This document shows, one piece after another, positions 1 to 64,000 of a stretch of DNA of 64,000 nt; position 1 is the first letter of the stretch, and the number at the start of each line of letters is the position of its first letter. The notes under the pieces are model-generated. The model saw only the letters and a program-made list of their open reading frames with translations. It ran no database searches and was not told where the DNA came from. Source of the stretch: Arenicellales bacterium (GTDB lineage Bacteria; Pseudomonadota; Gammaproteobacteria; Arenicellales; JAJDZL01); contig OZ241380.1 of assembly GCA_965200765.1 (NCBI GenBank), positions 1,106,417 through 1,170,416 on the forward strand, given 5' to 3'. The position numbers and the translations under genes are program-made.

Positions 1-1413
1 ATTCGACTGGCCGCGCAGTTGGGTTCCAGCTTGTGCGGTGCCTGCTATATTCTTGATGAACCTACAATCGGCCTGCATAGCCGCGACAACCGTAAACTCC
101 TTGATGCCTTGAAATCACTTCGACACAAGGGCAACTCAATTGTTGTTGTGGAGCATGACGAAGAGACAATCGAAAGTGCTGACCATATTATTGATTTGGG
201 TCCCGGCGGCGGTGTTCGCGGCGGAGAAGTAATTGCGGTGGGAACGCCAATCCAAATCAGGAAAAACAATCGATCAGTAACCGGACAATCGTTGGCCCAA
301 CCGTTGCAACATCCTCAGCCGAGACAACGGGGTGCAGCAAACCCGAAGAAAGCCGTACAAGTGATTGGAGCCTGGAAGCATAATCTGCGAAATATCAATG
401 CAACGATACCGATTCAGGCGCTGGTATGTGTAACCGGTGTGAGCGGGAGCGGAAAAAGCACCTTGGTGCGCAATATTCTTTACGAAAATCTTGTCAGTTT
501 GGCATCTCGGTATAAAAATTCCAATGATTTGGCAATTTTCAATGACTGCGAAAACATTGAGGGTTGGGAAGCATTCAGTCGCGTACTTGAAGTGGATCAA
601 ACGCCAATCGGAAAAACCCCGCGTTCCTGTCCGGCCACCTATGTCAATGTTTGGGGAAAAATCAGACAACTGTTTGCTGAAACACCGGAAGCAAGATTAC
701 GCGGCTACGAGGCCGGCCGTTTTTCATTCAATGTCGCAGGTGGACGCTGTGCCAGTTGCGACGGTCAGGGCGAGAAAAAAATCGAAATGAATTTCCTGCC
801 GGATGTGAGAGTGATTTGCGAAACTTGCAATGGTTCCAGATTCAATTCGGAAACGCTGGCAGTTACCTATAGAGGCAAGACAGTTGCCGATGTTTTGTCA
901 TTGAGTATGGAAGAAGCGGCGGAGTTTTTCAAGCCGTTATCGTCCTTGAGAAAGGTATTCGAATTGCTTGTGGATGTTGGTTTGGGATATTTGACACTTG
1001 GGCAACCCAGTCCGACGCTGAGCGGCGGTGAAGCACAACGGATCAAGCTGGTTGCCGAATTGTCAAAAGCTGTTCGAATTGCTGATCGCGAGACACGAAA
1101 GGGCAATGCGACGATTGGCTCACGCACTCTCTATCTGTTGGATGAACCCACTGTGGGGTTACATGTTGCGGATATTGAAAAACTGGTTCGGGTATTGCAT
1201 GCGCTGGTTGATGCCGGCAATACAGTGGTCGTGGTTGAGCATAATCTGGACATCATTGCCGAAGCGGACTGGGTCATTGATTTAGGACCGGAAGGAGGTG
1301 ATGCCGGCGGAAAAATTGTAACGCAAGGACCATTAAATAAATTCATGCGCTCCAAGCGTTCTCACACCGCAAGGGCATTACGCGAATTGCAGGAGAAACG
1401 AAATCTACTATGA
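1..1413 (+). CDS. UvrA-family ABC ATPase, C-terminal ~470 aa (5' end cut by window edge)
   Basis: The frame is open from nt 1 (IRLAAQLGSSLCGACYILDEPTIGLH). It shows Walker B/D-loop of half 1 (VVVEHDE), a second Walker A (GVSGSGKSTL), a UvrA-type Cys4 module (CASCDGQG...CETCNGSRF), and a second signature plus Walker B (LSGGEAQRIKL, LYLLDEPTVGLH, VVVEHNLD). Confidence 0.85.
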   Translation: MRLAAQLGSSLCGACYILDEPTIGLHSRDNRKLLDALKSLRHKGNSIVVVEHDEETIESADHIIDLGPGGGVRGGEVIAVGTPIQIRKNNRSVTGQSLAQPLQHPQPRQRGAANPKKAVQVIGAWKHNLRNINATIPIQALVCVTGVSGSGKSTLVRNILYENLVSLASRYKNSNDLAIFNDCENIEGWEAFSRVLEVDQTPIGKTPRSCPATYVNVWGKIRQLFAETPEARLRGYEAGRFSFNVAGGRCASCDGQGEKKIEMNFLPDVRVICETCNGSRFNSETLAVTYRGKTVADVLSLSMEEAAEFFKPLSSLRKVFELLVDVGLGYLTLGQPSPTLSGGEAQRIKLVAELSKAVRIADRETRKGNATIGSRTLYLLDEPTVGLHVADIEKLVRVLHALVDAGNTVVVVEHNLDIIAEADWVIDLGPEGGDAGGKIVTQGPLNKFMRSKRSHTARALRELQEKRNLL

Positions 1414-1428
1414 TGCTGCAATCGGGAA

Positions 1429-2097
1429 CTACAGCGCGCGTCTCACATCTTGCTGGCGTTGTGAAATGTAGTTTTTCATTGCCAGTTCGGCGCGGTCCGG
1501 ATCGCGCTGGGCGATAGCTTCGGCAACATCATGCGTCATCACCTCGTGTGCTTCGGCGATAGAATGCCAATTCCCCAGTTTTGATGAGATAAAGAACCAA
1601 AGGCGCAGGTGAAGATTGAATATTCTCGGAATTGCTTCAGCCAAATATCCATTCTGAGATGCTTCTGCCAATACCTTGTAGAATTTTCGGTCCAGAAAAA
1701 CATACTGGTCAATGTTGTCATCGCGAGTTGCCTGAACCAAAGCCTGGTGAATATCAAGCAAGTCATCAGCTTGCTTGGCAGTTGCCCGATTTGCGGCAAG
1801 CCGGCAGGCAAACCCGTCAATCAAACTTCTGAATTCGTAGATTTCCTGCATTGCCGTATAGCTGATTTCCGAAACAAACATGCCGCGATTCAGGCGATGC
1901 ACAACCAGTCCTTCACGCGCCAGCCGTTGCAACGCTTCCCGAACTGGCGTGCGGCCGATATTCAGCTCTTCCACCAAAACTTGTTCTGCCAAAACAGCAC
2001 CGGGTTGAAGGTCCAGACGGGTAATGCGGGTTACGAGTTCATTGTAGGCCTTGTCTGCAAGGGAAACGGGAGGTGATTTTTCAGTTGAGTTGGGCAT
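1429..2097 (-). CDS. GntR-family (FadR/FCD-type) transcriptional regulator
   Basis: N-terminal wHTH (LNIGRTPVREALQRLAREGLV) followed by an all-helical FCD-like C-terminal domain. It is the last gene of the co-directional operon, 12 nt after the upstream gene. Confidence 0.85.
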   Translation of the reverse strand: MPNSTEKSPPVSLADKAYNELVTRITRLDLQPGAVLAEQVLVEELNIGRTPVREALQRLAREGLVVHRLNRGMFVSEISYTAMQEIYEFRSLIDGFACRLAANRATAKQADDLLDIHQALVQATRDDNIDQYVFLDRKFYKVLAEASQNGYLAEAIPRIFNLHLRLWFFISSKLGNWHSIAEAHEVMTHDVAEAIAQRDPDRAELAMKNYISQRQQDVRRAL

Positions 2098-2109
2098 TTC
2101 TCCGTTTTT

Positions 2110-3063
2110 CTACGATTCAGGTGAAGCAACAAGTGTTCCCAATCCTTTTGACAACTTGTCTGTATCCAACTGTTGGCCAATGATCACAAGACGGTTGGTC
2201 GATCGTGGGGCGGCTTCCGAAATATCAAGTTGCCCCGCCGAATACTGAACCAGTACAGGTTGATCGTCTATCTGCATAAATCCTTTCATTCGCCAAACCG
2301 TATCAGGCAGCACATCACAATATTGTTTGAATTCAGAGCGGGTGATATCGACCCTGGGTTCAATCACGATTGACATCATCAGCTCGTGAACATGATGATG
2401 GTGATGATGATGGTGCGAACTGGACGGTTCACTCGCATCAGCTTCAGCATCCAGAACCAGGTCCTTTTCAATTTGGCACTGCTCGGTAAAGTAAATCAGC
2501 CCGTCGGGATTGATATTTTTGACTTCGCATGCAACTTTTCGAAGCTCATCTTTATCGGCCAAATCGATTTTGTTGACTACGACGATATCGGCATTCAAAA
2601 TTTGTGATTCGTAGAATTCGCCTAGCATGGAGCGAATTTTGTTGAATTTCGCGGCATCGACAACTGTAACGATCGGACAGATGTCAAAATTTGCTGAAAC
2701 AGAGGGGTCTTCAAAGTCGTCCAGCATATCTTCAGGGTCAGCAACACCACTAGCTTCAACAATAATTCTCTGTGCACCGGCATCATTCACGAGTTCTTCT
2801 GCGGCATTTAGCAACGATCCTTTCAGCGTGCAACAAAGACAACCTGAATTCAATTCTACTGTATCAATCGCGTTGCCTTGAATAATGTCGCCATCCACAC
2901 CGACATCACCAAACTCATTGACAATAATCGCCGTAGGAACTTCATTGCCGGCAGTTTCAATCAAATGGCGCACAAGCGTAGTTTTGCCGGAGCCAAGAAA
3001 TCCAAACAGGAGATGCAGGTTCGCTTGATTCGAGTGCGATCGGGTTGAAGTTTCTGTCGACAT
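2110..3063 (-). CDS. COG0523 / CobW-type G3E P-loop GTPase metallochaperone with His8 tract
   Basis: Walker A GFLGSGKTT, COG0523 hallmark GCLCCT, NKID (NKxD). A His-rich linker SSSHHHHHHHHVH (nt 2391-2414) precedes a CobW_C-like domain. Confidence 0.85.
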   Translation of the reverse strand: MSTETSTRSHSNQANLHLLFGFLGSGKTTLVRHLIETAGNEVPTAIIVNEFGDVGVDGDIIQGNAIDTVELNSGCLCCTLKGSLLNAAEELVNDAGAQRIIVEASGVADPEDMLDDFEDPSVSANFDICPIVTVVDAAKFNKIRSMLGEFYESQILNADIVVVNKIDLADKDELRKVACEVKNINPDGLIYFTEQCQIEKDLVLDAEADASEPSSSHHHHHHHHVHELMMSIVIEPRVDITRSEFKQYCDVLPDTVWRMKGFMQIDDQPVLVQYSAGQLDISEAAPRSTNRLVIIGQQLDTDKLSKGLGTLVASPES

Positions 3064-3069
3064 TGCCGC

Positions 3070-5022
3070 TTACTGCGATATAGATTCTGTAGATCGTTTA
3101 ATCCGTGTTTCTCTTCGAGACTTTGCGGTTGACCTCGCTGCCGATGGAAACGGCATTCCGGAAAATGACATGGAATCCACGAAAATATCCTGAAAATCCG
3201 GACGTGCGGCAAGCGCAACATGTTCAATGCTTTGACTGATTTCATATGCGGATTGGCGTTCGGTTTCCGACAGCAATGCCATTTGTGCACCAAGCAGAGC
3301 TGCATTGCCTACATAGGCGATACGCTCATGCGGCAAATTGGGTAGCAAGCGAATGGTTTTGGCACTTTCGATACTGACATAATTGCCAAATCCACCACAA
3401 AGCATCAGTTGTTCAATTTGTTCATCCTGAATATTCATGACAGTTTGAAGCATGCGAATTCCTGAATAAATAGCACTCTTTGCCAATTGCAACTGTCTGA
3501 CATCGCCTTGTGTGACACCGATGTTTTTCTTCTTGCCAGTTTCTTGATTCCAAACGAGGACGAATTCGGCCGAGCCATTGTCTGATTTTACCAACCGTTC
3601 CCGAATGCAGTCCGGCAACTCTTCAAGGTCCCGCTTTCGCATGTTTCCGTTGCTATCCATAATATGCGAATCAATCATTTTCGCCGCAGCATCAATGAGT
3701 CCTGAACCACAGATTCCAATTGCCGGCACGTCGCCGATGATCAGGCAGTTAAAATCGTTATTCACCTCGACTTTTTCAATTGCACCCAAAGCCCCCCGCA
3801 TGCCGTCTCGAATCTGTGCACCTTCCAGTGCCGGACCAGCTGGAGCAGAGCATGCCGTCATTCGTTTGCGCGACCCCATGACAACTTCGCCATTGGTGCC
3901 GATATCCACCAGTGCGCGAATCTCTTCACTCTCATGAATTCGAGTGGACAAGATGCATCCGACTGTATCAGCACCGACAAAACCTGCAATGATCGGTAGC
4001 AAGCATACCTTTGCCTTGGGTGCCGCCTTGAGCGGCAGATCGGCAGAGCTCAGAACCAGATTTTCCCGAACCACGGGAGCGTATGGCGCCAAGCCTACGT
4101 AAGAAACATCAATCCCGAGAAAAATATGATGCATGCAGGTATTGCCGACTACGACAATTTTATAGACATGCTCGGGTGATACGCCTGCTTCTTTGCAGGT
4201 TTGACGAATATATTCGTTCACTGCATTCAGAATTTTGGCGCGCAACGTAGACAATTTTTTATCGTCAAATTGCGCGTAGGCGATGCGCGACATCAGGTCG
4301 CCGCCATACACGGCTTGCGGATTTACACCGCCCGCCGAGGCCAGTTGTTCGCCAGATTTCAGGTCTAGCAGAGTTGCAACTACGCTAGTAGTGCCAATGT
4401 CAAAAGCCATGCCGTAGACGTGCTCCGTGGTATCACCGGCTTCAACATCAATCAACTCGCCATTGAATGTCGTAATTGTCAATTTGCCATTTTCGGCCCG
4501 AAGCAATTGGGGAATTTTACGTAGCAAATGAATGGAAGATTGAGTTGCATCGAGTTCGGCCGCACCCAGAATTTCCTCAATGTCTGAAGTCTGGTGATGT
4601 TCTTCAACCGGGAGGTTTGCGTGAATGATTCGTTTCTCCACACCACTGTCAAGGTGCATGCGATGGTTGTCCATTGACGAGTTTCCCGATTCAAGAATTT
4701 GATGTCCTTGCTCGGCTTTCGGCGGCACCGCCATGACAGTTGTATCGCCGAGCATACGCGTCTGACAGGCGAGGCGAAAACCTTCGTGAACTTCATCATG
4801 TCCTAGCTGCACTGAATCTTGTACAGTGGGCGGTGGTGTATCACCTTCCAAAATCTTGACCCGACAACTGCGACAACGCCCACGGCTACCGCAAGTTGCG
4901 TCGATATTGATTCCAGCCTGGCGCGAGGCTTCCAGAATTGTTGCGTCGCGAGCTACATTGACGGTTCTCGGTTTCTCGGCGCTACTGAGACCAACAAAAG
5001 TAACTGCAATGTCGGCAGACAT
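3070..5022 (-). CDS. RACo-like reductive activator of corrinoid proteins ([2Fe-2S] ferredoxin + ASKHA/DUF4445 ATPase)
   Basis: N-terminal plant-type ferredoxin pattern CGSRGRCRSCRV...LACQT. The C-terminal part has actin/sugar-kinase-fold phosphate motifs AFDIGTTSV and LVDIGTNGEVV. Its start overlaps the stop of the corrinoid protein gene. Confidence 0.8.
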   Translation of the reverse strand: MSADIAVTFVGLSSAEKPRTVNVARDATILEASRQAGINIDATCGSRGRCRSCRVKILEGDTPPPTVQDSVQLGHDEVHEGFRLACQTRMLGDTTVMAVPPKAEQGHQILESGNSSMDNHRMHLDSGVEKRIIHANLPVEEHHQTSDIEEILGAAELDATQSSIHLLRKIPQLLRAENGKLTITTFNGELIDVEAGDTTEHVYGMAFDIGTTSVVATLLDLKSGEQLASAGGVNPQAVYGGDLMSRIAYAQFDDKKLSTLRAKILNAVNEYIRQTCKEAGVSPEHVYKIVVVGNTCMHHIFLGIDVSYVGLAPYAPVVRENLVLSSADLPLKAAPKAKVCLLPIIAGFVGADTVGCILSTRIHESEEIRALVDIGTNGEVVMGSRKRMTACSAPAGPALEGAQIRDGMRGALGAIEKVEVNNDFNCLIIGDVPAIGICGSGLIDAAAKMIDSHIMDSNGNMRKRDLEELPDCIRERLVKSDNGSAEFVLVWNQETGKKKNIGVTQGDVRQLQLAKSAIYSGIRMLQTVMNIQDEQIEQLMLCGGFGNYVSIESAKTIRLLPNLPHERIAYVGNAALLGAQMALLSETERQSAYEISQSIEHVALAARPDFQDIFVDSMSFSGMPFPSAARSTAKSRRETRIKRSTESISQ

Positions 5023-5023
5023 T

Positions 5024-5731
5024 TCAAGCCCAGGCTTCTCTTTGCTCTTGCACTAGTCGAAGGGCGAGACGAACCGCTTCAACTGCATCTTTTCCCCAGC
5101 CATCTGCACCACATTCGTCGGCCCAATCCTGGGTTGTCGGTGCGCCGCCAATCAAGATCTTCACTTTGCCACGATGACCGGCATTACAAAATTCGTCAAT
5201 GGTAACTTTCTGATAGTAGACGGTCGTGGAAAGCAGGGCAGAAAACCCGATCAGATCAGCATTTTCTTCCAGCGCAGTTTGAATGAACCGGTCGGGATGA
5301 ACATCCGTACCCAAATTGATGACCCGGAAGCCGGCATTTTCAAGCATGATGGTCACAATGGATTGTCCGATATCATGCATATCGCCCAGTACAGTTCCAA
5401 TCACGAAAGTACCGACCGGTTTTTCCGCCATGGCGGCCAAAAGCGGACGAATCAGTGCCAATCCCGCTTTCATCGCACGCGCGGTGATCAACATTTCCGG
5501 AATAAAAATCACCTGTGCACTAAATCGGTCTGCTTGCAGATTGAAGCCCGGAAACAATCCGTCGTCCAAAATGACTCGCGGGTCGATATCAGCATCAATG
5601 GCTTGCTTGACCCTCTCGTCCGTATAGACATGATCGCCGGTTTCAACAGCATCCCAAAGTGTTTCCCATTCCCAGCCTTCGGGGGCTCGTTCTTCCCAGC
5701 CTGTTGGAATTTCTAATTCAGGTTCGTCCAT
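5024..5731 (-). CDS. Corrinoid (cobalamin-binding) protein, MtaC/MtgC/MetH-B12-domain type
   Basis: B12-binding motifs DxHxxG (GDMHDIGQ), SxL (SALLSTT) and GG (LIGGAP), preceded by a helical cap domain. Confidence 0.9.
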   Translation of the reverse strand: MDEPELEIPTGWEERAPEGWEWETLWDAVETGDHVYTDERVKQAIDADIDPRVILDDGLFPGFNLQADRFSAQVIFIPEMLITARAMKAGLALIRPLLAAMAEKPVGTFVIGTVLGDMHDIGQSIVTIMLENAGFRVINLGTDVHPDRFIQTALEENADLIGFSALLSTTVYYQKVTIDEFCNAGHRGKVKILIGGAPTTQDWADECGADGWGKDAVEAVRLALRLVQEQREAWA

Positions 5732-5754
5732 GGTTGCAGCTCCGATGAGTTTCT

Positions 5755-6924
5755 CTAGTTCAGTGGATATTTGCCATAAGTGCCAAAGTCGCGTTGTGCT
5801 TCCAGCATTGTAAAAATGTTTTGAATTGGCACATCGGCGAGTATGTAGTGGGCCGGTGAAAAAATATAACCACCGCCAGTCGCCAGGTTTTTCATAACTT
5901 CGCAGACACCGTTTCGTACGGCTTCAACTTGGCCGCGAGGAAGTAGTCTCTGTACATCAAATCCACCGATGAATGCAATGTCATCCCCGTACTGTTTTTT
6001 CAGATCGACCTGGTTCTTGTTGCCGCCTGTGGGTTGCATCAGGCCTGACAGGTCAACTCCAAGTTCAATCATGTCGCCGATGATCGGAGAGTAGTCTCCG
6101 CAAGAATGCAACTTGATGAAGATATCCTTGTTGGTTTCACGGAATTTCTTGAACATATAGTCAAATCTGGGTTTGCCCAGCTCACGCCACTGCTGTGGAG
6201 ATATCATCATGGATTGCTGTGCGCCGACATCATCGCCCACGCGAATCATGTCAATTCCCAGGTCAATTACGTTTTGTCCAAGTTTGGTGTAGTATTCGGT
6301 TAGTCCGTCCAGCACACCATGGATCAGCTCCGGTTCATCAAACAGATAGAGAAAGAAATTCTGTGTGCCAACCAAATGAGCGTAGGCCGCTTCGATCAAT
6401 GTGGAAGACAGGTCGACGATTATGAAATACTCGTCCTGATATTGGTCCAACAACGTACGAATTGGACCAATCAATTCTTCATCAGCCGGGTCTGGCCATG
6501 TATAGTTTTTCAAGTCTTCCATGGAGGTAATTGGGTGAAAGTTGGGAAAATTTTCCGGTACGACTTTGGCGGGTCCCCAAAAATCCTGCGTTTTCTGGAA
6601 CTCAAGGTGTTCTTCTTCGGTTCTGCCTTTGAGTCCGCTTTTGCCATAGCCAACTCCAAAGTGGTTGTACCAGGTTTCACCGATTGCAATGGGTCGATGG
6701 GAAAATTCGGCATTGATTCCGATTTGATAAATAATTGCATCGTTTCCCAGCCGAAGTTCCAATTCCGGATTGTGCTTCAAGCCTGTACCGGTTTTTTCAA
6801 TCCCGAAAACGCGGGCGATTTTCTCCTTGGCTTCGCTTTTCATGCGATACAGAAGGGGGACACGGTCCACAGGTTCGTGCCTGACAGCCCGTGCGAATCG
6901 TTCACGAGGAATTAACTCTTTCAT
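5755..6924 (-). CDS. URO-D-family (MtaA/MtbA/MtsA/CmuA-N-like) corrinoid-dependent methyltransferase with putative Zn site
   Basis: Length and overall pattern fit the uroporphyrinogen-decarboxylase-like methyltransferase family. It has an HxC motif KLHSCGD (H273 nt 6106-6108, C275 nt 6100-6102) and a downstream Cys (C341 nt 5902-5904). Confidence 0.75.
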   Translation of the reverse strand: MKELIPRERFARAVRHEPVDRVPLLYRMKSEAKEKIARVFGIEKTGTGLKHNPELELRLGNDAIIYQIGINAEFSHRPIAIGETWYNHFGVGYGKSGLKGRTEEEHLEFQKTQDFWGPAKVVPENFPNFHPITSMEDLKNYTWPDPADEELIGPIRTLLDQYQDEYFIIVDLSSTLIEAAYAHLVGTQNFFLYLFDEPELIHGVLDGLTEYYTKLGQNVIDLGIDMIRVGDDVGAQQSMMISPQQWRELGKPRFDYMFKKFRETNKDIFIKLHSCGDYSPIIGDMIELGVDLSGLMQPTGGNKNQVDLKKQYGDDIAFIGGFDVQRLLPRGQVEAVRNGVCEVMKNLATGGGYIFSPAHYILADVPIQNIFTMLEAQRDFGTYGKYPLN

Positions 6925-6989
6925 GGTGTCTGTTCTCCTGGATCAATTGGGTTAAGTGATTGAGTGAATTTTACAAACATTGCCTGAAT

Positions 6990-8000
6990 TTACTTCATGC
7001 TCTTGCGAGCGGTTCTGTTTGATTTGGTAATTGATCGAATGTATCGTAGATACTGTACAGAAAACTCGTCTTCTGCTGTAAGTGCATTCACTGCAAACCG
7101 AAAGTCGTCGAACGGCTTCACCGGATTCATAATCGGGTCGATCATCAGGGAATCACAACCGGCCAGAATGGACAGACTGACAAAAGCATGGTTCAAGATT
7201 TTCCTTTGTGGCAGTCCGAATGACACGTTGCTGTGTCCGCCGAATATATGAACTTTCGGATAGCGGGAACGCATTGTTCGCACTGCGTCCAGATAGTGGT
7301 TGCCGAAATCCGGTCCGGCACCAATGGGAAACACCAGCGGGTCCAAAAAACGATCCTCTATTGCGATGCCACCTTCCTCCATCATACTCATGCATTGTTC
7401 AAGATTTTCAATGCGTTGTTCAGCATTCTGGGGCATGCCTTTATTGCCACTTGCATTTGCGAACAGCAAGGCATTTCGCTCTTTTGCCATATCTACAAGC
7501 ACTTGTCTGCCATCTTCCAGATTGAACGAATTAATTGCAGGTCTGCTGATTGACCCGTCGTGTGCTTCCAGGCCCGCGTAAATCGTGTTTGAATCCGAAG
7601 AATCAATCGAAACAATACTGCTGGTGATGGATTGGGCAGTTTTGACGAGCCATTTTATCCATTCGTAGCGTTCTTCGGGATACACAGACATTTCGTCAAC
7701 ACACAGATCAATGATATGTGCACCCCCGCGTTCTTGAGCTCGAATCACCCAGGTGATGTAATCCATGTTCTTTTGTCGGCATGCTTCGGCGATGTGCGGA
7801 ATGGCGAAGAGCGCCTGTTCGTTCGGATCTTCCGGCATGCTACTCGTAACATCCAATCGTCCGGGAGTCGAGTCCAGTTTCGTATAAGTTACAAAAAATT
7901 TCCCATTTTCTTGTATCACACGAGTGCTGGATGCCTTGATTTTTCGAGTGGCATTGAAATTTTCGCCGATGATGACCAAGCCGTTATTTGCTACTTTCAT
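6990..8000 (-). CDS. Pterin-binding methyltetrahydrofolate:corrinoid methyltransferase (MetH-pterin/AcsE/CmuB/MtgA-like)
   Basis: DHPS-like TIM-barrel family. The N-terminal LVIIGENFNATRK resembles the IGERxN motif of MeTr/MetH pterin domains. IIDLCVDE and GLPQRK-type motifs are present. Confidence 0.75.
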   Translation of the reverse strand: MKVANNGLVIIGENFNATRKIKASSTRVIQENGKFFVTYTKLDSTPGRLDVTSSMPEDPNEQALFAIPHIAEACRQKNMDYITWVIRAQERGGAHIIDLCVDEMSVYPEERYEWIKWLVKTAQSITSSIVSIDSSDSNTIYAGLEAHDGSISRPAINSFNLEDGRQVLVDMAKERNALLFANASGNKGMPQNAEQRIENLEQCMSMMEEGGIAIEDRFLDPLVFPIGAGPDFGNHYLDAVRTMRSRYPKVHIFGGHSNVSFGLPQRKILNHAFVSLSILAGCDSLMIDPIMNPVKPFDDFRFAVNALTAEDEFSVQYLRYIRSITKSNRTARKSMK

Positions 8001-8021
8001 AGAATTGATTCCGTAACTTTG

Positions 8022-8678
8022 TCACTCGGGGAGCAATCCGTACATTCCGGAGCGCGACATTTTCGGAAGCATGGCGGCGCTTTCCAGAAGTGAAATGGGA
8101 ATTTGCGTGTCATCAAAAACCGTGAACAACTTTTTCTGGTCAAACAGGTCCCACTGAATCTGGTGTCCATCAATGGGATAGGAATAACCCGGTCCGAGTC
8201 GACGCGTGATTCTGAGTTGTTGCTTGTGTGCCCAACGGCGGGTTGTAATCACAAACTGCTTGGTGGCATTTTCGACACTCAGCCAAGCGGCCGATTCCAG
8301 AAACAGTGCCTCCACCAGCAACTCTTCATCCATCCATTGAATGGTTTGGTCGTCGACGGCTTTTCCGGCGGTCAAAGCAAATATGACGGCTTCTTTCGAG
8401 TTATTCATATATCGTTGAAAAATCTGGCTCTTCATGGAGACACCATTTTCCAGCACAATCTTGTCCTCATCAAGACAATCAACTGCAACAATGCGGTAGC
8501 TGACAGTGGGTTGAACAACGTCTGTCAATGCCTGAATAGCTGTTTCAGCTGCCTTGACAACCGCTGGTCGCACTTTTGCACCTTCCTTGTATCCATGTAT
8601 TCGCAATACAGAATCAAGTTTCGGTTTTGACTTGGCAAGTGAAACAGTTTGAGTTCGACCTCTTACTAAATTGTCCAT
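8022..8678 (-). CDS. Stand-alone MetH activation (AdoMet-binding reactivation) domain-like protein
   Basis: At 218 aa it matches the size of stand-alone Met_synt_B12-domain proteins. RRLGPGYSYPIDGH resembles the RxxxGY AdoMet-binding motif of the MetH C-terminal domain. Confidence 0.6.
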   Translation of the reverse strand: MDNLVRGRTQTVSLAKSKPKLDSVLRIHGYKEGAKVRPAVVKAAETAIQALTDVVQPTVSYRIVAVDCLDEDKIVLENGVSMKSQIFQRYMNNSKEAVIFALTAGKAVDDQTIQWMDEELLVEALFLESAAWLSVENATKQFVITTRRWAHKQQLRITRRLGPGYSYPIDGHQIQWDLFDQKKLFTVFDDTQIPISLLESAAMLPKMSRSGMYGLLPE

Positions 8679-8785
8679 TTCAACCTATCAGGCAATGAAA
8701 TATATATTCAAAATATATCATTTAAAAACAGCCTGTAGGGTACTTTCTTCAATTCTCCAATAATTGACCTATGAGAACAGGGGGT

Positions 8786-9634
8786 TTAACTGGTATTTTC
8801 CGGTTTTGGAAGCCGGGTCGCCAAGAGTTTGTACAAACCTGCGCCGACAACTGCCCCTACCATTGGTCCCAAAATATAGACAATGAAAAATCCGCCGCGA
8901 GGTCCTGGTATGGCAATATTTCCCCAGCCGAGAAAGAATGCGGCCAGACGGGGGCCGAAATCACGCGCCGGATTCATGCAACCCATGGTAATCGGACCCA
9001 GCACTGAAATGATTGCAGCGACGCAAACACCAATTACGACAGCCGCGATAGGAAAGTTTGGACGAGCATCATTGTGCGGGTGAATCACTGCTGCGATCAC
9101 AAACGCCATGACACCTGTACCAACGATTTCAGCGATAAACGCGGTGGGCATGCCAACAATCTGCCATGCTTCTTCACCTGTACCGTAGGTAGCCGGATTC
9201 GGAAAGTACAGACCGTAAGCCATTGCGCTTAGCTGACTGCCGGGTTCGCCTCGCAAAATCTCAAGTTTCGCTTCATAGGCCAGTATGGCATCGGCGAAGA
9301 TATAGTGAACAACAAACCCGGCGCAAACACCGGCAGTAATCTGAACGATCCAGTAGGGCAGAATTCGCCTGGCCGGAAAACCGTTCCAAACGGCGAACAT
9401 TAATGTAACAGCAGGATTAATGTGCGCCCCCGAAAGAGTTGCGGCTGTATAGATTCCCAGCGTTACACCAATCCCGGCAATGACTGCCACTTGCCACACT
9501 CCCATTTGTGCGCCGCCGATTGCTGCTGCGTGAGCTGAGCCGATACTAAAGAATACTAGTACGAATGTCCCTAAAAATTCTCCGCTGAGAGCTGACTTCA
9601 AGCTGGGGAGAGTTTGCTTGTCGTTGTCAGACAA
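8786..9634 (-). CDS. MIP-family channel (aquaporin/aquaglyceroporin-like)
   Basis: Hydrophobic six-helix pattern with two NPA boxes (GAHINPAVT and GCMNPARDFG). Confidence 0.9.
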   Translation of the reverse strand: MSDNDKQTLPSLKSALSGEFLGTFVLVFFSIGSAHAAAIGGAQMGVWQVAVIAGIGVTLGIYTAATLSGAHINPAVTLMFAVWNGFPARRILPYWIVQITAGVCAGFVVHYIFADAILAYEAKLEILRGEPGSQLSAMAYGLYFPNPATYGTGEEAWQIVGMPTAFIAEIVGTGVMAFVIAAVIHPHNDARPNFPIAAVVIGVCVAAIISVLGPITMGCMNPARDFGPRLAAFFLGWGNIAIPGPRGGFFIVYILGPMVGAVVGAGLYKLLATRLPKPENTS

Positions 9635-9677
9635 TGAACTTTCCCGTTTTCTGTATGAACAAAGAGTTTGTTGAAAC

Positions 9678-10595
9678 TTAGTTTACGCTGATTGACGTAT
9701 TGTCTTCACTCAGCGAAAATCTTCCGTCGGCTACTGCTTGAAACCAATCGGATGATTTTTTGAGTCCCCCAAAAGGATACACATGAAGTTTTTGAATCGG
9801 GCAGTCTGGATTGTCGCGACGAAACTGTGCCAATTCAATCAGGAGTTTCTCCGGTGTTGAGTTTTGTAACAGTTTGGAAGTGTTTTGCGCTTGCCGCCTC
9901 AATACCTTGATTGAAGGGCCTACACCGCATTGCATTGCATGTCGAAGCAGTGTTCCAAGCGTTGCAACTCCTGGCGCACCGATGTGAACGGGGAGTTCAA
10001 TTCCATCGTCGTCGATTTTCTTTTGCCAGCCGAGTACGGTTTTTGATTCAAAGCAGAATTGCGTGATGATGTAAATCTCGGCACTGGTGTGTTGAGCAAA
10101 CTCATTTTTCCAGTCCAAAGCCAATTTGATGTCTTTGTCCGGAATGTCAGGACTGCCTTCCGGATGACCTGCAATACCGATTTTTTGAATGCCGTACTTG
10201 TCGAACAATCCGGTTTGAAGCAACTGCATGGAATTCGAGAATTCACCGACTGGCTTGGCCGAACCGCCAGCGATTGCGAGAATCTGCCTGGAATCGTTTT
10301 CTTCTGTGAACCGCTTCAATCCGGTTTCCAGTACTTCTTCATTTTGAATTTGACGGGCCGCGAAATGCGGTACCGGAGTTAATCCTTCGGACGACAGTCG
10401 CTGGCACAAATTCAATGTATCGTACAAATGGGTGCCGGGTAGCAGGGTGACGTACACTTCGGTCTTGCTTGGCAAAATATCGCGATAGCTTGAAATTTTG
10501 GCCGCGGCTCCGGGCGTAGTTTCAACCGAATATCCCTGAGTCAATTCCTGGATGTGTGAAAACGTGCTAACAGACAATGTTTTTTCCTCGATCAT
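9678..10595 (-). CDS. Methylenetetrahydrofolate reductase (MetF)-like protein
   Basis: MTHFR-family motifs in the correct order: SVETTP (cf. SFEFFPP), VPHFAAR, LAIAGG, AGHPEGSP (cf. GYPEGH), ITQFCFE (cf. TQFFFD). Confidence 0.75.
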   Translation of the reverse strand: MIEEKTLSVSTFSHIQELTQGYSVETTPGAAAKISSYRDILPSKTEVYVTLLPGTHLYDTLNLCQRLSSEGLTPVPHFAARQIQNEEVLETGLKRFTEENDSRQILAIAGGSAKPVGEFSNSMQLLQTGLFDKYGIQKIGIAGHPEGSPDIPDKDIKLALDWKNEFAQHTSAEIYIITQFCFESKTVLGWQKKIDDDGIELPVHIGAPGVATLGTLLRHAMQCGVGPSIKVLRRQAQNTSKLLQNSTPEKLLIELAQFRRDNPDCPIQKLHVYPFGGLKKSSDWFQAVADGRFSLSEDNTSISVN

Positions 10596-10631
10596 TGGTT
10601 GTCTTGAAATACAAAATTTGAAAAGCTCCTG

Positions 10632-11165
10632 CTACTTCCACTCAAAGTAAACCACTGCGTCGTGAAAATCGTTGATGTCTTCTTCGCAGGAGGACAGAAT
10701 TCTGAAACCGTCATTGCTCTCGTTTCGCCAATTCATGTCAAGCATAATACGATTGGCAACCCAATAGTCAGATATCTTGTGTCCGATCAATACGAACACC
10801 AATGAGTTGCTGATTACGATGCCGTCGTCCGGCCCCAATCGTGTATTCATCGGACGAGGAGTTTGCCAATCTGCAACAATGTTGCTAGCGTCAGCATCCA
10901 GCGAGTCCACGATTGCAACGCGCTGAATCGGCCACGCAAAGGAATTACCGGTGATTTTCGTCTCTCCTTCAGGCAACTTGCAGGCCACCGCGAGAAGATG
11001 GTCGCCGCGGAAGGAGAGTTTGTCGTACAGGTTTTGACTACCATCAACGGCAACACAACCGGTTTCATTCAATTCGTTCAGTGACTGAATTGGCGGTGCA
11101 ACCCAGTCCATATTTTTCAATGAATGGCGGTTGAATTGAGGTACAGGAAATCGTTTTGCCCACAT
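10632..11165 (-). CDS. Hypothetical protein, first gene of the corrinoid operon
   Basis: 177-aa ORF, co-directional and 36 nt upstream of the MTHFR-like gene. No TM segment, signal peptide or motif I recognise. An alternative start lies at MDWVAPP. Confidence 0.55.
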   Translation of the reverse strand: MWAKRFPVPQFNRHSLKNMDWVAPPIQSLNELNETGCVAVDGSQNLYDKLSFRGDHLLAVACKLPEGETKITGNSFAWPIQRVAIVDSLDADASNIVADWQTPRPMNTRLGPDDGIVISNSLVFVLIGHKISDYWVANRIMLDMNWRNESNDGFRILSSCEEDINDFHDAVVYFEWK

Positions 11166-11240
11166 GTTGGTGAATTGGCTTTACTTGTAAAGTGAATGGA
11201 CAATTATAATACCAGTTTTATTTGGATGGCATCTTGGGTA

Positions 11241-11254
11241 TTTGTCAATACAAA
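11241..11254. promoter_or_regulatory. Candidate GntR-family operator (TTTGT-N4-ACAAA inverted repeat) in the divergent promoter region
   Basis: tttgtcaatacaaa has 5-bp perfect inverted arms and contains the GT-Nx-AC core typical of GntR/FadR-type operators. It lies 76-89 nt upstream of the operon's first start codon. Confidence 0.3.
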
Positions 11255-11398
11255 GCGACATTTTGGGTTGAATTTGTGAATCGTCTCTTACGTAAAATAA
11301 ATGGTTCAAACCCTCCTCGCAATCAATTCCGATTATACTCTATTAACGGATATGTCAGTTTATCCAATTGATTTTCAACAACGCGAGACGATGCAAAC

Positions 11399-11689
11399 AT
11401 GGCGAAAGTAACAATTCTTTACTGGCAGGATATACCGTCTGTCGTAGAAGCCCGCGAGGGCAGGGAAGTACACAAAGAATTACTTAGCGAGCGATTTCAG
11501 GAGCTGATCGACCTGGTTGCGATGAAGAAGAATTTGGCCGGCACAGACGACTACCTCAATCACTGGACTAAAGGTTCCCCTACGACAGTTGAGGGTTCAC
11601 CCGAGGAAGCGGCACGAAAGGTCAAGGAAGAACTTGAAGCTCGCTACAAAGAAATCCGTAAAGAAGAACTCGCGAAGGCGGTTGGTTAG
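11399..11689 (+). CDS. Small 'virulence factor'-domain family protein (function unknown)
   Basis: 96 aa. The N-terminal KVTILYWQDIPSVVEA motif matches my recollection of the Pfam Virulence_fact family, often found next to MTHFR and corrinoid methyltransferase genes. It is divergent from the operon. Confidence 0.5.
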   Translation: MAKVTILYWQDIPSVVEAREGREVHKELLSERFQELIDLVAMKKNLAGTDDYLNHWTKGSPTTVEGSPEEAARKVKEELEARYKEIRKEELAKAVG

Positions 11690-11736
11690 TCTGAATGTGC
11701 ACGAGGCAATGCAGTACTAAAAGCTACGCAGAAAAA

Positions 11737-12114
11737 TTACAAGTGCCCAGTTTCCTCTAATACTTTCTTTGCTGCCCGAAAGCACTCCAACGCTTGGGGT
11801 ACGCCGCAATAAATCCCGACAATGTGGATGATGGCGCGAATCTCTTCCACAGAAACGCCGTTGTTGATTGCACCGCGGCAGTGCAATTCCCATTCGTGCA
11901 TCTTGCCAAGTGCACCAATCATCGCCAAGTTAATCATGGAACGTTGCTTTGCACTGATACATTCGTCTCCCCAGCCAAATCCCCAGCACCACTCAGTCAT
12001 CGCCTCCTGAAATGGTCGCGTAAAGTCATCGCCAGCGAGATTTTTGTTGACATATTCTTCACCCAAAGTCGCTTTTCGCTTTGCCAGACCTTTTTCAAAT
12101 AGCTGTTGGTCCAT
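11737..12114 (-). CDS. Carboxymuconolactone decarboxylase (CMD/PcaC-like) family protein
   Basis: 125 aa with the typical gamma-CMD pattern (FTRPFQEAMTEWCWGFGWGD, ISAKQRSMINLAM, ELHCRGAINNGVSVEEI). Confidence 0.8.
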   Translation of the reverse strand: MDQQLFEKGLAKRKATLGEEYVNKNLAGDDFTRPFQEAMTEWCWGFGWGDECISAKQRSMINLAMIGALGKMHEWELHCRGAINNGVSVEEIRAIIHIVGIYCGVPQALECFRAAKKVLEETGHL

Positions 12115-12517
12115 TCAATTCACTCCATATCGTCAGTTCAAGAAACAAAAGTATTGTGTATTTCAGGTCAAATTCTTGCCTTCTTGTGTTCTCTTAGTTG
12201 ATTTGAATTTCTCATGAGAACACGCGTCAACAAGCAATAAGACCTGATTGACTACCCCAGATCCTGTCTGATGAATTTTTGTACTCGCAAGTCTGCTGGC
12301 CTGTAGCCATAGACAGTAGTATTCAGTTGTCAGGCGAGAAAACAGGGTCAAAGTGAAGTATAGCAGGTATTCGTGGGCGAGAACATTTCGCGAAAATTAT
12401 CAGAGTGAGTTGCCCGCTGATTCAACACCAAGCCTAGGCATGTCAATTTGCGGATTTGTAGGTGAACTTGTAGTTAAAATCAGTATCGTAATCGAAACAC
12501 TTATTCAATACATTTCA

Positions 12518-13582
12518 ATGGATTTCTGCATTCAGCTCTCCGCATACTATCCAAGCCACGAACTGGGCGGAAAGCAATTGTACAGCAATATGCTGGAGCA
12601 GGCGGTTCTGGCTGACCAGGTTGGTTTTGAATCGGTGTCCTGTACCGAGCATCACCTTATCAATATTCTGCTGATGCCAGCACCTTTGCAGTTTGCTGTC
12701 AGGATTGCCAGCATGACAGACCGCGTCAAAATCATAACGACTGTGGTTGTGCTTCCGCTTCACGACATGCGAGTCTATGCCGGCGAGGTCATTTGCGCGG
12801 ACATTTTTACCGAAGGCCGCCTGTTGCTCGGGGTTGGTCGCGGTGCATTTGAATTTGAAATGGACCGGCTGGGTGTACCTTTGGAAAACACCAGAGAAAA
12901 ATTTGACGAGTCTTTAAATGTATTGCAAGCGTTGCTGTCTCGGCGGGAGGTTTCCTGGGACGGTCAGTACTACAATTTCCCACCGCTTACGGTGATGCCC
13001 AGACCGACAAAATCCGGCGGACCACCGATCATGATGAGTGCGATCGTGCCAGAAGCAATCTATCATAGTGCCAAACGCGGCTTCCATATTCAAACAACAC
13101 CATTGTCAGGCTCGCACGAGCATATGTTGAAGCAAGTTGATGCTTTCCAGCGAGGAAAACAAGAGCTGGGGTGCGAAGGAGAGGCTTTGACTCTTTCGAT
13201 GTCAAGAGTTGCGTTTGTTGCCAGAAACGATGCTGACAAAAAACAGAAAACCGAACTGGCGCATCACTACTACGGACAATTCGACAATGTTTTTACCGGT
13301 GATGGCATAGTGAATGACGGCATCATTGTACCCATTCCGCGCAAAGTTCCGATTGAAGAAACAGCAAAGAATCTGCACATCTGCACAGCTTCCGAAATGG
13401 TTGACCAATTGGCACCGTATGCAGAAGCCGGTGTAAACCGTTTCATTCTCAATGTCAATTTCGGTGCCGACCAGATTGATACACTGGAGTGCATCGAGCG
13501 TTTCGCAACTGAAGTGATGCCCGAGTTTTCAGAAACACCCGCGAATCAGGTTTCACCTGGTACTGATATTGCTTCGAAATGA
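12518..13582 (+). CDS. LLM-class (luciferase-like) flavin-dependent oxidoreductase
   Basis: The TIM-barrel LLM pattern begins at MDFCIQLSAYYP (GFESVSCTEHH, LLLGVGRG). The ORF-track start at 12353 adds 55 non-homologous residues, so the ATG at 12518 is preferred. Confidence 0.75.
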   Translation: MDFCIQLSAYYPSHELGGKQLYSNMLEQAVLADQVGFESVSCTEHHLINILLMPAPLQFAVRIASMTDRVKIITTVVVLPLHDMRVYAGEVICADIFTEGRLLLGVGRGAFEFEMDRLGVPLENTREKFDESLNVLQALLSRREVSWDGQYYNFPPLTVMPRPTKSGGPPIMMSAIVPEAIYHSAKRGFHIQTTPLSGSHEHMLKQVDAFQRGKQELGCEGEALTLSMSRVAFVARNDADKKQKTELAHHYYGQFDNVFTGDGIVNDGIIVPIPRKVPIEETAKNLHICTASEMVDQLAPYAEAGVNRFILNVNFGADQIDTLECIERFATEVMPEFSETPANQVSPGTDIASK

Positions 13583-14349
13583 TTGCAAAAGGAATTTGCT
13601 TTGAGGTTGCCGGCGATGGACCGCCTTTGTACATGATTCATGGTATTGGTTCCCGCAAAACCACCTGGAATCCGCTTGTAGCTGAGCTTGCAGCGCATTT
13701 CACTTGCGTATCGTACGACTTGCGCGGACATGGAGGCAGTGATGTGTTACCCACCCCTTATTTGCTGGACGATTTGGTAAATGATTTGGAGACACTGAGG
13801 AGCCATTTGGGGCACGAACAAATTCGGATAGTGGGGCATTCTCTGGGTGGCATGATAGGGCCAGCATATGCACGGGCATATTCAGACAAAGTTCACTCTC
13901 TGGTTCTACTAAGTACGGCGGCGGGACGTTCGAAAGAAGATCGCAACAAACTCAAAGTACTGACTGATTCAATGAACGAAAAGGGTGTAATGCCAGTGAT
14001 TGACACGCTGGTTCATCGCTGGTTCACCGATGGCTTCATTGCAAATCGACCCGACGCAATCGAACATCGAAAACGACAAATCGAGGAAACCCCGGAAAAT
14101 GTTTTCCTCAGTGTATTTCAAATTTATGCACAAACCGAAATGGCACCGTGGTTGAAGGAAATCAAAGGTCCTTGCCTGATCATGACAGGTGAACTGGACG
14201 GCGGTTGCCATGTAACCCTCAATCGTTTCATGCACGGTGAACTGAAAAACTCCAAGCTGGTCATATTGGACGGGTTGAAGCATTCAATCCTTGTGGAAGC
14301 TCCCGACCGAGTGCTGAAGCATGTGAAAGAATTCCTGCTTGATGAGTGA
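13579..14349 (+). CDS. Alpha/beta hydrolase (3-oxoadipate enol-lactonase-like)
   Basis: HGIGS oxyanion region and nucleophile elbow GHSLGG. C-terminal GLKHS provides the catalytic His. There is a 4-nt overlap with the upstream gene. Confidence 0.8.
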   Translation: MIAKGICFEVAGDGPPLYMIHGIGSRKTTWNPLVAELAAHFTCVSYDLRGHGGSDVLPTPYLLDDLVNDLETLRSHLGHEQIRIVGHSLGGMIGPAYARAYSDKVHSLVLLSTAAGRSKEDRNKLKVLTDSMNEKGVMPVIDTLVHRWFTDGFIANRPDAIEHRKRQIEETPENVFLSVFQIYAQTEMAPWLKEIKGPCLIMTGELDGGCHVTLNRFMHGELKNSKLVILDGLKHSILVEAPDRVLKHVKEFLLDE

Positions 14350-14476
14350 TTGTGTTGCTTGGGAGAAGTTGGCGATTCAATCTTTCAGCAGAGAATTCAA
14401 GTACAAATCCATACAGAGTAGTAAAATTCAGACTTGAAACTGCGAAAATCGAATATGTAATGGGAGATGGACCGAA

Positions 14477-16264
14477 ATGACTGATTATTTTGCGCCGCTA
14501 AGCGAAATGAAGTTCGTATTGAATGGTGTCGCCGGACTGGACGAGATTCTGCAATTGCCATGTTTCAATGAAATTGACGGAGAACTGGTGTCTGCTGTGC
14601 TCAGCGAATCATCCAGATTCACCTCTGAAGTATTGGCACCATTGAACAGGACTGGCGATGAAGTCGGGTGTGAATGCCATGATGGACGAGTAACCACTGC
14701 ACCGGGCTGGAAAGACGCGTATCGCCAGTTTATCGAGAGCGGTTGGAACGGATTGGCGTTTGAACCTGAGTGGGGTGGGCAGGGACTGCCATGGTTGGTA
14801 GCGACTGCTGTGCAGGAAATGTGGCATTCAGCAAACATGTCGTTTGGTTTGTGTCCGCTTCTGACACAAGGTGCAATTCGGGCCCTCTCTTTGCATGGTT
14901 CAAAAGAGTTGCAGGACATTTACATGAACAAACTTGTGTCGGGTGAATGGGCCGGCACGATGAATCTCACCGAGACACAAGCGGGGTCTGATCTCAGTAC
15001 CGTGCGAACCAGTGCCGTCGAGACTGGTGATCACTATCTTCTGAAAGGGCAGAAAGTCTTCATCACTTACGGCGAGCACGATCTTACCGAAAATATCATT
15101 CATTTTGTACTGGCCAGAGCAAGTGATTCTCCCGAAGGAGTCAAGGGCATCTCATTGTTTGTCGTACCGAAATTTTTGGTAAATCAAGACGGTACATGCG
15201 GAAAGCGAAACGACGTGCATTGCGTTTCAATAGAACACAAACTGGGCATCAACGCGAGTCCGACCGCGGTGCTTTCTTTCGGTGAGAACGAAGGTGCCGT
15301 AGGCTATCTTGTCGGGGAAAAGAACCGTGGACTGGAATATATGTTCACTATGATGAACTTGGCCCGGCATGCAGTTGGAGTAGAAGGTTTGGCCGTATCA
15401 GAAAGATCGTATCAGCAAGCGCGCGAGTTTGCAAAACAGCGAATTCAGGGAACTTCCATCGCATTGAAAGATCGAAATCGGGTCAGCATCATCAACCATC
15501 CCGATGTCCGACGCATGTTGTTAACCATGAAATCCCTGATTGAAGCCATGCGTTGCCTCGCATACTACACTTCCGCAATATTTGATCTGTCCAGTCGACA
15601 TCCGGATGAGAACCAGCGGCACCAGTATCTTTCAGAACTGGGAGTGTTGATTCCAATAGTGAAAGGATGGTGTGCCGAGATCGGGATTGAAGTTGCATCT
15701 GTCGGTCTTCAGGTCCATGGCGGAATGGGCTTTATTGAAGAAACCGGAGCAGCACAACACTATCGGGATGTTCGCATCACTTCAATCTATGAAGGCACTA
15801 CAGGAATTCAGGCAAATGACTTGATCGGCAGAAAGTTGCTGAAGGACCAAGGTGTAGCGATTGTCAAGTTGGTCGAGGAATTGAACCGAAATTTGGAAAA
15901 TATCAAGGAATCCGATGCCACTCAAAAGATAGTAGCCGCATCAAAATCAGGAATATCTGAACTCGAGCGTTCTACGAGATGGGTATTGGAGACAGGCAAG
16001 AATGCCCCCGAATTGCCGACTGCCACGAGTGTGAATTATCTCCTTCAATTGGGTTATGTGGTTGGGGGATGCCTGATGGCACAATCAGCGAGTTTGGCCG
16101 CAGAAATGCTGAATAACAAGGGAGCCAACAAAAATCTCTTGCGCGCCAAGATCATCACCGCAAAATTCTATGCAACGCACATCATGCCGCGTGCCAAGGC
16201 TTGCGGCGAGGCGGCGGTCAGCTCGTCAGAGAGCATTTTGGAAATCACGGAAGAGCAGTTTTAG
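14477..16264 (+). CDS. Long acyl-CoA dehydrogenase (with extra C-terminal helical domain)
   Basis: ACAD N, middle and C domains (MNLTETQAGSDL, FITYGEHD, YEGTTGIQANDL) with a ~150-aa C-terminal extension. Confidence 0.85.
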   Translation: MTDYFAPLSEMKFVLNGVAGLDEILQLPCFNEIDGELVSAVLSESSRFTSEVLAPLNRTGDEVGCECHDGRVTTAPGWKDAYRQFIESGWNGLAFEPEWGGQGLPWLVATAVQEMWHSANMSFGLCPLLTQGAIRALSLHGSKELQDIYMNKLVSGEWAGTMNLTETQAGSDLSTVRTSAVETGDHYLLKGQKVFITYGEHDLTENIIHFVLARASDSPEGVKGISLFVVPKFLVNQDGTCGKRNDVHCVSIEHKLGINASPTAVLSFGENEGAVGYLVGEKNRGLEYMFTMMNLARHAVGVEGLAVSERSYQQAREFAKQRIQGTSIALKDRNRVSIINHPDVRRMLLTMKSLIEAMRCLAYYTSAIFDLSSRHPDENQRHQYLSELGVLIPIVKGWCAEIGIEVASVGLQVHGGMGFIEETGAAQHYRDVRITSIYEGTTGIQANDLIGRKLLKDQGVAIVKLVEELNRNLENIKESDATQKIVAASKSGISELERSTRWVLETGKNAPELPTATSVNYLLQLGYVVGGCLMAQSASLAAEMLNNKGANKNLLRAKIITAKFYATHIMPRAKACGEAAVSSSESILEITEEQF

Positions 16265-16317
16265 GCCGAGATGCCAGAAGCGAAGTTGTCGATATTTACT
16301 GAAGATGCCTTGATCAC

Positions 16318-16656
16318 TCAGGCCAGCTTTGCACCGTTTTGCACCGGTCGTTCCGGCTGGGCGATTACGACTGCACCATCTTCTTGATAGAATCCTGTCA
16401 ACAAAAACTGTGACATAATGGGTCCGATTTGTTTGGGTGGAAAGTTGACAACGCCGACAATTTGCCTGCCCATCAAATCTTCCATCGAATATAAGTCTGT
16501 AATCTGGGCGCTACATTTCAGTTTTCCGATATCCGGGCCAAAGTCCGCGACTACGATGTACGCCGGCCGGCGTGCTTTCGGAAATTCTTGTACTTCCACG
16601 ACCGTTCCGACTCGCAATTCGACTTGCTCAAAATCACTCCATTGAATTTTTTTCAT
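16318..16656 (-). CDS. tRNA-binding domain protein (CsaA/YgjH-like)
   Basis: 112 aa with the OB-fold tRNA-binding pattern ([25 protein letters not shown]...[10 protein letters not shown]). Confidence 0.8.
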
Positions 16657-17012
16657 TGATCGTTGCTCCTGATGTTTATCTGGTTTTCATAGTTGATAGG
16701 ATGGGGGCAGATTTTATCTTCTGTTGTCAATGAAACGGATGGTTCAAAATTCCGCTTGAAACCGATCATTCTATCCACGTCGACTGGTCATCATTGCCGT
16801 AGTTGACAAAACTGCGACTTGAAAAGATGAATTCAACTTCTCCACTCATCTGGTATTTTGTGTAGCCATTGAACGTGACCGATGTCTACGAGCTTGGCAA
16901 GTGTTGGGCATAACGGTTTGTATTTTTACTCATTTTGTGTGTACAATAGCCGTTTCTTACTACTCCATTCATCAAATTTCTGCTCCAAACCGGAAGCATC
17001 CAACACGGGTCA

Positions 17013-18449
17013 ATGATGGTGCAATCTACAAATCTGTCAAGTGAATCAAGTCGTCTGATTGGGCAGCTAGTGAAGAACGCAAAGCAGGCCATGCGCGATT
17101 TTCGACACGCCAATCAGGAAGATGTTGACGAGGCAGTTACAGCAATCGCCTGGTCGCTGTATGAAGATGGCAATGCGGCTACTTTGGCAGAGTTGGCGGT
17201 AGCAGACACAAAACTTGGCAATGTCAGTGACAAAATCGTCAAGAACAAGCGCAAGACTTTTGGAACCTTGCGCGATTTGATGCGAGTGAAAACGGTGGGT
17301 GTCATCGAAGAAATTCCGAAGTTGGGGTTGGTCAAGTATGCCAAGCCGGTTGGTGTCGTGGGGGCGGTGACCCCTTCAACAAATCCAGCAGCGACGCCGG
17401 TTAACAAGTGCATGATGGCGGTCAAGGGCAGAAATGCAATCATTGTTGCACCTTCTCCATCTGGCTGGAAAACCACCAACCGGGCAGTAGAATTGATGCG
17501 CGAACAACTAGATCTGATTAACGCTCCAATCAATCTGGTGCAAATCCTGCCTGAACCTGTCAATCGGGAAATCACCGAAGAATTGATGCGACAAGTTGAT
17601 TTGGTAGTGGTAACCGGTTCGCAAAACAATGTTCGCGGGGCTTATCGAAGCGGAACTCCGGCAATTGGAGTTGGTGCGGGCAATGTGCCTGTTATTGTTG
17701 ATGAGACTGCTAATCTGGACCAAGCGGCATTCAAAATCTGCAGTTCCAAGATATTTGACAACGGCACTTCATGCTCTTCGGAGAATTCAGTCATTGTCGT
17801 AGATGAAACTTATGACAGAATGATGCAGGCATTTGCAAAGCATGGTGGTTACATTGCAACAGAGGAGGAAAAAAATAGCATCACTGATGCGTTGTGGTCA
17901 TCGAACGGCAAGTTGAATCGTGATTTGATCGCGAAAGATGCAAGCGTCATAGTTCGCGAGTGCAAATTGTCTCCAAGTGCTGAGTCGGCAAAATTTATTG
18001 TTGTTGCAGAAACGGGAGTTGGCCCGGCTTACCCGCTGTCCGGAGAAAAACTTTCAATTGTACTAACTGCCTACAGAGCTAGAAATTTCGAACAGGCTTC
18101 TGAAATAGTTCAGGAGATTCTGAATTTTCAAGGAGCAGGGCACTCTTGCGGTATTCACACTTCAAAGCCCGAAAGAGCAGAGTACCTGGCTGAAGAACTT
18201 GATGTTGTCAGAGTGCTGGTGAACCAAGCCCACACATTTGGTAATGGTGGGGGATTTACCAGTGGATTGAACTTTACTTTGAGCATGGGTTGCGGAACTT
18301 GGGCAGGCAACAGCATATCTGAAAATCTGAACTATCGTCACTTCATCAACATAACCCATCTGTCAACTGAAATCGCGGAAGACAGGCCGAGTGAAGATGA
18401 GCTGTTTGGTGCATTTCTTCGCAAATACCATCCCGATTTATCAAACTGA
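17013..18449 (+). CDS. CoA-acylating aldehyde dehydrogenase (EutE/PduP/SauS-like)
   Basis: ALDH fold with the catalytic Cys in FDNGTSCSSEN and the NAD-binding stretch VVVTGSQNNV. Size and pattern match acylating, AdhE-N-terminal-like enzymes. Confidence 0.8.
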   Translation: MMVQSTNLSSESSRLIGQLVKNAKQAMRDFRHANQEDVDEAVTAIAWSLYEDGNAATLAELAVADTKLGNVSDKIVKNKRKTFGTLRDLMRVKTVGVIEEIPKLGLVKYAKPVGVVGAVTPSTNPAATPVNKCMMAVKGRNAIIVAPSPSGWKTTNRAVELMREQLDLINAPINLVQILPEPVNREITEELMRQVDLVVVTGSQNNVRGAYRSGTPAIGVGAGNVPVIVDETANLDQAAFKICSSKIFDNGTSCSSENSVIVVDETYDRMMQAFAKHGGYIATEEEKNSITDALWSSNGKLNRDLIAKDASVIVRECKLSPSAESAKFIVVAETGVGPAYPLSGEKLSIVLTAYRARNFEQASEIVQEILNFQGAGHSCGIHTSKPERAEYLAEELDVVRVLVNQAHTFGNGGGFTSGLNFTLSMGCGTWAGNSISENLNYRHFINITHLSTEIAEDRPSEDELFGAFLRKYHPDLSN

Positions 18450-18461
18450 GAGAACTTGGCG

Positions 18462-20003
18462 ATGGCAGATACTTTCCGGTCATTGATAGAACAACGCGCA
18501 AATGAGCAACCCGATCGTTGTTTTCTGATTGACCCTGATTCCAATTTGTCCATGACCTTTAGGGAACTTCGGGACCAGTGCCGCGCATTTGAGCAATTTC
18601 TGGATAGCAAGGGCATTCAACCTGGCAGTCATGTAGGCTTTTTGCTGGACAACGGATACTGGACCGTGATTGTTTTCTTCGGAACAATGTATGCCGGGCG
18701 AGTTGTTATCCCTCTGAATGCTGTCGCCAGCGTGGGAAATCTTGCTTACATTCTGGAGAATTCTGATGCTGAGGCTGTGTTTGTAAGTTCGGACTATCGG
18801 GAGTTGATGACAAGGATCATTGAAAATCAAACGCATAAAGTCACGTGCATTGACTTGGATATGCAGAAGGGACCCAATAAGTGGATGCGATTTCAGGAAT
18901 CCACTGATTCCGCCGGGTGTCAAGTAACAGAAGAGACTGAAGGCATGATTCTCTATACATCAGGTACTGTTGGTCGACCAAAGGGTGCGGTCCATACTCA
19001 TCAAAGCCTGCTTGCCGGAGGCAGAAATGTTGAATTTGCACATCAAATCACAAGTGACGACTGCGTCTATTGCGTACTTCCGCTTTATCACATCAATGGT
19101 CAAATAGTCACGACTATTGCCCAGCTAGTAACCGGATCGTGCGTCGTGATGCCAAGAAAGTTCAGTGTGAACAAATTTTGGGATCATGTCGAGAAGTTCA
19201 AGTGTACATGGTTCAGCATTGTGCCCACGATTGCAAAATATCTGCTTGACCAGGCACATCGGGAACCGGAGCAAACCGCACGGATACACAAATTGAAGTA
19301 CTTGCGTTTTGGTCGCTCGGCAACCTCGGCTATGCCGGCAGCAATGCACAAGGAATTTGAAGAAACCTTCGGGGTGCCGATGATTGAAACGATGGGGTTG
19401 ACAGAGACCGCCGCACCCATTCTTTCAAACCCCATGCCACCGGCGAAGCGCATCAGCGGATCAGTCGGGATACCGTTTGGTGACGAAGTGATCGTTGTTG
19501 ACAAGCAGTTCAAGGAAGTCTCGAGAAGGCAGGTTGGTGAATTTGCGGTGCGCGGGCCGAATGTGATTCGAGAGTATTTCAAGCTTCCTGACACTACCAA
19601 ATCCTCTTTTACACCCGACGGCTGGTTTTTGACCGGTGATTTGGGTTTTCAGGATGAAGACGGATATTTTTTTGTTTCAGGACGTAGCAAGGAGTTGATC
19701 ATCAAAGGGGGTGAAAATATTTCACCTCGGGAAATTGATGATGTTCTGTATCAGCATGAAGCTGTATTGGAAGCCGCAGCATTCGGTTTGCCGGATGATG
19801 CTTACGGTCAGGTAGTTGCGGCCGCGATAGTCGTGAGAGGTGGTTTCAATATCAGTGCAGACGAGCTAAGTGCGTTTTGTACCGAGCATCTGGGCCCATA
19901 TCGGGCCCCCTCAAACTTCTATTTTGTAGAGGAAATGCCGAAAGGCCCCTCCGGAAAAATTCAACGACTTGAGTTGGAAAAAATGATTTCTCAGCTCAAT
20001 TGA
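18462..20003 (+). CDS. AMP-dependent acyl-CoA synthetase/ligase
   Basis: AMP-binding motif LYTSGTVGRPKG, TGDLG, and the C-terminal PKGPSGKIQR. The ORF can also start at TTG 18456. It begins 13 nt after the aldehyde dehydrogenase stop. Confidence 0.85.
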   Translation: MADTFRSLIEQRANEQPDRCFLIDPDSNLSMTFRELRDQCRAFEQFLDSKGIQPGSHVGFLLDNGYWTVIVFFGTMYAGRVVIPLNAVASVGNLAYILENSDAEAVFVSSDYRELMTRIIENQTHKVTCIDLDMQKGPNKWMRFQESTDSAGCQVTEETEGMILYTSGTVGRPKGAVHTHQSLLAGGRNVEFAHQITSDDCVYCVLPLYHINGQIVTTIAQLVTGSCVVMPRKFSVNKFWDHVEKFKCTWFSIVPTIAKYLLDQAHREPEQTARIHKLKYLRFGRSATSAMPAAMHKEFEETFGVPMIETMGLTETAAPILSNPMPPAKRISGSVGIPFGDEVIVVDKQFKEVSRRQVGEFAVRGPNVIREYFKLPDTTKSSFTPDGWFLTGDLGFQDEDGYFFVSGRSKELIIKGGENISPREIDDVLYQHEAVLEAAAFGLPDDAYGQVVAAAIVVRGGFNISADELSAFCTEHLGPYRAPSNFYFVEEMPKGPSGKIQRLELEKMISQLN

Positions 20004-20057
20004 TATCAACTTTGAACAAGTTAATCGTTTGATTTCTGGTATCTGTTCAGTATGGTT

Positions 20058-20681
20058 TTAACCTGATTGCCAATTCAGCATTCCTTCGTGTTCAATAAAT
20101 TTCACGACTTCATCAAGGCCTTCACCGCTCTTGAGATTGGTAAACACAAAAGGTCGCTCATCGCGCATCTTTTTCGTATCTCGTTCCATCACTTCCAATG
20201 AAGCACCGACATGCGGTGCCAAATCGGTCTTGTTGATCACCAGCAAGTCCGAACGGGAAATTCCCGGGCCGCCTTTTCGGGGAATTTTGTCGCCGGCGGC
20301 TACATCAATGACGTAGATTGTCAAATCCGACAATTCCGGACTGAAGGTAGCTGCAAGATTATCGCCGCCGCTTTCAACTATTACCAAATCAAGATTTCCA
20401 AATCGCTGATGAAGTTCATCTACGGCATTGAGATTTATTGACGCATCTTCCCGAATTGCAGTATGTGGGCAACCGCCCGTTTCTACACCGATGATGCGAT
20501 TGGCTTCCAGACTTTCGTGGCGAACCAGAAACAGTGCATCTTCTTTCGTGAAAATATCATTGGTGACCACCGCAATCTGGTAGTTGTTTCGCATTCGCTT
20601 GCACAGCGAGTCCACCAATGCGGTCTTGCCGGCACCCACAGGACCGCCAATTCCCAATCGAAGTGTTGAATTGGAACTCAT
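20058..20681 (-). CDS. ureG: Urease accessory GTPase UreG
   Basis: P-loop [21 protein letters not shown]; strong UreG pattern. Confidence 0.95.
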
Positions 20682-20684
20682 CTT

Positions 20685-21386
20685 CTATGAGCGAAACATG
20701 CGACTGTATTGATCTTCGTGCAATGCGCTTCCAATAGCCATTGCTGGGGCAGTTTGACCGATATTGTCATCTTCCAGGTCGTTAACCGCATCAATCCACT
20801 CCGGTATGTTCTTGGCGCAATGCGACAATATTCGTTGTCCTGAAGTTTGACCAAGTGGCACCAGTCTGATTGCTGACGCAACCTGATGTTCACACCATAC
20901 CCACAAATACGCATGTTGCATTGTTAGTTTATTGATTCCCCATTCGCAGGCGGCCAAACTGAAAAGTGTGGCCCAACTTGTTTCGACGGTATCGAACCAC
21001 TGTTCAGCTCGTCTAATGCCCAAATCACTCAGCAACTTGGCTAATGCAATGCCCATTTGACGATCTTCCGCTAGCAGTTCTGAAGATTCTCTGAATGCAA
21101 TGAGAAACTGACTCCATTCGAAAACCTTTGATAGATCATCTTCTTTCCACGCATCGAACATTCGTCCGATTACTGGAATGTCCAGATGGCAAACATTGTG
21201 ACAGGCAATTTCGGAAATCCAGTCGTGAGCATCTTGTTCACAATTTATCCAGTCTCGGTGCACAGCGTATTCCAAACCGGTGGAATACGAATATGCTCCA
21301 ACTGGCAACGCAGGGCTGGCGAGTTGCAGTAGTCTGCAAATCGGAATGTCATTGTTGACACTAGTTGTGAGAGTGCCTATGTCCAA
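20685..21386 (-). CDS. ureF: Urease accessory protein UreF
   Basis: Position between ureE and ureG, and a UreF-like helical sequence (LLQLASPALPVGAYSYSTGLE). Confidence 0.85.
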   Translation of the reverse strand: MDIGTLTTSVNNDIPICRLLQLASPALPVGAYSYSTGLEYAVHRDWINCEQDAHDWISEIACHNVCHLDIPVIGRMFDAWKEDDLSKVFEWSQFLIAFRESSELLAEDRQMGIALAKLLSDLGIRRAEQWFDTVETSWATLFSLAACEWGINKLTMQHAYLWVWCEHQVASAIRLVPLGQTSGQRILSHCAKNIPEWIDAVNDLEDDNIGQTAPAMAIGSALHEDQYSRMFRS

Positions 21387-21801
21387 GATAGGCTCCTGAT
21401 TCCGGATTGAATGGTGCCTCGCCTACATCAACAGTGAGACCCAATCCGCGTATCATGTCATCCAGTACGTCATCGTGTGAATATCGTAGCCAGTTTGTTC
21501 CAATTTCAAGTGGCACATGTCGATTGCCCAGATGAAAGGCAGCCCGCGCAATTTGTTGCATATCACTGCAAATTATCGTTGAAACTGATTCACAAGCGGA
21601 CCGAATTTCAACGACAAATCCATCACTTGCTGAAATCTGGTCGCCCTCATTCAATGAATTTCCGCGCGGCAATTCGAGACCTGCTTCTTCGCCATTGTCC
21701 AGCTTGATTCGCTGACGGGAGAGTTTTCTTTTCTCGCTTGGAAGAGTCAAATAGGTGTCCGGAGATTGTTGTTGAACAAGCTTGCGGTTGAACATTCTCA
21801 T
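21361..21801 (-). CDS. ureE: Urease accessory protein UreE
   Basis: Sits directly after ureC, with the UreE pattern (HLGNRHVPLEI) and a C-terminal His-containing tail (GHRHSHN). Confidence 0.85.
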   Translation of the reverse strand: MRMFNRKLVQQQSPDTYLTLPSEKRKLSRQRIKLDNGEEAGLELPRGNSLNEGDQISASDGFVVEIRSACESVSTIICSDMQQIARAAFHLGNRHVPLEIGTNWLRYSHDDVLDDMIRGLGLTVDVGEAPFNPESGAYLGHRHSHN

Positions 21802-21803
21802 TG

Positions 21804-23507
21804 TCAGAACAAAAAGTATCGTTGTGCCAATGGCAGTGTTTTTTCCGGTTCTGCTGTCAGCAACTCTCCATCCGCACGAACTTCATAGGTTTGCGGGTCA
21901 ATTTCCATATTTGGCAAGTAACTGTTGTGTACCATGTTTCGTTTTGAAATTTGTCGACAGTTTTTCACTGGCGTAATTCGTTTCTGCAGACCTAGTTGCT
22001 CACCCAAATTGCGGTCAAAAGCCGCCTGAGATACAAAACTTAAACTAGTCGCACTGGGTGCGAGTCCATAGGCACCGAACATAGGCCGAAAGTGAACTGG
22101 CTGAGGAGTTGGAATTGAAGCATTTGGATCGCCCATTGCGGCGGCGGCAATCATTCCGCCCTTGATGACAATGTAAGGTCGTACACCGAAAAAAGGTGTT
22201 TCCCAAATCACCAAATCCGCCAGTTTGCCCACTTCGATTGAACCGATTTCATGAGAAATACCGTGTGCGAGGGCAGGGTTGATCGTGTATTTTGCGATAA
22301 ATCGCTTGACTCGATGATTATCATGCTCAGCGGAGTCTTCGGTCAACGTGCCGCGTTGTTTCTTTTGGCAATGTGCAACTTGCCAAGTTCGCAGAATCAC
22401 TTCACCGATACGTCCCATTGCCTGAGAGTCTGAGCCAACCATGGAAATAGCTCCCATATCATGCAAGATGCCTTCCGCCGCAATTGTTTCCGGACGAATT
22501 CGGGATTCTGCGAATGCGATGTCTTCTGCCAACTTGAAATCCAGGTGATGGCAAACCATCAGCATGTCAAGGTGTTCACTGACAGTGTTCACACTGTAAG
22601 GGAGTGTGGGGTTCGTGCTGGAAGGCAGTACGTTGCTTTCGCCGCAAGCGCGCATGATGTCGGGGGCATGTCCACCGCCGGCACCTTCGGTGTGATACAT
22701 GTGAATGTTTCGTTCTTTGAAGGCGGCGAGTGTATCTTCCAGAAAGCCCGATTCATTCAGTGTATCGGTATGCAGAGTTACCTGAATGTCGAATTCCTCG
22801 GCAACGCCAAGGCAACAGTCAATCGCAGCCGGGGTAGAACCCCAGTCTTCATGCAGTTTTAATCCAACACAGCCGGCTTCTACTTGCTCTCGCAAAGCTT
22901 CGGGTTGACTGGAATTTCCCTTGCCGGTAAATCCAAAATTCAAAGGCATGGAATCGATTGACTGGTACATACGGTGAATGTTCCATGGGCCGGGTGTGCA
23001 AGTTGTCGCTTTGGACCCGGTAGCCGGTCCGGTGCCGCCGCCGATTAGTGTGGTTGTACCAGACATGAGTGCTTCTTCGGCCAGTTGTGGGCAGATAAAA
23101 TGCACATGAGAGTCAATTGCACCGGCGGTAAGAATCTTGTTCTCACAATCAATGATTTCAGTTCCCGGTCCGATCAGCAGGTTTACACCTGATTGAGTGT
23201 TGGGGTTGCCGGCCTTTCCAATTCCGGCTATGCGTCCGTTTTGAATGCCAACATCTGCTTTGACAATTCCCCAATGGTCGATCACCAAAGCGTTGGTGAT
23301 CACTGCATCCATGACATCATCACCACAATATTGGCTCTGTGCCATGCCATCCCGAACAGTCTTGCCGCCGCCGAATTTTGTTTCTTCGCCAAATACCGTA
23401 TGGTCCTTTTCAACTTGAACCCACAAGTTCGTATCACCCAGCCGGACACAATCCCCGGTCGTGGGTCCATACATTTCTGTATAAGCAACACGATCGATTT
23501 TAGCCAT
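21804..23507 (-). CDS. ureC: Urease alpha subunit
   Basis: 567 aa with the metal-binding HVHFICPQ, the carbamylated-Lys region GLKLHEDWG, and MVCHHLD. Confidence 0.97.
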
Positions 23508-23811
23508 CCAGATTCCCCATTACCTTTGCATTGAAACCGTAGATGCTTCGCGTGCCGGCATATTCGACCAGCTCTACGGTTCTCGATTGACCCGGTTCAA
23601 AACGAACCGAAGTTCCAGCGGGAATATTCAATCGATATCCTCTTGTACTCGCACGGTCGAAATGCAGTGCAGAGTTCACTTCATGGAAATGAAAATGGGA
23701 ACCAACCTGAACAGGGCGGTCCCCGCTGTTTGCAACTTTCACTGTTACAGTCTTGCGACCAGTATTGATCTCGACTGCATCCGGCTTCAGTCTGTATTCA
23801 CCCGGTATCAA
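23500..23811 (-). CDS. ureB: Urease beta subunit
   Basis: MIPGEY...[11 protein letters not shown] is the canonical UreB pattern. Confidence 0.95.
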
Positions 23812-23829
23812 ACGATGCTTTCCTTGTTA

Positions 23830-24132
23830 CTAAACAATTGGATTATGGATTGACACCAACTTGGTGCCGTCAGTAAACGTAGCTTCCACCTGAAGTTGAG
23901 GGATCAGTTCCGGCACGCCTTCCATGACATCATCGCGGGTTAGCAGGTTCGTTCCGAAATCCATCAGCTCGGCAACGCTTTTGCCATCACGCGCACCTTC
24001 CAGTACGGCGGCCGAGATATATGCAACAGCTTCCGGGTAGTTCAGCTTCAAACCGCGCTCCTTTCGCCGTTCAGCCAGAAGTGCGGCCGTAAACACCATT
24101 AGTTTGTCTTTTTCTTGCGGAGACAGATTCAT
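23830..24132 (-). CDS. ureA: Urease gamma subunit
   Basis: [23 protein letters not shown] is the canonical UreA N-terminus. The ATG at 24132 is preferred over the ORF-track start at 24153. Confidence 0.95.
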
Positions 24133-24341
24133 CGGATTCTCACAAAATCTCAAACATCAAAACACACTATGGAAGCCTTCCGAGTCTTCCACAATTGCAT
24201 TGCATCAAACAAAATAGTGCAGAAGATTTCCTGCGTGCTTGAGTGTCTATTCAACAGTAAAACTATGTTCAAATTATAATCAAAATGGCAGGCAGGGTAG
24301 CCTGAGTTCAGAAATCGTAGCAAATTTGTTACCGCTTTAAA

Positions 24342-25202
24342 TCAAGTGTTCCAAATTCGAGGTTGAACAGGGTTTCTGCCCAACGCGTCAGAACGAATTA
24401 TATTCCAAGCGATTTGAAGCAGATTTTTCGCTTCTTCTGCATGGTGCCCCAAATATCTGCAGACTGTGACTTCAGACAGTGCAGTGGCTGAAAACAACAC
24501 ATCGCTTGGTGTTGAAACACTGTCGCGAATTTTCCGAACCAGAGAATCGTCTCGTTTTGAAAAAACAAGGATTCCGGATACGGTGTATCCTTGCAAACCC
24601 CAGCGGCTATTCAAAACTTTACAGTCATCTGTGAACCGTGTTCGCTCTATCCACAACGGGCGAGAATTTCTCCAAATTTCAAATTTCTGCCGTATATTGC
24701 ACAAGTGAAGAGTTTCCCCACTCGCCGGTCGCCCGAAACAACTGATATCCCATCCCAGAAACTCACCCTGGTTGCACAGGTCAACATGAATTGAAGAATT
24801 AATGCGAGCATCATTGAAGTAGATGGTTTCCTGGGGGAGCCACTCCAGAATTCCATTTGTCTTGACATACATTTTCAAATTTTGGGTCACAGGAGGACGT
24901 GGTCCGCATCGATAGATCTTTGTTGCGCCTGGAGTGGTTACCAATCCACAAGCACCGGTGCTCACCTTAATATTCATAACAATTCTGTCTCCGCCGACAT
25001 AGCCACCTGGAGGGTGAATTACATAGACGTGGGAGACACCGTCGCCTTCGGGATAAAACGGGCTTTGCACCAACAACGGACCGATATGATGACGGTCGAC
25101 AAGAACAGTTTTCTTTCCTCGTTTTGCGAATCGAAAACCAAGCGATGCGAGCCAACCGGTGGCCTGGCTACTGTTCTCAACTTTCAAGGCATCTTGCAAC
25201 AA
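24342..25202 (-). CDS. ureD: Urease accessory protein UreD
   Basis: 286 aa upstream of ureABC with a UreD/UreH-like pattern (HPPGGYVGGD). Confidence 0.85.
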   Translation of the reverse strand: MLQDALKVENSSQATGWLASLGFRFAKRGKKTVLVDRHHIGPLLVQSPFYPEGDGVSHVYVIHPPGGYVGGDRIVMNIKVSTGACGLVTTPGATKIYRCGPRPPVTQNLKMYVKTNGILEWLPQETIYFNDARINSSIHVDLCNQGEFLGWDISCFGRPASGETLHLCNIRQKFEIWRNSRPLWIERTRFTDDCKVLNSRWGLQGYTVSGILVFSKRDDSLVRKIRDSVSTPSDVLFSATALSEVTVCRYLGHHAEEAKNLLQIAWNIIRSDALGRNPVQPRIWNT

Positions 25203-25234
25203 GTCTGAATCAAAAATTGTTCAATACTCGTAAG

Positions 25235-26665
25235 CTATCGAATGGTGCGAGCCGCTTCTTTGATTGCGGCCCAAGCGTTTTCAATGTGAGATCTTTCAGT
25301 CTGCAGGGAACCGACAGCAAATCGAATGACATAAGTGTTGTCAAGTACGGTGTGCGTAACGAATATTTTCCCGGAGGCGTTCAGTGTTTCAAGGATTTTT
25401 CGGGTTACATCGTTGCCATCCTGATGATGGAAACACACCAGGTTCAGCGTCGACGGTTGAAGGAGTACAAAGTCGTCATCCGATTCGACCCACGAAGCAA
25501 ATTCCTTTGCGAGTCGGCAATGTTTTCGAATATGTGCCTGCAAACCCTCAATACCATAGTGTCGAATGACAAGCCAAAGCTTAAGGGAGCGAAAACGCCT
25601 ACCAAGTGATACCTGCCATCCACTGTAGTCAAAAACCTTGCCGGATTCTGTGTGCTTGTTTTTCAAAAATTCAGGTGTAAAGGTAAGTGCGTCAACCAGT
25701 GCATTACGTTCTGCAACATAAAACAGGTCGCAATCGAAATTCGTGAGCAACCACTTGTGAGGGTTGAAGCAGTAACTGCTAGCCAGTTCCAGACCGTCGA
25801 CTAGCCAGCGATATTCAGGGCATACGGTTGCACAACCGGCAAGCGCACCATCAACATGTAGCCAGATATCATGGGCGTTAGTGATTTCCCCGATTGCACG
25901 AACCGGGTCGACAGCAAGCGATGACGTTGTACCGATTGTGGTGCAGACAAATGCAGGTACAAGCCCCTTTTTCAAATCTGACGCGATGAGTAAGTGCAGT
26001 TTTTCGGGGATCATTCGACAATCATCGTCTACCTCCACCTGGCGAATCTTATCTTGCGTGAATCCGGCGATTTTCAAGCCCTTTTCTGCAGAAGAATGAG
26101 TATGTTCGGAAATATAGGCGGTAAGCATGGGAAGCGATTTGCCGGATTTTCGAAGTGCCTGTTCTCTCCCGGCTACAACGGCGCAAAGCGTAGCCATTGA
26201 GGCAGTATCCTGAATTACTCCGCCACCAGTCGAGTTTGACCGGAAGCGAGGTGGTAGTCCGGCAATGTCAACCATCCAGTCAGTAACGAGAGTTTCCAAT
26301 TCGGTACACGCCGGACTGGTAGCCCACAGCATTCCTTGAATTCCGAAACCTGATGACAAAATATCTCCAACAATACCCGGCCCTGACGAGTTTGCTGGAA
26401 AGTAAGCAAAAAAATTGGGAGATTGCCAGTGTGTCAAGCCAGGAATGATGTATTTCTTGATGTCTTCGAGCACATCTTCAAATGGTTCACCCTGAATGGG
26501 CGGATGTTGCGGGAGGTGGTTGTAAACATCACCCGGATTCAATTGCGAAAGCACAGGATACTTTTCTACCTGTTCCAGATACTCGGCAATCAGTTCCAGT
26601 GCCTGTTGACCGCGGTCTAGCAGTTCGTCAGGCGAAACATGATTGGGGTTTCTGTCAGAATCCAA
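25235..26665 (-). CDS. Group II PLP-dependent decarboxylase (aromatic-L-amino-acid/tyrosine decarboxylase-like)
   Basis: The N-terminus resembles DDC (EYLEQVEKYPV) and the PLP-lysine motif is FNPHKW. The apparent start codon is TTG. Confidence 0.85.
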   Translation of the reverse strand: MDSDRNPNHVSPDELLDRGQQALELIAEYLEQVEKYPVLSQLNPGDVYNHLPQHPPIQGEPFEDVLEDIKKYIIPGLTHWQSPNFFAYFPANSSGPGIVGDILSSGFGIQGMLWATSPACTELETLVTDWMVDIAGLPPRFRSNSTGGGVIQDTASMATLCAVVAGREQALRKSGKSLPMLTAYISEHTHSSAEKGLKIAGFTQDKIRQVEVDDDCRMIPEKLHLLIASDLKKGLVPAFVCTTIGTTSSLAVDPVRAIGEITNAHDIWLHVDGALAGCATVCPEYRWLVDGLELASSYCFNPHKWLLTNFDCDLFYVAERNALVDALTFTPEFLKNKHTESGKVFDYSGWQVSLGRRFRSLKLWLVIRHYGIEGLQAHIRKHCRLAKEFASWVESDDDFVLLQPSTLNLVCFHHQDGNDVTRKILETLNASGKIFVTHTVLDNTYVIRFAVGSLQTERSHIENAWAAIKEAARTIR

Positions 26666-26667
26666 AT

Positions 26668-26829
26668 CTACTTTGCTTGTCTACTTTCTTTATAGCCACA
26701 ACGTGCGCATTCAACGATCTCAACCTGTCCGCCGGTGCCAAAGCCGAACTTCACTTCAATGACTTTGAACTGGTGAAAGCCCAAGCGACAAAGGATGTTT
26801 CCAATGAGGTTGTTCGAATTCTTGGACAT
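26668..26829 (-). CDS. Possible small Cys-containing protein (53 aa), not in the ORF track
   Basis: ATG-initiated ORF read by hand: MSKNSNNLIGNILCRLGFHQFKVIEVKFGFGTGGQVEIVECARCGYKESRQAK. It fills the ETF-QO/decarboxylase gap, and its stop lies 2 nt before the decarboxylase TTG start. No clear Shine-Dalgarno sequence. Confidence 0.35.
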   Translation of the reverse strand: MSKNSNNLIGNILCRLGFHQFKVIEVKFGFGTGGQVEIVECARCGYKESRQAK

Positions 26830-26873
26830 GACACTGAATTTTCATATTGTGGCGAGCAGGTTCAAACCGAATT

Positions 26874-28505
26874 CTACATGTTCGGGTAGTTGGGTCCGCC
26901 ACCGCCTTCAGGAACTGCCCAATTGATATTCTGCATCGGGTCCTTGATATCGCAGGTTTTGCAGTGTACACAATTTTGCGCGTTGATCACCAATTGAGGA
27001 TTTTTGTCTTCACCATCGACAATTTCGTAGACTCCGGCAGGGCAGTATCGTTGCTCCGGCGCCTCATACAAGGCCAAATTGACGTCAATCGGTGTAGCAG
27101 TATTCTGTAGTTGCAAGTGCACCGGCTGGTTTTCTTCATGATTCGTGTTGGAAAGATAGACTGAAGAATTGCGGTCAAAACTCAGTACACCATCTGGTTT
27201 TGGATACTCAATCGGTTTGAAATTCTTGGCAGGCTTCAGGCTATCGTGGTCGGTATGATGAGACTTGGTCCAAGGAGCCTTGCCGCGAAAGAGATAGGTT
27301 TCAAACGCAGCATTGATTATGCCGTTCCAAAAACCGTTCTGGAAACCTGGGCGAATGTTTCGAGCGCGGTACAGTTCATCCCAGAGCCAGGATTTCTCAA
27401 GATTTTCCGGATATGCGGTTAGTTCACCATTATTTCCCGATTTCAAATGGTCGAATGCTGCTTCTGCCGCCACAATGGCAGATTTCATTGATGTGTGAGT
27501 GCCTTTGATTTTGGGCATGTTCAAAAATCCGGCACAGTCGCCAATCAGCGCACCACCCGGAAACACAAGCTTCGGAATGGATTGAAAGCCGCCTTCATTC
27601 AAAGCTCTTGCACCATAAGCAACTCTCCGGCCGTTTTTGAAAGTGTCGCGTACCGCAGGATGATGCTTGAACCTTTGAAACTCTTCAAAAGGGTTAAGGT
27701 AAGGATTCTGATAGTCAAGGCCAATCACAAAGCCAACTGAAACCTGATTGTCTTCCAGGTGGTATACAAATGAGCCACCGTAGGTTTTTGAATCCAGCGG
27801 CCAGCCGACGCTGTGCCATACAAGTCCTTGACGGTGACATTCAGGAGTGACTTCCCAAAGTTCCTTGATGCCGATTCCGAATGTTTGAGGTTGCACTCCG
27901 TCACGCAAGTTATAACGCTCAAACAGTTTTTTAGTCAGAGAACCCCGGCATCCTTCTGCAAACAGTACCAGTTTGGCGCGCAATTCAGCACCGGGCACAA
28001 AATTTGCAGTTTGCTTGCCCTCCTTGTCAATACCCATATCGCCGGTTACTACGCCAACTACGCGATCATTTTCGATTAAAAGATCGGCCGCAGGATAGCC
28101 CGGAATAATGTCAACGCCAAGTTCTTCGGCTTGCTCCCCTAGCCAGCGACACAGATTTCCCAGAGAGATGACATAGTTGCCGTGGTTGTTCATTTGTGGT
28201 GGAGTAGGGAATGGAATTGCTAACTTTTCTGTCAAATATACGAATTTGTCTTTGGTAGCAGGCGAGTTCAGCGGTGCTCCTTTCTCCTTCCAGTCAGGGA
28301 TCAATTCGTTCAGCGCGCGCGGTTCAAGTACTGCCCCTGACAGGATATGTGCGCCGATTTCAGAGCCTTTCTCCAGTAAACAAACAGAGATTTCGTGGTT
28401 GTTTTCCTTGCACAGTTGGCGCAGTCGAATACCAGCCGACAAGCCGGAAGGACCGCCGCCAACAATGACAACATCGTATTCAAGTACGTCTCGTTCGATT
28501 TCCAT
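26874..28505 (-). CDS. Electron-transfer flavoprotein:ubiquinone oxidoreductase (ETF-QO)
   Basis: FAD motif VVIVGGGPSGLSAG and a C-terminal 4Fe-4S ferredoxin-like segment NCVHCKTCDIKDP. Confidence 0.92.
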   Translation of the reverse strand: MEIERDVLEYDVVIVGGGPSGLSAGIRLRQLCKENNHEISVCLLEKGSEIGAHILSGAVLEPRALNELIPDWKEKGAPLNSPATKDKFVYLTEKLAIPFPTPPQMNNHGNYVISLGNLCRWLGEQAEELGVDIIPGYPAADLLIENDRVVGVVTGDMGIDKEGKQTANFVPGAELRAKLVLFAEGCRGSLTKKLFERYNLRDGVQPQTFGIGIKELWEVTPECHRQGLVWHSVGWPLDSKTYGGSFVYHLEDNQVSVGFVIGLDYQNPYLNPFEEFQRFKHHPAVRDTFKNGRRVAYGARALNEGGFQSIPKLVFPGGALIGDCAGFLNMPKIKGTHTSMKSAIVAAEAAFDHLKSGNNGELTAYPENLEKSWLWDELYRARNIRPGFQNGFWNGIINAAFETYLFRGKAPWTKSHHTDHDSLKPAKNFKPIEYPKPDGVLSFDRNSSVYLSNTNHEENQPVHLQLQNTATPIDVNLALYEAPEQRYCPAGVYEIVDGEDKNPQLVINAQNCVHCKTCDIKDPMQNINWAVPEGGGGPNYPNM

Positions 28506-28529
28506 ATCAGATTGTGGTGCGTAATGTTT

Positions 28530-29165
28530 TCAGTTTTGCGGTGTCAATACTTCAACCCGGATATCAGTGGGGTCGCCATCGTTGCAGGGATTATTGATCT
28601 GCGGGCAGTTTGAAATAAGTGCCAATATTCGCATTTCAGCTTGCAGCTTTACATACTCTCCGGGGCGCGAAGGGCTTTGAGCGAAGACGCTTGCCTCTGT
28701 GCTGCCATCTCCATGCACCGGAACTGAACAAAAGAAATTGATATTTGGCACAATGTCTGTCCATCCCATGCCATGTGTCTCCAGCGATTGAAGAAAATTC
28801 TCTCGACAACCATTCGTTGATGTAGCACCGTAGAGCATTTTGTTGCCAGGAATCGAGCAGCAACCAGCGATTGTGTCATGACCTCCCAATGAGTCTTCAA
28901 CCACTGTCATCATAGGGTTTGCAAAGTCGGAGTAAAGGACTGTATCCTTTTCAATGCGGATATTCTTGGCCGCCTTGATTGTATTGGGTGCATGATAGCG
29001 TTCTTTTCGATTGTCTGCGTTGTAGCACAGAAAATCTACCCCTTGCTTTCCCTCAAGGTCGGTTATTTTCAGAAATTGACCCATTTCCAGTACACCTTGC
29101 CATGGATGTCCAGCCGGTACAATCGTATCGCTAACAGTGATTGTGTTTGTTGTCGTGTCTGCCAT
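28530..29165 (-). CDS. DUF1989 (urea-carboxylase-associated-type) family protein
   Basis: 211 aa. GHDTIAGCCS and the surrounding pattern match my recollection of the DUF1989/YcgI family. Confidence 0.6.
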   Translation of the reverse strand: MADTTTNTITVSDTIVPAGHPWQGVLEMGQFLKITDLEGKQGVDFLCYNADNRKERYHAPNTIKAAKNIRIEKDTVLYSDFANPMMTVVEDSLGGHDTIAGCCSIPGNKMLYGATSTNGCRENFLQSLETHGMGWTDIVPNINFFCSVPVHGDGSTEASVFAQSPSRPGEYVKLQAEMRILALISNCPQINNPCNDGDPTDIRVEVLTPQN

Positions 29166-29514
29166 TTGGACAATTCTGGTAGTTTCACAGGATAAAAGCT
29201 TCTGTGTCTCAACACAGTATAACCGCTAACAAAGCCTTGCGGGACAAAATTCATCTTGTATTTCTCAATCACGAAATCTCTGTTGCACAACCCAGGTTTG
29301 TCCACTCGGTGCGATACTTGGCGTCGGAATTCCATTTTTGGCAGTGTTATCCAATGACAGCTTGAATCATCTGGTGCATCGGCATTGTCACAAGAACAGG
29401 TGTTGTTGTGGCATAATTTGTAGCACGCAGATTGATTTTGTTGTGCCCAGGTGCGTTCAACAGGGTCATTCAACAACTGAATCTGGTTCATTACAAATCG
29501 AGGGATTTCTATCA

Positions 29515-30282
29515 ATGCAGACGAATGGAGTTGCTGCGCTTGTAACAGGTGCAGCTTCAGGAATGGGTGAAGCAACCGCTCGGTACTTGGCGAATTCTGG
29601 TGCGAAGGTTGCTTTTTTGGACATGAACAAGGAAAAGATCGCAGTCTCTGCGAAAGAATGTAACGGTGTAGCGATTGAGTGTGATGTTACGAGCGAGAAA
29701 AGTATGGAAGAAGCGGTCGCGGTTGCCAGAGAGCATCATGGCGTTGCGCGGATTTTGATTAACTGCGCGGGGATCGCTCCGGCTGCCCGGATCGTCAATC
29801 GGGAAGGGCAGGCCATGCCACTTGCTGAATTCAAACGAGTGATTGATGTAAATTTGATTGGTACATTCAATGCAATTCGATTGATGGCGGCGGATTTGCA
29901 GAGTGCAGAGCCACTGGATGACGTGGGCGAGAAGGGCGTAATTGTAAATGTCGCGTCGGTGTCAGCTTTTGAAGGACAGGTTGGACAAGCCGCATACAGT
30001 TCGTCAAAAGGTGCGATTGTTGCATTGACGATTCAGGCGGCGCGTGAGCTTTCGAGTTCCGGAATTCGTGTAATGACTATCGCACCTGGTTTAATCGCCA
30101 CTCCCATGTTGTTCGGGATGCCGCAAGCGGTGCAAGATAGCCTTGCACTGCAAGTTCCTTTCCCCAAGCGATTGGGGAATCCTGAAGAATTTGCAGGTCT
30201 TGTGGGGCATATTCTGGAAAATCAAATGTTGAATGGCGAAGTGATTCGCCTGGATGGAGCGATTCGAATGCAACCGAAGTAG
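29515..30282 (+). CDS. SDR-family dehydrogenase (3-hydroxyacyl-CoA dehydrogenase type II-like)
   Basis: TGAASGMGEA cofactor motif, and a catalytic S...YSSSK (YxxxK). The ATG at 29515 is preferred; the ORF-track start at 29338 adds 59 Cys/His-rich junk-like residues. Confidence 0.85.
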   Translation: MQTNGVAALVTGAASGMGEATARYLANSGAKVAFLDMNKEKIAVSAKECNGVAIECDVTSEKSMEEAVAVAREHHGVARILINCAGIAPAARIVNREGQAMPLAEFKRVIDVNLIGTFNAIRLMAADLQSAEPLDDVGEKGVIVNVASVSAFEGQVGQAAYSSSKGAIVALTIQAARELSSSGIRVMTIAPGLIATPMLFGMPQAVQDSLALQVPFPKRLGNPEEFAGLVGHILENQMLNGEVIRLDGAIRMQPK

Positions 30283-30425
30283 GTTGCTAAGCGTCAAAAC
30301 CCTAATAATTCTTTCGCTTGTTTTTGCCCGTTTGTTGCATTAGAAATTGAGAATGATAAGAATTTTTGTTGTAAAGCTTTGCTTTCAAGAGCATCTTCCA
30401 CTCTGGGCATTTGTTTAACTTGAAT

Positions 30426-30821
30426 TCAAGAATGTAACTTTAATCGATTTCTTATTTTGGATTGAAGTTCGAGCACATCAAGAGATAATGGATTGTCTTG
30501 GTCTTCGGCGTATTCATTCCACAAAAATTCCAGCTCGGCTTCCAAAGTATTTTCGAGGTCAGTGCGGGTCTCGTCATAGATGTAGTGGATAAACTCACCT
30601 TCAAGTCCATAGTAGAAAGTCTTAGTGTCAAAAGTTACATCAAATTTTAAGGGCGGTTCAGCATAATAGTACTGCTCATTTATCCTCACCTTATTCACTT
30701 CAATTGGATTTTCGTCTACTGCGAGAATCTTATCTACCTTACTAATAGAAACAGGTTCGTCTCTCTTGTTGAATACAATGTCGCCATATACATGAACAGG
30801 TTTACGAAGATTGTCAAGCAA
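30426..30821 (-). CDS. Hypothetical acidic protein downstream of the DNA methyltransferase (frame B)
   Basis: 131-aa ORF from a TTG start. The same frame is open upstream to about nt 30902 without an ATG. The gene is AT-rich with an acidic C-terminal half (EAELEFLWNEYAEDQDNPLSLD). Confidence 0.45.
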   Translation of the reverse strand: MLDNLRKPVHVYGDIVFNKRDEPVSISKVDKILAVDENPIEVNKVRINEQYYYAEPPLKFDVTFDTKTFYYGLEGEFIHYIYDETRTDLENTLEAELEFLWNEYAEDQDNPLSLDVLELQSKIRNRLKLHS

Positions 30822-30982
30822 AATCGGTTTGATATTTTGAACACTCGAGTAGCAGGCAACAGGTGGTGACCAGATATTAGCCTGATTTGAATTTCTTCTT
30901 TTTCAACATCAATTCTATTCAAGAAGCCTGTTATGTGGTAAGGCTTACAATCACTTACGAATGCAATGGTATTTTTGATCAT
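30734..30982 (-). CDS. Short ORF (frame A) starting 13 nt after the methyltransferase stop; possible 5' part of a frameshifted gene
   Basis: ATG-initiated 82-aa ORF. Its first ~27 residues look protein-like (MIKNTIAFVSDCKPYHITGFLNRIDVE) and its tail looks like out-of-frame junk (FCLTIFVNLFMYMATLY). It overlaps frame B by about 90-170 nt. Confidence 0.3.
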   Translation of the reverse strand: MIKNTIAFVSDCKPYHITGFLNRIDVEKEEIQIRLISGHHLLPATRVFKISNRFCLTIFVNLFMYMATLYSTRETNLFLLVR

Positions 30983-30994
30983 TAAAGCAGACTC

Positions 30995-31885
30995 CTAATT
31001 AAATAGTGTTGGTTGAAGTTTATCAGGTACTGAAACTGGCGCATATTCAAATGTATTTGATGGCCAAATACGTTCTAAATTATCTGTGTAAAAGTAATCA
31101 CTTTGATAACGATCTATGTGATCAGATTTACGAAAGGAGTTTAATCTGTTTTCGATTAACTCAAAATTCAATGGATCTTTCTCTATCCCGATAACATATC
31201 GGTCGAGTTGACTTGCTACTGATAATGTAGTCCCTGTTCCAGCGAATGGATCAAATATGCAGTCCCCAGGTAAAGATGAAGTAAGAATAATTCTCAACAG
31301 CAATGCAATAGGAGATTGCTGTTTGTGTGCTCGTTCACCAGAATGCGTACGTAAAGCTTCATCACCGGCAAAATACCCTGAGGTCAACTCTCTGATGTCG
31401 TCCCAAACGTCATTTACACAAACCCCTTTTGTTCTGGGCGTGTATCCATGTGGAAGTGGAGGATTGATTCGCAAACGATTGAACACTGAAGGGGGACTGC
31501 CTTTTGTTGCATAAACAATAATTTGATATGCTTTGCCGTAACGATGGATGCCAGGTACAATAGATGTTTTCTTTTTCCATATTATTAGGTTCTGAAACGT
31601 CCATCCAGATTTTCTTAATGTTTCAAGTACACGCTCTGAATTCTTTTCTCTCTGCATGAAGTATATTGCTGCACCAGTGGCAGAGTGCTTAAAAATACCC
31701 TCTGATATGTTCAACATCCATTCCCAATATTGATCATCGTTCATTTGATCATCATGGTTTCGATAGTCTTTGCCTTGATTGAACGGCGGGTCAAGAAAAG
31801 AGACATTGAATTCGGGCACGTCCAGTTCTTCGCTTGATAACCATTTCGAGCAATCAGTACAGATTAATTTATGTTTATTAGACAT
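30995..31885 (-). CDS. Beta-class DNA methyltransferase (N6-adenine or N4-cytosine; N6_N4_Mtase family)
   Basis: Catalytic motif IV DPPF (SFLDPPFNQG) lies N-terminal to AdoMet motif I (FDPFAGTGTT). This is the beta-class order typical of ParB-less type II/orphan amino-methyltransferases. Confidence 0.85.
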   Translation of the reverse strand: MSNKHKLICTDCSKWLSSEELDVPEFNVSFLDPPFNQGKDYRNHDDQMNDDQYWEWMLNISEGIFKHSATGAAIYFMQREKNSERVLETLRKSGWTFQNLIIWKKKTSIVPGIHRYGKAYQIIVYATKGSPPSVFNRLRINPPLPHGYTPRTKGVCVNDVWDDIRELTSGYFAGDEALRTHSGERAHKQQSPIALLLRIILTSSLPGDCIFDPFAGTGTTLSVASQLDRYVIGIEKDPLNFELIENRLNSFRKSDHIDRYQSDYFYTDNLERIWPSNTFEYAPVSVPDKLQPTLFN

Positions 31886-32135
31886 TTTGGTAATATTTGA
31901 GTATTGATGTTACAATTCTAACCCAAATTCAATTTTACGTACCTGCAAAGATAACAGGCCAAGAAAGATTTCCACCATGAGCAGAAAGAAATATAACCCC
32001 AAAACCGCGAAATGTCAACTGTGATGTCTTCAATTCAAAGAATTGCCGACGAGAAAAAGTGAAATACTTACACTACCTTCCTTTGCGAAGCGAATATTTG
32101 AAAGATTAAGTAGTCAAGTAAAATTCCACACTGGA

Positions 32136-32780
32136 TTAGTCGTTTGCAGGCTTTGTACCGTCTTTGATGTGTTTCAATCGGGTCATTGCTTCGCGGTTAA
32201 ACAGATACGGCTTCTCCAGGTAGTCAAGTAAAACATCCAGTGAATCAAGTCCCCAGAACAGTTCGTTGTCGTAGCACAATGTAGGTACGCCGTAAACTCC
32301 CTGTTCAATTGCAAACTCTGTATTTGAACGCAGACTATCCTTGACGGCAGGAGCACTGATTAGTGGGGTTGCATCACGAACATTTAAACTCGAACACACC
32401 GCATTCCAGCATTCTTCGCTCGTTGGGTCTAGCTCTTTTGTCCAGATGACTTGAAAAATCTTGCTTACAACTTCATGCGTATTGTCAAGTGCAATGGACA
32501 AGCGGAGGTAGGGAAGAGGGTTGAATGGATGTATATCCGGTGTACGAAAAGGGATCCCCAGTTTTTCGGCAAGCCATGTGGTATGGCGGTAGGTGAACAA
32601 CCTTTTCTGTTCAATTTCAACCGGCCCCAGATGTCCCCAATGTTTGAGTAGCGCGGCAAACAACACAGGAGTGAGTTTGACTTCAACATTGCCAGGAATA
32701 CGATACAGTTGTTCATGAAGCAGATAGGAAAACGGTGATATGAAATCAAACAGGATTTCAACTTGTTTATTCTTTGACAT
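32136..32780 (-). CDS. 2-hydroxychromene-2-carboxylate isomerase / DsbA-like thioredoxin-fold family protein
   Basis: N-terminal ILFDFISPFSYL and C-terminal GVPTLCYDNELFWGLD are characteristic of the HCCA isomerase family. Confidence 0.75.
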   Translation of the reverse strand: MSKNKQVEILFDFISPFSYLLHEQLYRIPGNVEVKLTPVLFAALLKHWGHLGPVEIEQKRLFTYRHTTWLAEKLGIPFRTPDIHPFNPLPYLRLSIALDNTHEVVSKIFQVIWTKELDPTSEECWNAVCSSLNVRDATPLISAPAVKDSLRSNTEFAIEQGVYGVPTLCYDNELFWGLDSLDVLLDYLEKPYLFNREAMTRLKHIKDGTKPAND

Positions 32781-32786
32781 GATTGT

Positions 32787-34424
32787 CTATTCCAGTGAAT
32801 TTGCCAGTTCGCGAAGCTTGAACTTCTGGATTTTACCGGTAGATGTTTTCGGTAGCTCACAAAACACAACTGTTCTTGGAGCCTTGAATCTAGCCATGTT
32901 CATCTTGCAATACTCAATGAGTTCAGCTTCGGTAGGTTGCGGTTCTGCATTGGGGTTCAATGTGACAAATGCGCACGGTGTTTCTCCCCATTTTTCGTCG
33001 TTTCGGGCTACAACAGCGGCCGCCATGACTGCGGGATGCTCGAACAACACGTCTTCGATTTCAATGGACGAGATATTTTCCCCTCCTGAAATGATGATGT
33101 CTTTCGACCGATCTTTCAGTTGAATGTAGTTGTCCGGATGCATCACTCCAAGGTCACCCGAGTGAAACCAACCACCTTCGAACGCTTCCTCAGTCGCGGT
33201 CGGATTTTTCAGATAGCCTTTCATTACATTGTTTCCCTGAAACATGACTTCGCCCAATGTTTCTTTGTCAGAAGGCAGATTTTGCATGGTCTCGGGGTCC
33301 TGGATTTGCAGGTCATTCAAAGCAATGTTAGGTACGCCTTGACGCGATTTGAGTTGTGCGCGTTCTGATTCACTCAAGTCATTCCAGTCTTGATTCCATG
33401 CACAAATCACCGCCGGACCGTATGTTTCTGTCAAACCGTACACGTGGGTCATATGAAAGCCGCTTGCCTCCATTTGCGCCAGTACTGATGCTGGCGGCGG
33501 GGCCGCAGCTGTCATGACTTTCACTAGATGGTCAAACTCGCGTTTGTCGTCGTTGCTAGCGTTGGTCACCATGCCCAATACTATGGGGGCACCGCAAAAA
33601 TGTGTCACTCCATGGTCGGCAATGGCATCGAAGATATTCTTCGCATTGACTTGACGCAGACAAACATTGGTTCCGGTCATCATTGCCATGGTCCATGGAA
33701 AACACCATCCGTTGCAGTGAAACATGGGAAGTGTCCACAGATAAACCGGATGAAAGGGCAGTTGCCAATCAAGTGCAATGCTCAGTACATTCAGGTATGC
33801 TCCGCGATGATGATAAACCACTCCTTTGGGGTTTCCTGTCGTTCCGGAAGTGTAGTTCAACGAGATGGCATCCCACTCGTCTTCAGGCATTTTGAAAAAA
33901 AATTCAAATTTTTCTTGACTTATGAGGGTTTCATAGTCCATACTTCCCTGCTTTGTATTATGTTGCAGTGCATCATCAATTATGTCAATTACGGAAATAT
34001 CTCTGTTGACCATGCCGAGTGCTGTATCAACGACACTCGAATATTCAGTGTCGGCGAGCAGGATATTCGTTTCGGAATGGTCGAGAATGACCGCGACCGT
34101 ACTGGCATCCAGACGCGTATTCAGAGAATTCAGCACCGCACCCGACATGGGCACTCCGAAATGGGCTTCGTACATTGGTGGTGTATTGGGACACATGATT
34201 GATACAGTATCCCCGTGTTGCACGCCAAGTTTCTGCAAACCCGAAGCGAGTTGATGGCACCGTCTGGTTGTTTCTTGCCATGTATACCGCTGATTTCCGT
34301 AAATTAGCGATGTTCTGTTCGGAAAAGCTCGATTACACCGTTCCAGAAAGCTCAAGGGTGTCAACGGAACATAGTTTGCCGGATTCTTGTCTAGACCGTA
34401 TTCGTATGGATTATCTGATTTCAT
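32787..34424 (-). CDS. AMP-dependent acyl-CoA synthetase (medium-chain type)
   Basis: YTSGTTGNPKGV, SGDLG, and the C-terminal PKTSTGKIQKF. Confidence 0.88.
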   Translation of the reverse strand: MKSDNPYEYGLDKNPANYVPLTPLSFLERCNRAFPNRTSLIYGNQRYTWQETTRRCHQLASGLQKLGVQHGDTVSIMCPNTPPMYEAHFGVPMSGAVLNSLNTRLDASTVAVILDHSETNILLADTEYSSVVDTALGMVNRDISVIDIIDDALQHNTKQGSMDYETLISQEKFEFFFKMPEDEWDAISLNYTSGTTGNPKGVVYHHRGAYLNVLSIALDWQLPFHPVYLWTLPMFHCNGWCFPWTMAMMTGTNVCLRQVNAKNIFDAIADHGVTHFCGAPIVLGMVTNASNDDKREFDHLVKVMTAAAPPPASVLAQMEASGFHMTHVYGLTETYGPAVICAWNQDWNDLSESERAQLKSRQGVPNIALNDLQIQDPETMQNLPSDKETLGEVMFQGNNVMKGYLKNPTATEEAFEGGWFHSGDLGVMHPDNYIQLKDRSKDIIISGGENISSIEIEDVLFEHPAVMAAAVVARNDEKWGETPCAFVTLNPNAEPQPTEAELIEYCKMNMARFKAPRTVVFCELPKTSTGKIQKFKLRELANSLE

Positions 34425-34546
34425 TGATATTTGTCGCTATGGTTCGCTATCGTCGCGAGAATTTGAGTTCAATGAAATTATACGAACTTCATCTTAAATT
34501 TTTTCAACTCCAACCTTTTATAGGAAATCACTGAACGAGGTATGTA

Positions 34547-35041
34547 ATGGTTGACGAAAAAACCTTTTCTGATTTGCATGGCTACTACTTTGAGGACTTG
34601 CAAGTAGGAATGTCCGCTGTACACGGCAAAACGGTAACAGATGCAGATGTGCTGATGTTTACAGGTGTATCCGGAGATACTAATCCGTTGCATCTGAATC
34701 GTGATTTTGCCGGCGGCACTCCATTTGGCGAACCCATTGTCCACGGCATGTTGACTGCAAGTCTGATTTCGACATTAATCGGTACGCGCTTGCCTGGTCC
34801 AGGTTGTATTTACATGAACCAGAGTCTTAAATTCACTGCACCGGTACGGGTTGGAGATACGGTCATCGCAAGAGCCACGATTCGGGAAATGGATCGCGAG
34901 CGACCTTATGTGATTATGGAAACGGTCTGCGAAGTTGACGGTGAAATCGTTCTTGAGGGCAAGGCAAAAATCAAGGTGCCACGCCGGTCGAATGGAAAAA
35001 ATCTGCCAAATTCAACAAATGTTCGAAATGGTTCTTCCTAA
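34547..35041 (+). CDS. MaoC-like (R)-specific enoyl-CoA hydratase (PhaJ-like)
   Basis: Hot-dog fold MaoC dehydratase pattern (FTGVSGDTNPLHLN...IVHGML). It lies immediately upstream of phaC. Confidence 0.82.
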   Translation: MVDEKTFSDLHGYYFEDLQVGMSAVHGKTVTDADVLMFTGVSGDTNPLHLNRDFAGGTPFGEPIVHGMLTASLISTLIGTRLPGPGCIYMNQSLKFTAPVRVGDTVIARATIREMDRERPYVIMETVCEVDGEIVLEGKAKIKVPRRSNGKNLPNSTNVRNGSS

Positions 35042-35055
35042 TCATTTATAATGCA

Positions 35056-36852
35056 GTGCAACATAAACCACGCTTTATGTCAAATCACACACCCGAATTG
35101 ACTGACAACCCGCAAGTATTCGAGCAGGCTGGACAACTCAGTGAGTTGACGACCCAGTGGAGACGAGTATTGGAAGTAATTATGAATACCGAAAGCAAGC
35201 AAGATTCTGTTAATTTTTCTTTGGACCTCAGTGAATTGTTCGCCAAAGCGTTGGCAGGCAATGTAATTCAACCGGACAAGTTGCTGGAAGCAAACACTGC
35301 AGCATTTGACCAATACTCGAAACTGTTTGGTTATGTCTGGAGTAAATCTTTGGGAACCAATGCCGAGCCAGTGATTGAAACAGAAGTCGGTGACCCGAGG
35401 TTTCGGTCAAAACACTGGAGCGAGAACCTTTGGTTCGATACGTTGAAACAGTCTTACTTGATCGGTTCGGAGTACTTTCACTCACTCTGTCAAACCACCG
35501 ACCATCTTTCGGAGAAAGAGGCCAAAAAGGTTGATTTTTTCACCAGGCAGTTCACGGATGCCCTTGCACCGACAAATATCGCAATGCTGAATCCGGAGGT
35601 GATTCAACAAGCGATGAAAACGAACGGGCAGAGCATTATTGACGGCATGAAAAATCTGGCTGATGATCTGGAAGCCGGAACTGGCGTAAAGATGGTGGAT
35701 CGCAGTGAGTTCAAGCTTGGAGTCGATATTGCTTCAACTCCGGGCAAGGTGATCGCCAGAAACAAACTGGCCGAACTGATTCAGTACTCTCCCACTACTG
35801 AGCAAGTGTACGAAAAGCCAATTCTGATCATTCCGCCGTGGATCAACAAGTATTACATCCTGGACCTGAAAAGGAAAAATTCCTATATCGGTTGGCTGGT
35901 AGAGCAGGGTTTTACAGTGTTTGTAATCTCATGGATCAACCCGGACGGCTCCTATCGCGAGATCGAGTTCGAAGATTATCTGAAAGTTGGACCCCTGTGG
36001 GCCTTGGAAGAAATTGAAGCGGCAACCGGATCCAGGGAAGTAAATGCAATTGGCTATTGTCTGGGCGGAACGTTGCTTTCAATTCTGCTAGCATATCTGG
36101 CGGCGCATAAGCAGAACCGCATTGCAAGTGCTACATTCTTCACCTCAATGATTGATTTTGGTGAACCCGGCGATTTGGGTGTGTTTGTGGATGATTCCAG
36201 TGTATCTCAATTGGAATCGATGATGCAGAAAACCGGTTATCTGGATGGCAAGTCTATGGCTTCCACTTTCAATATGATGCGGGCGAATGACCTGATTTGG
36301 CATTTTGTGGTCAACAACTACCTGCTTGGAAAATCACCGGGTTCCTTCGACCTTTTGTACTGGAATTCCGATTCGACCCGAATGCCGGCCAAAATGCATA
36401 GCTGGTACCTGAAAAACATGTATGTTGAAAATAACCTGTGCAAGCCGAACGGTATAACATTGCTGGATACGCCGATTGATTTGTCGCTGGTCAAGACTCC
36501 TTGTTACTTCCTGTCAACAGAACTGGACCATATCTCGCCTTGGAAATCTACGTATACCGGTGCCAAGTTGCTCAAAGGCAGTGTGAAATTTGTACTTGGT
36601 GAATCGGGACATATTGCCGGGGTTATCAACCCGCCTGCGAAGAACAAGTATGGCTACTATACGACTCGGAGACGATTGCCGGCCACACCGGATCGATGGC
36701 TTGAAACGGCAACGTATCAGGCAGGCTCATGGTGGCCGCACTGGAACAAATGGGTTTCGGCTCATTCCGGTTCCAAGGTTGAAGCCAGACAACCGGAAAC
36801 GAATGCGAGACCGCCTCTATGCGATGCCCCGGGTACCTATGTTCTGATGTAA
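35056..36852 (+). CDS. phaC: Class I poly(R)-hydroxyalkanoate synthase
   Basis: About 590 aa with the lipase-box variant GYCLGG (catalytic Cys), PPWINKYYILDL, and the C-terminal HIAGVINPP. Start is GTG 35056 or ATG 35077. Confidence 0.9.
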   Translation: MQHKPRFMSNHTPELTDNPQVFEQAGQLSELTTQWRRVLEVIMNTESKQDSVNFSLDLSELFAKALAGNVIQPDKLLEANTAAFDQYSKLFGYVWSKSLGTNAEPVIETEVGDPRFRSKHWSENLWFDTLKQSYLIGSEYFHSLCQTTDHLSEKEAKKVDFFTRQFTDALAPTNIAMLNPEVIQQAMKTNGQSIIDGMKNLADDLEAGTGVKMVDRSEFKLGVDIASTPGKVIARNKLAELIQYSPTTEQVYEKPILIIPPWINKYYILDLKRKNSYIGWLVEQGFTVFVISWINPDGSYREIEFEDYLKVGPLWALEEIEAATGSREVNAIGYCLGGTLLSILLAYLAAHKQNRIASATFFTSMIDFGEPGDLGVFVDDSSVSQLESMMQKTGYLDGKSMASTFNMMRANDLIWHFVVNNYLLGKSPGSFDLLYWNSDSTRMPAKMHSWYLKNMYVENNLCKPNGITLLDTPIDLSLVKTPCYFLSTELDHISPWKSTYTGAKLLKGSVKFVLGESGHIAGVINPPAKNKYGYYTTRRRLPATPDRWLETATYQAGSWWPHWNKWVSAHSGSKVEARQPETNARPPLCDAPGTYVLM

Positions 36853-36876
36853 GCTGGTATGAGTTGGCGGATGCGA

Positions 36877-37674
36877 CTACGACCAGTTTGGTTTGCGTTT
36901 CTCGATAAACGCGTTGATACCCTCGGTCGTTGAACTCAATGTCATGTTGCAAGTCATGGTGTCGCTTGCGTTCTTGTATGCAGACTCGACCTCCTGGTCG
37001 ATTTGCTGATAGAACAACTGTTTCCCCAATGCCAGTACTTCGCGGGGTTTTTCAGCAATTTTCTGGGCCAAGGCCGTTGTTTCAGCTTCAAGGTTATCCG
37101 GTTTGACTGCTTTATTGACCAATCCCTTTTCGACGGCGGCTTCGGCATCAATAAAATCTCCGGTAAACAGCATTTCAAAGGAATGCTTGCGGGAAACATT
37201 GCGACTCAATGCGACGCTGGGAGTCGAACAGAACAGCCCAAGATTAATGCCTGAAACTGCAAATTTTGCCTTGTCTGATGCGACAGCCAAGTCGCAATTT
37301 GCAACAAGTTGGCAACCGGCCGCAGTAGCAATTCCCTGGACTTGTGCAATTACCGGTTGGGGAAGGCGAGTCATGGACAACATCATGCGGTTGCACTGCT
37401 GGAGAATTTTATCGACCATCTTCGATTCGGATGCCTGCACTTCCTTCAGATCATGGCCGGCGCAAAACGCTTTGCCGTTCGCGGCGAGAATGATGACTTT
37501 GACAGTTTCATCATCGGCCAGTTCATCGAAAGTATTCTGGAGCATGGACAACATGTCTTGTGAAAGAGGGTTATACTGGTCAGGTCTGTTCAGCGTCAAC
37601 TTGGCAATGCCGCCGTTGTCTTCTCTGTACAACAAAGGAAATTCAGTGGTTGTGTCAATGGCTAAATTGGTCAT
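36877..37674 (-). CDS. Enoyl-CoA hydratase/isomerase (crotonase) family protein
   Basis: Crotonase pattern FCAGHDLKE ... GIATAAGCQL. Confidence 0.88.
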   Translation of the reverse strand: MTNLAIDTTTEFPLLYREDNGGIAKLTLNRPDQYNPLSQDMLSMLQNTFDELADDETVKVIILAANGKAFCAGHDLKEVQASESKMVDKILQQCNRMMLSMTRLPQPVIAQVQGIATAAGCQLVANCDLAVASDKAKFAVSGINLGLFCSTPSVALSRNVSRKHSFEMLFTGDFIDAEAAVEKGLVNKAVKPDNLEAETTALAQKIAEKPREVLALGKQLFYQQIDQEVESAYKNASDTMTCNMTLSSTTEGINAFIEKRKPNWS

Positions 37675-37745
37675 GAAGTTCTCTCGGTTTCGGATAGGAT
37701 TGATGAAGCTTATTGTAGCCTGTTATTCGAATTTGGGCAAGTAAA

Positions 37746-38165
37746 ATGTCAAATGTATCAATAGAAGAGTTTCGGGAATTTGCTACCCGTCATGTACCGC
37801 TCACAAAAAAACTTGGATTTGTCATAGACAACCTGAACGAACGTGAATGCCTGGTTCGAGCAAAATACCAAGACGATTTTCTCAGGCCGGGCGGAACAAT
37901 ATCCGGTCCGATCATGATGGCACTGGCGGATTTTGCGATGTATGGTGCAATCATTGGACGGGCCGGAGAAGTACAACAGGCCGTGACTGCCAGTTTCAAC
38001 ATCAACTTCCTGATACGACCCGAACCGGGAGATATTGTTGCCAGAGCGCAAGTGCTCAAGATGGGCAAGCGTTTGGCCGTGGGTACAGTTGATTTACTTG
38101 GAAATCAGGACAACCAGCTGGTTGCCCATGCGACTTGTACCTATTCGTTGCCAAGCAACAATTAA
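37746..38165 (+). CDS. PaaI-family hot-dog thioesterase
   Basis: 139 aa with LRPGGTISGPIMMALADFAM, typical of PaaI/YbgC-like thioesterases. Confidence 0.75.
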   Translation: MSNVSIEEFREFATRHVPLTKKLGFVIDNLNERECLVRAKYQDDFLRPGGTISGPIMMALADFAMYGAIIGRAGEVQQAVTASFNINFLIRPEPGDIVARAQVLKMGKRLAVGTVDLLGNQDNQLVAHATCTYSLPSNN

Positions 38166-38264
38166 CCAGTATCGCTCAAAGGAAGGTATTGAAGTATTTG
38201 AACTGTATGACACCCTGATTTGTCGTACATAATGGAAAAATAACTTTTAGGGAGAACTGCACAG

Positions 38265-38942
38265 ATGTTCAAAAATATTCAAGTTTGTGTTTTCGATGCC
38301 TACGGTACCTTGTTTGATGTTCATTCGGCCGCAGGTTTTCATAGCAAAGCATTGGGGAAGTTGGAATCACCGGTGTCCGAGCTTTGGCGCACCAAGCAGC
38401 TTCAATATACCTGGCTTCGAAGCCTGATGGGGAACTACGTGGAATTTTGGACCGTTACAGGAGATGCGCTTGACTATGCTTTGGAGACGCATGGCGTTCA
38501 GGATCCGGAATTACGAAACAACTTGATGGATTCATATCTGAATCTGCAGTGCTTCGATGAAGTGCCTGATGTGTTGCGACTGTTGAAAAAATCGGGCAAG
38601 TCTACTGCAATCCTTTCGAATGGCTCGCCCTACATGCTGAATCCGGTCATCAAGAATTCCGGGATATCCGAATATCTGGATGCCTGCATTTCAGTTGATG
38701 AAATTGGCATCTACAAACCTGTGCCGAAAGTTTACGATTTGGCTTGCAAACGATTTGGAGTCAAACCGGAAGAAATTTGTTTTTTGTCTTCCAATTGTTG
38801 GGATGCAATTGGTGCGGCTTCATTTGGATTTCAGGTTGCCTGGGTGAACCGGTACAATCAGCAATTGGATCGAATGTCAATCGAACTGCAAGCGGAAATC
38901 AAGGATTTGACTGAGCTTCCGGCATTGTTGGGTATCACATAA
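38265..38942 (+). CDS. Type II haloacid dehalogenase (HAD superfamily)
   Basis: Nucleophile motif FDAYGTLFDV, SNGS, and the family-typical YKP...VY region. Confidence 0.8.
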   Translation: MFKNIQVCVFDAYGTLFDVHSAAGFHSKALGKLESPVSELWRTKQLQYTWLRSLMGNYVEFWTVTGDALDYALETHGVQDPELRNNLMDSYLNLQCFDEVPDVLRLLKKSGKSTAILSNGSPYMLNPVIKNSGISEYLDACISVDEIGIYKPVPKVYDLACKRFGVKPEEICFLSSNCWDAIGAASFGFQVAWVNRYNQQLDRMSIELQAEIKDLTELPALLGIT

Positions 38943-38963
38943 CACAGTTTCAAATTCTTCCAG

Positions 38964-39509
38964 TTATGGATTTCGGCGTTGTTTTCGGTCCGCGCAGGTG
39001 CTGCACAGCAGATCGGAAAAGGGATCGAATTCAAGATTTGGATAAACTCGCCATTCATCTGGTGGATTGAATCCACCGCGCCAAACTCCGGCCATTTGAT
39101 TCTTTGCCGAGTTCTCCTCCCTTGAGTACTGCTCCATTGCAGGTACGGTCAAGGCCCAGCCTTCAAGAACTAGCTGTTGTGCAATATTGAATTCCGCGTT
39201 CTTGCAAATGACAAAGGCCACTGAATCTTGTTTGTCAACTGATTCGCATTTCACATCATTCGTGTTGAGCAGCTGGTGCAACCGCAATGTAGCGGCGGCA
39301 CCACAAGTCCATTTTTCGTTGTTCGCCAAACATTTGGCGGTGCTTATCGGTACAGCGATTCCGTGCAGCACGAGTGTCTCGCCATCGACTTCGATTGCAT
39401 TGCCATTCAATATCCTGAACTGACCCGCATTCGCGGATCCGACCATGCCTGAAACAGACAAAGCAAGCACAATTGCGACCATTCTGAAGAGTTGTAAACT
39501 GTTTGCCAT
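38964..39509 (-). CDS. Secreted staphylococcal-nuclease (SNase/thermonuclease)-like protein
   Basis: Signal peptide (MANSLQLFRMVAIVLALSVSGMVGSANA) followed by an SNc-like OB fold (VLHGIAVP..., LVLEGWAL, AKNQMAGVW). The internal ATG at 39509 is preferred over the ORF-track start. Confidence 0.65.
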   Translation of the reverse strand: MANSLQLFRMVAIVLALSVSGMVGSANAGQFRILNGNAIEVDGETLVLHGIAVPISTAKCLANNEKWTCGAAATLRLHQLLNTNDVKCESVDKQDSVAFVICKNAEFNIAQQLVLEGWALTVPAMEQYSREENSAKNQMAGVWRGGFNPPDEWRVYPNLEFDPFSDLLCSTCADRKQRRNP

Positions 39510-39626
39510 TCGCCAATGAATTAAATTCTTGATTTCAGAGAAAAATTTAACTTTCAATTGCATGCTATAGAATTAAAATATAAGCGACAAACTGTTTTAC
39601 CAACAATAACAAATCATTTGGTAGCA

Positions 39627-40496
39627 ATGAAACAAAAACTGACTACTGAGCAGATTGAACACTTCCATGACTTGGGCTATCTGATCGCTTCATCCGGGCT
39701 TGATGATGACACGCTCAATGCCATGGATTCACAAATTGATTCATGGATTGAAGAAAGCCGAACCTATGAAGCCAATTATGGCGAAACGATGGATGGCAAG
39801 GCGCGCTTTGATCTGGAAGAAGGACACTGTAGCCAAACGCCCAAGTTGCGTCGAGTTGCAAACCCTGTTGATGTATCCGAAGTGTTCCAGCGCGTACTCT
39901 GGGACAGTCCGGTTACGGATATGGTTGCACAACTCATTGGACCAAGCATCAAGTTTCATCACTGCAAGCTCAATATCAAGCTTCCGAAAATGGATACGGT
40001 GGTCTATTATCATCAGGATCATTCGTATGATCCGCATACCAACGACGATATGCTGGCAATTCTGCTGATGCTGGATGAATCAACCCCGCTCAATGGTTGC
40101 CTGAAAATTGTTCCTGGCTCGCACAAGAAACGATACTCACACTTTCAGGACAACAAGTATGTTGGTCTGATTGACTCGCAACACTATGATGAATTCAATC
40201 GGGAGGCGGTACCGGTCACCGCGAAGCGGGGAGAGATTTGCTTTATGCACACTTGGTCAGTCCATGGGTCGGAATCAAATCGCTCCAGTAAACCCCGGCG
40301 GCTTCTGATTTGCGACTACGCAAGTGCAGACGCGTTTCCGTTGCTTTCACCAGCGGTGCCATCACCGTACACTGGAATGGTCGTGCGGGGTGAACCGAGT
40401 CCATACGCCCGGCTAACCCAGGATCGTATTGAAATACGAACACCGTATTCTGAAGATTCTTTCTTCGGTGTTCAAGGCCAACCCTCGGCAACATGA
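39627..40496 (+). CDS. Phytanoyl-CoA dioxygenase (PhyH) family Fe(II)/2OG oxygenase
   Basis: N-terminal LTTEQIEHFHDLGYL, the facial triad region YHQDHSYD, and WSVHGSESN. Confidence 0.8.
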   Translation: MKQKLTTEQIEHFHDLGYLIASSGLDDDTLNAMDSQIDSWIEESRTYEANYGETMDGKARFDLEEGHCSQTPKLRRVANPVDVSEVFQRVLWDSPVTDMVAQLIGPSIKFHHCKLNIKLPKMDTVVYYHQDHSYDPHTNDDMLAILLMLDESTPLNGCLKIVPGSHKKRYSHFQDNKYVGLIDSQHYDEFNREAVPVTAKRGEICFMHTWSVHGSESNRSSKPRRLLICDYASADAFPLLSPAVPSPYTGMVVRGEPSPYARLTQDRIEIRTPYSEDSFFGVQGQPSAT

Positions 40497-40515
40497 GGCC
40501 GGAGCAAATTTTGTT

Positions 40516-41196
40516 GTGACTTTTTCCATTGTTGGCTTCGATCGAAACAGCGGTGATTTTGGTGTCGCGATCACGACATCCAGTATTGCTGTAGGCAGTC
40601 GTTGTCCTTGGGTAAGGGCAGGGGTCGGAGCTGTTGCTACCCAGAATATTACCAACCCTTCACTCGGTCCGGCGGTCCTTGATTTGTTGCAATCGGGCTT
40701 GGGAGCAAAAGATGCACTCGCACAGGTTATGGCAGAACAACCGTTCATGGATTTTCGTCAACTGACAATTGTTGACAAAAATGGTGAGATCGCAGAGTTT
40801 ACAGGCAAAAATATTCTGGGTACTCACGCAGTCGCTTATGGCGATTGTTGCGTGGCAGCTGGCAATTTGCTTGCGAATACCCGTGTACCATCTGCCATGG
40901 TGGAAAATTTCGAAAGTCGTCAGACGGGCATTCACATTGCAGAAGCATTATTGGAAGCGATAAAAGCAGGGCTTGATGCTGGCGGTGAACTTGGAGAGGT
41001 ACATTCAGCGGCATTGCTCACAGCAAGTGAATTTTCATGGCCAGAAGTCAATTTGCGGATTGACTGGCACGATACCGAACCAGTCAAACAGCTTGAAAGT
41101 CTATGGAAAGCCTACGCACCACAACGCGTTGATTACAACAATCGTGCAGTGAATCCGGATGCGGCTCCTTCTTACGGAGTACCAGGCGACCCCTAA
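40516..41196 (+). CDS. DUF1028 family (Ntn-hydrolase-like) protein
   Basis: The family-typical N-terminus (M)TFSIVGFD follows GTG 40516, with GGAG 12-15 nt upstream. Followed by GVAITTSS and GAVATQ. Confidence 0.75.
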   Translation: MTFSIVGFDRNSGDFGVAITTSSIAVGSRCPWVRAGVGAVATQNITNPSLGPAVLDLLQSGLGAKDALAQVMAEQPFMDFRQLTIVDKNGEIAEFTGKNILGTHAVAYGDCCVAAGNLLANTRVPSAMVENFESRQTGIHIAEALLEAIKAGLDAGGELGEVHSAALLTASEFSWPEVNLRIDWHDTEPVKQLESLWKAYAPQRVDYNNRAVNPDAAPSYGVPGDP

Positions 41197-41211
41197 GCAA
41201 AAAGATTGACC

Positions 41212-42015
41212 TCAAAGCGAGGCTTCAATGATTTGAAGACACTCGTTGTGCAGTTCGGGATTCGCTGACGCGAGTACCTGCCCATTGCAATCCAGGGTAA
41301 GAGGGTTGCCTTGCCAGTCGGTTATGACTCCTTTGGCACACTCCACTACCGGCACCAGCGCCATGATATCGTGTGGCTTCATATTGGCTTCCATCACAAC
41401 ATCTGCCTTGCCCGTAGCGAGTAGTCCATACGCATAGCAATCAACACCGTATCGACGACGCTTTGCTTTTTCGGTTACCGCGTAAAACGCGCGCAACTCA
41501 TCGGTATCGAACATATCTGGCGAGGTAGCAAAAACAATTGAAAATTCAAGTTGTTGATTCGGGTTGCTTGAACATACTTGTTCTTGCCAAGTTGTTCTGT
41601 GGTGCTTCGCACCAACCCATCGACCGCCCAGCGCAGGATGGTCAATGATTCCGATTACCGGTACCTTCTTGTAAAGCAAACTGATCAGAATTCCGAACGT
41701 CGGTATTCCATGAACGAATGCGGTTGTTCCGTCAATCGGATCAATACACCAAACCCAGTCTCGGTCCAAGTTGGATGCTCCATATTCTTCTCCCCAAAAT
41801 CCGTGTTCGGGAAATTTTTCTTCCACCATGGATTTTGCAGTCAATTCAATATTCTGGTCTGCAAGAGTGATGTATGTATCATCCATTTTTTCGCTTGGTT
41901 GCATGAATTTTCGATAGTACCGGAGTGCTATCGGTCGAGCACAGTCCGCTATGGAAACTGCAAAACTCAGCAACGTGGAGATTGTTTCCTCGTCAGGATA
42001 AGAATTTGAACTCAT
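41212..42015 (-). CDS. Inositol monophosphatase family protein (IMPase/HisN-like)
   Basis: IMPase signatures GEE...WCIDPIDGT and WDIMAL-like HDIMALVPVV. Confidence 0.85.
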   Translation of the reverse strand: MSSNSYPDEETISTLLSFAVSIADCARPIALRYYRKFMQPSEKMDDTYITLADQNIELTAKSMVEEKFPEHGFWGEEYGASNLDRDWVWCIDPIDGTTAFVHGIPTFGILISLLYKKVPVIGIIDHPALGGRWVGAKHHRTTWQEQVCSSNPNQQLEFSIVFATSPDMFDTDELRAFYAVTEKAKRRRYGVDCYAYGLLATGKADVVMEANMKPHDIMALVPVVECAKGVITDWQGNPLTLDCNGQVLASANPELHNECLQIIEASL

Positions 42016-42099
42016 GGTGGTTCCGTCCCCCGATAGCGGACATCGAATGTACTTGAAACGAACCGGATACGGATCGCTAATGTTCTGCGAACCGATTTG

Positions 42100-43161
42100 T
42101 CAATAGGCTTTCCAGGAATCTGTGACCGGTTTCAAATCCGAATTGTCACCTGCTATAAACTCTTGCTCGCATCGAAATTTCATGCGAGTGGATTCCAGCC
42201 AGGCAATATTCCCCAGAACTTTGTCGTTCTTTTGGGGAACCTGATTCAACGTCGGAATAATCTGCCGATTATGATATTGTTGAAAAATCTGCAACATCAA
42301 TTGCTCCACCTTGGAGCTGGGATTCACAACATTCAGGCCAATTTTTTTGGCCTCCTTTCGACCGATACGATATTGATGCGACATGTAGTTGTCGCACAGA
42401 GTGTCTATGATTTCATTGATTCTTTGCGAATCCCGGCTTGCATCCATGTGTGTTTCAAGACACTGGCGGGCCGTGAGTTTTGAAAGTTCATAGCTTTGCT
42501 GGATTCCTCCAATCGCCAACGGATGAATTTTGTCGAACAATGCAGTCAGAATTTGTGCCCATGATTCCGGAGTGGCAGGACCATGTTGCTCAATTGAATC
42601 CTGTATGAATTTCATTGCATGTCGCAAATCTTGTACCGAAACAGGTTCAGGATTTTCTTGTTGTTCGCTCTTGGGCAGCAATGGATGAATTCGATGGGGG
42701 TCAATCGGACCCAAGTACCCCATGCTTGACATGACAATCTCGTCAGCACCCAATGCGAATGTTGTTCCGGCACTCAGTGCCATGTAGGGCACCAACACGG
42801 AAAATCGCGGTGCATGTTCGCGAATCAGAGAAACAAGTCGCCCCGGACATTCCGTATCTCCACCAGCGGTATTCAGGAGAATATCAACTCCATCGTTGCC
42901 CGGAACTTTCAACAACTGGTCCATGAACGGAAGATCGACAGCTACTGACATTTTTGCCATGTGCGTAGTCCAGTAGACAATCAATGGTCGTCGACGTTCG
43001 GTTTCAATTGCCTTAAGCAATTCATCAGCTGCAGGCGGTTTTTTATTGCCCTGAGCCGACGGTTCGGAACCATTGCCAGTTCTCGTTATACCGTTTCCAC
43101 CGGAACCATTAGACTTTCCGTATCTCGATATTTCAGGCAGTTGCCATTTCTGCTTGCTCAT
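42100..43161 (-). CDS. Clp-fold serine protease of the SDH (serine dehydrogenase proteinase)/SppA-like type
   Basis: ClpP/crotonase-fold pattern LLNTAGGD...PYMALSAGTTFALGADEIVM (nucleophile Ser in ALSAG). Gly/Asn-rich, low-complexity N-terminus. Confidence 0.6.
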   Translation of the reverse strand: MSKQKWQLPEISRYGKSNGSGGNGITRTGNGSEPSAQGNKKPPAADELLKAIETERRRPLIVYWTTHMAKMSVAVDLPFMDQLLKVPGNDGVDILLNTAGGDTECPGRLVSLIREHAPRFSVLVPYMALSAGTTFALGADEIVMSSMGYLGPIDPHRIHPLLPKSEQQENPEPVSVQDLRHAMKFIQDSIEQHGPATPESWAQILTALFDKIHPLAIGGIQQSYELSKLTARQCLETHMDASRDSQRINEIIDTLCDNYMSHQYRIGRKEAKKIGLNVVNPSSKVEQLMLQIFQQYHNRQIIPTLNQVPQKNDKVLGNIAWLESTRMKFRCEQEFIAGDNSDLKPVTDSWKAY

Positions 43162-43363
43162 AACTTGTTTTGATTGAACCAGTGTTGGATGGAATTTCGT
43201 TCAAATTTTATTTTACAGCATGGCAGTGTAACAGATTTCTAAAATATACTACTTGGCAAAATAGTTATACAGGTTGACATGCTTCAAATGGCAGGTCACA
43301 AGTTGTTGCTCTGGACTATGCAAACCACGATTCCAAAATCTACACACACTGAAAGTCTAGCCC

Positions 43364-44458
43364 ATGCGATTTGAATCATCCTTGTTTAGCCCCATCTCGT
43401 TCAGAGGCTTGCAGTTGCGAAACCGAATCATGGTTTCGCCGATGTGTCAGTACTCCTCGCACAATGGATGTGTTTCCGACTGGCACAAGATGCATCTGGG
43501 TCAATTTGCAGTGTCCGGTGCGGGCTTGTTGATTGTTGAAATGACGAATGTGGAACCACGCGGCCGTATCAGTCCGAAATGTGCCGGTTTGTATGACGAG
43601 GCGACCGAAGTTGCATTCAGGGAAGTGGTGGATTTTTGCAAGCATTACGGTCATGTGCCAATAGGAGTGCAGTTGGCCCATGCTGGACGCAAAGCATCTA
43701 CGGCACCGCCCTGGGAAGGGCGAACCTCCTTGCAACCGAACCATGGCGGATGGCAACCGGTTGCACCTTCCGCAATTCCTTATAACAACTCTGCACTGGT
43801 TCCAGGCGAGTTGACGGAGCAGGAAGTTTTTGAACTGGTTGACAAGTTTGTCGAGTCAGCTAGCCGAGCCGAACGGGTTGGCTTCGACGCAATTGAGTTG
43901 CATGCCGCGCATGGCTATCTTCTTCACCAGTTTTTGTCGCCGCTCTCCAACCACAGAAGTGACCAGTTCGGGGGTACCCCGGAGAATCGCATGCGGTTTC
44001 CCTTAAGCGTTTTTCGGGAAGTTCGTGCAGTTTGGCCAGATGACAAGCCGCTGGGCGTTCGAGTATCTGCAACCGATGGAATCGAAGGTGGCCTGGATCT
44101 GAATCAAACGATTGAGTTTGCCAAAGAATTGAAAAAACTGGGTTGTGACTGGATTGATGTTTCAAGTGGCGGTCTTGCGGGTCATCAGGATGTGAGCCCG
44201 GGTCCTGGTTATCAGGTGAATCTTTCCCGAGCTGTTCGGATTCAAGCGGATATTCCAACCATTGCAGTAGGGATGATTACGGAACCGGTGCAGGCCGAGC
44301 AGATTGTTCGGTCCGGCGATGCGGATGTCGTTGCGCTTGCAAGAGGGATGCTATTCAACCCGCGCTGGGTTTGGCATGCGGCCGAAGTGCTGGGGGCCAA
44401 AGCCGAATATCCCAATCAATATCTGCGTTGCCAACCATCTTTCGGTCTTCGAACATGA
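43364..44458 (+). CDS. Old Yellow Enzyme family NADH:flavin oxidoreductase
   Basis: MVSPMCQY and HAAHGYLLHQFLSP; TIM-barrel OYE pattern. Confidence 0.9.
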   Translation: MRFESSLFSPISFRGLQLRNRIMVSPMCQYSSHNGCVSDWHKMHLGQFAVSGAGLLIVEMTNVEPRGRISPKCAGLYDEATEVAFREVVDFCKHYGHVPIGVQLAHAGRKASTAPPWEGRTSLQPNHGGWQPVAPSAIPYNNSALVPGELTEQEVFELVDKFVESASRAERVGFDAIELHAAHGYLLHQFLSPLSNHRSDQFGGTPENRMRFPLSVFREVRAVWPDDKPLGVRVSATDGIEGGLDLNQTIEFAKELKKLGCDWIDVSSGGLAGHQDVSPGPGYQVNLSRAVRIQADIPTIAVGMITEPVQAEQIVRSGDADVVALARGMLFNPRWVWHAAEVLGAKAEYPNQYLRCQPSFGLRT

Positions 44459-44498
44459 AGCTGTTGTAATCAATCGTTGGCTTGGAGAGTTTCTTGCA

Positions 44499-45773
44499 AT
44501 GCATTATCGAAAGCACATTTTTTGCTGTGTCAATGAGCGAATGCCAAAACATCCTCGAAGTTGTTGCTCGGCCCGAGGATCAGTGGAACTGCGCGGCTAC
44601 ATGAAACTGCGCGCCGCTCAAATGGGGCTCAAGGATATTCGAATCAATAATGCAGGTTGCCTGGAGCGATGCGAACTGGGTCCAACCATGGTGATTTATC
44701 CGGAAGGGGTTTGGTATCACTATCAGACAAAAGATGATGTTGATGAAATTTTGCAAATGCATGTGATTGAAGACCGGCCGGTAGAGCGATTATTGCTTGC
44801 AGATGGACAAAAATATCCTGGTCCGCTTCGATTTTCTAAACTGCAGTTGAAAACCACGAAGATTGATTGGCTGTCAGATGACACTATGCAGGTTGAGTTC
44901 CAGCACGTCACCGATCAGTCATTGCCGACGTTTACAGCTGGAACTCGTATCAGCATTCAGACAACCGGCGAGCGGCCGTTGCGTCAATCCTATTCCTTGA
45001 TCAACAGTCCGGCGGAACGGCATCGCTATGTCATCGGAGTGCCGTCAAGCAATCGCGATACATCCGGGTGGCTTCACAAAGAATTGAAGGTTGGCGATAC
45101 GATTAATGCATCACTTTTGGAAAACAACTTTGAACTTGACGAAAGTGCCATGAAACATGTACTGATTGCCGATGATGCAGGGATAGCATCAATGTTGTCC
45201 ATATGCCATCGGTTGAAGGAGACTGATGCGGCATTTGAATGCCATTTTTGCGCTAGTTCGAAGGAGAATTCTCCATTCCTGAAAATGGCAGAGAAAATTG
45301 CGGGCGATCAATTGACAGTGTATGCCAGCAACGGCATTCCACTGGGTTCATTGTTGCAGTTTCATCAAGCAGGTGATCATCTGTATCTTGCCGGAACGTC
45401 TGATTTGATCAGGGAAGGTCGGAAACATGCAAGTCACTGGCCACAAGAATCAGTCTGCTGGGAGAGTGGCTATGACAGGCAATCAAGCAGTTTGCCGAAT
45501 CATGCGTTTGAAATTCAATTGGCAAGGCAGCAAAGAACAATCCCGGTGCGCGAAGATCAAACTATACTTGAAGCACTGCAGGAACATGGTGTGACAACTG
45601 AGATTGCGTGCGAAGATGAACTTTGCGGAGCATGTCAAACCAAGGTTATCCATGGACAGGTTGAACATCGGAATTTCGAGATTGTTGATAGTGCGAGGGA
45701 TGATTGCAAATCAATGTTAATTTGCGTATCCAGGGCCGCACCCGAAGAGACTCGACTGATTTTGGATCTATGA
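44499..45773 (+). CDS. Fusion: thioredoxin-like [2Fe-2S] ferredoxin + PDR/VanB-type flavin reductase + plant-type [2Fe-2S] ferredoxin
   Basis: N-terminal domain: IFCCVNER...SCCSARG...AGCLERCELGPTMVIYPEGVWY. Middle domain: RQSYSL (RxYS flavin motif). C-terminal domain: CEDELCGACQT...LICVS. The ATG at 44499 is preferred; the ORF-track start at 44304 overlaps the OYE gene. Confidence 0.75.
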   Translation: MHYRKHIFCCVNERMPKHPRSCCSARGSVELRGYMKLRAAQMGLKDIRINNAGCLERCELGPTMVIYPEGVWYHYQTKDDVDEILQMHVIEDRPVERLLLADGQKYPGPLRFSKLQLKTTKIDWLSDDTMQVEFQHVTDQSLPTFTAGTRISIQTTGERPLRQSYSLINSPAERHRYVIGVPSSNRDTSGWLHKELKVGDTINASLLENNFELDESAMKHVLIADDAGIASMLSICHRLKETDAAFECHFCASSKENSPFLKMAEKIAGDQLTVYASNGIPLGSLLQFHQAGDHLYLAGTSDLIREGRKHASHWPQESVCWESGYDRQSSSLPNHAFEIQLARQQRTIPVREDQTILEALQEHGVTTEIACEDELCGACQTKVIHGQVEHRNFEIVDSARDDCKSMLICVSRAAPEETRLILDL

Positions 45774-45793
45774 CTGAATTGACAGGTATTTGA

Positions 45794-46567
45794 ATGAGCA
45801 ACAAAAATATTATTGTAACTGGCGGTGGTACCGGCATAGGGCTTGCAATTGCAACAGCGTTCGCAAAACAGGGCGATTGCGTTGTGATTTGCGATCGTGA
45901 CACGGCGCTGGTCGACCAATTGAATAACAGTGAGCAACAGATTACCGGATATGTAGCCGATGCGGCCGATGAAGCAGCAGTGAATCATTTGTTTGACAAG
46001 GCGCTTTCAAAGTTCAAAGGCAAGCTTGATGTGCTGGTGAACAATGTTGGCATTGCAGGACCGAATGGTCCACTGGAAACGCTAGACGCATCTGAATGGA
46101 GTGAAACTGTAAGAGTGAATCTTGTCAGTGCATTTTTGTGTTCCAAACGAGCGATACCGGTGATGAAAGAACAGGGATTTGGTTCCATTGTGAATTTGTC
46201 ATCGACTGCCGGTATTCAGGGGTATCCCTTGAGATCGCCTTATGCTGCGTCGAAATGGGGAATCGTGGGTCTGACAAAAACAATGGCAATGGAGTTGGGT
46301 GCGTTTGGTGTTCGAGTCAATGCAATCTGTCCCGGCCCGGTTTCGGGTCCTCGCATTGACCGGGTCATTGCGGCAGAGGCGAATACGCGTGGTGTGGAAT
46401 TTCAGCAAATTCGCGAGAAGTACGAAAACCAGGTGTCAATGAAGACGTTTGTTGAAGCAGAAGATGTTGCAGATATGATACTGTTCATTTGCTCTTCGGA
46501 AGGGGCCAAGATCAGCGGACAGGCACTGGCGGTGGATGGACACACCGAGACTTTGGCATTTCATTGA
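45794..46567 (+). CDS. SDR-family oxidoreductase
   Basis: TGGGTGIGLA, NNVGI, and a catalytic S...YAASK. Confidence 0.88.
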   Translation: MSNKNIIVTGGGTGIGLAIATAFAKQGDCVVICDRDTALVDQLNNSEQQITGYVADAADEAAVNHLFDKALSKFKGKLDVLVNNVGIAGPNGPLETLDASEWSETVRVNLVSAFLCSKRAIPVMKEQGFGSIVNLSSTAGIQGYPLRSPYAASKWGIVGLTKTMAMELGAFGVRVNAICPGPVSGPRIDRVIAAEANTRGVEFQQIREKYENQVSMKTFVEAEDVADMILFICSSEGAKISGQALAVDGHTETLAFH

Positions 46568-46807
46568 GTCCGTCGGCGAAAGGTTCATCCAAATTTTCAG
46601 TACTGCAGACGCAACTCCGCAATCATGGCAGGGCAGTACAGGTGTTTCGCTACTCTGCAAAGTGACACTTCACAGTGTATTTGCAATATAGTTTCAGTTT
46701 CGAGACAATTTGTGACTCAAATTTGAATAAACTAATATATTGAATCTGTCTGACTGTTTGCAGATGGTTCAGTCCATAAACATTTTCACGATAAAGGAGT
46801 TGAAGAT

Positions 46808-47836
46808 ATGATGGTTTTACTGAAAAAATTGTTGTTCAGCGCATCAGCTGCACTATTTGCCGGCACGGGTTTTCTGGCATCGGCAGTTGTTCTGGCCGAT
46901 GGGCATGGCGACTATCCAAATCGACCAATCACAGTAATTTGCTGCTATGGCAAGGGCGGTGGCTCGGACCAGTCGGTGGATGCCATTGCAGGACCCGCGG
47001 CCGAAATCATGGGTGCCAAGATCAACAAGATTAATATTCCCGGTGGCGGTGGCAGCAATTGCTTGCCTGAGTTCCAGCAGGCACCCGCAGACGGTTACAC
47101 GCTTCTGCAACACATTGACACGCTTCCGTCAAAGTATGTCGAAGGCACGATTGATTTGAATCCGGTTACTGACCTGGAACCACTTGTGATTATGAACGTT
47201 GCCCCGACGATGCTGTTCATCAAGTCTGATGACGAGCGATTTTTGACTAACGGTGAGGCAGATTTTGACAAAGTGCTGGCTTATGCCCGGTCTGAAGAAG
47301 GCAAGATGACAGTATCCAACATCAATATTCCGATGGAATTGGTTAGCATGGCCGTGTTGGAGAAACACTTTGGCATCAAGGTGAAACAGGTTCTGAACGA
47401 CAAGGCTGCCCAGCGCTATGGCGTGGTGATTGGCGGACAGCTTGACGTGCTTATGGAACAACCGGGCGATGTCAAGAAATTTGTTGAAGCGGGCCAGTTG
47501 ACGCCGGTACTGGCGATTTGGCCGAATCGATTTGAAGCGTATCCAGATACCAAGTCAACCGGACAGGATTATGGGTTAGACTGGAATCCGTTGTTGCGTT
47601 TCCGCGGAATGTTCGTCAAGAAGGGGGCTCCCCAAGAAATCGTTGACTATCTTGCTGGCGTATTTACGCAAGCCTACATGTCGGATGAGCATCAGGATTT
47701 TATCAAGCGCAAGAACCTGGATATCGTGGATTCGTATCGTAGCCGGGATGACACTGCAGGACTGCTGCAGGAAGCCCTTGGGGTATACGCGGATGCATTT
47801 CGTGATCTGGGTATGAACGTCCGAGAAGGATTCTAA
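46808..47836 (+). CDS. tctC: Tripartite tricarboxylate transporter substrate-binding protein (TctC/Bug family)
   Basis: Signal peptide, then YPNRPITVICCYGKGGGSD (Bug-family N-terminal motif). Followed by tctB and tctA. Confidence 0.85.
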   Translation: MMVLLKKLLFSASAALFAGTGFLASAVVLADGHGDYPNRPITVICCYGKGGGSDQSVDAIAGPAAEIMGAKINKINIPGGGGSNCLPEFQQAPADGYTLLQHIDTLPSKYVEGTIDLNPVTDLEPLVIMNVAPTMLFIKSDDERFLTNGEADFDKVLAYARSEEGKMTVSNINIPMELVSMAVLEKHFGIKVKQVLNDKAAQRYGVVIGGQLDVLMEQPGDVKKFVEAGQLTPVLAIWPNRFEAYPDTKSTGQDYGLDWNPLLRFRGMFVKKGAPQEIVDYLAGVFTQAYMSDEHQDFIKRKNLDIVDSYRSRDDTAGLLQEALGVYADAFRDLGMNVREGF

Positions 47837-47860
47837 GGTTTCAAACTCCTATTTTGTTGA

Positions 47861-47897
47861 CCGTCGGTGATTTATCAATCATCGACGGAATTTTTTT
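47861..47897 (+). terminator. Rho-independent terminator/attenuator between tctC and tctB
   Basis: 12-bp stem (47861-47872 pairs with 47877-47888, one G-U pair), a 4-nt loop (tatc), then aaTTTTTTT. Confidence 0.7.
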
Positions 47898-47923
47898 GTT
47901 GCAAGACTAACTGGATTTGATAA

Positions 47924-48463
47924 ATGGGCGATTCCAAGAAGCTATCTGCTCACAGGCGTAAAGGTGCCATTGAAGGCGGTTGCTGGTTGGTATTCGCAAT
48001 TCTGGCCTACGTTTACACATTCCAGTTTGATGCACCGCAAATCGGCTTTCAATTGGGTCCGGCATATTGGCCGCGGCTGATCATCATTGGAATTGTGATT
48101 GCGGCGGGCTGGACCATCTACTCGAATCTTGTCGGTATCACAGAGGGAAAAGAGGGTGAAAGTAATAAAGTAACCCCCCAAGCATCGAAAAAAGTTGATA
48201 TTCGTGTTGCACTGATCTTCGCGTCACCGGTTGTGTACGTTATTTTGATGCACCAGTTCGGATTTTTGCTGGTCACTCCATTTTTTCTGTTTTTTTACAT
48301 GAAACTGCTCGGAGTACAAAAGTGGCGAACGCTGTTTATCATTACAACTTTCGTCTATGCAACCATTATTTTGGTATTCGTACGGCTGATTTTCACTTAT
48401 ATGCCTCCGGGCAGAGGAATTTTCCATACGATGAACGGTTACATTGTCGGATTCTTTAGCTGA
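47924..48463 (+). CDS. tctB: Tripartite tricarboxylate transporter small membrane protein TctB
   Basis: 179-aa protein with four hydrophobic helices between tctC and tctA; its stop overlaps the tctA start. Confidence 0.75.
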   Translation: MGDSKKLSAHRRKGAIEGGCWLVFAILAYVYTFQFDAPQIGFQLGPAYWPRLIIIGIVIAAGWTIYSNLVGITEGKEGESNKVTPQASKKVDIRVALIFASPVVYVILMHQFGFLLVTPFFLFFYMKLLGVQKWRTLFIITTFVYATIILVFVRLIFTYMPPGRGIFHTMNGYIVGFFS

Positions 48464-49974
48464 TGGAAGATTTTTTAACCGGAACTGCCTTGTTGTTCAC
48501 CAATCCCGCCGGGATTGTAATTTTCATTGCTGGCTTGCTTGGTGGGTTGGTGTTTGGCGCGGTACCGGGTTTGAGTATGCTTACGCTTGCAGCGGTGCTT
48601 CTTCCGTTTACTGCATGGATGTCGTCAGAACATGCAATCATGCTGTATGGAGTGATTTATGTCGCGGGTGTATATGGTGGTGCCATCACTGCAATTCTGT
48701 TCAACATTCCAGGTTCGGTAGAAAACGCTCCAACTGCATTCGATGGATATCCGATGACCCGCAATGGACAGTCCGGCAAGGCGATTGGATATGCCGTTAC
48801 ATGTTCTGCCATTGGCGGAACACTTTCTGCGATTGCCATGATGGCGTTTACTGAACCGGTTGCGAATTTCGCCATCAAAACATTCGGCTATCCGGAGATT
48901 TTTGCATTGGTATTTTTTGGACTGGCAGTGGTTGCCGGCATCGGTACGCGATCGCTGGCCAAGGGATGGTTGTCGCTGTTGCTGGGGTTGATGATTGGCG
49001 CAGTCGGCAGCGACCCGGTCAGCGGAGTGCCGCGCTTTACATTCGGTACGCTCTACATGCATGGCGGAATTCACTTTATTCCACTAATTCTGGGTTTCTT
49101 TGCCATATCGGAAGTTTTTATGCAAGGCACGCGACTTGCGAAAGGCCAATATGAAGCACCGATCGTATCGGTCAATTATCCCAGTTTTATCGAATTCTGG
49201 AAAATGAAGTTCGTTGTTGTTCGCTCGGCACTCATTGGCTTTTTCTGCGGGGTTTTGCCAGGCATCGGTGCTACGCTGGCCGCATTCATGTCGTACAACG
49301 AAGCGGTTCGTTGGTCCAAGACACCTGAAAAATTCGGTACCGGCATACCTGAAGGGGTTGTGGCGCCTGAAACTGCAAACAACTCGGCTACCGGTGCGGC
49401 GATGATTCCGCTGTTGGCACTGGGTTTGCCGGGCGGGGCGTTGACAGCAATGATGATTGCGGTATTCAATCTGCACGACATGGATATTGGCCCTTTAATC
49501 ATGGTGGAAGCCCGAGACCTGGTCTGGGTGCTGTTTGCATCAATGTTTTGGGCCAGCCTGGCGATATTGCTATTGGGGGTTGTCGAAGCAAAGGGAATTG
49601 TCAATTTGCTCAGAATACCTTTTCCGATGCTGGCGCCGGTCATATTGGTGTTTGCAACGATTGGAGCGTTTGCGTTGCGCAGCAATATCATTGATATCTA
49701 TACGATGTTCATTGCGGGGGTATTGGGCTATGTCCTGAGAAAGAGGGATTATTCAATTCCGGCCCTTGTAATGGGGGTTATTCTGGGAAAGATCGGAGAG
49801 GAAAATTTTGCCTTGTCGCTGGTACTGATGGACTACAACTTTTTCCAGTTTTTTACCAGTCCTATCAGTGCTGTTCTGATTTCAATCGGCATTCTGACGA
49901 TTGTGATGAATCTGGTTCGTCATCGAAAAATGTTTGGTTCCAAGTACGCCGAGTTCGAGGGGGAGAATCAGTAG
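48463..49974 (+). CDS. tctA: Tripartite tricarboxylate transporter permease TctA
   Basis: 503-aa polytopic membrane protein with the TctA/DUF112 pattern (GAVPGLS..., GVLPGIGATLAAFMSY). Confidence 0.88.
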   Translation: MEDFLTGTALLFTNPAGIVIFIAGLLGGLVFGAVPGLSMLTLAAVLLPFTAWMSSEHAIMLYGVIYVAGVYGGAITAILFNIPGSVENAPTAFDGYPMTRNGQSGKAIGYAVTCSAIGGTLSAIAMMAFTEPVANFAIKTFGYPEIFALVFFGLAVVAGIGTRSLAKGWLSLLLGLMIGAVGSDPVSGVPRFTFGTLYMHGGIHFIPLILGFFAISEVFMQGTRLAKGQYEAPIVSVNYPSFIEFWKMKFVVVRSALIGFFCGVLPGIGATLAAFMSYNEAVRWSKTPEKFGTGIPEGVVAPETANNSATGAAMIPLLALGLPGGALTAMMIAVFNLHDMDIGPLIMVEARDLVWVLFASMFWASLAILLLGVVEAKGIVNLLRIPFPMLAPVILVFATIGAFALRSNIIDIYTMFIAGVLGYVLRKRDYSIPALVMGVILGKIGEENFALSLVLMDYNFFQFFTSPISAVLISIGILTIVMNLVRHRKMFGSKYAEFEGENQ

Positions 49975-50002
49975 CTGGAAATGTTGGTAGTCCAGTCACA
50001 GT

Positions 50003-50863
50003 ATGATATCAATCAAATCACCTTGGTATAAAGAGTTTGACAAGTTTGTCCGCGCGATCCAAAATTCAGTCCTGATTGCGGCGCCTTACATTAATCGGCA
50101 ACCCGTAGAACGATTGGTGAGGGAATTGCATAGCAAGGATTTGGTGCAAATTGATGTATTGACGAATTTGGACAGCACTCATCTCATCAATGGTTCTGTT
50201 GATGCGGGGGCATTATTCTGGCTATGTCAAGAGGTTCCAGGAACAAGTGTCTGGAGCTTGCCACGCTTGCATGCGAAAGCCTATGTAGCTGACAATCGTA
50301 CTGCAATTGTTACTTCTGCAAATTTCACCAACAACGGACTCACTCGAAATTACGAACTGGGGGTGGAAATTTCAGATTCACGATATATTGACGACTTGGT
50401 GCAAGATCTTCAAGAATACAAACAGTTAGGATGTTGTGTACCGCAAAGAATTTTGATGGAGTTAGATCAGATAGCAGGAGAAGCCAGGCGGATACAGGTA
50501 AATACTGATTCTTCCACTCGTTCTGTCTATTCGACTGAAATTGAAAACTTTTTGAATCAATTGGATGATGTTTTGGTTGATTTGAGAACTCTGCCCGGAG
50601 AATCCAGAACCACAATTTTTGGACGGGCAATTCTTTATGTTTTAAGTCAATATGGTCCTTTGACCACCAAGGAGTTACAACCGATTATTCAGAATCTTTA
50701 TCCGGATTTGTGCAGTGAAGGTGAGCAACGAATTATCAATGGCGTCGCTTTTGGTAGTAAATGGAAGCACGATTTCCGGAATGCTCAGGTGAGTTTGAAA
50801 CGTAGCGGAAAAATTCGTAATGATGGTGGCCGTGGCGGCAAGTGGTTTGTAAAACCACAGTAA
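50003..50863 (+). CDS. Single-HKD phospholipase-D-family (Nuc/BfiI-type nuclease-like) protein with C-terminal wHTH-like domain
   Basis: One HxK(x)4D(x)6(G/T)SxN motif: LHAKAYVADNRTAIVTSANFTNNG. The C-terminal ~90 aa (ILYVLSQYGPLTTKELQPIIQ...WKHDFRNAQVSLKRSGKI) resembles Mrr-N-type winged-helix modules. Confidence 0.7.
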   Translation: MISIKSPWYKEFDKFVRAIQNSVLIAAPYINRQPVERLVRELHSKDLVQIDVLTNLDSTHLINGSVDAGALFWLCQEVPGTSVWSLPRLHAKAYVADNRTAIVTSANFTNNGLTRNYELGVEISDSRYIDDLVQDLQEYKQLGCCVPQRILMELDQIAGEARRIQVNTDSSTRSVYSTEIENFLNQLDDVLVDLRTLPGESRTTIFGRAILYVLSQYGPLTTKELQPIIQNLYPDLCSEGEQRIINGVAFGSKWKHDFRNAQVSLKRSGKIRNDGGRGGKWFVKPQ

Positions 50864-51240
50864 GATGATTATTCGTGTCTCTGACTATAAGTAGGGGAAG
50901 CTCAAACTGGCATAAGTTCAGCAACCACTTTTGCCCAGTCAGTGTCCGCCGACGAAGGTGTCACCACTTTGACTAGCCTCTTGAGCTGTATGCTTCTGTG
51001 TCCAAAAATTGGTAGGGTTCTGCTACGGTTTGATTTATCCTCGCCGGCATGCTCAATCAGATAGTTGTGTTGTGTTATACGACAATCCTTTACAATAGCT
51101 GGAGACATGTATTAAACAAGTGGGTCAAATTGCTGATTGAGGACAAAACACTCATGGCGGTTCATCGAAAGTAATCTCCGAATGAAGTACGGTGAACCAG
51201 GAAGGTCAAGTTTTATGCAAACTGAATCAAGGATGGCTTC

Positions 51241-53070
51241 GTGACAGAATCATTGATCTGGCTGGCATTTTGGATGGGGATCATCAGTGCTTGCTCACTT
51301 CCTATGGGTACATTGACAACCTTGGTGTGGAAGCCCAGCGACCGGGCGGTCGGCATACTGATGTCTTTTGGCGGCGGTGCGTTGCTCGCTGCACTTACCT
51401 TGGACCTGGTTGGTGCCGCACTGGCAAGAGGACATTTTGTATCGTTGGCCTTAGGTTGTATTGCAGGGGGTATCATCTTTGTTGCGCTTGACCAGATGGT
51501 AAACAACCACGGTGGATTTCTGCGCAAATCCTCAACTGTGATTCAATATGTTCACCGACAAAGAAGAGCTCGCTTCAAGAAAGTAATCACTGCAATTGAA
51601 AGAGCAACCATATTCCACAATCTGCCAAGTGAAGACGTGGAGTATCTTGCAAGGTCCGTAGAACATGAAATGGTAGAAGCAGGGGTAACAATAATTGCGG
51701 CTGGTGACCCCTCTGAATTCTTGTACATCGTGGAAAAAGGCGAAGTTACGATTACTGATCCGCGTATGGGAAGACAACTTTCAGGGGTTTGGACCGATGG
51801 TCAAACGTTTGGCTGGCATGCATTCATTACCGGCTCGCCTAACACGCGCAATGCTGTTGCAACGGAGGAGAGCAGTATTTGGAAACTGTCAAGAGAGCAT
51901 TTTCAGAACTTGCTTCATCAGTCTTCAAACTTGGTGAATGCAACCAAAGATGTATTGACCAGTGACCTGGTTGCCGAATATCTGATGGACCGTCAAGGAC
52001 TAACTCGGCAACAGTATACGGAATGGCGTGACAATGCTGTTCAAGTATTGGAAAATGACAATGAAATTCTTAACGCAATCTCGCTAAATCGTCATCAGGA
52101 AGAGTTTGTCAACGTTTCAAACAGAATTGGCCGCATACCTCTTTTTCAAGGACTGTCACGAAAAAAACTTGTTGCTGTCGCTGACCGTTTGTACTGTGTT
52201 CGTTTCACTCAAGGGGACATAATCTTTAAAGAGGGCGATCTGGCCGACCGGTTTTATATTGTGAAATCTGGCCGTGTTGCGATGGTGAGTTCTGATGACC
52301 CTTTGGGGCAAAGATTGACCATAGGTGAAAATCAGGCCTTTGGTGGCAAGTCATTTATTACCGGCGCAACGCGTGCTAACAGTGTAGTCGCTTCAGTTGA
52401 CACGGAGTTATGGGTGTTGCGAAAAACAGATTTCAACGCCTTGCTTAAGCGATACCCCAGATTTCAAAAGCAACTTCGGTCTTATCTTGCTGATGAAGAA
52501 ATTTCGGAGTATCTTGAAAGTCGAAAAGGGCTTGAGTCGGACAAGGTGGAACAATGGATCAAGGAAGCAACCGAAAGCACAAAACTAAGGCAGATGACTC
52601 CGTCGGTGGCGGACATGGCAAAAAAGATCGGGCATGGTGGTGCGCCGATGGCGATTTGGTTGGGGATCATGCTGGATGGAGTTCCTGAATCGCTTGTAAT
52701 CGGTAGCTCGCTTATCCACTCGCATGTCAGCTTGTCATTGATTGCAGGGTTGTTCTTGTCCAACTATCCGGAAGCCTTGTCCAGTTCGATCGGCATGCGT
52801 CAGCAGGGCATGAGTTTCATGCGCGTATTTATCATGTGGGGCTCACTTACGATTTTGACAGGCATCGGTGCGGCACTGGGGAACATTTTCTTTGTTGGTG
52901 CAGATCCACATTTGTTTGCAGTTGTTGAAGGAGTCGCGGCCGGAGCGATGCTTACAATGATTGCGCAGACAATGGCACCCGAAGCTTATATCAAGGGTGG
53001 TTCTGTGGTCGGTTTGTCAACCTTGTTAGGGTTTCTGGCAGCAGTTTTCTGCAAGACCCTTGGCAGTTGA
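51241..53070 (+). CDS. ZIP-like metal permease interrupted by two cyclic-nucleotide-binding (CAP-effector) domains
   Basis: N-terminal part: three hydrophobic helices. Middle part: two cNMP-binding-like domains (FHNLPSEDVEYLA...GDPSEFLYIVEKGEV...FGWHAF; and IPLFQGLSRKKL...GDLADRFYIVKSGRV...FGGKSFITG). C-terminal part: five helices with ZIP-like LDGVPESLVIGS and VEGVAAGAML. GTG start. Confidence 0.7.
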   Translation: MTESLIWLAFWMGIISACSLPMGTLTTLVWKPSDRAVGILMSFGGGALLAALTLDLVGAALARGHFVSLALGCIAGGIIFVALDQMVNNHGGFLRKSSTVIQYVHRQRRARFKKVITAIERATIFHNLPSEDVEYLARSVEHEMVEAGVTIIAAGDPSEFLYIVEKGEVTITDPRMGRQLSGVWTDGQTFGWHAFITGSPNTRNAVATEESSIWKLSREHFQNLLHQSSNLVNATKDVLTSDLVAEYLMDRQGLTRQQYTEWRDNAVQVLENDNEILNAISLNRHQEEFVNVSNRIGRIPLFQGLSRKKLVAVADRLYCVRFTQGDIIFKEGDLADRFYIVKSGRVAMVSSDDPLGQRLTIGENQAFGGKSFITGATRANSVVASVDTELWVLRKTDFNALLKRYPRFQKQLRSYLADEEISEYLESRKGLESDKVEQWIKEATESTKLRQMTPSVADMAKKIGHGGAPMAIWLGIMLDGVPESLVIGSSLIHSHVSLSLIAGLFLSNYPEALSSSIGMRQQGMSFMRVFIMWGSLTILTGIGAALGNIFFVGADPHLFAVVEGVAAGAMLTMIAQTMAPEAYIKGGSVVGLSTLLGFLAAVFCKTLGS

Positions 53071-53356
53071 AATTGAACGGCTTTTACTGATGGGACACGT
53101 TTCAGCGTTTTGCCTGGAACTGAGTTAACAATTCGGTCTGCCAATTTTGTCTTGTTTTGCTATCGTGTGTTGTATGAATCAGATAGTAAAAACGCTGTAC
53201 CAGGAGATTTTCAGATTTATAATCATGGAGCAATAACGGGTAGAAAATTTACGGGAGAGAGTTGCTATTTTCATTGCAAATGGAAATTGGCTTGCAACAT
53301 CAAACAAAGCAAATACACGGATTTACTGCGTTTAAATATTCAGTATATTCAATAGG

Positions 53357-53380
53357 ATAAAGTTTAATATTAAACTTTAT
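53357..53380. promoter_or_regulatory. 24-bp perfect palindrome ATAAAGTTTAAT|ATTAAACTTTAT, ~100 nt upstream of the amidohydrolase gene
   Basis: The reverse complement is identical over all 24 nt. There is no loop and it is AT-rich, so it looks more like a dimeric-regulator operator than a terminator. Confidence 0.45.
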
Positions 53381-53483
53381 TCTCAAATTTAGTCGAGTAC
53401 AGTTTTACTTGATGATTGGAGTTGCATTGCAAAACTCTTCGCATGTATGATCTACCAGACAAATTAATTTCAACGGGGGAATT

Positions 53484-54710
53484 ATGAATTTATCAGTGAA
53501 TGGTGAGAGGCTGTGGAATTCTCTGATGCGTATGGCAGAGATCGGGGCCACTCAGAAAGGCGGTGTATGCCGATTGGCATTGACAGATCTGGACAAGGAA
53601 GGCCGGGATTTGCTTTCACAGTGGTGTGATGCTGAACAATGCGAGCGACGAATCGATCCAATGGGCAACATGTTCTTCAAACGTTCGGGTGTTCAGGATT
53701 CGGCGCACGCGGTCGGGATGGGCAGTCATTTGGACACCCAGCCGACGGGTGGAAAATTCGACGGTGTTTACGGAGTTCTGGCCGCTTTGGAAGTAATTCG
53801 AGTCTTGAACGAGAACGACATCTCTACACGTCTTCCGGTAGAACTTGTGGTCTGGACAAACGAAGAAGGTGCAAGGTTTCCCCCGGCAATGATTGGTTCC
53901 GGGGTATATGCAGGAGCATTTGACCTTGAGTATGGACATGGACGTGCAGACCCCGACAACAAAACGATCGGCGATGAACTGAAGCGAATCGGCTATTTGC
54001 AGAACACTTTACCCAAGGACCACGGGTTTTCGGCATTTTTTGAAGCACATATTGAGCAGGGGCCGATTCTGGAAGCGAAAGGGCTTTCAATAGGTGTAGT
54101 TACAGGAGTCCAGGGAGTGCGCTGGTATGACATTGAAGTGACTGGCGAAGAAACGCATGCAGGACCGATGCCGATGGAAATGCGCAAGGATGCCATGCGA
54201 GGTGCTGCAAAACTGCTACCGGAAATCTATCAGATTGCCAAGCGGCACGAGCCCGATGGGCGCGTAACCATTGGCGAGTTTCACATTCAGCCAGGTTCGC
54301 GCAATACAGTTCCGTCAAAAGCAGTGTTTTCCATTGATTTTCGTCATCCGGATGAAACAATGTTCGATCAGATGCATACAGATCTGATTGAGATTGTTGA
54401 AAAACTGAATCAATCAAGCAATGTCGAGTTCCGTGTTGATAATTTTTGGCGAGCGGCACCAACGAAATTCAATGAAACGTGCGTAAATACAGTTCGCCGC
54501 AGTGCTGAAAAGTGCGGCTTTGAATCCATTGACATGGTTAGCGGTGCGGGGCATGATTCGGTTTACATCGCGCGTGTTGCGCCAACTGCCATGATATTCA
54601 TTCCTTGCGACGATGGTGTTAGTCACAGTGAGATAGAAAATACTTCGCCAGAATTTGTTGAAGCGGGCGCCAACGTGCTGCTTCATTCTGTTCTGGAAAC
54701 TGCCGGGTGA
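53484..54710 (+). CDS. M20-family amidohydrolase (N-carbamoyl-amino-acid / allantoate / beta-ureidopropionase type)
   Basis: GSHLDTQPTGGKFDGVYGV (cf. AllC/AmaB), VVWTNEEGARF, and the C-terminal GAGHDS. Confidence 0.85.
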   Translation: MNLSVNGERLWNSLMRMAEIGATQKGGVCRLALTDLDKEGRDLLSQWCDAEQCERRIDPMGNMFFKRSGVQDSAHAVGMGSHLDTQPTGGKFDGVYGVLAALEVIRVLNENDISTRLPVELVVWTNEEGARFPPAMIGSGVYAGAFDLEYGHGRADPDNKTIGDELKRIGYLQNTLPKDHGFSAFFEAHIEQGPILEAKGLSIGVVTGVQGVRWYDIEVTGEETHAGPMPMEMRKDAMRGAAKLLPEIYQIAKRHEPDGRVTIGEFHIQPGSRNTVPSKAVFSIDFRHPDETMFDQMHTDLIEIVEKLNQSSNVEFRVDNFWRAAPTKFNETCVNTVRRSAEKCGFESIDMVSGAGHDSVYIARVAPTAMIFIPCDDGVSHSEIENTSPEFVEAGANVLLHSVLETAG

Positions 54711-55687
54711 ATTTGATGAGCAAACAGCTTGATGTTCTTGGTATCGGAAATGCGATTGTCGATGTATTCCGGTTTGTTGATGATGGCATGCTTGAGGACA
54801 TTGGTTTGTCCAAAGGCACAATGACTTTGGTTGAATCGGAGGCTGATTCGCAAATTGATGAAGTAGTGAAGCCTGTCGCGCAACTTTCCGGCGGTTCGAT
54901 TGCCAATACATTGTTTTGCATCGCGTATCTTGGCGGTCATTGCCACTTTATCGGAAAAGTAGGCAATGATGAATTGGGACGGCTGTATGCTTGGGAAATG
55001 GAACAAGCCGGGGTGAGGTTTGCTACTGCTTTTGCCGAAAATGGTTCGACAACCGGGCGTTGCGATGTGTATGTCACCCATGATGCAGAAAGAACCATGC
55101 GTGTTTCCCCCGGTGCGATGTCCAAATTATCGGTCCGTGATTTTAATGAAGAAGCGATAAAGAACGCAAAAATCCTTCTGTTGGAAGGGTATTTGCTGGA
55201 TCTTGAGTGGGCCGGTGACCTGATTGATCAATCTATGGAAATAGCCCAACACAACAACACCGAGATTGCAATCAGCTTGTCAGACCCACAACTCGTTGAA
55301 CGACACCGCGACAAATTTCTTCAAATCGTTGAAACCCATGCAGAGCTGGTTTTTGCGAATGAGCTTGAAGCTTATCAACTCTGTCAAACAAACAATTTGT
55401 CGGATACATTGGCGTTTCTCCAAACAAAAGCACGCCATGCTATCGTCACACGAAGTGAGAATGGATCTGTTGCTGTATCGAACGGCGAGCAATTTGTTAT
55501 GGAAGGCCAGACAATTTCCAAGGTAGTTGACACAACCGGCGCGGGCGATGCCTATGCAGGCGGTTTCCTGTTTCAGTATTCCCGCGGAGAACCGATTCGG
55601 GCCTGCATGGAAATGGCAACGAAACTGGCATCCGAGGTTATCCAGCATATTGGAGCGCGGGTGGATGCCAAGCTTCCACCGCGCTAA
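54707..55687 (+). CDS. PfkB-family kinase (adenosine-kinase-like)
   Basis: N-terminal VLGIGNAIVD and PfkB signature 2 DTTGAGDAYAGGF. It overlaps the upstream gene by 4 nt. Confidence 0.85.
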   Translation: MNLMSKQLDVLGIGNAIVDVFRFVDDGMLEDIGLSKGTMTLVESEADSQIDEVVKPVAQLSGGSIANTLFCIAYLGGHCHFIGKVGNDELGRLYAWEMEQAGVRFATAFAENGSTTGRCDVYVTHDAERTMRVSPGAMSKLSVRDFNEEAIKNAKILLLEGYLLDLEWAGDLIDQSMEIAQHNNTEIAISLSDPQLVERHRDKFLQIVETHAELVFANELEAYQLCQTNNLSDTLAFLQTKARHAIVTRSENGSVAVSNGEQFVMEGQTISKVVDTTGAGDAYAGGFLFQYSRGEPIRACMEMATKLASEVIQHIGARVDAKLPPR

Positions 55688-55702
55688 TATCTGGATTCGT
55701 GA

Positions 55703-56182
55703 TTACAACAATTTCAGTATGGACTCTGCATCGCTGACCTCGTATTTTCCCGGTGCTTCCCGATTCAACGCAGTTACGACACCGTCTTCAACGATCATTG
55801 CGTATCGGTCCGAGCGAACTCCAAGTCCTTTGTCGGTCAAATCCAGTTCCAGCCCTGCCGCATTGGTGAAGTCAGCGCTTCCATCGGCGAGCATCAAGAT
55901 ATTATCCGCATTTTGCATCTCTCCCCAAGCACCCATGACAAACGCATCATTTACCGAAAGGCAGGCGATCGTATCAACTCCTTTGCCGAACAGATTGTCT
56001 GCATTGACTACATAACTTGGCAAATGTGCTTTTGAGCAAGTAGGTGTGAATGCACCGGGCAAAGCAAACAGAACAACCTTCTTGCCATTGAAGATTTCAT
56101 CTGTGGTGATTGCCTTCGGACCGTCACCGGTCATGTAGTAGAGCGTTGCTTGAGGAACTCTTTCTCCAACATGAATTGTCAT
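55703..56182 (-). CDS. Prx5-type peroxiredoxin
   Basis: FALPGAFTPTCS peroxidatic Cys motif; 159 aa. Confidence 0.9.
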   Translation of the reverse strand: MTIHVGERVPQATLYYMTGDGPKAITTDEIFNGKKVVLFALPGAFTPTCSKAHLPSYVVNADNLFGKGVDTIACLSVNDAFVMGAWGEMQNADNILMLADGSADFTNAAGLELDLTDKGLGVRSDRYAMIVEDGVVTALNREAPGKYEVSDAESILKLL

Positions 56183-56320
56183 TTTTGCATCTCCTTCAGG
56201 TTAAAGTTCTTAGATATTGGAAATTGGTTCATCCATTATAATTGGGTGAATTGAAACAGGACTAACACCTTCAGCATTCCATGCTGGAGAATTCATGAGA
56301 ATTCAGGATATTGCTCGTTC

Positions 56321-57685
56321 ATGAATCTTGACACTGCATTGAGAGACTACAAAGAACTCATCAAACGTCATCCGGAAGTTCGCTATATTGACGCAATCTT
56401 GTTCGATATTTGTGGGCAAGTGCGGGGCAAGAGAATATCGGTCGAGGATGCAGAGAAAATCTATACTTCAGGAATTCAGATTCCTGAAAGTGCGTTTTTG
56501 CTGAATGTGGACGGGCTAAGTACTGATCCATGCGGCCGGGGAATAGCCGACGGTGATCCGGATGGAACGTTGCTACCGATCCCGGGAACTACTGCTGTGG
56601 TTCCATGGGGTGCGGATAAAACCGCGCAGGTACTGACCAGTCTATGGTCCGAAGACGGAACTCCGTCTCAGGTCGATCCCAGAAATATCGCCACGGCTAT
56701 GGTTGATCGGTTCAGCACACTCGGTTACAACCTTTCCATCGCATTTGAACTGGAATTCTACTTGCTGGATCAGGAGTTGGACCAACGCGGATGCCCGCAA
56801 GCACCAGTTTCGCCCCGGACAGGCAAGAGATACGATGAATTTCAGGTGTACTCAATGGAAGATTTGGATGATCAAATGGAATTCCTGGACGGCGTACAAA
56901 AGTGTTGCAAACAACAATGCATTCCTGCTACAGTGATTGTCAGCGAATATTCTCCATCGCAGTATGAGGTGAATTTGCGGCATGTTGATGATCCCGTGCA
57001 AGCGGCAGACCATTGTCTGCTGTTGCGGCGTGTGGTTCAAGCGGTAGCCAAGTCGCAAAATTTGAGAGCGACGTTCATGTCCAAACCGTTTCTTGATTTG
57101 TCAGGCAATGGTATGCACTTGCATGTAAGTCTGCAAACGAGTTCCGGAGAGAATGCAATGAAAGGGGAGACAACACTCGGAAGCAGTGTCCTGCGCCATG
57201 CAGTCGGCGGACTGTTGCACACAATGGCGGATATGATGGCAGTTTTTGCGCCGAACGAAAATTCTTATCGACGCTTCATCGCTGGAGAGTATATTCCCGT
57301 AACAAAAACCTGGGGTGCAAACAATCGTTCGGTCGCAGTTCGTATTCCCGGTGGAGACAGTGCAAATCGACGTCTCGAGCATCGCGTAGCAGGGGCGGAT
57401 GCAAATCCTTATCTGGTGTTGGCCGCAGTGTTGGCGGGCATGCATCACGGTCTGACCAGCAATGTCGATCCCGGGCCACCATCACCCGGTTTGAATGAAA
57501 GTTTAACGATGGATCCGGATGTGCCGTTTGACTGGGAATCTGCCATTGACCGGTTTGAAAACTCCGAATTCGCCGCCAACTATCTGACCCCCGATTATGT
57601 GAAACTGTACTCGGAATTGAAACGGGGAGAACGGAAGAGGTTTTACGAACATATTACGGACCGCGAATACAACTGGTACTTGTAG
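56321..57685 (+). CDS. Glutamine-synthetase-family gamma-glutamyl-amine synthetase (PuuA-like)
   Basis: GS catalytic-domain pattern (FELEFYL, GNGMHLHVSL, NRSVAVRIP, LEHRVAGADANPYL). Its size and the adjacent PuuB-like gene suggest a gamma-glutamylation pathway. Confidence 0.8.
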   Translation: MNLDTALRDYKELIKRHPEVRYIDAILFDICGQVRGKRISVEDAEKIYTSGIQIPESAFLLNVDGLSTDPCGRGIADGDPDGTLLPIPGTTAVVPWGADKTAQVLTSLWSEDGTPSQVDPRNIATAMVDRFSTLGYNLSIAFELEFYLLDQELDQRGCPQAPVSPRTGKRYDEFQVYSMEDLDDQMEFLDGVQKCCKQQCIPATVIVSEYSPSQYEVNLRHVDDPVQAADHCLLLRRVVQAVAKSQNLRATFMSKPFLDLSGNGMHLHVSLQTSSGENAMKGETTLGSSVLRHAVGGLLHTMADMMAVFAPNENSYRRFIAGEYIPVTKTWGANNRSVAVRIPGGDSANRRLEHRVAGADANPYLVLAAVLAGMHHGLTSNVDPGPPSPGLNESLTMDPDVPFDWESAIDRFENSEFAANYLTPDYVKLYSELKRGERKRFYEHITDREYNWYL

Positions 57686-57697
57686 ATTGCAGCGACG

Positions 57698-59014
57698 GTG
57701 TCTGGGAAAGCAATTGAAATTGAGCCGCATGTAGATTCGTACTATGTCGCTACTGCAATCGGCATGCGGGAGTATGCACCGCTTGACAAATCGGCAACTT
57801 GCGACATTTGTGTAATTGGCGGCGGATTTACCGGAGTTTCAGCAGCACTGAATCTCGCGGAACGCGGTTATCGGGTTGTTCTTCTGGAAGCCAATCAAAT
57901 CGGCTGGGGTGCATCCGGCAGAAATGGCGGTCAGATGGGAAGCGGCATGGTCGACTCGCAATCAGATCTTGAAGAGCTATATGGATTCGACAAAGCACAA
58001 CAGTTCTGGGCGATGTGCGAAAGAGCCAAGAAAGAAGTTCTGGGCAGAATTGAGCGACATGACATTCAGTGCCATTTCAAGCCAGGGATTGTTGGCGTTG
58101 CTTGCACCAATCAGGCAAGCGAGGAATTTCATGCCGAGGTTGAAGATCTGCACAAGAATTACGATTATCTTTCCATTCGCTATCTGAACCGGAACGAGGT
58201 TGGTGAACTGCTTGGTACAGATTTGTATTATGGCGGGCGGCTTGATATGGGTGCCGGACATCTGCACCCGTTGAACTACATTCTGGGTTTGGCGAAAGCC
58301 GCAACACAAGCCAACGTTCAAATATACGAAAAAACCCGAGTTTTGAAATTCACGACAACCGCTGATAGAGTTGCGGTGCAAACATCTACCGGTGTCGAGG
58401 TTCGCGCAAAGTATCTGATACTCGCTTGCAACGGATACCTGAAAGGATTGTCGACGAAACTGGAGAACCTGCTGATGCCGCTGAACAGCTACATTGTTGC
58501 AACCGAACCATTGGACCAAGCAACCACAGAAAAAATCAACAAACGTGATGTAGCTGTATTCGATTCGCGTTTCGATTTGGACTATTATCGTCTGTCGTCG
58601 GACAAGCGACTGCTGTTTGGCGGTGGCGGTAGCTATACGCGCCGTAACATCTCTGACATTCGGTCGCGGCTGCGACGAAATATGTTGATCGTGTACCCCG
58701 AGTTGTCGCAAACCAAAATCGATTACGCGTGGGGCGGCCTAATTGCGATGACCGTCAATGAAATACCGGTTTTCGGTAAATTGGGTGAAAATGTTTTTTA
58801 TGCGCATGGATTTTCAGGTCACGGACTTGCATTGTCGAATTTGGCCGGCAAGTTGATTGCCGGAGCCATTGAAGGTTCAGTCGACCGGTTCAATATTTTT
58901 GCGGATGTAAGACATCGCGCGTTTCCGGGTGGAAAATATCTGAGATGGCCAGTGTATGCGTTGCGTTTACTCTATTATGCAGGTGGCGAGCAAATTCAAT
59001 TCTGGCGAGACTAA
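57698..59014 (+). CDS. FAD-dependent gamma-glutamyl-amine oxidoreductase (PuuB-like)
   Basis: Close positional similarity to my recollection of E. coli PuuB: SYYVATA...CDICVIGGGFTGVSAAL...GASGRNGGQ, LDYYRL, YAHGFSGHG. GTG start. Confidence 0.8.
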   Translation: MSGKAIEIEPHVDSYYVATAIGMREYAPLDKSATCDICVIGGGFTGVSAALNLAERGYRVVLLEANQIGWGASGRNGGQMGSGMVDSQSDLEELYGFDKAQQFWAMCERAKKEVLGRIERHDIQCHFKPGIVGVACTNQASEEFHAEVEDLHKNYDYLSIRYLNRNEVGELLGTDLYYGGRLDMGAGHLHPLNYILGLAKAATQANVQIYEKTRVLKFTTTADRVAVQTSTGVEVRAKYLILACNGYLKGLSTKLENLLMPLNSYIVATEPLDQATTEKINKRDVAVFDSRFDLDYYRLSSDKRLLFGGGGSYTRRNISDIRSRLRRNMLIVYPELSQTKIDYAWGGLIAMTVNEIPVFGKLGENVFYAHGFSGHGLALSNLAGKLIAGAIEGSVDRFNIFADVRHRAFPGGKYLRWPVYALRLLYYAGGEQIQFWRD

Positions 59015-59104
59015 AGAAATCGCTGAAGCAGGTTGGGTTGTCGAAACCGGCGAGCTCATGTTATTCTTGTTGCATCAGAATTAATCAAGTCAAGGATTAT
59101 CAGT

Positions 59105-60496
59105 ATGGCAGAAGTTGCAGTTTCCGTGTCCCGTAGCGGGGCGATTGAAGAATTGAAGGAACTGTTTGGCGAGAGAGTCTCTACATCGGATTCGGCTCGC
59201 CATCAGTTTGGAAAAGATGAGTCTTATCACGAGTCGATACCGCCGGATGCTGTATTTGCACCGCAGTCTACTGAAGAAGTCTCGAATGCAGTACGGATTT
59301 GCGCGAAGCATGCGACTCCAGTGATTCCTTATGGTACCGGTACTGGACTGGAAGGGCATGTTGCAGCCTTGCACGGCGGTGTGTGTCTGAACATGGCCGA
59401 GATGAATGAAATCATACAAGTCAATTCAGATGATTTGGATGTAGTTGTGCAACCGGGTGTGACTCGCAAGCAACTTAATCATCACCTCCGGGATATGGGG
59501 TTGTTTTTTCCCATAGATCCGGGAGCTGATGCCTCACTGGGAGGAATGACTTCCACCAGAGCATCAGGTACAAACGCCGTTCGCTACGGTACCATGCGGG
59601 AGAATGTTCTTTCATTGACCGCAGTGCTGGGGGATGGACGAGTAATCAGAACCGCCAAGCGAGCTCGAAAGTCGGCCGCAGGATACGATCTCACCAGACT
59701 TTTTGTCGGTTCCGAAGGAACTTTGGGAGTGATTACCGAACTGACAGTTCGAATCTACGGCATTCCGGAAAAAATATCTTCCGCAGTAGTCAACTTCCCG
59801 AATCTGGAAGATGCAGTGCAAACAGTCATTGAAACCATACAGCTTGGCATACCGATTGCACGGATTGAATTGCTGGATGACAAAATGATGAACGCGATCA
59901 ACAACTATTCAAAGACGGACTATCCTGAGGAATACACTTTGTTTCTGGAATTTCATGGTACGGAGGTGTCGGTGGCAGACCAGACAGAAACTGTACAGAT
60001 GATAGCCGAGTCGTATGGTAGCGGCTCGTTTCAATGGACGGTTCATGCTGAAGAGCGCAACAAGTTGTGGCAGGCACGCCATGACGCGGCATATGCTGCG
60101 AAGATGATGCGTCCGAATGCCCAGATATGGGCGACGGATGTGTGCGTGCCGATTTCCCGTTTGGCGGAATGTATTATGGAGACCAAGCGAGATATTGAAG
60201 AGTCAAATCTGCTTGCGCCGATAGTCGGTCATGTTGGTGACGGCAACTTTCATTTGGTGCTAGTGGTAGACCATAATGATCCGGAGGAAGAGGACAGGGC
60301 ACAGAGTTTGCATGAGCGAATGGTTATGCGCGCCCTTGAAATGGAAGGTACCTGCACAGGCGAGCATGGCATCGGCTACGGAAAAATGGACTTCCTGGTC
60401 GCCGAGCATGGTGAGGCAATCAGTGTGATGAGAAACATCAAGCAGGCGCTTGACCCGGACAATATTATGAATCCGGGCAAGATTGTTCGAGTCTAA
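59105..60496 (+). CDS. FAD-linked oxidase (D-lactate dehydrogenase/GlcD-like)
   Basis: FAD_binding_4 (PCMH) N-domain (VIPYGTGTGLEGH) and the C-terminal GTCTGEHGIGYGK...DPDNIMNPGK. Confidence 0.88.
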   Translation: MAEVAVSVSRSGAIEELKELFGERVSTSDSARHQFGKDESYHESIPPDAVFAPQSTEEVSNAVRICAKHATPVIPYGTGTGLEGHVAALHGGVCLNMAEMNEIIQVNSDDLDVVVQPGVTRKQLNHHLRDMGLFFPIDPGADASLGGMTSTRASGTNAVRYGTMRENVLSLTAVLGDGRVIRTAKRARKSAAGYDLTRLFVGSEGTLGVITELTVRIYGIPEKISSAVVNFPNLEDAVQTVIETIQLGIPIARIELLDDKMMNAINNYSKTDYPEEYTLFLEFHGTEVSVADQTETVQMIAESYGSGSFQWTVHAEERNKLWQARHDAAYAAKMMRPNAQIWATDVCVPISRLAECIMETKRDIEESNLLAPIVGHVGDGNFHLVLVVDHNDPEEEDRAQSLHERMVMRALEMEGTCTGEHGIGYGKMDFLVAEHGEAISVMRNIKQALDPDNIMNPGKIVRV

Positions 60497-60544
60497 TCCA
60501 ATCGCGCGACTGGCTTAAGTGAAAATTTTGTGCGGATTTGGATT
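60495..60544. terminator. Possible bidirectional terminator hairpin between convergent genes
   Basis: AATCCAA (60495-60501) pairs with TTGGATT (60538-60544), plus partial extra pairing (cgcgc/gtgcgg), followed by TTTT. The loop is long, so this is weak. Confidence 0.3.
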
Positions 60545-60549
60545 TTCGA

Positions 60550-60966
60550 TTAGTCGGAATCGACAGATTGTTTCAGCTTGACGACAACATCAACCTTGTC
60601 AACTGATTTGCCGTCGGGTGGATCAGGAATATTTTCAACTGTAATTTCATCTTCGCTGATATCAGTCAACTCACCCGTTTCTTCATCATAGAAATGGTGA
60701 TGGTGTGATTCCACATTTGAGTCGTAGTACACTTTGTTCGGGTCCACGATGACTTCTCGCAATAGCCCCTTTTCCACAAACAGTCCCAGAGTGTTGTATA
60801 CAGTTGCACGGGATACAGGCGGCCATGGGCCGTTGACATTTCGATAAATTTCCTCTGCTGACATATGTGCATGTTTTACCAGAATGATACGCGCGATTCG
60901 CAAGCGTTGCGGTGTCGGCATTACGCCATGTTCGCGTAAGTGTGAATCCAGGTCAGAGTTATCCAT
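60550..60966 (-). CDS. Fur-family regulator, Irr-like (no Cys, HHHH motif)
   Basis: Fur wHTH (PTPQRLRIARIIL...SRATVYNTLGLFVEKGLL). It has no cysteines, so it lacks the structural Zn CxxC pairs. ESHHHHFYDEETGEL resembles the HHH heme-responsive motif of alphaproteobacterial Irr. Confidence 0.7.
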   Translation of the reverse strand: MDNSDLDSHLREHGVMPTPQRLRIARIILVKHAHMSAEEIYRNVNGPWPPVSRATVYNTLGLFVEKGLLREVIVDPNKVYYDSNVESHHHHFYDEETGELTDISEDEITVENIPDPPDGKSVDKVDVVVKLKQSVDSD

Positions 60967-61063
60967 AGGTTACTCAATTCAATCAGTTTAATTACTAAGA
61001 TAATAATTTCATTATACGATAAATATGCTGACTGTCTAAACTATTTTCAATGAAATTCAAGAA

Positions 61064-61582
61064 ATGACAAATACAGTATGCAGAACTGGAGAATTCATTA
61101 GCGCGATGGTTGCAACCAAGCGAGAAGGTGTCATTCTGGCAATTGGTGAACAACCGTTGAACTATCAGAAAGAGATCCTGTCAGCGTTGGACCCACTTTC
61201 GCGACTGATCGTAAGCCTGAAACCATCCGTTGCAAGATTGCCGGTCGAAACACATCTGGAAACGGATTTGCGAGTGGCTGTGCATCGACAGGATATTCAT
61301 GAGTTTCTGGATGACATCAAGCACCATCGTTTCACATTGGTCATGCTGGGTGAGGAGAGCATCGATGATTCTCTGATCACAAAATGTATTGACATACTTG
61401 AGCAGGGTGGTATGGCACTCGTGCTACGAAGTTTATCGGAAAGCAAGCCACCCTATCTCGGAAACTGCGAGCGATGCTGGTGCGTATCATTGAACTTCTG
61501 CTACCTGATGGTCAAGTCTGACCAGCAGAAAAAACCCGTTCGACGCGGCGGCCGCAGAGCCAGACAGGCTTCGCAATACTGA
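61064..61582 (+). CDS. Hypothetical protein with degenerate class I (O-methyltransferase family 3-like) Rossmann pattern and basic tail
   Basis: GVILAIGEQP (degenerate motif I), RFTLVMLGEE and ILEQGGMALV lie in the order expected for Methyltransf_3-like proteins. C-terminal tail KKPVRRGGRRARQ. The match is weak. Confidence 0.4.
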   Translation: MTNTVCRTGEFISAMVATKREGVILAIGEQPLNYQKEILSALDPLSRLIVSLKPSVARLPVETHLETDLRVAVHRQDIHEFLDDIKHHRFTLVMLGEESIDDSLITKCIDILEQGGMALVLRSLSESKPPYLGNCERCWCVSLNFCYLMVKSDQQKKPVRRGGRRARQASQY

Positions 61583-61586
61583 CACA

Positions 61587-62228
61587 TTGGATACGAAAAC
61601 GTCAACTTCCAGGTTAGCGGAGTGTCTCTCGTTGCATGGATTTGAACAGTACAAAATCATAAACGGCGACATCTGGTATTGCGAGCGATTCCTGGATGAG
61701 GAAACCGCGGTCAGGTTGTTTGAAAACTTGCTGAAATCTACCCGGTGGACGCAACCCGTTGTCAAGATGGGCAACCGGATTGTAAATTCACCCCGGTTGG
61801 CAGCGTGGCATGGAGACCCGGATGCAGTCTATACCTACTCAGGCCTTCGAAATTCGCCTGTGGATTGGAATCCGGCATTAATCGAAATCAGAGACCGGCT
61901 TGAAACCGTTACCGCAATTCGATTCAACAGCGTTCTGCTCAATTATTATCGGGATGGCCACGACAGCATGGGCTGGCATCGCGATAATGAGCCCGAACTT
62001 GGCAAGAATCCGGTAGTTGCTTCAGTCAGTCTTGGAGCAACCCGAAGATTTTTGATGAAACACATACGACAGGACGATCAAAAGATGGAATTTCACTTGA
62101 CGCAGGGTTCAGCTCTGCTCATGATTGGTGAAACACAGCACAATTGGAAGCACAGTGTCCCCAAAAGGCCTGCGATCTCACAACCGCGAATCAATCTGAC
62201 ATTCAGAGTGGTTCAAAGTTTGGCTTGA
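61587..62228 (+). CDS. alkB: AlkB-family Fe(II)/2OG dioxygenase
   Basis: NSVLLNYYRDGHDSMGWHRDNE (HxD), NWKHSVP (distal His), and RINLTFR (2OG Arg). TTG start 4 nt after the upstream stop. Confidence 0.85.
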   Translation: MDTKTSTSRLAECLSLHGFEQYKIINGDIWYCERFLDEETAVRLFENLLKSTRWTQPVVKMGNRIVNSPRLAAWHGDPDAVYTYSGLRNSPVDWNPALIEIRDRLETVTAIRFNSVLLNYYRDGHDSMGWHRDNEPELGKNPVVASVSLGATRRFLMKHIRQDDQKMEFHLTQGSALLMIGETQHNWKHSVPKRPAISQPRINLTFRVVQSLA

Positions 62229-62237
62229 CTCGCCCGG

Positions 62238-63026
62238 TCACCACTGATTTCTTAGTTCTCTCAGTTTCAGAAATACAGTCTTGCGGTCAGGGTTGTCAGG
62301 AAGATTCGGAAAATCTTGACGCAAGCGTTCAATGACTGTGCGGCTGGAAAGTCTGAAGAATGTATTGAATTCTCGCTCCATTGACAATGTAGTGACCAAT
62401 GCGTTGTTTGGATCTTGATTTTCGATTTCGACCAGCATATCTTTGGCCGCACGATTATCCGGTTCCCGGTCAAGCGTGAACTGAAGATTATTGACAATGT
62501 AGTCGTGACCCGGGTAAATTCTGGTGTTCTCCGGCAAACGGTCCAGCTGGTTTGCAAAGGTTTCGTATAGCTCGTGCGGATGTCCGCCGTTGTGGCAGTT
62601 TCCAGCACCCGCATTGAAAAGGGTATCGCCACAAAACAGTGTCGGCGAATCCCCGTGCGAGAGCAAGCAGACATGGCTCATGGTATGGCCGGGGGTATCC
62701 AGTACTTCCAGTTCGACGGTGCCGAATTGAACCATATCACCGGCACCGAGTCCGCGGTCCATTCCACGAATCTTGTCTTTTGCGTTGTGGTGGGCCAACA
62801 GTTTGGCATTTGTGGCTGTTATTACGGAATCGTTGCCGCCGGTGTGATCTCCGTGTTCGTGTGTATTCAACACCTGGGTGATGGTCCACCCGCATTCTTT
62901 TGCTCTGGTCAGGCACTTTCGATGGTCAAGCGGATCAATTGCCAAGGCTTCGCCAGTTTCCGGGCAAGCAATCAGGTAGTTGAAATTTCGGTAGGCATTG
63001 TTGGTCCAGATTTGTTCGACAATCAC
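62238..63026 (-). CDS. gloB: Hydroxyacylglutathione hydrolase (glyoxalase II, MBL fold)
   Basis: THEHGDHTGG (HxHxDH), TPGHT, and the C-terminal REFNTFFR typical of GloB. Confidence 0.88.
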   Translation of the reverse strand: MIVEQIWTNNAYRNFNYLIACPETGEALAIDPLDHRKCLTRAKECGWTITQVLNTHEHGDHTGGNDSVITATNAKLLAHHNAKDKIRGMDRGLGAGDMVQFGTVELEVLDTPGHTMSHVCLLSHGDSPTLFCGDTLFNAGAGNCHNGGHPHELYETFANQLDRLPENTRIYPGHDYIVNNLQFTLDREPDNRAAKDMLVEIENQDPNNALVTTLSMEREFNTFFRLSSRTVIERLRQDFPNLPDNPDRKTVFLKLRELRNQW

Positions 63027-63553
63027 GGTTCTTTCTCCATTTGTTGTTTGCGTTGTGCGGCATCCTGAGCCGGATTTCTGATATGTTCCACGTCAGACAT
63101 ATCTACACCGTCAATTCGATATGCCTGTCCAAAGCCCTTGACATATACACCGCTTTCCGGTTTCAACTCATACATGCCAAAATCCGCTAGCTGAACAAGT
63201 GTATCGACGATTGCCCCAAAGCGATTTTTGTACAGGTCGATATATTTCTTGAATTCTTCTGTTTGTCGCTCGATGAATCTGGCTTTGCATTGCAGGGTGA
63301 AGCGTTCGCGAACAAACAAATTGGTTTGCGACTCGTCTTCAATGACCATCACCGATACATTGTTGTTTTCCGCGAGATTATGAGTGTGTATGGCCAAGCT
63401 GCTGATGAATACATACAGTCTGAATTTGTCGCCGCATAGATACGGTGCATAGCTCACATGCGGTGTGCCGGACTTGCTAACAGTCGCCATTTCCAGTGTA
63501 TAGCGTCGGACTAACAGTTGTTCAACTTCGTCAAGTATGTTTTCGGTATTCAT
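63023..63553 (-). CDS. PNPOx-fold protein (HugZ/HutZ heme-utilisation-like)
   Basis: 176-aa split-barrel pattern (LEMATVSKSGTPHVSYAPY...VSVMVIEDE). The family call comes from overall resemblance only. Confidence 0.5.
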   Translation of the reverse strand: MNTENILDEVEQLLVRRYTLEMATVSKSGTPHVSYAPYLCGDKFRLYVFISSLAIHTHNLAENNNVSVMVIEDESQTNLFVRERFTLQCKARFIERQTEEFKKYIDLYKNRFGAIVDTLVQLADFGMYELKPESGVYVKGFGQAYRIDGVDMSDVEHIRNPAQDAAQRKQQMEKEP

Positions 63554-63556
63554 GAC

Positions 63557-64000
63557 TCAGGCTCGAATTGCCCGATTCATGGCTTCAAAACCGGTTTCCA
63601 GGTCCGCTTTCAACTCATTGACATCTTCCAGTCCAATGTGAACTCTGAACAGTTGCTTGTCTTCATTCCATTTTTTGACTGAACGATAAGTGTTCGGAAA
63701 GGCCGGAAGAATCAAGCTTTCAAATCCGCCCCAGCTGTAGCCTATGCCAAACAATTCGACAGAATTGATCAGTGCGGCTACGGCCGCCTCGGAAGTTTCG
63801 TGTGTTTCAAAAGCAAATAATCCGCTAGCGCCTGTAAAATCCCGTTTCCAAAGCGTATGCCCTGAATCGCCGGGTAGTGCGGGGTGGATGACTCGCGAGA
63901 CTTCAGGGCACTCCAGCAACCAGTTGGCGATTTCCAAACCTGATTTCCAATGTTGCTGAAGTCGGGTCGGCATTGTGCGCAAGCCGCGCAAACCAAGAAA
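63557..64000 (-). CDS. metC: Cystathionine beta-lyase, C-terminal part (5' end beyond window edge)
   Basis: LRGLRTMPTRLQQH...HPALPGDSGHTLWKRDFTGASGLFAF...YSWGGFESLI...HIGLEDV closely tracks my recollection of the E. coli MetC C-terminus. The frame is open to nt 64000. Confidence 0.88.
   Translation of the reverse strand, partial: FLGLRGLRTMPTRLQQHWKSGLEIANWLLECPEVSRVIHPALPGDSGHTLWKRDFTGASGLFAFETHETSEAAVAALINSVELFGIGYSWGGFESLILPAFPNTYRSVKKWNEDKQLFRVHIGLEDVNELKADLETGFEAMNRAIRA

Follow-up and report, generated by a model that had tools for sequence, protein, structure and literature searches.

What does the ten-gene corrinoid methyl relay at positions 1429-11689 of this window act on, and in which direction does it carry methyl groups? 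By the window we mean the whole stretch of DNA that was analysed, 64,000 nucleotides (64 kb) from a marine Arenicellales bacterium. Open reading frame checks and domain searches confirmed ten co-directional minus-strand genes, all where the sequence-only reading had placed them, and a divergent PF13769 gene. Profile searches also agreed with its list of parts, apart from corrections to one gap and one zinc motif. The intergenic gaps, from the GntR gene (g10) that ends the array to the 177-aa gene (g01) that opens it, are 12, 6, 1, 23, 65, 21, 107, 43 and 36 nt. They had been described as 1-44 nt with one exception of 107 nt; that exception is correct, but the 65 nt separating the pterin gene from the URO-D gene had been overlooked. 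The divergent intergenic region between g01 and the PF13769 gene spans 233 nt. Upstream of g01 lies a promoter-like site on the minus strand (11203-11232; consensus match ATGCCA-18-TATAAT, 10/12), the top score of a scan whose total number of sites was not above the shuffled expectation.

We compared the locus with related loci, including 26 fully flanked loci from Arenicellales and 17 from other lineages, the latter with ≥8 kb on either side. The gene order was the same in all 26 Arenicellales loci, and the core of pterin, URO-D, corrinoid protein, RACo, CobW and GntR genes was retained in about 30 further loci of other lineages. The ten-gene arrangement is therefore far beyond chance. The survey that had been suggested for the ten-gene set thus shows an order kept across genomes, though not the MIP channel as a fixed member: MIP is an optional part of the cluster, present in just 18 of the 26 Arenicellales loci, and four of these carry a different, ArsR-linked type.

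Two small proteins travel with the cluster. The first, g01 (10632-11165, minus strand), had no Pfam or NCBIfam match. Every one of the roughly 65 clusters in its family is annotated as hypothetical, and the motif DW.TPRPMNTRLGPDDG and Cys62 are invariant throughout. The protein occurs in 26/26 Arenicellales and 15/17 other fully flanked loci. An AF2 model (pLDDT 92.5) gave LecB (1gzt) as the top Foldseek match (E 7.5e-5, TM 0.74 on target), and g01 is predicted to be a cytoplasmic LecB/PA-IIL-like beta-sandwich. The second is gV (11399-11689, plus strand), a 96-aa protein of the 'virulence factor' family (PF13769, 58 bits), found in 24/26 Arenicellales and 17/17 other fully flanked loci. It had been noted as a small divergent gene. 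Outside Arenicellales it opens a co-directional Vir-g04-Pter-UROD array, and the single checked neighbourhood of a 66%-identical homologue was the same cluster. The PF13769 gene is a core, presumably co-transcribed member in those lineages rather than a bystander. Its AF2 model (pLDDT 94.6) had no fold match in the PDB (best E 1.2).

The remaining parts were assigned by domain and family matches. The corrinoid protein g07 (5024-5731, minus strand; PF02607 B12-binding_2 and PF02310 B12-binding) contains DMHDIG, a DxHxxG motif, and falls short of its nearest NCBIfam models, with 173 bits against pyl_corrinoid (cut-off 215) and 172 against MtgC (cut-off 310). The pterin-binding protein g05 (6990-8000, minus strand; PF00809, 64 bits), a predicted methyltransferase between methyl-corrinoid and tetrahydrofolate (THF), scores 179 bits against PRK07535 (cut-off 259) and is 77-89% identical among Arenicellales. 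In the RACo-type activase g08 (3070-5022, minus strand), the N-terminal [2Fe-2S] domain (Fer2) and the RACo_linker, Raco_middle and RACo_C_ter domains all exceed their cut-offs; the AcsV model gives 447 bits (cut-off 800). The stand-alone MetH reactivation (AdoMet-binding) domain g04 (8022-8678, minus strand) matches PF02965 (Met_synt_B12) weakly, at 18 bits and under the cut-off. Its residues 12-193 match PDB 1j6r, a 214-aa stand-alone Thermotoga 'methionine synthase' of the TM0269 type (E 3.7e-5), and the RxxxGY motif is retained as RLGPGY. Among 32 long non-Arenicellales loci, g04 is present in 30 and g09 in 31. The latter is a COG0523 (CobW/ZigA-like) metallochaperone GTPase (2110-3063, minus strand; PF02492, 155 bits, and PF07683) with an HHHHHHHH tract. 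In the loci compared, g10 (1429-2097, minus strand; PF00392 and PF07729), a GntR/FCD transcription regulator, invariably follows CobW; its best NCBIfam model is phnR_burk, a phosphonate-utilisation-associated regulator (105 bits, cut-off 271). These matches support a corrinoid methyl relay of separate URO-D, corrinoid, pterin, RACo and MetH-reactivation proteins. This part of the earlier MetH-like interpretation holds; its claim of two equally good directions does not, and its unreadable substrate holds for this window alone.

The substrate question centres on g06 (5755-6924, minus strand; PF01208, 110 bits), the URO-D-family corrinoid methyltransferase. It reaches 82 bits against TIGR01463 (mtaA_cmuA), far under the cut-off of 235, and its best PDB match is MtaA (4ay7) with an E-value no better than 1.6e-9. 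Its relatives comprise >120 clusters at 78-100% identity. Members of the clade share 71-90% identity, with host GC ranging from 41 to 69%, and they are distributed patchily across Alpha- and Gammaproteobacteria. In the 50%-identity library the clade has one full-length representative; the nearest relatives outside are 45-48% identical, then ≤38%, and the nearest outgroup sits in a different gene context without arsenic genes. By these comparisons g06 is a tight, isolated clade outside MtaA/CmuA. Because the clade is isolated and extremely conserved, a new substrate is plausible. Among 22 aligned homologues H273-S-C275 is invariant, and so is His359, which aligns with Cys319, the third zinc ligand of MtaA. 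Of the 'HxC...C' zinc motif read earlier, HxC thus stands, while the second Cys, C343, is variable (C/Y/L/H/F) and an invariant His takes its place.

Outside Arenicellales, the cluster is repeatedly linked to arsenic genes. AioB was found within 10 kb in 14 of the 17 fully flanked loci and AioA in 13; three (L066, L113 and L098) had no Aio within that distance. Linkage to Aio was seen in 29 loci, whose GC ranges from 41 to 69% and whose genes are arranged in at least four ways. There AioBA stands between the MTHFR-like gene and MIP, in the order g01-MTHFR-AioB-AioA-pentapeptide-MIP, and one locus (L083) is a single co-directional array, Vir-g04-Pter-UROD-CP-RACo-CobW-GntR-MTHFR-AioB-AioA-Penta. 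The window's g01, MTHFR-like protein and MIP are 38%, 46% and 55% identical to those of the g01-MTHFR-[AioB-AioA-Penta]-MIP operon, and we regard them as orthologous. For g03 (8786-9634, minus strand; PF00230, 130 bits; NPA...NPARD), which is 55% identical to the Aio-linked MIP of L032, a long loop insertion common to the two likewise marks it as the probable orthologue of the channel downstream of AioBA. The cluster-linked AioA is a genuine arsenite oxidase subunit. It scores 1017 bits against TIGR02693 (cut-off 359), 147 against TIGR02694 (cut-off 96) and 788 against PDB 1g8k/8rtm, and H195, E203, R419 and H423, which we take to be the arsenite ligands, are all conserved. AioB carries the Tat motif RRRDFLK.

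Other arsenic genes occur at loci without Aio: ArsR with ArsH (TIGR02690, 403 bits, cut-off 292) in L098, and ArsR with ArsA (PF02374, 308 bits) in L091. In four Arenicellales genomes ArsR, an ArsI/CadI-family protein (110.5 bits, cut-off 116) and a MIP occupy the window's MIP slot. No Aio, ArsH or ars operon was found within the 64-kb window of the Arenicellales version. The statement that no substrate can be read off the sequence is therefore right for the window alone and fails once this comparative context is included. Since the cluster is interleaved elsewhere with Aio, ArsH, ArsA, ArsR and an ArsI/CadI-like gene, the metalloid option becomes the leading one. Because the operon adjoins arsenic genes in most other bacteria, it probably demethylates methylated arsenic: on gene context, we give a probability of roughly 0.55 to a relay that takes methyl groups off methylated arsenicals, passes them to THF and sets free As(III) for exit via MIP. 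We propose g06 as the candidate substrate-specific enzyme, a putative methyl-arsenical:corrinoid methyltransferase.

The arsenic linkage fits the reverse reaction equally well, namely a B12-dependent, ArsM-independent arsenite methyltransferase. Here the MTHFR-like protein and the pterin enzyme would provide first CH3-THF and then methyl-Co(III). The g06 enzyme would turn As(III) into methylarsonate, which would exit via MIP, and Aio, ArsH and ArsA would act in parallel as further detoxification routes of one arsenic island. Methylcobalamin methylates arsenite non-enzymatically, and the SahR-like and PF02574 methionine-cycle genes adjoining the cluster in two loci (L024 and L025) suit a context that supplies CH3-THF. 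The MTHFR-like protein g02 (9678-10595, minus strand; PF02219, weak at 26 bits) bears on the direction. It matches S6MTHFR (PDB 7xg9; 173 bits, E 1e-49) and retains E21, L48, Q175 and P268-F269, of which Leu48 is the residue that blocks NADH binding. Position 107 (D120 in E. coli) is Gly, and it is G/A/S in all 20 cluster-linked homologues. The closest assignment of g02 is thus a relative of type 4, CH3-THF-oxidising MTHFR without the catalytic Asp. S6MTHFR is a type 4 enzyme with demonstrated CH3-THF oxidation that pairs with THF-dependent demethylases; the role of the type is set out in PMC11868366. As the Asp is absent from all cluster-linked relatives, g02 is possibly no working CH3-THF oxidase, and on this residue it could serve either direction. 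The two directions had been considered equally good. Demethylation is now favoured, short of proof, because g02 is nearest to S6MTHFR and keeps the NADH-blocking Leu, because FolD and FTHFS (with FolB) flank the cluster in L104 and point to C1 oxidation, and because an arsenite-consuming oxidase shares the operon and would compete with a methylase for its substrate. Ten genes, B12 and ATP would also be costly compared with ArsM and AdoMet, and the regulator is GntR, not the As(III)-sensing ArsR. We consider arsenite methylation unlikely.

A demethylase for another methyl donor (methoxylated aromatics, methyl halides, DMS/methanethiol/MMPA or methanol) would make the arsenic genes indirect neighbours, for example by sharing a genomic island or by protecting, where arsenic is abundant, a pathway that depends on thiols or B12. 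The architecture known from O-demethylases and CmuAB, the GntR/FCD regulator and the window's own version, which lacks arsenic genes, would suit such a donor, and the aerobic 'DMS methyltransferase' is still missing an identity (PMC6548844). Against it, the AioBA linkage persists through at least four rearrangements and 41-69% GC, with AioBA inside the operon; ArsH, ArsA and an ArsI-like gene accompany ArsR at further loci; and g06 lies under the MtaA/CmuA cut-off, with its nearest outgroup in a non-arsenic context. The flanks inspected held no recurring aromatic-ring, sulfur-oxidation or halide-related genes. A non-arsenic donor thus seems rather unlikely.

Under methyl-arsenical demethylation, the cluster would encode an oxygen-tolerant three-component corrinoid methyltransferase system. 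The g06 enzyme would take the methyl group from a methyl-arsenic compound, with methylarsonate, dimethylarsinate and their relatives as candidates, and methylate the Co(I) form of g07. The pterin enzyme g05 would hand it on to THF, and the type-4-like g02 would channel it into C1 oxidation or assimilation; homocysteine may be a further acceptor where a genome has a PF02574 partner. Oxidised Co(II) would be rescued by g08, with ATP and electrons via its [2Fe-2S] domain, and by the TM0269-like AdoMet domain of g04. The g09 GTPase may load the g06 metal site (His273/Cys275/His359), and the operon would be under g10 control. A neutral trivalent arsenical product, such as As(OH)3, would exit by g03, and in most non-Arenicellales lineages the Tat-exported AioBA of the same operon would oxidise it in the periplasm. 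If a Co(I) nucleophile takes CH3+ from an As(V)-methyl species, what remains is As(III), which is both the Aio substrate and an aquaglyceroporin permeant; in the known opposite reaction, methylcobalamin methylates arsenite.

Several points count against the demethylase reading: the window's lineage lacks Aio, 8/26 Arenicellales loci lack MIP and the regulator is GntR/FCD, not ArsR. Ambient methyl-arsenic is scarce for a dedicated ten-gene catabolic operon. Known As(III) sites are usually built from two or three Cys, and the sole invariant Cys of g06 therefore counts against an arsenical substrate. Apart from ArsI, we know of no dedicated enzyme for demethylating methylated arsenic. Methanogen corrinoid methyltransferases are already suspected in dimethylarsenic demethylation (bioRxiv 10.64898/2026.08.27.747368). 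A 2026 review (PMC13641113) cites a single physiological study on arsenic demethylation linked to corrinoids; there the methanogen's substrate was DMAs(III) rather than DMAs(V), a misfit with the simple CH3+ logic. A description of this gene system was not found in the searchable literature; if the demethylase reading is true, it would be dedicated methyl-arsenic demethylation by a B12 system in a marine Arenicellales bacterium.

Known systems offer partial parallels. A URO-D methyltransferase with a corrinoid protein, a pterin methyltransferase and a RACo-type activase is the architecture of acetogen and archaeal O-demethylases, and CmuAB has the same architecture, which is unfused here. The cluster is distinct from MtaABC, CmuAB, MtgBCD and MetH, as had been claimed. 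Domain calls likewise bear out the absence of PF02574, MttB and MtaB genes from the cluster, and a tblastn search of all 64 kb of the window yielded no PF02574 homologue. That absence is not general: PF02574 genes adjoin the cluster in 8/17 of the other fully flanked loci. A split methionine synthase, with g06 as a zinc thiol methyltransferase in place of the PF02574 homocysteine domain, would draw on the likeness of HxC to thiol-activating zinc sites and on the PF02574 genes and SahR-like regulator adjacent in some genomes. Since PF02574 and g06 coexist in those eight loci, g06 does not replace it. This explanation also leaves the oxidising-type MTHFR and the arsenic genes unexplained, and the 78-90% clade identity with patchy spread suggests an accessory, horizontally moved trait instead of core methionine synthesis; we regard it as very unlikely. 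Aerobic marine bacteria demethylate glycine betaine with MtgB/C/D, MetF2 and RamA, and the split MetH described in the same work (PMC12478193) is mirrored by the cluster's pterin, B12, TM0269-like and RACo parts.

The sequence-only reading had placed the ten minus-strand genes and the small divergent gene exactly, and Pfam and NCBIfam searches upheld its domain assignments. In transcription order, the array encodes a 177-aa protein with no family assigned (g01, 10632-11165), a protein with a weak MTHFR match (g02, 9678-10595), a MIP channel (g03, 8786-9634), a 218-aa protein with a sub-threshold match to the MetH activation domain (g04, 8022-8678), a pterin-binding methyltransferase (g05, 6990-8000), a 389-aa URO-D-family protein (g06, 5755-6924), a 235-aa corrinoid protein with a DMHDIG motif (g07, 5024-5731), a RACo-type activase with an N-terminal Fer2 domain (g08, 3070-5022), a COG0523 GTPase with a literal His8 run (g09, CobW; 2110-3063) and a GntR/FCD regulator (g10, 1429-2097). 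The PF13769 gene (gV) occupies 11399-11689 on the plus strand. Starting from the g10 end, the intergenic gaps are 12, 6, 1, 23, 65, 21, 107, 43 and 36 nt. The tight spacing reported earlier thus holds with the 107-nt exception already named, but one gap, of 65 nt, had been overlooked. A UvrA fragment lies past the GntR end of the array.

An Rfam gathering-level scan of the window detected no RNA element, cobalamin riboswitches included, in the vicinity of the operon. Its sole match was RF02514, "5' ureB sRNA" (23072-23359, plus strand, 81 bits, E 2.4e-19), which lies antisense inside a 567-aa minus-strand ORF (21804-23507), probably the urease alpha subunit; the match most likely reflects conserved urease coding sequence and not a real sRNA. 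Promoter and terminator scans returned site counts no higher than the shuffled expectation, and a plausible -10/-35 pair was seen upstream of g01. Adjoining gV, at 11737-14349, are a minus-strand gene for a CMD-family protein of 125 aa and genes for a 409-aa luciferase-like monooxygenase and a 256-aa alpha/beta hydrolase. The CMD gene stands beside just one other cluster locus (L002), and the monooxygenase and hydrolase had no matches among the first 31 homologous loci. Further away, at about 43364-47836 (placed by identity with locus L117), genes for a DmmA-like_N/Fer2 protein, an Oxidored_FMN protein, an SDR and the TctABC tripartite tricarboxylate transporter possibly form a module of their own for methylamine or amine oxidation.

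The likely substrate-specific methyltransferase of the cluster is g06. It scored 82.1 bits against TIGR01463 (mtaA_cmuA), short of the curated cut-off of 235.4, and 55 and 52 bits against the MtaA and MtbA equivalogs (cut-offs 400 and 600). The best PDB match was MtaA (4ay7, E 1.6e-9), over the C-terminal half only. Placement inside MtaA, MtbA, CmuA or HemE was rejected on the NCBIfam scores and a search of representatives. The family comprises more than 120 90%-clusters at 78-100% identity and has one full-length representative in a 50%-identity library, where the next relatives follow at 45-48% identity and the remainder at ≤38%. These 45-48% relatives are uncharacterised. One of them (P0190) is a URO-D-corrinoid fusion, the only place where a fusion was seen, in a sigma-54/MFS neighbourhood without arsenic genes; the contig of the second relative checked is too short for its neighbourhood to be read. 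An insertion at about residues 95-125 is specific to the g06 family and absent from its nearest relatives (P0187 and P0190). The zinc motif had been read as HxC...C. Its first part stands, as H273-S-C275 is invariant in the g06 alignment, but the proposed second Cys, C343, is variable. The column of the third zinc ligand of MtaA (Cys319 of the H240/C242/C319 site) is filled by the invariant H359, so that g06 has His in place of the second Cys of a His-x-Cys...Cys zinc site and holds a single invariant Cys.

The remaining proteins combine recognizable modules with unfamiliar parts. Canonical MTHFRs matched g02 at 29-35 bits, compared with 173 bits (E 1e-49) for PDB 7xg9, the S6MTHFR of Sphingobium lignivorans and founding member of the "type 4" MTHFRs, which oxidise CH3-THF and whose partners are THF-dependent demethylases including LigM, CmuAB and Dmt (PMC11868366). 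In g02, Glu21 and Gln175 are retained, as are Leu48, which blocks NADH, and the Pro-Phe loop (beta8-alpha11), which reads YPFGG in the window and YPLG in other cluster homologues. The catalytic Glu21-Asp107-Gln175 set is broken: the pterin-binding Asp107 (E. coli D120) is Gly in g02 and Gly, Ala or Ser in 20/20 cluster-linked homologues. Because of this replacement we treat g02 as a distinct relative of the type 4 enzymes and not as a proven member; from its residues it looks like part of an uncharacterised subfamily. The activase g08 has the RACo architecture, with all four Pfam domains (Fer2, linker, middle and ASKHA C-terminal) above cut-off, and it scored 447 bits against the AcsV model (cut-off 800), so it is not an AcsV orthologue itself. 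The structural model of g01 (pLDDT 92.5) is a LecB/PA-IIL-like beta-sandwich, and the fold search returned generic LecB-like sandwiches with no functional clue. The model of gV is also confident (pLDDT 94.6), and a fold search found nothing similar in the PDB. The small protein g04 matches PDB 1j6r, a stand-alone Thermotoga protein that we take to be TM0269, which carries the reactivation domain in a split MetH, and has retained the RxxxGY motif.

These modules bear on whether the cluster is a variant split methionine synthase. The MetH modules are present, namely pterin-binding PF00809, PF02607 with PF02310, and a TM0269-like domain with RxxxGY; all of them score far below the MetH equivalog cut-offs. 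The PF02574 homocysteine domain, already reported as missing, occurs in none of the ten genes, and tblastn with two PF02574 proteins found no match in the 64-kb window. We consider a variant methionine synthase very unlikely.

A one-genome-per-species scan recovered 31 loci, nearly all from Arenicellales MAGs (Gammaproteobacteria), many of them single chromosomes of 3-4 Mb. The gene set kept its order in all 26 Arenicellales loci with full flanks; the MIP gene was present in 18 of the 26. Identity to the window proteins across Arenicellales was 86-90% for the URO-D protein, 84-91% for the corrinoid protein and 77-89% for the pterin methyltransferase; the peripheral g01, MTHFR-like, g04 and CobW proteins were less alike (52-70%). 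Across homologous loci L024-L116, in Alpha- and Gammaproteobacteria with local GC from 41% to 69%, g06 was still 71-81% identical to the protein of the window. An accessory enzyme is rarely conserved this strongly, which points to tight constraint, horizontal spread or a combination of the two. Members of the g06 cluster with a source name are all MAGs, from Paracoccaceae, Hyphomicrobiales, Chromatiales, Thiotrichales, Acidiferrobacterales and Arenicellales; no cultured isolate was seen in the cluster-member look-up, and tblastn against 72,556 plasmids found no copy of g06. Some loci depart from the common layout. A DDE transposase (PF13701) sits between the RACo and CobW genes of one Arenicellales genome (L007 13850-15340), three loci (L046, L049 and L056) wholly lack the RACo gene, and three others (L066 19174-21160, L096 and L113) have, a few kb away from the main cluster, a second and divergent pair of URO-D and corrinoid-protein genes. 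An idea that the cluster is an "aerobic DMS methyltransferase" of Methylophaga was rejected, as the host belongs to Arenicellales and the flanks hold no recurrent sulfur-oxidation genes.

We added about 85 loci through contig look-ups of Hyphomicrobiales and unclassified Pseudomonadota homologues and a metagenome scan, and counted neighbours in a tblastn table over all loci. For the 17 non-Arenicellales loci with ≥8 kb on both sides, the arsenite oxidase subunits AioB and AioA were found within 10 kb in 14 and 13 loci, respectively, a pentapeptide-repeat protein in 11, MIP in 9 and a PF02574 homocysteine methyltransferase in 8. The recurrent unit is g01-MTHFR-AioB-AioA-pentapeptide-MIP. It is either divergent from a gV-g04-(g05)-g06-g07-g08-g09-g10 unit or directly downstream of the GntR gene. 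In locus L083 it forms part of one co-directional array, 12 genes long in the sequence covered, with the MIP match after the pentapeptide gene. Among the 29 Aio-linked loci, GC ranges over 41-69% and the genes follow at least four layouts, which indicates that the linkage has survived repeated rearrangement. The linked AioA scored 1017 bits against TIGR02693 (cut-off 359) and 788 bits against the Alcaligenes enzyme, AioB scored 147 bits against TIGR02694 (cut-off 96) and has a twin-arginine signal, and all four arsenite-ligand residues are conserved in AioA. By these scores and motifs, the linked enzyme is a genuine arsenite oxidase.

Other arsenic genes occur at loci where Aio was not seen: ArsR-ArsH with an ABC exporter (L098) and ArsR-ArsA (L091). 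In four Arenicellales genomes, a cassette of ArsR, an ArsI-CadI-family protein and a small MIP occupies exactly the MIP slot of the window. The entire 64-kb window contains neither AioA nor AioB by tblastn. Its MIP protein, g03, matches the Aio-linked MIP at 55% identity, and a long loop insertion is found in both, so the window operon is the same system without the aioBA-pentapeptide segment, an Aio-less variant of an Aio-linked system.

Several further neighbours recur. The gene for the pentapeptide-repeat protein (about 315 aa) is invariably found between those for AioA and the MIP (L032 1802-2764, with equivalents in 16 loci), in some cases with a 4-nt overlap with aioA; to our knowledge it is not part of canonical aio operons, and the cluster offers a possible reason why some arsenite oxidases are in non-canonical operons. 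A PhsA/Psr-like molybdopterin oxidoreductase adjoins the cluster at L032 17581-20275 and in L033, L034, L039, L051, L103 and L107, and is followed by a 4Fe-4S subunit wherever the sequence covered reaches far enough (L032, L033, L034 and L103). Its scores against PhsA and ArrA, 409 and 187 bits, fall short of the cut-offs, and it could conceivably reduce methyl-arsenicals or arsenate. A frequent neighbour of g01 (L032 8083-8754; 11 of 32 long non-Arenicellales loci), which the window lacks, encodes a PrmA-like AdoMet methyltransferase (about 225 aa) that faintly resembles the NCBIfam model "corrinoid protein-associated methyltransferase CpaM" (23 bits). A ferredoxin-NAD(P) reductase (Pyr_redox_2 and Reductase_C) and a 107-aa Rieske ferredoxin also recur near the cluster (L024 2531-3742, L104 1103-2410 and L032 6989-7312).

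From this gene context, we propose that the cluster is a corrinoid relay that strips methyl groups from methylated arsenic, with a probability of roughly 0.55. The substrate had been called unreadable from the sequence and the two directions equally fitting; comparative genomics narrows the substrate to what is probably an arsenical, and demethylation is now the probable direction. As proposed, g06 would be a methyl-arsenical:corrinoid methyltransferase, for which no family has been described, and would move the methyl group from the arsenical onto the Co(I) form of g07. Abstraction of CH3+ by Co(I) from As(V)-methyl species leaves As(III) and is the reverse of the known reaction of methylcobalamin with arsenite. 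The cluster could instead run in that other direction, as a B12-dependent arsenite methylation, a reading that we hold to be quite unlikely. For the demethylating relay, g05 would then hand the methyl group to THF and g02 would oxidise methyl-THF, in L104 with the adjacent FolD and FTHFS. The PF02574 partners could divert methyl groups to methionine, as MtgE was shown to do in Ruegeria (PMC12478193). Oxidised cobalamin would be repaired by g08 with g04, and the Rieske ferredoxin and ferredoxin reductase of some loci could supply electrons to the RACo activase in aerobes. The trivalent arsenic product would exit through the MIP channel and, in Aio-bearing lineages, be oxidised in the periplasm. 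Among the neighbours, ArsH, a MAs(III) oxidase, and the ArsI-like proteins would fit MAs(III) as an intermediate if dimethylarsenic were the substrate.

The proposal has weak points. Its evidence is gene context, the regulator is of the GntR and not the ArsR type, the window has no arsenic gene of its own, and the lone invariant Cys of g06 and the missing catalytic Asp of g02 also count as weaknesses. In addition, PMC13641113 describes the sole organism shown to demethylate dimethylarsenic through methylotrophic metabolism as using DMAs(III), not DMAs(V), which counts against the proposal. Another reading is that the methyl donor is not an arsenic compound and that the arsenic neighbours are coincidental; given the persistence of the Aio linkage, we judge this unlikely. 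The arsenical reading also extends to a broader claim, for which we see slightly less than an even chance: that the g06 clade is the first dedicated cobalamin-dependent organoarsenical demethylase, passing methyl groups of methylarsonate or dimethylarsinate to THF in aerobic Alpha- and Gammaproteobacteria of marine, freshwater and soil samples, and in most lineages firmly coupled to export of the toxic As(III) by an aquaglyceroporin and its respiration by a periplasmic arsenite oxidase.

Surface seawater, paddy soils and marine animals hold a major part of their arsenic in methylated form (MMA and DMA), and the demethylation of this pool governs both the toxicity of arsenic and straighthead disease of rice. 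Two 2026 texts, including PMC13641113, give ArsI as the only known demethylation gene, describe the dimethylarsenic mechanism as unresolved and treat methanogen corrinoid methyltransferases as only suspected of demethylating dimethylarsenic. The cluster provides a concrete gene set that makes this open question of arsenic cycling directly testable, with g06 as a highly conserved marker that can be tracked in metagenomes, and predicts that one-carbon (folate/B12) metabolism is coupled to the redox cycling of arsenic. If the broader claim holds, g06 would be the enzyme hitherto lacking for the demethylation of dimethylarsenic and methylarsenic under oxic conditions, and the system would offer a new way to gain C1 units plus electrons from an organoarsenical. 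Even if the substrate is not an arsenical, this would be an undescribed aerobic corrinoid methyl-transfer system with several uncharacterised parts (g01, PF13769 and the Asp-less MTHFR relative).

The architecture first proposed, a corrinoid relay of separate proteins, has stood up, as has its novelty: by their defining features the cluster is not MtgBCD, CmuAB, MtaA/CmuA, MetH or an AcsV orthologue, and we found no published description. Our literature search, incomplete for subscription journals so that an earlier description is possible, found nothing that links arsenite oxidase or bacterial arsenic demethylation to a corrinoid/URO-D cluster. The cluster is of the three-component corrinoid methyltransferase kind, with a probable new substrate class. 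ArsI, the only arsenic demethylase gene listed in a 2026 review (PMC13641113), would reach the same net result, removal of methyl from a methylarsenical to give inorganic As(III). ArsI is a VOC-fold dioxygenase that needs Fe(II) and O2; its substrate is MAs(III) and the methyl carbon is destroyed, whereas the cluster would conserve the methyl group on THF via cobalamin; the two have no sequence or mechanistic relationship. The split MetH of Thermotoga maritima (TM0268 and TM0269) resembles the cluster in its stand-alone reactivation domain, homologous to g04, but g04 is paired with an ATP-dependent RACo activase and no MetH core. The MtaA/MtsA-type methylcobamide methyltransferases of methanogens have in common with g06 the URO-D fold, the HxC motif of the metal site and a corrinoid protein as methyl donor or acceptor; unlike methanogens, the cluster hosts have no CoM chemistry. 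URO-D-like methyltransferases are also used in acetogen and archaeal O-demethylases (Mtv, Odm and MtoABCD), which likewise combine methyltransferase I, a corrinoid protein, methyltransferase II and a RACo/RamA-type activator. Those systems work on phenyl methyl ethers in anaerobic hosts, without Aio, ArsH, MIP, COG0523, g01 or PF13769 partners, and we found no close sequence kinship between them and g06.

Closer counterparts come from aerobes. The chloromethane pathway of Methylorubrum extorquens CM4 (CmuA/CmuB, MetF2, FolD and PurU) is also an aerobic, corrinoid-based route of demethylation to THF. It too relies on a URO-D/MtaA-like methyltransferase, pairs it with a pterin methyltransferase, CmuB, and includes an MTHFR, CM4MTHFR, that has been named as type 4 (PMC11868366). 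CmuA is a fusion of methyltransferase and corrinoid domains, whereas g06 and g07 are separate ORFs 23 nt apart, as the sequence-only reading had it; the cluster also differs in its third metal ligand (His, not Cys, in g06), its lack of PurU and its arsenic-gene neighbours. The glycine-betaine demethylase/split MetH of Ruegeria pomeroyi and Phaeobacter (MtgB/MtgC/MtgD(/MtgE), MetF2 and RamA; PMC12478193) likewise operates in aerobic proteobacteria. It too keeps the corrinoid protein separate, has a pterin-binding methyltransferase and a MetF paralogue of its own, uses a reductive activase that depends on ATP, may include a PF02574 homocysteine partner and takes the methyl group from substrate to Co to THF. 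Its methyltransferase belongs to the MttB family (PF06253), a domain that Pfam detected in none of the cluster genes, in agreement with the absence of an MttB/MtgB-type enzyme noted earlier, and g07 scored 172 bits against the MtgC model (cut-off 310). The cluster has instead a URO-D methyltransferase, a RACo activase with an N-terminal [2Fe-2S] domain and a TM0269-like domain where Mtg systems have DUF1638; it adds g01, PF13769, COG0523 and MIP, and its relatives elsewhere neighbour arsenic genes where Mtg neighbours betaine genes. By analogy, the cluster would work like the aerobic MtgBCD/MetF2/RamA demethylase and CmuAB/MetF2.

Follow-up and report, generated by a model that had tools for sequence, protein, structure and literature searches.

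Co-occurrence of a RACo-type activator and a stand-alone MetH activation-domain homologue in a putative corrinoid-dependent demethylase cluster of an Arenicellales bacterium

Why would a single operon encode two kinds of corrinoid reactivation module? ATP-dependent reactivation by RamA/RACo proteins and SAM-dependent reactivation by PF02965 domains are set apart as alternatives (Price 2018, PMC5764234), and likewise in a later account (Jacoby 2020, PMC7448270); no paper describing the pairing of the two was found in the literature searched. The window analysed here, a 64,000-nt stretch of an Arenicellales genome, encodes a RACo-type activator (3070..5022) and a 218-aa protein, denoted ActD (8022..8678), that resembles the activation domain of methionine synthase MetH. 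Both open reading frames are exact at these coordinates on the minus strand and, as the original prediction had it, lie in one same-strand cluster of ten tightly packed genes, with intergenic gaps of 1-107 nt.

The 650-aa product of the first of these genes had been read as a [2Fe-2S] plus ASKHA protein of the ATP-driven activator type, which the comparisons confirm. It contains the Pfam domains Fer2 (E = 8.6e-14), RACo_linker (4e-10), Raco_middle (4e-57) and RACo_C_ter (2e-76), and matches RACo of C. hydrogenoformans (PDB 3ZYY) over residues 19-617 with E = 1.2e-107. The four cysteines of the [2Fe-2S] cluster are present (C44, C50, C53 and C86), as are the ASKHA motifs DIGTT (208-212) and DIGTNGE (373-379). 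Judged by its sequence, this is a complete RACo-type activator; because it scores 447 bits against the NCBIfam AcsV model, below the equivalog cut-off of 800, we treat it as a family member and not as an AcsV orthologue.

ActD is far more divergent. The RRLGPGYSYP stretch that drew attention to it does contain the RxxxGY signature of MetH (RLGPGY, R160-Y165), although such a motif alone carries little weight, and the protein scores only 18 bits (E = 2e-3) against PF02965, under the 25-bit cut-off. A phmmer search of the PDB nevertheless retrieved 1J6R, the TM0269 protein of Thermotoga maritima, at E = 3.7e-5, or 7.9e-11 when the family profile was used. The structural comparison with MetH gave a clear answer: with the AlphaFold2 model of ActD (pLDDT 96.3), all 18 Foldseek matches in the PDB at E <= 1e-3 were MetH activation domains, led by 1J6R (E = 4.5e-12, TM-scores 0.74/0.81), then MetH of E. 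coli, human and T. thermophilus. Sequence identity is 21% to TM0269 and 13-16% to the activation domains of the three MetH proteins, and a single-sequence hhalign alignment to E. coli MetH scores low (probability 12.6%, E = 2e-3), with the ActD motifs aligning to RPAPGY (1134-1139) and to segment 1167-1182 of that protein. In 27 aligned ActD homologues that are 35-68% identical to the window protein, R160, P163, G164 and Y165 of the motif are invariant, as are M203, P205, S208, R209, S210 and G211, most of them within the C-terminal segment PKMSRSG (205-211). The homology of ActD, a divergent stand-alone protein, to the MetH activation domain is thus solid, and its motifs and modelled fold suggest that it binds SAM.

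Between the RACo and ActD genes, with gaps of 1-65 nt, lies the gene of a corrinoid protein (5024..5731) with a B12-binding_2 cap and a B12-binding domain (Pfam E = 1.3e-26 and 1.7e-14), which carries the His-on motif DxHxxG as in MetH (DMHDIG, 117-122) and is the presumed common client of both modules. Its NCBIfam matches, pyl_corrinoid and MtgC-like at about 172 bits, remain under their cut-offs. Next to it is a 389-aa methyltransferase of the URO-D/MtaA-CmuA family (5755..6924; Pfam URO-D, E = 2e-31), presumably the substrate-specific MT1. It matches MtaA (PDB 4AY7) at E = 1.6e-9, and its HSC (273-275) aligns with the HxC zinc motif of MtaA, whereas another residue takes the place of the third Cys (SPAH, 356-359). 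Among its 337 homologues with E <= 1e-10, the 120 listed are all at least 78% identical to it and all but one have 389 residues; none of these 120 bears a specific name. The pterin-binding methyltransferase (6990..8000; Pfam Pterin_bind, E = 2.8e-17; NCBIfam PRK07535, 179 bits), a candidate methyl-corrinoid:tetrahydrofolate methyltransferase similar to MeTr, MtgD and CmuB, follows the ActD gene at a distance of 21 nt.

On the other side of ActD, the cluster encodes a MIP-family channel of the aquaglyceroporin type (8786..9634; Pfam MIP, E = 1e-37), whose second NPA box is NPARD, which we take to indicate a glycerol facilitator, and a methylenetetrahydrofolate reductase of the S6MTHFR type (9678..10595). 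The latter matches Pfam MTHFR weakly (26 bits) and PDB 7XG9 strongly (E = 1.1e-49); 7XG9 is S6MTHFR of Sphingobium SYK-6, an NAD(H)-independent enzyme for the oxidation of CH3-THF (PMC11868366). The window reductase would accordingly be of the type that oxidises CH3-THF in conjunction with demethylases, which speaks for a catabolic direction. The first gene of the cluster, near a promoter-like site at 11232-11203, encodes a 177-aa protein (10632..11165) with no match in Pfam or NCBIfam. At the other end are a CobW/COG0523-type G3E GTPase (2110..3063; Pfam cobW, E = 2e-45, and CobW_C) with CLCC at 75-78 and a tract of eight histidines (217-224), probably the metallochaperone of the system, and, as the last gene, a GntR/FCD-family transcriptional regulator (1429..2097; Pfam GntR and FCD). 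A 96-aa protein of family PF13769 ('Virulence_fact'; Pfam E = 1.2e-15), which lacks cysteines, is transcribed divergently on the plus strand (11399..11689). Overall, the ten genes look like a catabolic demethylase system. The host, a marine bacterium, encodes ETF-QO, acyl-CoA dehydrogenase and AhpC, its relatives bear arsenite oxidase, and it looks aerobic.

To count how often the pairing recurs, we used 53 complete species-level loci, that is, those in which ActD is flanked by 7 kb or more to either side, and a neighbourhood of 10 kb. RACo was found in 37 of these and a B12-binding protein in 43, including every complete locus that has RACo. The pairing of RACo and ActD is conserved across dozens of species; the ActD loci come from Gamma-, Alpha- and Betaproteobacteria (Arenicellales, Acidiferrobacterales, Rhodospirillaceae/Magnetovibrio, Hyphomicrobiales and Betaproteobacteria). 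The pterin methyltransferase adjoins ActD in 41/53 complete loci and in most loci follows at no more than about 0.7-0.9 kb from the start of ActD. Other cluster genes recur as well: the 177-aa protein in 36/53, missing wherever the methyltransferase block is missing, the CobW-type GTPase in 35/53, the GntR/FCD regulator in 34/53, and the MIP channel in 28 of 80 loci. Five loci (L057, L061, L064, L070 and L072) combine ActD, the pterin methyltransferase and RACo with a different, CmuA-like fusion of methyltransferase and corrinoid protein.

The two modules also occur within one polypeptide. At least 37 protein clusters (90% identity) of 789-839 aa carry an ActD-like domain fused to RACo, the N-terminal domain scoring up to 116 bits against the ActD profile; in the fusion protein P0341, the architecture is Met_synt_B12, Fer2, RACo_linker, Raco_middle and RACo_C_ter. 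The few named fusion clusters belong to Firmicutes, and one fusion (locus L089) is encoded in an ordinary corrinoid methyltransferase operon, next to a URO-D methyltransferase and a corrinoid protein. In the fusions RxxxGY has Asp instead of Tyr (R-L-S-P-G-D), so the fused domain may not use SAM. Because the pairing is conserved and the partners are fused elsewhere, RACo and ActD probably form one repair machine; the fusions point to a physical cooperation that would not be specifically linked to oxygen.

Each module also has a life of its own. Another class of stand-alone ActD-type proteins resides in MttB-type operons: of 28 sufficiently flanked metagenome loci, all encode a corrinoid protein, 27 an MttB-family methyltransferase and 21 a pterin methyltransferase, whereas none has RACo (1/80 overall). 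Since RACo-only and ActD-only systems both exist, either module can apparently suffice alone. The original view that known systems use one module or the other agrees with the literature searched, but its division into RACo for three-component systems and the SAM domain for MetH was too sharp, given that stand-alone PF02965 proteins are regular in RACo-less three-component operons of the MttB type.

The reading that we prefer, at a probability of about one half, is that RACo and ActD cooperate on one corrinoid protein in an aerobic corrinoid-dependent demethylase system. [quoted passage not shown] When the cofactor lapses to inactive Co(II), RACo and ActD would jointly treat the same corrinoid protein: the low-potential electron would come from the [2Fe-2S] cluster of RACo at the expense of ATP hydrolysis, while ActD would dock on the B12 domain, as the MetH activation domain and TM0269 do, and favour the His-off form, using SAM to methylate the transient Co(I) and so trap it as stable CH3-Co(III). 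From there the methyl group could pass to THF via the adjacent pterin methyltransferase. The ternary interaction of ActD, RACo and the corrinoid protein, the order of the repair steps and the net direction in which methyl groups flow are all proposals of this model. A second accessory protein has precedent in the DUF1638 proteins needed by RamA-like proteins in split MetH/Mtg systems and the mec cassette (PMC5764234; PMC12478193).

Three other readings have to be weighed against cooperation. The neighbours most constant around ActD suggest that it might have a second role, conceivably as the SAM sensor or scaffold raised in the original prediction: the PF13769 protein lies within 10 kb in 67/80 loci and 46/53 complete ones, in most non-Arenicellales loci directly upstream on the same strand, and the S6MTHFR-type reductase is present in 44/53, compared with 37/53 for RACo. 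Five Arenicellales loci (L014, L027 and L031-L033) keep both genes near ActD but have no RACo, corrinoid protein or either methyltransferase in the locus, and the same trio stands without corrinoid protein or RACo in L078. In four Hyphomicrobiales loci (L037, L041, L044 and L046) the order is PF13769, ActD, a Bhmt-like homocysteine methyltransferase and the reductase, and in the three that are long enough, full-length MetH (family f61) comes next. ActD and the PF13769 protein might thus serve the methyl-THF/methionine node, as a trans-acting activator of MetH or of a split MetH, for which TM0269, which we take to be a trans-acting MetH activation protein, is a precedent, or as a SAM-binding regulator of the S6MTHFR-type enzyme, and the place of ActD in the operon would reflect a shared methyl-THF theme. 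However, the one MetH scanned with Pfam, that of L041, a locus with no RACo near ActD, has its own PF02965 domain (420 bits), so that a missing-domain role does not explain such loci; moreover, the proximity of ActD to the pterin methyltransferase, both in the window and in most loci, the existence of RACo fusions and a fold known only as a partner of B12 domains all speak against it. We regard this reading as unlikely.

Two independent, redundant routes, direct reduction by RACo with ATP and a MetH-style route through ActD, SAM and flavodoxin or ferredoxin, would suit an aerobe whose cofactor is frequently oxidised. Such redundancy fits the aerobic appearance of the host, the literature norm of RACo/RamA-only systems and the occurrence of each module alone in other corrinoid methyltransferase operons, including the RACo-less MttB-type ones, but the one-polypeptide fusions argue for joint action, and neither a flavodoxin gene nor a further reductase gene was found among the ten of the cluster. 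We consider it quite improbable, and redundancy against oxic stress, as first proposed, sits poorly with fusions whose named members are from Firmicutes. More doubtful still is a role of ActD devoid of AdoMet chemistry, in which it would be a docking or conformational adaptor keeping the B12 domain uncapped and His-off for reduction by RACo. The Tyr-to-Asp change in the fusions, the low identity to MetH activation domains and to TM0269, and DUF1638 as another non-catalytic-looking partner of RamA-like proteins are compatible with such an adaptor, whereas the invariance of R160, P163, G164, Y165 and the M-x-P-x-x-S-R-S-G segment at 35-68% identity is the pattern expected if an AdoMet site is under selection.

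Among known proteins, TM0269, a stand-alone protein that provides the activation (AdoMet) function to a MetH without that domain, is the closest counterpart of ActD: it has a similar length (about 215 aa), the same fold and an R-x-S-P-G-Y motif, and no PDB entry matches ActD better in sequence. Its annotation assigns TM0269 to methionine synthase and, to our knowledge, it is not encoded with a RACo, whereas ActD belongs to an operon of the three-component demethylase type that includes one. The MetH activation domain itself (PF02965; E. coli 897-1227) shares the predicted fold (1MSK, 2O2K and 8SSD at E = 1e-7 to 1e-6), the RxxxGY, ES-AM-P-x-x-S-x-SG-x-Y and A-x-T-x-G segments and a DxHxxG B12 domain as client, presumed in the case of ActD. 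ActD differs in being a separate polypeptide of 218 residues, compared with about 330, with a stand-alone corrinoid client, and where MetH reactivation draws electrons from flavodoxin or MSR, the ActD operon encodes the ATP-dependent RACo. The latter has the four-domain architecture of the RACo/RACE/RamA activators (3ZYY, 4C1N and O-demethylase activating enzymes) and, as in known three-component systems, is encoded beside a corrinoid protein and methyltransferases; the described RACo/RamA systems operate with no activation protein of the MetH type, in contrast to the window RACo, which has ActD and an apparently aerobic host.

The cmu pathway of Methylobacterium extorquens CM4 (CmuA, CmuB, MetF2) and the S6MTHFR-coupled demethylation of SYK-6 likewise feed methyl groups aerobically into THF and then oxidise CH3-THF. 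Neither is described with both RACo and ActD. The cmu pathway also combines a URO-D-type methyltransferase with a pterin methyltransferase, but the former carries a corrinoid domain, which in the window is a separate protein, and the window methyltransferase is no close relative of CmuA: a tblastn search with it against PLSDB plasmids at E = 1e-10 gave three hits (one Chloroflexota and two Subdoligranulum) and no Methylobacterium plasmid, although pCMU01 may not be in PLSDB. With SYK-6 the window shares the reductase type; the SYK-6 demethylases LigM and DesA use no corrinoid.

Close parallels in overall design are the split methionine synthase/MtgBCDE of marine Roseobacters (RamA-like protein and DUF1638) and the mec cassette (MecG/MecH): modular, aerobic marine systems with a pterin methyltransferase, a stand-alone corrinoid protein and a RamA/RACo protein plus a second accessory protein. 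For the oxidation of CH3-THF they have a dedicated second MetF (MetF2; PMC5764234; PMC12478193), as the window has its S6MTHFR-type reductase. For MT1 the window has a URO-D-type enzyme in place of MttB/PF06253 or the PF02574 homocysteine module, and the corrinoid protein does not reach the MtgC equivalog cut-offs. DUF1638 has no Pfam match among the ten cluster proteins; the second accessory protein here is instead the MetH activation-domain homologue.

The corrinoid locus is a cluster of ten genes on the minus strand, running from 11165 to 1429 with intergenic gaps of 1-107 nt. The first gene (10632-11165) encodes a 177-aa protein without a Pfam or NCBIfam match and is followed by genes for an MTHFR-like protein of the S6MTHFR type, the family of CH3-THF-oxidising reductases (9678-10595; PDB 7XG9 match); a MIP channel with NPAVT and NPARD boxes (8786-9634); ActD, a 218-aa stand-alone protein with the fold and motifs of the MetH activation domain (8022-8678); a pterin-binding methyltransferase (6990-8000; Pterin_bind, E 2.8e-17); a 389-aa methyltransferase of the URO-D/MtaA-CmuA family (5755-6924; URO-D, E 2e-31); a corrinoid protein (5024-5731) in which Pfam recognizes a cap and a B12-binding domain (B12-binding_2 and B12-binding); RACo, the 650-aa ATP-driven reductive activator of corrinoid proteins (3070-5022; all four Pfam domains); a CobW/COG0523 GTPase with a CLCC motif and a run of eight histidines (His8) (2110-3063), which may deliver zinc or cobalt to the system; and a GntR/FCD regulator (1429-2097). 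Divergently from the cluster, the plus strand encodes a 96-aa PF13769 ('Virulence_fact') protein without cysteines (11399-11689). The top sigma-70-like site of the minus strand lies just upstream of the 177-aa gene, at 11232-11203. Riboswitch control was considered and dropped, Rfam at gathering thresholds having detected neither a cobalamin nor a SAM riboswitch for the operon. A 605-kb metagenome contig carries the cluster in identical gene order, with proteins 99-100% identical.

The sequence of the 650-aa protein shows a complete RACo. Its Fe-S (Fer2), linker, middle and ASKHA domains all score above the Pfam cut-offs, residues 19-617 match PDB 3ZYY (E 1.2e-107), and both the four cluster cysteines (C44, C50, C53 and C86) and the ASKHA phosphate motifs DIGTT and DIGTNGE are present. 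Orthology with AcsV, which activates CoFeSP in the Wood-Ljungdahl pathway, was rejected, because the NCBIfam model NF040756 scores 447 bits and demands 800; the cluster contains no CoFeSP or ACS genes.

The PF02965 (Met_synt_B12) profile covers only residues 99-214 of ActD and gives 18 bits (E 2e-3), below the curated gathering cut-off of 25 bits, and the NCBIfam scan of the protein yielded no match. The best PDB match, however, is 1J6R (Thermotoga maritima TM0269), a stand-alone MetH activation protein, with an E value of 3.7e-5 that improved to 7.9e-11 with a 27-sequence profile. The AF2 model of ActD (pLDDT 96.3, pTM 0.90) was compared with the PDB using Foldseek: all 18 matches at E <= 1e-3 were MetH activation domains, led by 1J6R (TM 0.74/0.81) and followed by the E. 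coli, human and T. thermophilus MetH, and the next match had an E value of 0.18. The motifs RLGPGY (160-165; RxxxGY) and PKMSRSG (205-211; P-x-x-S-x-SG) align with RPAPGY (1134-1139) of E. coli MetH and with its residues 1173-1179, which lie in the aligned segment 1167-1182. Across 27 ActD homologues, R160, P163, G164, Y165, M203, P205, S208, R209, S210 and G211 are invariant. The fold and the RxxxGY and C-terminal motifs thus place ActD in the MetH activation family. The original prediction, that a RACo-type and a MetH AdoMet-type reactivation module occur in one operon, is therefore confirmed by the complete RACo domains and by the fold, PDB matches and motifs of ActD; in the HMM and structure comparison that it proposed for the 218-aa protein, the fold and the PDB match held up, whereas the PF02965 score stayed below threshold.

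Current annotation overlooks the family. Its members are tagged 'hypothetical' wherever the source gives a name, and a precomputed PF02965 annotation is attached to only 2 of the 120 listed ActD homologues. Surveys based on PF02965 would miss ActD because it falls below the Pfam threshold, and such misses could explain why 'no PF02965' has been reported for bacteria dependent on RamA-like proteins.

The remaining enzymes match the composition of a three-component methyltransferase system, with a methyl-corrinoid:THF methyltransferase (Pterin_bind) and, as the presumed substrate-specific enzyme, a URO-D methyltransferase encoded in the same operon as a stand-alone corrinoid protein that has the cap, the B12-binding domain and the motifs DMHDIG (117-122; DxHxxG), SAL (164-166) and GG (195-196). 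The URO-D methyltransferase is strongly conserved: among the 120 listed of 337 homologues at E <= 1e-10, all are at least 78% identical and all but one are exactly 389 aa long, in contrast to the ActD proteins of those operons, which are only 36-60% identical. None of these homologues is specifically named; the named source organisms extend from Gammaproteobacteria and Acidiferrobacterales as far as Hyphomicrobiales. The nearest solved structure is MtaA (E 1.6e-9), and the HxC zinc motif of MtaA is kept (HSC, 273-275), with the third cysteine replaced in SPAH, but the MtaA/CmuA subfamily model reaches only 82 bits against a cut-off of 235. Orthology with CmuA was rejected after tblastn against PLSDB (E 1e-10), which returned three weak matches of about 26% identity, none of them on a Methylobacterium plasmid; no plasmid homologue of ActD was found either. 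Residues 16-285 of the MTHFR-like protein, which scores weakly as an MTHFR in Pfam, match 7XG9 with an E value of 1.1e-49, compared with about 1e-5 (7e-6) for canonical MTHFRs. The 7XG9 structure is that of the FAD-containing S6MTHFR of Sphingobium lignivorans SYK-6, which oxidizes CH3-THF, hardly binds NAD(H), and has been proposed as a partner of THF-dependent demethylases (PMC11868366). Closeness to this characterized enzyme, together with the adjacent gene set that includes a pterin methyltransferase, assigns the protein to the S6MTHFR type. Combined with the corrinoid protein and both methyltransferases, the reductase suggests a predicted catabolic demethylase system.

To assess how widely ActD and RACo are paired, one genome per GTDB species was scanned, which resulted in 80 loci with ActD homologues in Arenicellales (about 30), Magnetovibrio/Rhodospirillaceae, Hyphomicrobiales, Acidiferrobacterales, Betaproteobacteria and others. 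In the 53 loci that extend at least 7 kb on both sides (complete loci), family HMMs were used to count the genes lying no more than 10 kb from ActD. PF13769 is the most constant neighbour (46/53 complete loci; 67/80 overall), followed by the S6MTHFR-type reductase (44/53), the B12-binding protein (43/53), the pterin methyltransferase (41/53), RACo (37/53) and the URO-D methyltransferase (36/53); the CobW GTPase lies downstream of RACo in 35 of the 53, and a MIP channel is found near ActD in 28 of the 80 loci. All loci with RACo also encode a B12-binding protein. The 177-aa protein (36/53) is present or missing jointly with the methyltransferase/RACo block.

The loci fall into six architectures. 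Class I is the type seen in the window, and class II differs from it in the displaced pterin methyltransferase. In class III, ActD, the pterin methyltransferase and RACo are accompanied by a CmuA-like URO-D::corrinoid fusion and an ABC transporter with a PhnD-like (phosphonate/arsonate-type) binding protein. Class IV consists of PF13769, ActD, a Bhmt-like homocysteine methyltransferase and the reductase, without RACo; a full-length MetH comes next in the three loci that extend far enough, and that of locus L041 carries a PF02965 domain of its own. Class V, represented by five Arenicellales, retains only PF13769, the reductase, ActD and, in some cases, MIP, with both RACo and the 177-aa protein missing from the locus, and class VI is an orphan ActD. 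Pairing of ActD with RACo is therefore common in this lineage, yet not obligatory. The original prediction was to fall if the pairing were common and already described; it is common in the lineage, and the literature searches yielded no account of a PF02965-type protein that shares an operon with RACo or RamA or forms a fusion with either.

Outside Arenicellales, PF13769 lies 270-560 nt upstream of ActD on the same strand (L035-L082), and it is retained where the corrinoid protein and RACo are missing. That PF13769 or the 177-aa protein supplies the 'missing' N-terminal part of a longer MetH activation domain was considered and dropped, as hhalign comparisons of these proteins with E. coli MetH, the MetH of L041 and the ActD profile gave probabilities of at most 1.7%. 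Several alphaproteobacterial loci (L062, L073, L077, L078, L035, L039, L060, L065 and L076) also share a conserved gene beside PF13769-ActD, on the opposite strand and about 1.0-1.2 kb upstream of ActD; its 227-aa product is a class I SAM-dependent methyltransferase with a weak NCBIfam match to CpaM, the corrinoid protein-associated methyltransferase (31 bits; cut-off 180).

A search of 1.84 billion proteins with the ActD profile identified 4344 representatives at E <= 1e-3, 97 of them at E <= 1e-30. Among these, P0341 (839 aa) combines Met_synt_B12, Fer2, RACo_linker, Raco_middle and RACo_C_ter in a single chain, encoded (L089, 1551-4070) in the order unknown gene, fusion, corrinoid protein, URO-D methyltransferase. 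With P0341 as the query, dozens of RACo proteins of 789-839 aa were retrieved (P0412-P0446 and others); in 37 of these, representing at least 37 clusters, the N-terminal ~200 residues match the ActD profile with up to 116 bits. The named sources are Firmicutes (Anaerovoracaceae and Clostridium sp. HMP27), and the annotation of the proteins goes no further than 'ASKHA domain-containing' or 'DUF4445'. The ActD-like part is joined to RACo by a CxxCxxxxC linker, a motif that also forms the C-terminal tail of many stand-alone PF02965 proteins of the clostridial type. This other stand-alone class heads operons in JGI metagenomes from sediment and the subsurface (L094-L173), for example, in the order ActD-like protein, MttB-family methyltransferase, pterin methyltransferase, MttB-family methyltransferase, corrinoid protein (L135, 7998-13166). 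Among the 28 of 80 such loci with at least 5 kb downstream, the corrinoid protein is present in all 28, an MttB-family methyltransferase in 27, and the pterin methyltransferase in 21; RACo is absent from these 28 and occurs in one of the 80. Taken together, the ActD loci, the fusions and the JGI loci indicate that MetH-type activation proteins serve stand-alone corrinoid proteins alone, beside RACo, or fused to it.

What the data show directly is the homology, the motifs, the synteny and the fusions, and the mechanism of MetH offers a framework for joint action of ActD and RACo. To be reactivated, MetH must receive an electron from flavodoxin or MSR and must also engage its activation domain with AdoMet; this domain traps Co(I) as CH3-Co(III) and so makes an uphill reduction productive; RACo is an ATP-driven electron donor, and gene fusion is classical evidence for joint action of two proteins. 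Because the pairing is conserved and fusions exist, the simplest reading is that RACo would act as the donor for the corrinoid protein of the operon, and ActD, presumably binding SAM, would dock to this protein in a complex and serve as the methyl trap; from there the methyl would be passed on to THF by the neighbouring pterin methyltransferase, if events follow this order. We put the probability that RACo and ActD cooperate on the corrinoid protein at about 0.5. The strongest counter-evidence is that PF13769 and the reductase are commoner neighbours of ActD than RACo and, in classes IV and V, are retained although RACo is missing. This greater constancy favours a primary service of ActD to PF13769 and the reductase, or to MetH, including a role as a SAM sensor, which we nevertheless regard as rather unlikely.

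The fusions argue against the view that the two proteins provide independent, redundant repair routes, for which the JGI operons, with an activation protein and next to no RACo, might be cited; we judge this to be unlikely. Improbable, in our estimate, is a role of ActD as a SAM-independent adaptor: the replacement of the RxxxGY tyrosine by aspartate in the fusions (R-L-S-P-G-D) speaks for it, and the invariance of the motif in the 27 ActD homologues speaks against it. Cooperation of RACo and ActD on the corrinoid protein remains our preferred reading.

The substrate of the system may be a methylated arsenical, as suggested by purely contextual clues, namely the aio neighbours, the type of the MIP channel, and the PhnD-like transporters of class III. 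In about 10 species, aioB and aioA directly adjoin the reductase gene of the cluster, in two gene orders: downstream of GntR-reductase (L036, L045, L048, L053, L056 and L087), or in an upstream block together with a MIP channel and a pentapeptide-repeat gene (L062, L065, L073, L077 and L078). One representative per family was scored, and both are, judging by these scores, bona fide (aioB, TIGR02694, 157 bits with a cut-off of 96; aioA, TIGR02693, 994 bits with a cut-off of 359). This adjacency suggests a link between the methyltransferase system and arsenic; the annotated parts of the window contain no aio genes. The window MIP carries NPARD, whose Asp after NPAR we take to mark the aquaglyceroporin type, and aquaglyceroporins conduct glycerol, urea and As(OH)3. 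Under such a scheme, Co(I) would take the methyl group with arsenite as the leaving group, the methyl would pass to THF and be oxidized by the S6MTHFR-type enzyme, and arsenite would be oxidized by AioAB or exit via the aquaglyceroporin. That the URO-D methyltransferase/corrinoid protein/pterin methyltransferase block with RACo, ActD and PF13769 constitutes a new aerobic demethylation pathway for methylated arsenicals (methylarsonate or dimethylarsinate, for example) is, for now, a speculative proposal to which we attach little credence.

The remaining genes of the window point to an aerobic marine heterotroph, probably a relative of the Arenicellales, and include ETF-QO, TctABC, DmmA-like and other amine-oxidation genes. 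An IS1595-family transposase, followed by Oxidored_FMN, a DmmA-like_N+Fer2 protein, SDR and a TctCBA transporter (~43364-47836 and 46808-49974, plus strand), and, beyond the transporter, by Gln-synt_C and DAO-type oxidases, looks like an island for oxidation of methylated amines or amines. The urease operon ureD, A, B, C, E, F, G occupies 20058-25202 (minus strand); an Rfam 5_ureB_sRNA match on the opposite strand (23072-23359, plus; 81 bits) most probably stems from the conserved coding sequence of the urease genes and not from a genuine sRNA. Next to the cluster, a UvrA-like gene (19-1413, plus strand) extends past the window start; its product on the identical contig L001 has 1861 aa, about twice the normal length of UvrA.

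Corrinoid methyltransferases must hold cobalt as the extremely oxygen-sensitive Co(I), and MtgBCDE and split MetH are now recognized as abundant, active systems of the ocean, which raises the importance of Co(I) upkeep in aerobic marine bacteria. ATP-driven (RamA/RACo) and SAM-driven reactivation, usually presented as alternatives, are combined here. Price et al. (2018) described PF02965 and a RamA-like protein (with DUF1638) as alternative ways of B12 reactivation and reported 'no member of PF02965' for P. inhibens (PMC5764234), Jacoby et al. (2020) wrote of Co(II) being reactivated by 'ATP- or SAM-dependent electron transfer' (PMC7448270), and Mausz et al. (2025) listed RamA and DUF1638 for MtgBCDE (PMC12478193); the mec cassette includes MecG and MecH. 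The parts are known; what appears to be undescribed is their combination, together with its conservation and the fusions. Testable cases are provided by the conserved pairing, found in operons of dozens of proteobacterial species, and by the covalent fusions in Firmicutes; PF13769 and the 177-aa protein are flagged as further partners, alongside the strongly conserved URO-D methyltransferase. The range of clients known for the MetH-type activation domain is also widened, from MetH to the stand-alone corrinoid proteins of three-component systems.

Among known systems, the Type 1 mlp clusters of Kountz and Balskus (PMC10418091) were rejected as a counterpart, as they belong to obligate anaerobes and encode several Mlps and no pterin methyltransferase. 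Split MetH/MtgBCDE (Price 2018; Mausz 2025) differs in that none of the 10 proteins of the window cluster contains PF06253, PF02574 or DUF1638 in the Pfam scan; on the window corrinoid protein, the two MtgC models reach 172 and 163 bits, short of their cut-offs of 310 and 370, and a Bhmt-like PF02574 gene adjoins the cluster in 8 related loci. The window system is analogous to cmu, with demethylation into THF, and likewise to MtgBCD/MetF2 of marine Roseobacters (PMC12478193).

What the first reader, a model, noticed from the sequence alone, without database searches (positions are those of the whole stretch)
5755..6924. URO-D-family methyltransferase carries an MtaA/MetE-like HxC...C zinc motif
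In the translated sequence, H273 and C275 (KLHSCGD, nt 6100-6108) and C341 (GVCEVM, nt 5902-5904) sit where MtaA/MtbA/MtsA-type enzymes place their Zn ligands (H-x-C-x(n)-C). In those enzymes, and in the related MetE/core-MetE proteins, the zinc activates a thiol acceptor or donor. This argues that the substrate is thiol-like or halide-like rather than an amine or methoxy-arene. That is unusual for a gene next to a MetH-type pterin module in a presumably aerobic marine heterotroph.
Basis: partly seen in the sequence, partly recalled or inferred. Interest (0 to 1): 0.62.

Follow-up and report, generated by a model that had tools for sequence, protein, structure and literature searches.

The report
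Corrinoid methyltransferase, likely for methylated arsenic
The gene encodes the substrate-binding methyltransferase of a vitamin-B12-dependent demethylation system; its probable metal site is His-Cys-His rather than the proposed His-Cys-Cys, and in related bacteria the system sits beside arsenic genes, which suggests it removes methyl groups from methylated arsenic, a reaction with no known enzyme.

Summary
The ORF at 5755-6924(-) is a URO-D-fold protein. H273, C275 and C341 lie at the stated codons. Only part of the proposed motif holds.

- **Confirmed:** H273-x-C275 aligns with the His-x-Cys zinc ligands of MtaA and is invariant.
- **Rejected:** C341 is not a ligand. It varies among 142 orthologues (L/C/H/F/Y), is Lys/Arg in distant relatives, and lies mid-helix in the model.
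- **Corrected:** MtaA's third ligand aligns with H359, which is invariant. The site is His-Cys-His (His-Asp-His in some relatives). That is not the His-Cys-Cys signature of thiol/selenol methyltransferases, so the thiol-or-halide inference is not supported.

The gene sits in a conserved ten-gene operon: orphan protein, MTHFR-like, GlpF-type channel, MetH-activation-like, pterin methyltransferase, URO-D, corrinoid protein, RACo, COG0523 GTPase and GntR.

Relatives link this system to arsenic. Twelve of 17 long non-Arenicellales loci carry arsenite oxidase aioBA beside it, in two arrangements. One Arenicellales subclade has an arsR-arsI-aquaglyceroporin cassette where the channel gene normally sits.

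Best reading: this is the substrate-specific methyltransferase that passes methyl groups from a methylated arsenical through cobalamin to tetrahydrofolate. The substrate is inferred from context only. I found no description of this system in the searched literature.

The parts
5755..6924 (-). URO-D-fold methyltransferase, 389 aa. Proposed substrate-specific methyltransferase (MT I) of the corrinoid system.
   Evidence: Pfam URO-D 2.2e-31. Best PDB match by sequence and fold is MtaA 4ay7. AF2 pLDDT 89.8. 341 proteins at E <= 1e-5, the best 120 listed all at least 78% identical; the next relatives are only about 47% identical.
6100..6108 (-). Codons for H273-S274-C275, the first two probable metal ligands, at the end of strand 269-273.
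   Evidence: Aligned with H-I-C of MtaA. Invariant in 142 orthologues. H 124/124 and C 86 / D 38 in distant relatives.
5848..5850 (-). Codon for H359, the probable third metal ligand. It is the positional equivalent of MtaA's third-ligand Cys.
   Evidence: SPAHYI aligns with APGCGI of 4ay7. Invariant in 142 orthologues. His in 103/124 distant relatives. Follows strand 353-357.
5902..5904 (-). It is NOT part of the site.
   Evidence: Variable among orthologues: L68/C42/H19/F9/Y4. Lys/Arg in distant relatives. Lies mid-helix 333-347. Aligns to a Lys of MtaA.
5024..5731 (-). Corrinoid (B12-binding) protein, the methyl carrier. Contains the DxHxxG motif (GDMHDIG).
   Evidence: Pfam B12-binding 1.3e-26 and B12-binding_2 1.7e-14. 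NCBIfam methyltransferase cognate corrinoid protein and MtgC-like hits, below cutoffs. Motif read from the translation.
6990..8000 (-). Pterin-binding methyltransferase (MT II), a methyl-corrinoid:tetrahydrofolate methyltransferase.
   Evidence: Pfam Pterin_bind 2.8e-17. NCBIfam PRK07535 methyltetrahydrofolate:corrinoid methyltransferase domain 9.4e-53.
3070..5022 (-). RACo-type ATP-dependent reductive activator of the corrinoid protein, with an N-terminal 2Fe-2S domain.
   Evidence: Pfam RACo_C_ter 1.9e-76, Raco_middle 3.7e-57, Fer2 and RACo_linker.
2110..3063 (-). COG0523/CobW-family GTPase with a CxCC motif and a His8 run. Candidate metallochaperone for the URO-D metal site.
   Evidence: Pfam cobW 2.2e-45 and CobW_C. 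Below cutoff for CobW, YjiA and ZigA. Motifs read. Present in 28/30 Arenicellales-type loci and all 23 other loci of at least 12 kb.
1429..2097 (-). GntR/FCD-family regulator, the last gene of the operon.
   Evidence: Pfam GntR 2e-16 and FCD 4.9e-24. Conserved position in relatives.
8022..8678 (-). 218-aa protein weakly similar to the MetH reactivation (activation) domain.
   Evidence: Pfam Met_synt_B12 E 0.0021, below cutoff. Conserved next to the pterin or URO-D gene in relatives.
8786..9634 (-). GlpF-type aquaglyceroporin (MIP channel). Proposed to carry the neutral (methyl)arsenical in or As(OH)3 out.
   Evidence: Pfam MIP 1.2e-37. The top PDB hits are aquaglyceroporins: E. coli GlpF 7e-45, then AQP10 and AQP3. 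Orthologous MIP lies in the aioBA operons of relatives. Present in 15/30 Arenicellales-type loci and replaced by an arsR-arsI-MIP cassette in 5.
9678..10595 (-). Divergent methylenetetrahydrofolate reductase-like protein, proposed to oxidise methyl-THF.
   Evidence: Pfam MTHFR 5.6e-6. In relatives it is the gene immediately upstream of aioB in the same gene string.
10632..11165 (-). First gene of the operon. An orphan 177-aa protein with a LecB-like beta-sandwich fold; role unknown.
   Evidence: No Pfam, NCBIfam or PDB sequence hit. Only 65 homologues, all unnamed. AF2 pLDDT 93.9. Foldseek LecB E 1.2e-4. Conserved in the cluster.
11203..11232 (-). Best sigma-70-like promoter match (ATGCCA-18-TATAAT), 38 nt upstream of the operon's first start codon. 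A TTGT-N4-ACAA inverted repeat lies just upstream.
   Evidence: This is a consensus match only, not evidence of function.
11399..11689 (+). Divergently transcribed 96-aa PF13769 protein, conserved beside the cluster.
   Evidence: Pfam Virulence_fact 1.2e-15. Present beside the cluster in 27/30 Arenicellales-type loci and 23/23 other loci of at least 12 kb.

Best explanation
The ORF encodes the substrate-specific methyltransferase (MT I) of a three-component, tetrahydrofolate-linked corrinoid methyltransferase system. The system is encoded by a ten-gene operon on the minus strand (1429-11165).

**Proposed mechanism (inferred by analogy with known systems).**
1. A mononuclear metal, most likely Zn, is held at the mouth of the URO-D barrel by H273, C275 and H359.
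2. This metal acts as a Lewis acid. It binds the heteroatom of a small methylated substrate and makes it a leaving group.
3. Co(I) of the corrinoid protein (5024-5731) takes the methyl group.
4. The pterin-binding protein (6990-8000) passes the methyl group to tetrahydrofolate.
5. The MTHFR-like enzyme (9678-10595) oxidises methyl-THF.
6. RACo (3070-5022) re-reduces oxidised cobalamin.
7. The COG0523 GTPase (2110-3063) probably loads the metal.

**Proposed substrate (inferred from gene context only).** The most likely substrate is a methylated arsenical such as dimethyl- or monomethyl-arsenate, or trimethylarsine oxide. The reaction would be the reverse of the Challenger methylation step: CH3-As(V) + Co(I) gives CH3-Co(III) + As(III). 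The As(III) product would leave through the GlpF-type channel (8786-9634). In relatives it would then be oxidised by periplasmic arsenite oxidase AioAB, or its monomethyl form would be cleaved by ArsI.

**My estimates for each layer.**
- MT I of a corrinoid/THF system: about 0.85.
- His-Cys-His metal site: about 0.7.
- Methylated arsenical as substrate: about 0.45.
For: **Fold and relatives.**
- Pfam URO-D.
- MtaA is the best solved relative by sequence, profile and Foldseek.

**Metal site.**
- H273, C275 and H359 are invariant in 142 orthologues.
- They align with the three MtaA zinc-ligand positions.
- Position 275 alternates Cys/Asp in the wider family.
- All three lie at strand C-termini in a confident model.
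- A COG0523 GTPase with CxCC and a His run is co-conserved.

**System.**
- The corrinoid protein, pterin methyltransferase and RACo are adjacent and co-directional with short gaps.
- The same order is found in the 31 genome loci and in most metagenome loci.
- URO-D occupies the MtgB slot: many relatives also carry a separate homocysteine-type methyltransferase (PF02574, MtgE-like) alongside the pterin and corrinoid genes.
- The flanks hold PurU, FTHFS and ferredoxin reductase genes.

**Arsenic link.**
- aioB/aioA occurs within the locus in 12 of 17 non-Arenicellales loci of at least 17 kb, and in 13 of 23 of at least 12 kb.
- The AioA is genuine (E 6e-236 to 1G8K/8RTM). AioB has a Tat motif.
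- aioBA sits in one gene string with the MTHFR and MIP genes.
- The linkage appears in two different arrangements, upstream-divergent and downstream of GntR.
- An arsR, arsI-like and aquaglyceroporin cassette lies exactly where the MIP gene sits in other Arenicellales, in five loci (L008, L013, L020, L030, L031). The arsI-like gene scores 5.1e-32 to NCBIfam ArsI_CadI_VOC (NF041414) and 7.6e-18 to 2.8e-17 to the best solved chains (5dfg, 5d4f, 5c4p), which I recognise from my own knowledge as the ArsI C-As lyase structures; the CCH vicinal cysteines are kept.
- An ArsR-HTH/SAM-methyltransferase fusion is found in L025, L026 and L044.
- The window's MIP is GlpF-type.

**Literature.**
- The mechanism of DMAs demethylation is unknown, and corrinoid methyltransferases of methanogens are suspected (PMC10579292, PMC6776024, bioRxiv 10.64898/2026.08.27.747368).
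Against: - No experiment and no direct sequence signature ties the URO-D protein itself to arsenic. The link is by gene neighbourhood only.
- None of the 30 Arenicellales-type loci, the window's own lineage, has aioBA within 10 kb. I found no ars gene among the ORFs I scanned in the rest of the 64-kb window.
- ArsC, Acr3 and ArsH were not among the 25 most frequent flank families, the only ones the census lists.
- The aioBA and arsI associations may each trace back to a few ancestral events spread by transfer of the whole island.
- Known As(III)-binding sites use two or three cysteines. This site has one.
- In methanogen cultures the demethylated species was DMAs(III), not DMAs(V) (PMC10579292). 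That does not fit a simple Co(I) SN2 attack.
- Environmental methylarsenic concentrations seem low for a ten-gene catabolic operon.
- A Tat-less Psr/Phs-like molybdoenzyme recurs with this methyltransferase family. It would fit sulfur chemistry equally well.
Confidence: 0.45

Rival explanations
1. Same corrinoid/THF system, but the donor is a methylated sulfur or selenium compound, such as dimethylsulfide, methanethiol, dimethyl di- or polysulfide, or methylselenides. The metal would coordinate S or Se, as in MtsA or the Mlp proteins.
For: - MtaA-type enzymes are the closest solved relatives.
- One Cys ligand is retained.
- A Tat-less Psr/Phs-like (polysulfide/thiosulfate-reductase-like) molybdoenzyme recurs next to the pterin gene in Hyphomicrobiales loci and in the sister-clade locus L119.
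- A cobalamin-dependent 'DMS methyltransferase' of aerobic marine bacteria has long been postulated and never identified (PMC6548844).
Against: - The site is His-Cys-His, and His-Asp-His in 38 of 124 relatives. It is not the His-Cys-Cys set that marks S/Se-methyltransferases of this superfamily (PMC10418091).
- Sulfur chemistry does not explain the aioBA, arsI and arsR neighbours.
- No methanethiol oxidase or sulfide-oxidation genes were seen in the flanks.
Confidence: 0.15
2. Same system, but the donor is an oxygen- or halogen-linked methyl group: methanol, a methoxylated compound, or a methyl halide as in Cmu or Cdm.
For: - URO-D-family MT I enzymes include O-demethylases and the haloalkane enzymes CmuA, CdmB and MecC/E (PMC13222342).
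- Replacing a Cys ligand with a harder donor favours oxygen ligands (PMC10418091).
- An MTHFR paralogue and PurU accompany the cmu pathway too (PMC3621897).
- The channel would suit a small neutral solute.
Against: - Similarity to CdmB is very weak (E 0.45 pairwise and 3.3e-5 with a profile).
- CdmB needs no metal and has a hydrophobic pocket (PMC13222342). This clade instead has invariant polar residues next to the ligands: D277, Y278, Y360, R228, K271 and R330.
- This reading does not explain the arsenic-gene neighbours.
Confidence: 0.13
3. The protein works on the acceptor side, like MtaA (MT II type). Methyl groups would come from methyl-THF via the pterin protein and the corrinoid protein, and would be placed on a thiol or on As(III). 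That would be a split methionine-synthase-like or cobalamin-dependent arsenic-methylating system.
For: - MtaA, the closest solved relative, is an acceptor-side enzyme.
- MTHFR can supply methyl-THF.
- From my own knowledge, not checked here: MtaA with methylcobalamin is reported to methylate metalloids.
Against: - Many relatives already carry a separate homocysteine-type acceptor methyltransferase in the same cluster.
- ArsI would destroy the product MAs(III), and AioAB would compete for the substrate As(III).
- PurU and FTHFS in the flanks fit C1 oxidation.
- The ligand set is not the thiolate-rich type (PMC10418091).
Confidence: 0.1
4. One reading: an MtaA/MetE-like zinc site made of H273, C275 and C341.
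For: All three residues exist at the stated codons, and C341 is the only other cysteine.
Against: - C341 is replaced by Leu, His, Phe or Tyr in 100 of 142 orthologues.
- It is Lys/Arg in distant relatives.
- It aligns to a Lys of MtaA.
- It lies mid-helix on the outside of the barrel.
Confidence: 0.02

Closest known systems
MtaA / MtbA / MtsA, the methylcobamide:CoM methyltransferases of methanogens (PDB 4AY7; NCBIfam TIGR01463 MtaA/CmuA family)
   Same: - URO-D (beta/alpha)8 fold.
- Best sequence, profile and Foldseek match.
- His-x-Cys at the same strand end.
- A third ligand-type residue at the same position after the last strand.
- Works with a separate corrinoid protein.
   Different: - About 18% identity.
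- Scores 82 bits against a family cutoff of 235.
- The third ligand is His, not Cys.
- The partner methyltransferase is a pterin (THF) enzyme in an aerobic proteobacterium, not CoM chemistry.
- Probably acts on the donor side.
- Has clade-specific insertions around residues 40-125.
MtgBCD(E), the glycine-betaine corrinoid methyltransferase / split methionine synthase of aerobic marine bacteria (PMC12478193)
   Same: - Aerobic marine proteobacteria.
- Separate corrinoid protein (best NCBIfam hits are MtgC-like).
- Pterin-binding MT II, MetF2-type MTHFR and reductive reactivation modules.
- Some relatives add the MtgE-like homocysteine module.
   Different: The substrate methyltransferase is a URO-D-fold metal enzyme, not an MttB-superfamily protein. 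The neighbourhood holds arsenic genes rather than betaine, DMG or sarcosine genes.
CmuAB and CdmBCA chloromethane systems, and the O-demethylases (MtvB, OdmB, VdmB, MtoB)
   Same: - MT I / corrinoid protein / MT II / activator logic feeding THF.
- The MT I belongs to the URO-D superfamily (PMC13222342).
- MTHFR and PurU accompany the cmu pathway.
   Different: - Only marginal similarity to CdmB.
- CdmB is metal-free with hydrophobic channels.
- CmuA is fused to its corrinoid domain. That architecture is seen here only in the 45%-identical sister P0147.
Type 1 mlp gene clusters (Mlp1-3), methyl-selenide/methyl-sulfur corrinoid methyltransferases of anaerobes (PMC10418091)
   Same: URO-D-family MtaA homologues with a corrinoid protein and a RACE/RACo activator, found outside methanogens. 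Function was inferred from ligand set and gene context.
   Different: The Mlp proteins have His-Cys-Cys sites, occur only in obligate anaerobes, and have no THF methyltransferase. The present protein has His-Cys-His, occurs in aerobes, and has pterin and MTHFR partners.
ArsI (C-As lyase) and ArsM, the known enzymes of arsenic demethylation and methylation
   Same: If the hypothesis holds, the pathway role is the same: removing methyl groups from arsenic. ArsI is encoded inside the cluster in one subclade.
   Different: There is no homology. ArsI is an Fe(II) dioxygenase that releases the carbon as formaldehyde from MAs(III) only, and ArsM uses SAM (my own knowledge of these families). The proposed enzyme would conserve the methyl group on THF and could act on di- or trimethylated species, for which no enzyme is known (PMC10579292).

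Membership tests
MtaA/CmuA family (NCBIfam TIGR01463) and soluble CoM methyltransferases | URO-D (beta/alpha)8 fold | tested here: met
   Pfam PF01208 2.2e-31. Foldseek 4ay7_A E 2.3e-16, TM 0.78 on the target.
MtaA/CmuA family (NCBIfam TIGR01463) and soluble CoM methyltransferases | Score at or above the curated family cutoff | tested here: not met
   TIGR01463 82.1 bits vs cutoff 235.4. PRK06252 80 vs 244. MtaA equivalog 55 vs 400. MtbA 52 vs 600.
MtaA/CmuA family (NCBIfam TIGR01463) and soluble CoM methyltransferases | His-x-Cys zinc ligands after the seventh strand | tested here: met
   KLHSCG aligns with VLHICG of 4ay7. Invariant.
MtaA/CmuA family (NCBIfam TIGR01463) and soluble CoM methyltransferases | Third ligand is Cys, giving the His-Cys-Cys coordination that marks S/Se-methyltransferases (PMC10418091) | tested here: not met
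   The equivalent residue is H359. C341 is neither aligned nor conserved.
MtaA/CmuA family (NCBIfam TIGR01463) and soluble CoM methyltransferases | Bound zinc and methyl transfer to a thiol | not testable with these tools
   Needs metal analysis and enzyme assays.
Three-component THF-linked corrinoid methyltransferase systems (MT I, corrinoid protein, MT II, activator) | Separate corrinoid protein with B12-binding domains and the DxHxxG motif | tested here: met
   Pfam B12-binding and B12-binding_2. GDMHDIG read in the translation.
Three-component THF-linked corrinoid methyltransferase systems (MT I, corrinoid protein, MT II, activator) | Pterin-binding methyl-corrinoid:THF methyltransferase | tested here: met
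   Pfam Pterin_bind 2.8e-17. NCBIfam PRK07535 9.4e-53.
Three-component THF-linked corrinoid methyltransferase systems (MT I, corrinoid protein, MT II, activator) | ATP-dependent reductive activator (RACo/RamA type) | tested here: met
   All four RACo Pfam domains, including RACo_C_ter 1.9e-76.
Three-component THF-linked corrinoid methyltransferase systems (MT I, corrinoid protein, MT II, activator) | Genes co-directional and their linkage conserved across lineages | tested here: met
   Ten co-directional genes with gaps of 1-107 nt. Same core order in the 31 genome loci and most metagenome loci.
Three-component THF-linked corrinoid methyltransferase systems (MT I, corrinoid protein, MT II, activator) | Substrate-dependent methylation of the Co(I) corrinoid protein by the MT I | not testable with these tools
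   Needs reconstitution with purified proteins.
Uroporphyrinogen decarboxylase (HemE) | Score at or above the hemE equivalog cutoff | tested here: not met
   TIGR01464 24 bits vs cutoff 303. UroD has F-T-K-G where this protein has H-S-C-G.
CdmB / O-demethylase MT I clade of the URO-D superfamily | Significant sequence similarity to CdmB (PDB 9rui) | tested here: not met
   E 0.45 pairwise. E 3.3e-5 over only 76 profile positions.
Arsenic-island component (functional class, not a homology family) | Recurrent physical linkage to bona fide arsenic genes | tested here: met
   aioBA in 12/17 long non-Arenicellales loci. AioA E 6e-236 to solved arsenite oxidases. arsR-arsI-MIP cassette in five loci.
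Arsenic-island component (functional class, not a homology family) | Linkage to arsenic genes in the window's own lineage | tested here: inconclusive
   0/30 Arenicellales-type loci have aioBA. 15/30 have the GlpF-type MIP and 5/30 the arsR-arsI cassette. No ars genes among the ORFs scanned in the rest of the window.

The most novel reading that the evidence does not exclude
This cluster would encode the missing enzyme of the arsenic cycle: a cobalamin-dependent methylarsenical:tetrahydrofolate methyltransferase. It would run the Challenger methylation backwards in aerobic bacteria of seawater, sediments, soils and marine-animal microbiomes. It would harvest the methyl groups as C1 units and hand arsenite to an aquaglyceroporin and, where present, to arsenite oxidase for energy. 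Its His-Cys-His metal site would be the first known enzyme site evolved to activate a carbon-arsenic bond for methyl transfer.
Probability: 0.4. Interest if true: 0.88.

Novelty: new variant of a known kind. Interest (0 to 1): 0.7.

Why it matters
**An open question in the arsenic cycle.** How di- and trimethylated arsenic is demethylated is unresolved. ArsI handles only trivalent monomethyl- and aryl-arsenic (my own knowledge). For dimethylarsenate, PMC10579292 states that the mechanism remains unclear. Methanogen corrinoid enzymes are only suspected (PMC6776024; bioRxiv 10.64898/2026.08.27.747368).

**What this cluster offers.** It is a conserved, widespread and undescribed corrinoid system, physically tied to arsenite oxidase, an ArsI-like lyase, ArsR-type regulators and aquaglyceroporins. 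That gives a concrete, clonable candidate, so the question can be tested directly with a few recombinant proteins.

**Value if the substrate is something else.** The work still defines a new, very tightly conserved URO-D methyltransferase clade with a His-Cys-His site. Orthologues stay above 70% identical across Alpha- and Gammaproteobacteria from sea, soil and fresh water. It adds a second family of substrate methyltransferases to the cobalamin-dependent methyl economy of aerobic marine bacteria.

**A correction for future annotation.** The third metal ligand in this branch of the URO-D superfamily is the His after the last strand, not a Cys.

Tried and rejected
1. **Methylophaga DMS methyltransferase.** The window's 47% GC and a paper on the unidentified cobalamin-dependent DMS methyltransferase (PMC6548844) suggested this. 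The closest genomes are Arenicellales MAGs, and nothing sulfur-specific was found, so I kept it only as a rival.
2. **Metagenome scan.** The single-protein scan found nothing. I repeated it with an orthologue alignment and obtained 79 loci.
3. **Cobalamin riboswitch.** None reaches the Rfam gathering score anywhere in the window.
4. **MtaA ligand numbering.** A literature search for it found nothing relevant. The numbering is supported only by the constant offset of 6 in the 4ay7 chain and by the general rule in PMC10418091.
5. **Ligand distances.** Model coordinates are not exposed by the tools. I could use only the secondary-structure positions and the homology mapping.
7. **177-aa protein.** I redid it with database homologues. 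The LecB-like fold gives no functional clue.
8. **Flank census.** The Pfam census of 136 flank ORFs found C1-THF genes but no ArsC, Acr3 or ArsH among the top 25 families. ORF calling there was a crude longest-ORF heuristic.
9. **Outgroup contexts.** The 30%-identical outgroup shares the H-x-[CD]...H pattern, but the three outgroup loci I scanned showed no adjacent corrinoid gene; the neighbours seen were LacI regulators, ABC transporters and HAD hydrolases. The pattern alone therefore does not prove methyltransferase function.
10. **Plasmid search.** It found only relatives at 26% identity.
11. **Literature on the cluster.** Four searches found no description of this cluster.


Full report
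**1. The observation**

The ORF at 5755-6924 on the minus strand encodes 389 residues. They include the only two cysteines in the protein. Pfam assigns one domain, URO-D (2.2e-31).

**2. Which residues correspond to the MtaA zinc ligands**

I compared the protein with MtaA in two ways. The pairwise phmmer search hit M. mazei MtaA (4ay7) at E 1.6e-9. A profile of 101 homologues hit the same chain at E 9.8e-22. Both alignments give the same mapping:
- KLHSCG pairs with VLHICG.
- SPAHYI pairs with APGCGI.

In the numbering of the deposited chain, the MtaA residues are H246, C248 and C325. So H273 and C275 are the equivalents of the first two ligands, and the third ligand's equivalent is H359. C341 pairs with a lysine in the preceding helix.

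Conservation agrees with this mapping:

| Residue | 142 orthologues, at least 78% identical | 124 sequences down to about 30% identity |
|---|---|---|
| H273 | invariant | 124/124 His |
| C275 | invariant | Cys 86, Asp 38 |
| H359 | invariant | His 103, otherwise mostly Gln/Asn |
| C341 | L 68, C 42, H 19, F 9, Y 4 | Lys/Arg in 83 |

D232 and G276 are also invariant in the distant set.

An AlphaFold2 model built on this alignment is confident (mean pLDDT 89.8, and 95-99 around the motif).
- H273 and C275 sit at the C-terminal end of strand 269-273.
- H359 sits just after strand 353-357.
- C341 sits in the middle of helix 333-347.

In a (β/α)8 barrel, strand C-termini form the active-site mouth and the helices lie outside it. 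I could not measure distances because model coordinates are not exposed. Foldseek ranks MtaA first (E 2.3e-16), then uroporphyrinogen decarboxylases, then MetE.

Verdict on the observation: the H-x-C half is real and not chance. The corrected motif is H273-x-C275-x83-H359.

**3. What the corrected motif implies**

Kountz and Balskus (PMC10418091) summarise the rule for this superfamily:
- S- and Se-methyltransferases have His-Cys-Cys.
- O-methyltransferases replace one or both Cys with carboxylates or non-ligands, which favours a harder donor atom.

His-Cys-His, and His-Asp-His in a third of the wider family, is therefore not the thiol signature.

The motif does not indicate a halide either. 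The chloromethane enzyme CdmB has no metal in its crystal structure, and EDTA and zinc do not affect its activity (PMC13222342).

NCBIfam places the protein well below every curated threshold:

| Family | Score (bits) | Cutoff (bits) |
|---|---|---|
| MtaA/CmuA | 82 | 235 |
| MtaA | 55 | 400 |
| MtbA | 52 | 600 |
| hemE | 24 | 303 |

It resembles MtaA in fold and ligand positions but is not a member of that family.

A metal site remains likely, for four reasons:
- The three residues are ligand types at the positions of a proven zinc site.
- Cys and Asp alternate at one of them.
- A COG0523 GTPase with a CxCC motif and a run of eight histidines is the ninth gene of the operon.
- That GTPase gene is present in 28 of 30 Arenicellales-type loci and in all 23 other loci of at least 12 kb.

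Whether the GTPase loads this site, or serves cobalt handling, is inference.

**4. The system around the gene**

Ten co-directional genes with gaps of 1-107 nt run from 11165 down to 1429:

| Order | Coordinates | Product |
|---|---|---|
| 1 | 10632-11165 | Orphan 177-aa protein |
| 2 | 9678-10595 | Divergent MTHFR-like protein |
| 3 | 8786-9634 | MIP channel |
| 4 | 8022-8678 | Protein weakly like the MetH reactivation domain |
| 5 | 6990-8000 | Pterin-binding methyltransferase |
| 6 | 5755-6924 | URO-D protein |
| 7 | 5024-5731 | Corrinoid protein with DxHxxG |
| 8 | 3070-5022 | RACo activator |
| 9 | 2110-3063 | COG0523 GTPase |
| 10 | 1429-2097 | GntR/FCD regulator |

- The best promoter-like match in the region lies 38 nt upstream of the first gene.
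- There is no cobalamin riboswitch.
- The closest genomes are Arenicellales MAGs.
- The rest of the window encodes urease, ETF-QO, acyl-CoA enzymes, PHA synthase and oxygenases. This is consistent with an aerobic heterotroph.

This is the standard architecture of a THF-linked corrinoid methyltransferase system: MT I, carrier, MT II and activator. The URO-D protein is the only candidate for the substrate-specific component.

Such systems are now known in aerobic marine bacteria, for example MtgBCDE (PMC12478193).

Several relatives also carry a homocysteine-type methyltransferase (PF02574, a BHMT/MtgE equivalog at 6e-137 in L033) next to the pterin and corrinoid genes. Because that gene already fills the acceptor role, URO-D is left with the donor-side, MtgB-like role.

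A Pfam census of 136 flank ORFs found ferredoxin reductase (4-5 loci), PurU (3) and formate-THF ligase (2). This fits oxidation of the methyl group through the THF pathway.

**5. The family**

- The database search found 341 proteins; the best 120 listed are all at least 78% identical to the query. They come from Gamma- and Alphaproteobacteria. Metagenome loci from many further samples extend this to about 67-81% identity.
- An exhaustive search shows a gap below the clade. The next full-length relatives are only 45-48% identical, then about 35%.
- Between Arenicellales genomes, the URO-D, corrinoid and pterin proteins are 80-91% identical where UvrA is about 69%. This points to strong constraint, recent exchange, or both.
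- The 30% outgroup shares the H-x-[CD]...H pattern, but the three outgroup loci I scanned showed no adjacent corrinoid gene. The motif is older than the methyltransferase role and does not prove that role by itself.

**6. The arsenic link**

*Arsenite oxidase in relatives.* In a Paracoccaceae genome, two Hyphomicrobiales-type contigs, an Acidiferrobacterales MAG and a Muproteobacteria MAG, the cluster is joined to a gene string. It runs: orphan protein, Rieske ferredoxin, MTHFR, aioB, aioA, pentapeptide protein, MIP, second COG0523.
- The large subunit matches solved arsenite oxidases at E 6e-236.
- The small subunit has a Tat motif.
- Across all fetched loci, aioB/aioA lies within the locus in 12 of 17 non-Arenicellales loci of at least 17 kb, and in 13 of 23 of at least 12 kb.
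- The linkage has two arrangements: divergent upstream, and downstream of GntR in L065 and L069. It has therefore survived rearrangement.

*The window's own lineage.* None of 30 Arenicellales-type loci has aioBA nearby, but 15 carry the MIP.
- In five loci (L008, L013, L020, L030, L031) the MIP position is occupied by an opposite-strand cassette of an ArsR regulator, an ArsI-like protein and a second aquaglyceroporin.
- The ArsI-like protein scores 5.1e-32 to NCBIfam ArsI_CadI_VOC, just under its cutoff. It scores 7.6e-18 to 2.8e-17 to its best solved chains (5dfg, 5d4f, 5c4p), which I recognise from my own knowledge as the ArsI structures. It keeps the vicinal CC of the arsenical-binding site.

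*Further links.*
- L025, L026 and L044 carry an ArsR-HTH/SAM-methyltransferase fusion.
- The window's MIP is of the GlpF type. Its top PDB hits are aquaglyceroporins: GlpF at 7e-45, then AQP10 and AQP3. By established knowledge this class conducts As(OH)3 and methylarsenite.

*A recurring molybdoenzyme.* A Tat-less Psr/Phs-like molybdoenzyme with a 4Fe-4S partner sits beside the pterin gene in four loci. A 33%-identical homologue, with an NrfD anchor and a MIP, sits in the 48%-identical sister-clade locus L119. It could reduce an oxidised form of the substrate. It is equally compatible with sulfur chemistry.

**7. Mechanism proposed**

*Shown by the analyses:*
- Fold.
- Ligand-position equivalence and conservation.
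- Operon composition.
- Gene linkage.

*Inferred:*
- The metal, probably Zn, binds an oxygen or other heteroatom of the substrate.
- Co(I) of the carrier attacks the methyl carbon.
- The methyl group goes to THF and is oxidised.
- The substrate is a methylated arsenical, and the step is the reverse of oxidative methylation: CH3-As(V) + Co(I) gives CH3-Co(III) + As(III).
- As(III) exits by the channel, then is oxidised by AioAB where present. Monomethyl As(III) can be finished by ArsI.

Clade-specific invariant polar residues flank the ligands: D277, Y278 and Y360, plus R228, K271 and R330. They would suit an oxyanion better than a hydrophobic gas. Their positions in space were not verified.

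*Weaknesses:*
- The link is contextual only.
- The window's own lineage lacks aioBA.
- Classical ars genes are not enriched in the flanks.
- As(III) sites normally use two or three thiols.
- Methanogen work found DMAs(III), not DMAs(V), to be the demethylated species (PMC10579292).

**8. What is known**

- The literature states that the mechanism of DMAs demethylation is unclear (PMC10579292). It implicates methanogen corrinoid methyltransferases only by correlation (PMC6776024; bioRxiv 10.64898/2026.08.27.747368).
- Four full-text searches found no description of this cluster, or of any corrinoid system linked to arsenite oxidase.
- The kind of system is known. The methyltransferase clade, its His-Cys-His site and the arsenic linkage are not. 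I therefore classify it as a new variant of a known kind.

**9. Verdict**

- **The finding as written is partly right.** A metal-type motif at the MtaA position exists.
- **It is partly wrong.** C341 is not part of the site, the ligand set is not the thiol type, and the thiol/halide inference does not follow.
- **The follow-up is more interesting than the original claim.** A tightly conserved, undescribed corrinoid system is repeatedly linked to arsenite oxidase, ArsI, ArsR and aquaglyceroporins. It is a concrete candidate for the unknown methylarsenic demethylase.

Noticed in passing
window 10632-11165 (-): The first gene of the operon is an orphan 177-aa protein. It has only 65 database homologues, all unnamed, and no Pfam, NCBIfam or PDB sequence hit. 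The confident AF2 model (pLDDT 93.9) is a beta-sandwich resembling the Ca-dependent lectins LecB/PA-IIL and the sponge lectin thrombocorticin. One Cys (C62) is invariant. Its role in the system is unknown.
   Followed up: partly
L034 17549-20255; L036 17581-20275; L041 about 17105; L082 about 6882; L119 3730-7267: A Psr/Phs-like molybdopterin enzyme without a Tat signal, with a 4Fe-4S subunit, recurs next to the pterin methyltransferase gene. In L119 it also has an NrfD anchor and a MIP gene. It appears both in the orthologue clade and in the 48%-identical sister clade (33% identity between the two Mo subunits). It may reduce an oxidised form of the substrate.
   Followed up: partly
window 11399-11689 (+): A small PF13769 ('Virulence_fact') protein is divergently transcribed from the operon. 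It is conserved beside the cluster in nearly all related loci. Its function is unknown.
   Followed up: partly
window about 11203-11254 (-): A promoter-like ATGCCA-18-TATAAT lies 38 nt upstream of the operon start, with a TTGT-N4-ACAA inverted repeat just upstream. That repeat has the form of a GntR-family operator. It is a possible binding site for the operon's own regulator.
   Followed up: no
window 2110-3063 (-); L008 15666-16697: The COG0523 GTPase has a His8 run in the window. In L008 it has a much longer His/Asp-rich stretch. The alphaproteobacterial loci carry a second COG0523 copy at the end of the aioBA-MIP string.
   Followed up: no
L001-L032 versus the window: The URO-D, corrinoid and pterin proteins are 80-91% identical between Arenicellales genomes whose UvrA fragment is only about 69% identical. 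The accessory genes (MTHFR, COG0523, MetH-activation-like) are only 50-70% identical. This suggests unusually strong constraint on, or recent exchange of, the three catalytic components.
   Followed up: partly
L017 5966-8130; L008 13850-15340: Transposase genes have inserted inside the cluster in two Arenicellales genomes. One lies between the MIP and the MetH-activation-like gene. The other lies between RACo and COG0523.
   Followed up: no
L118 3349-5109 (P0147): A 45%-identical sister protein is fused to a C-terminal corrinoid-binding domain, a CmuA-like architecture. It is followed by a second URO-D gene and a separate corrinoid protein, under a sigma-54 activator.
   Followed up: partly
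window 43364-45773 and 56321-57685 (+): An FMN oxidoreductase, a DmmA-like/2Fe-2S protein and a glutamine-synthetase-type protein hint at methylated-amine use by the same organism.
   Followed up: no
window 20058-25202 (-) and 23072-23359 (+): A urease gene cluster (UreD, alpha subunit, UreF, UreG-type GTPase), with an Rfam match to the antisense 5' ureB sRNA (RF02514, 81 bits).
   Followed up: no
L066-L073, L083, L086, L093, L100: In this sub-group of metagenome loci (72-76% identical URO-D), a distinct PF02574-like gene, 30% identical to the MtgE-like one, is inserted between the pterin and URO-D genes. In most of these loci the orphan and PF13769 genes are not adjacent to the cluster.
   Followed up: no
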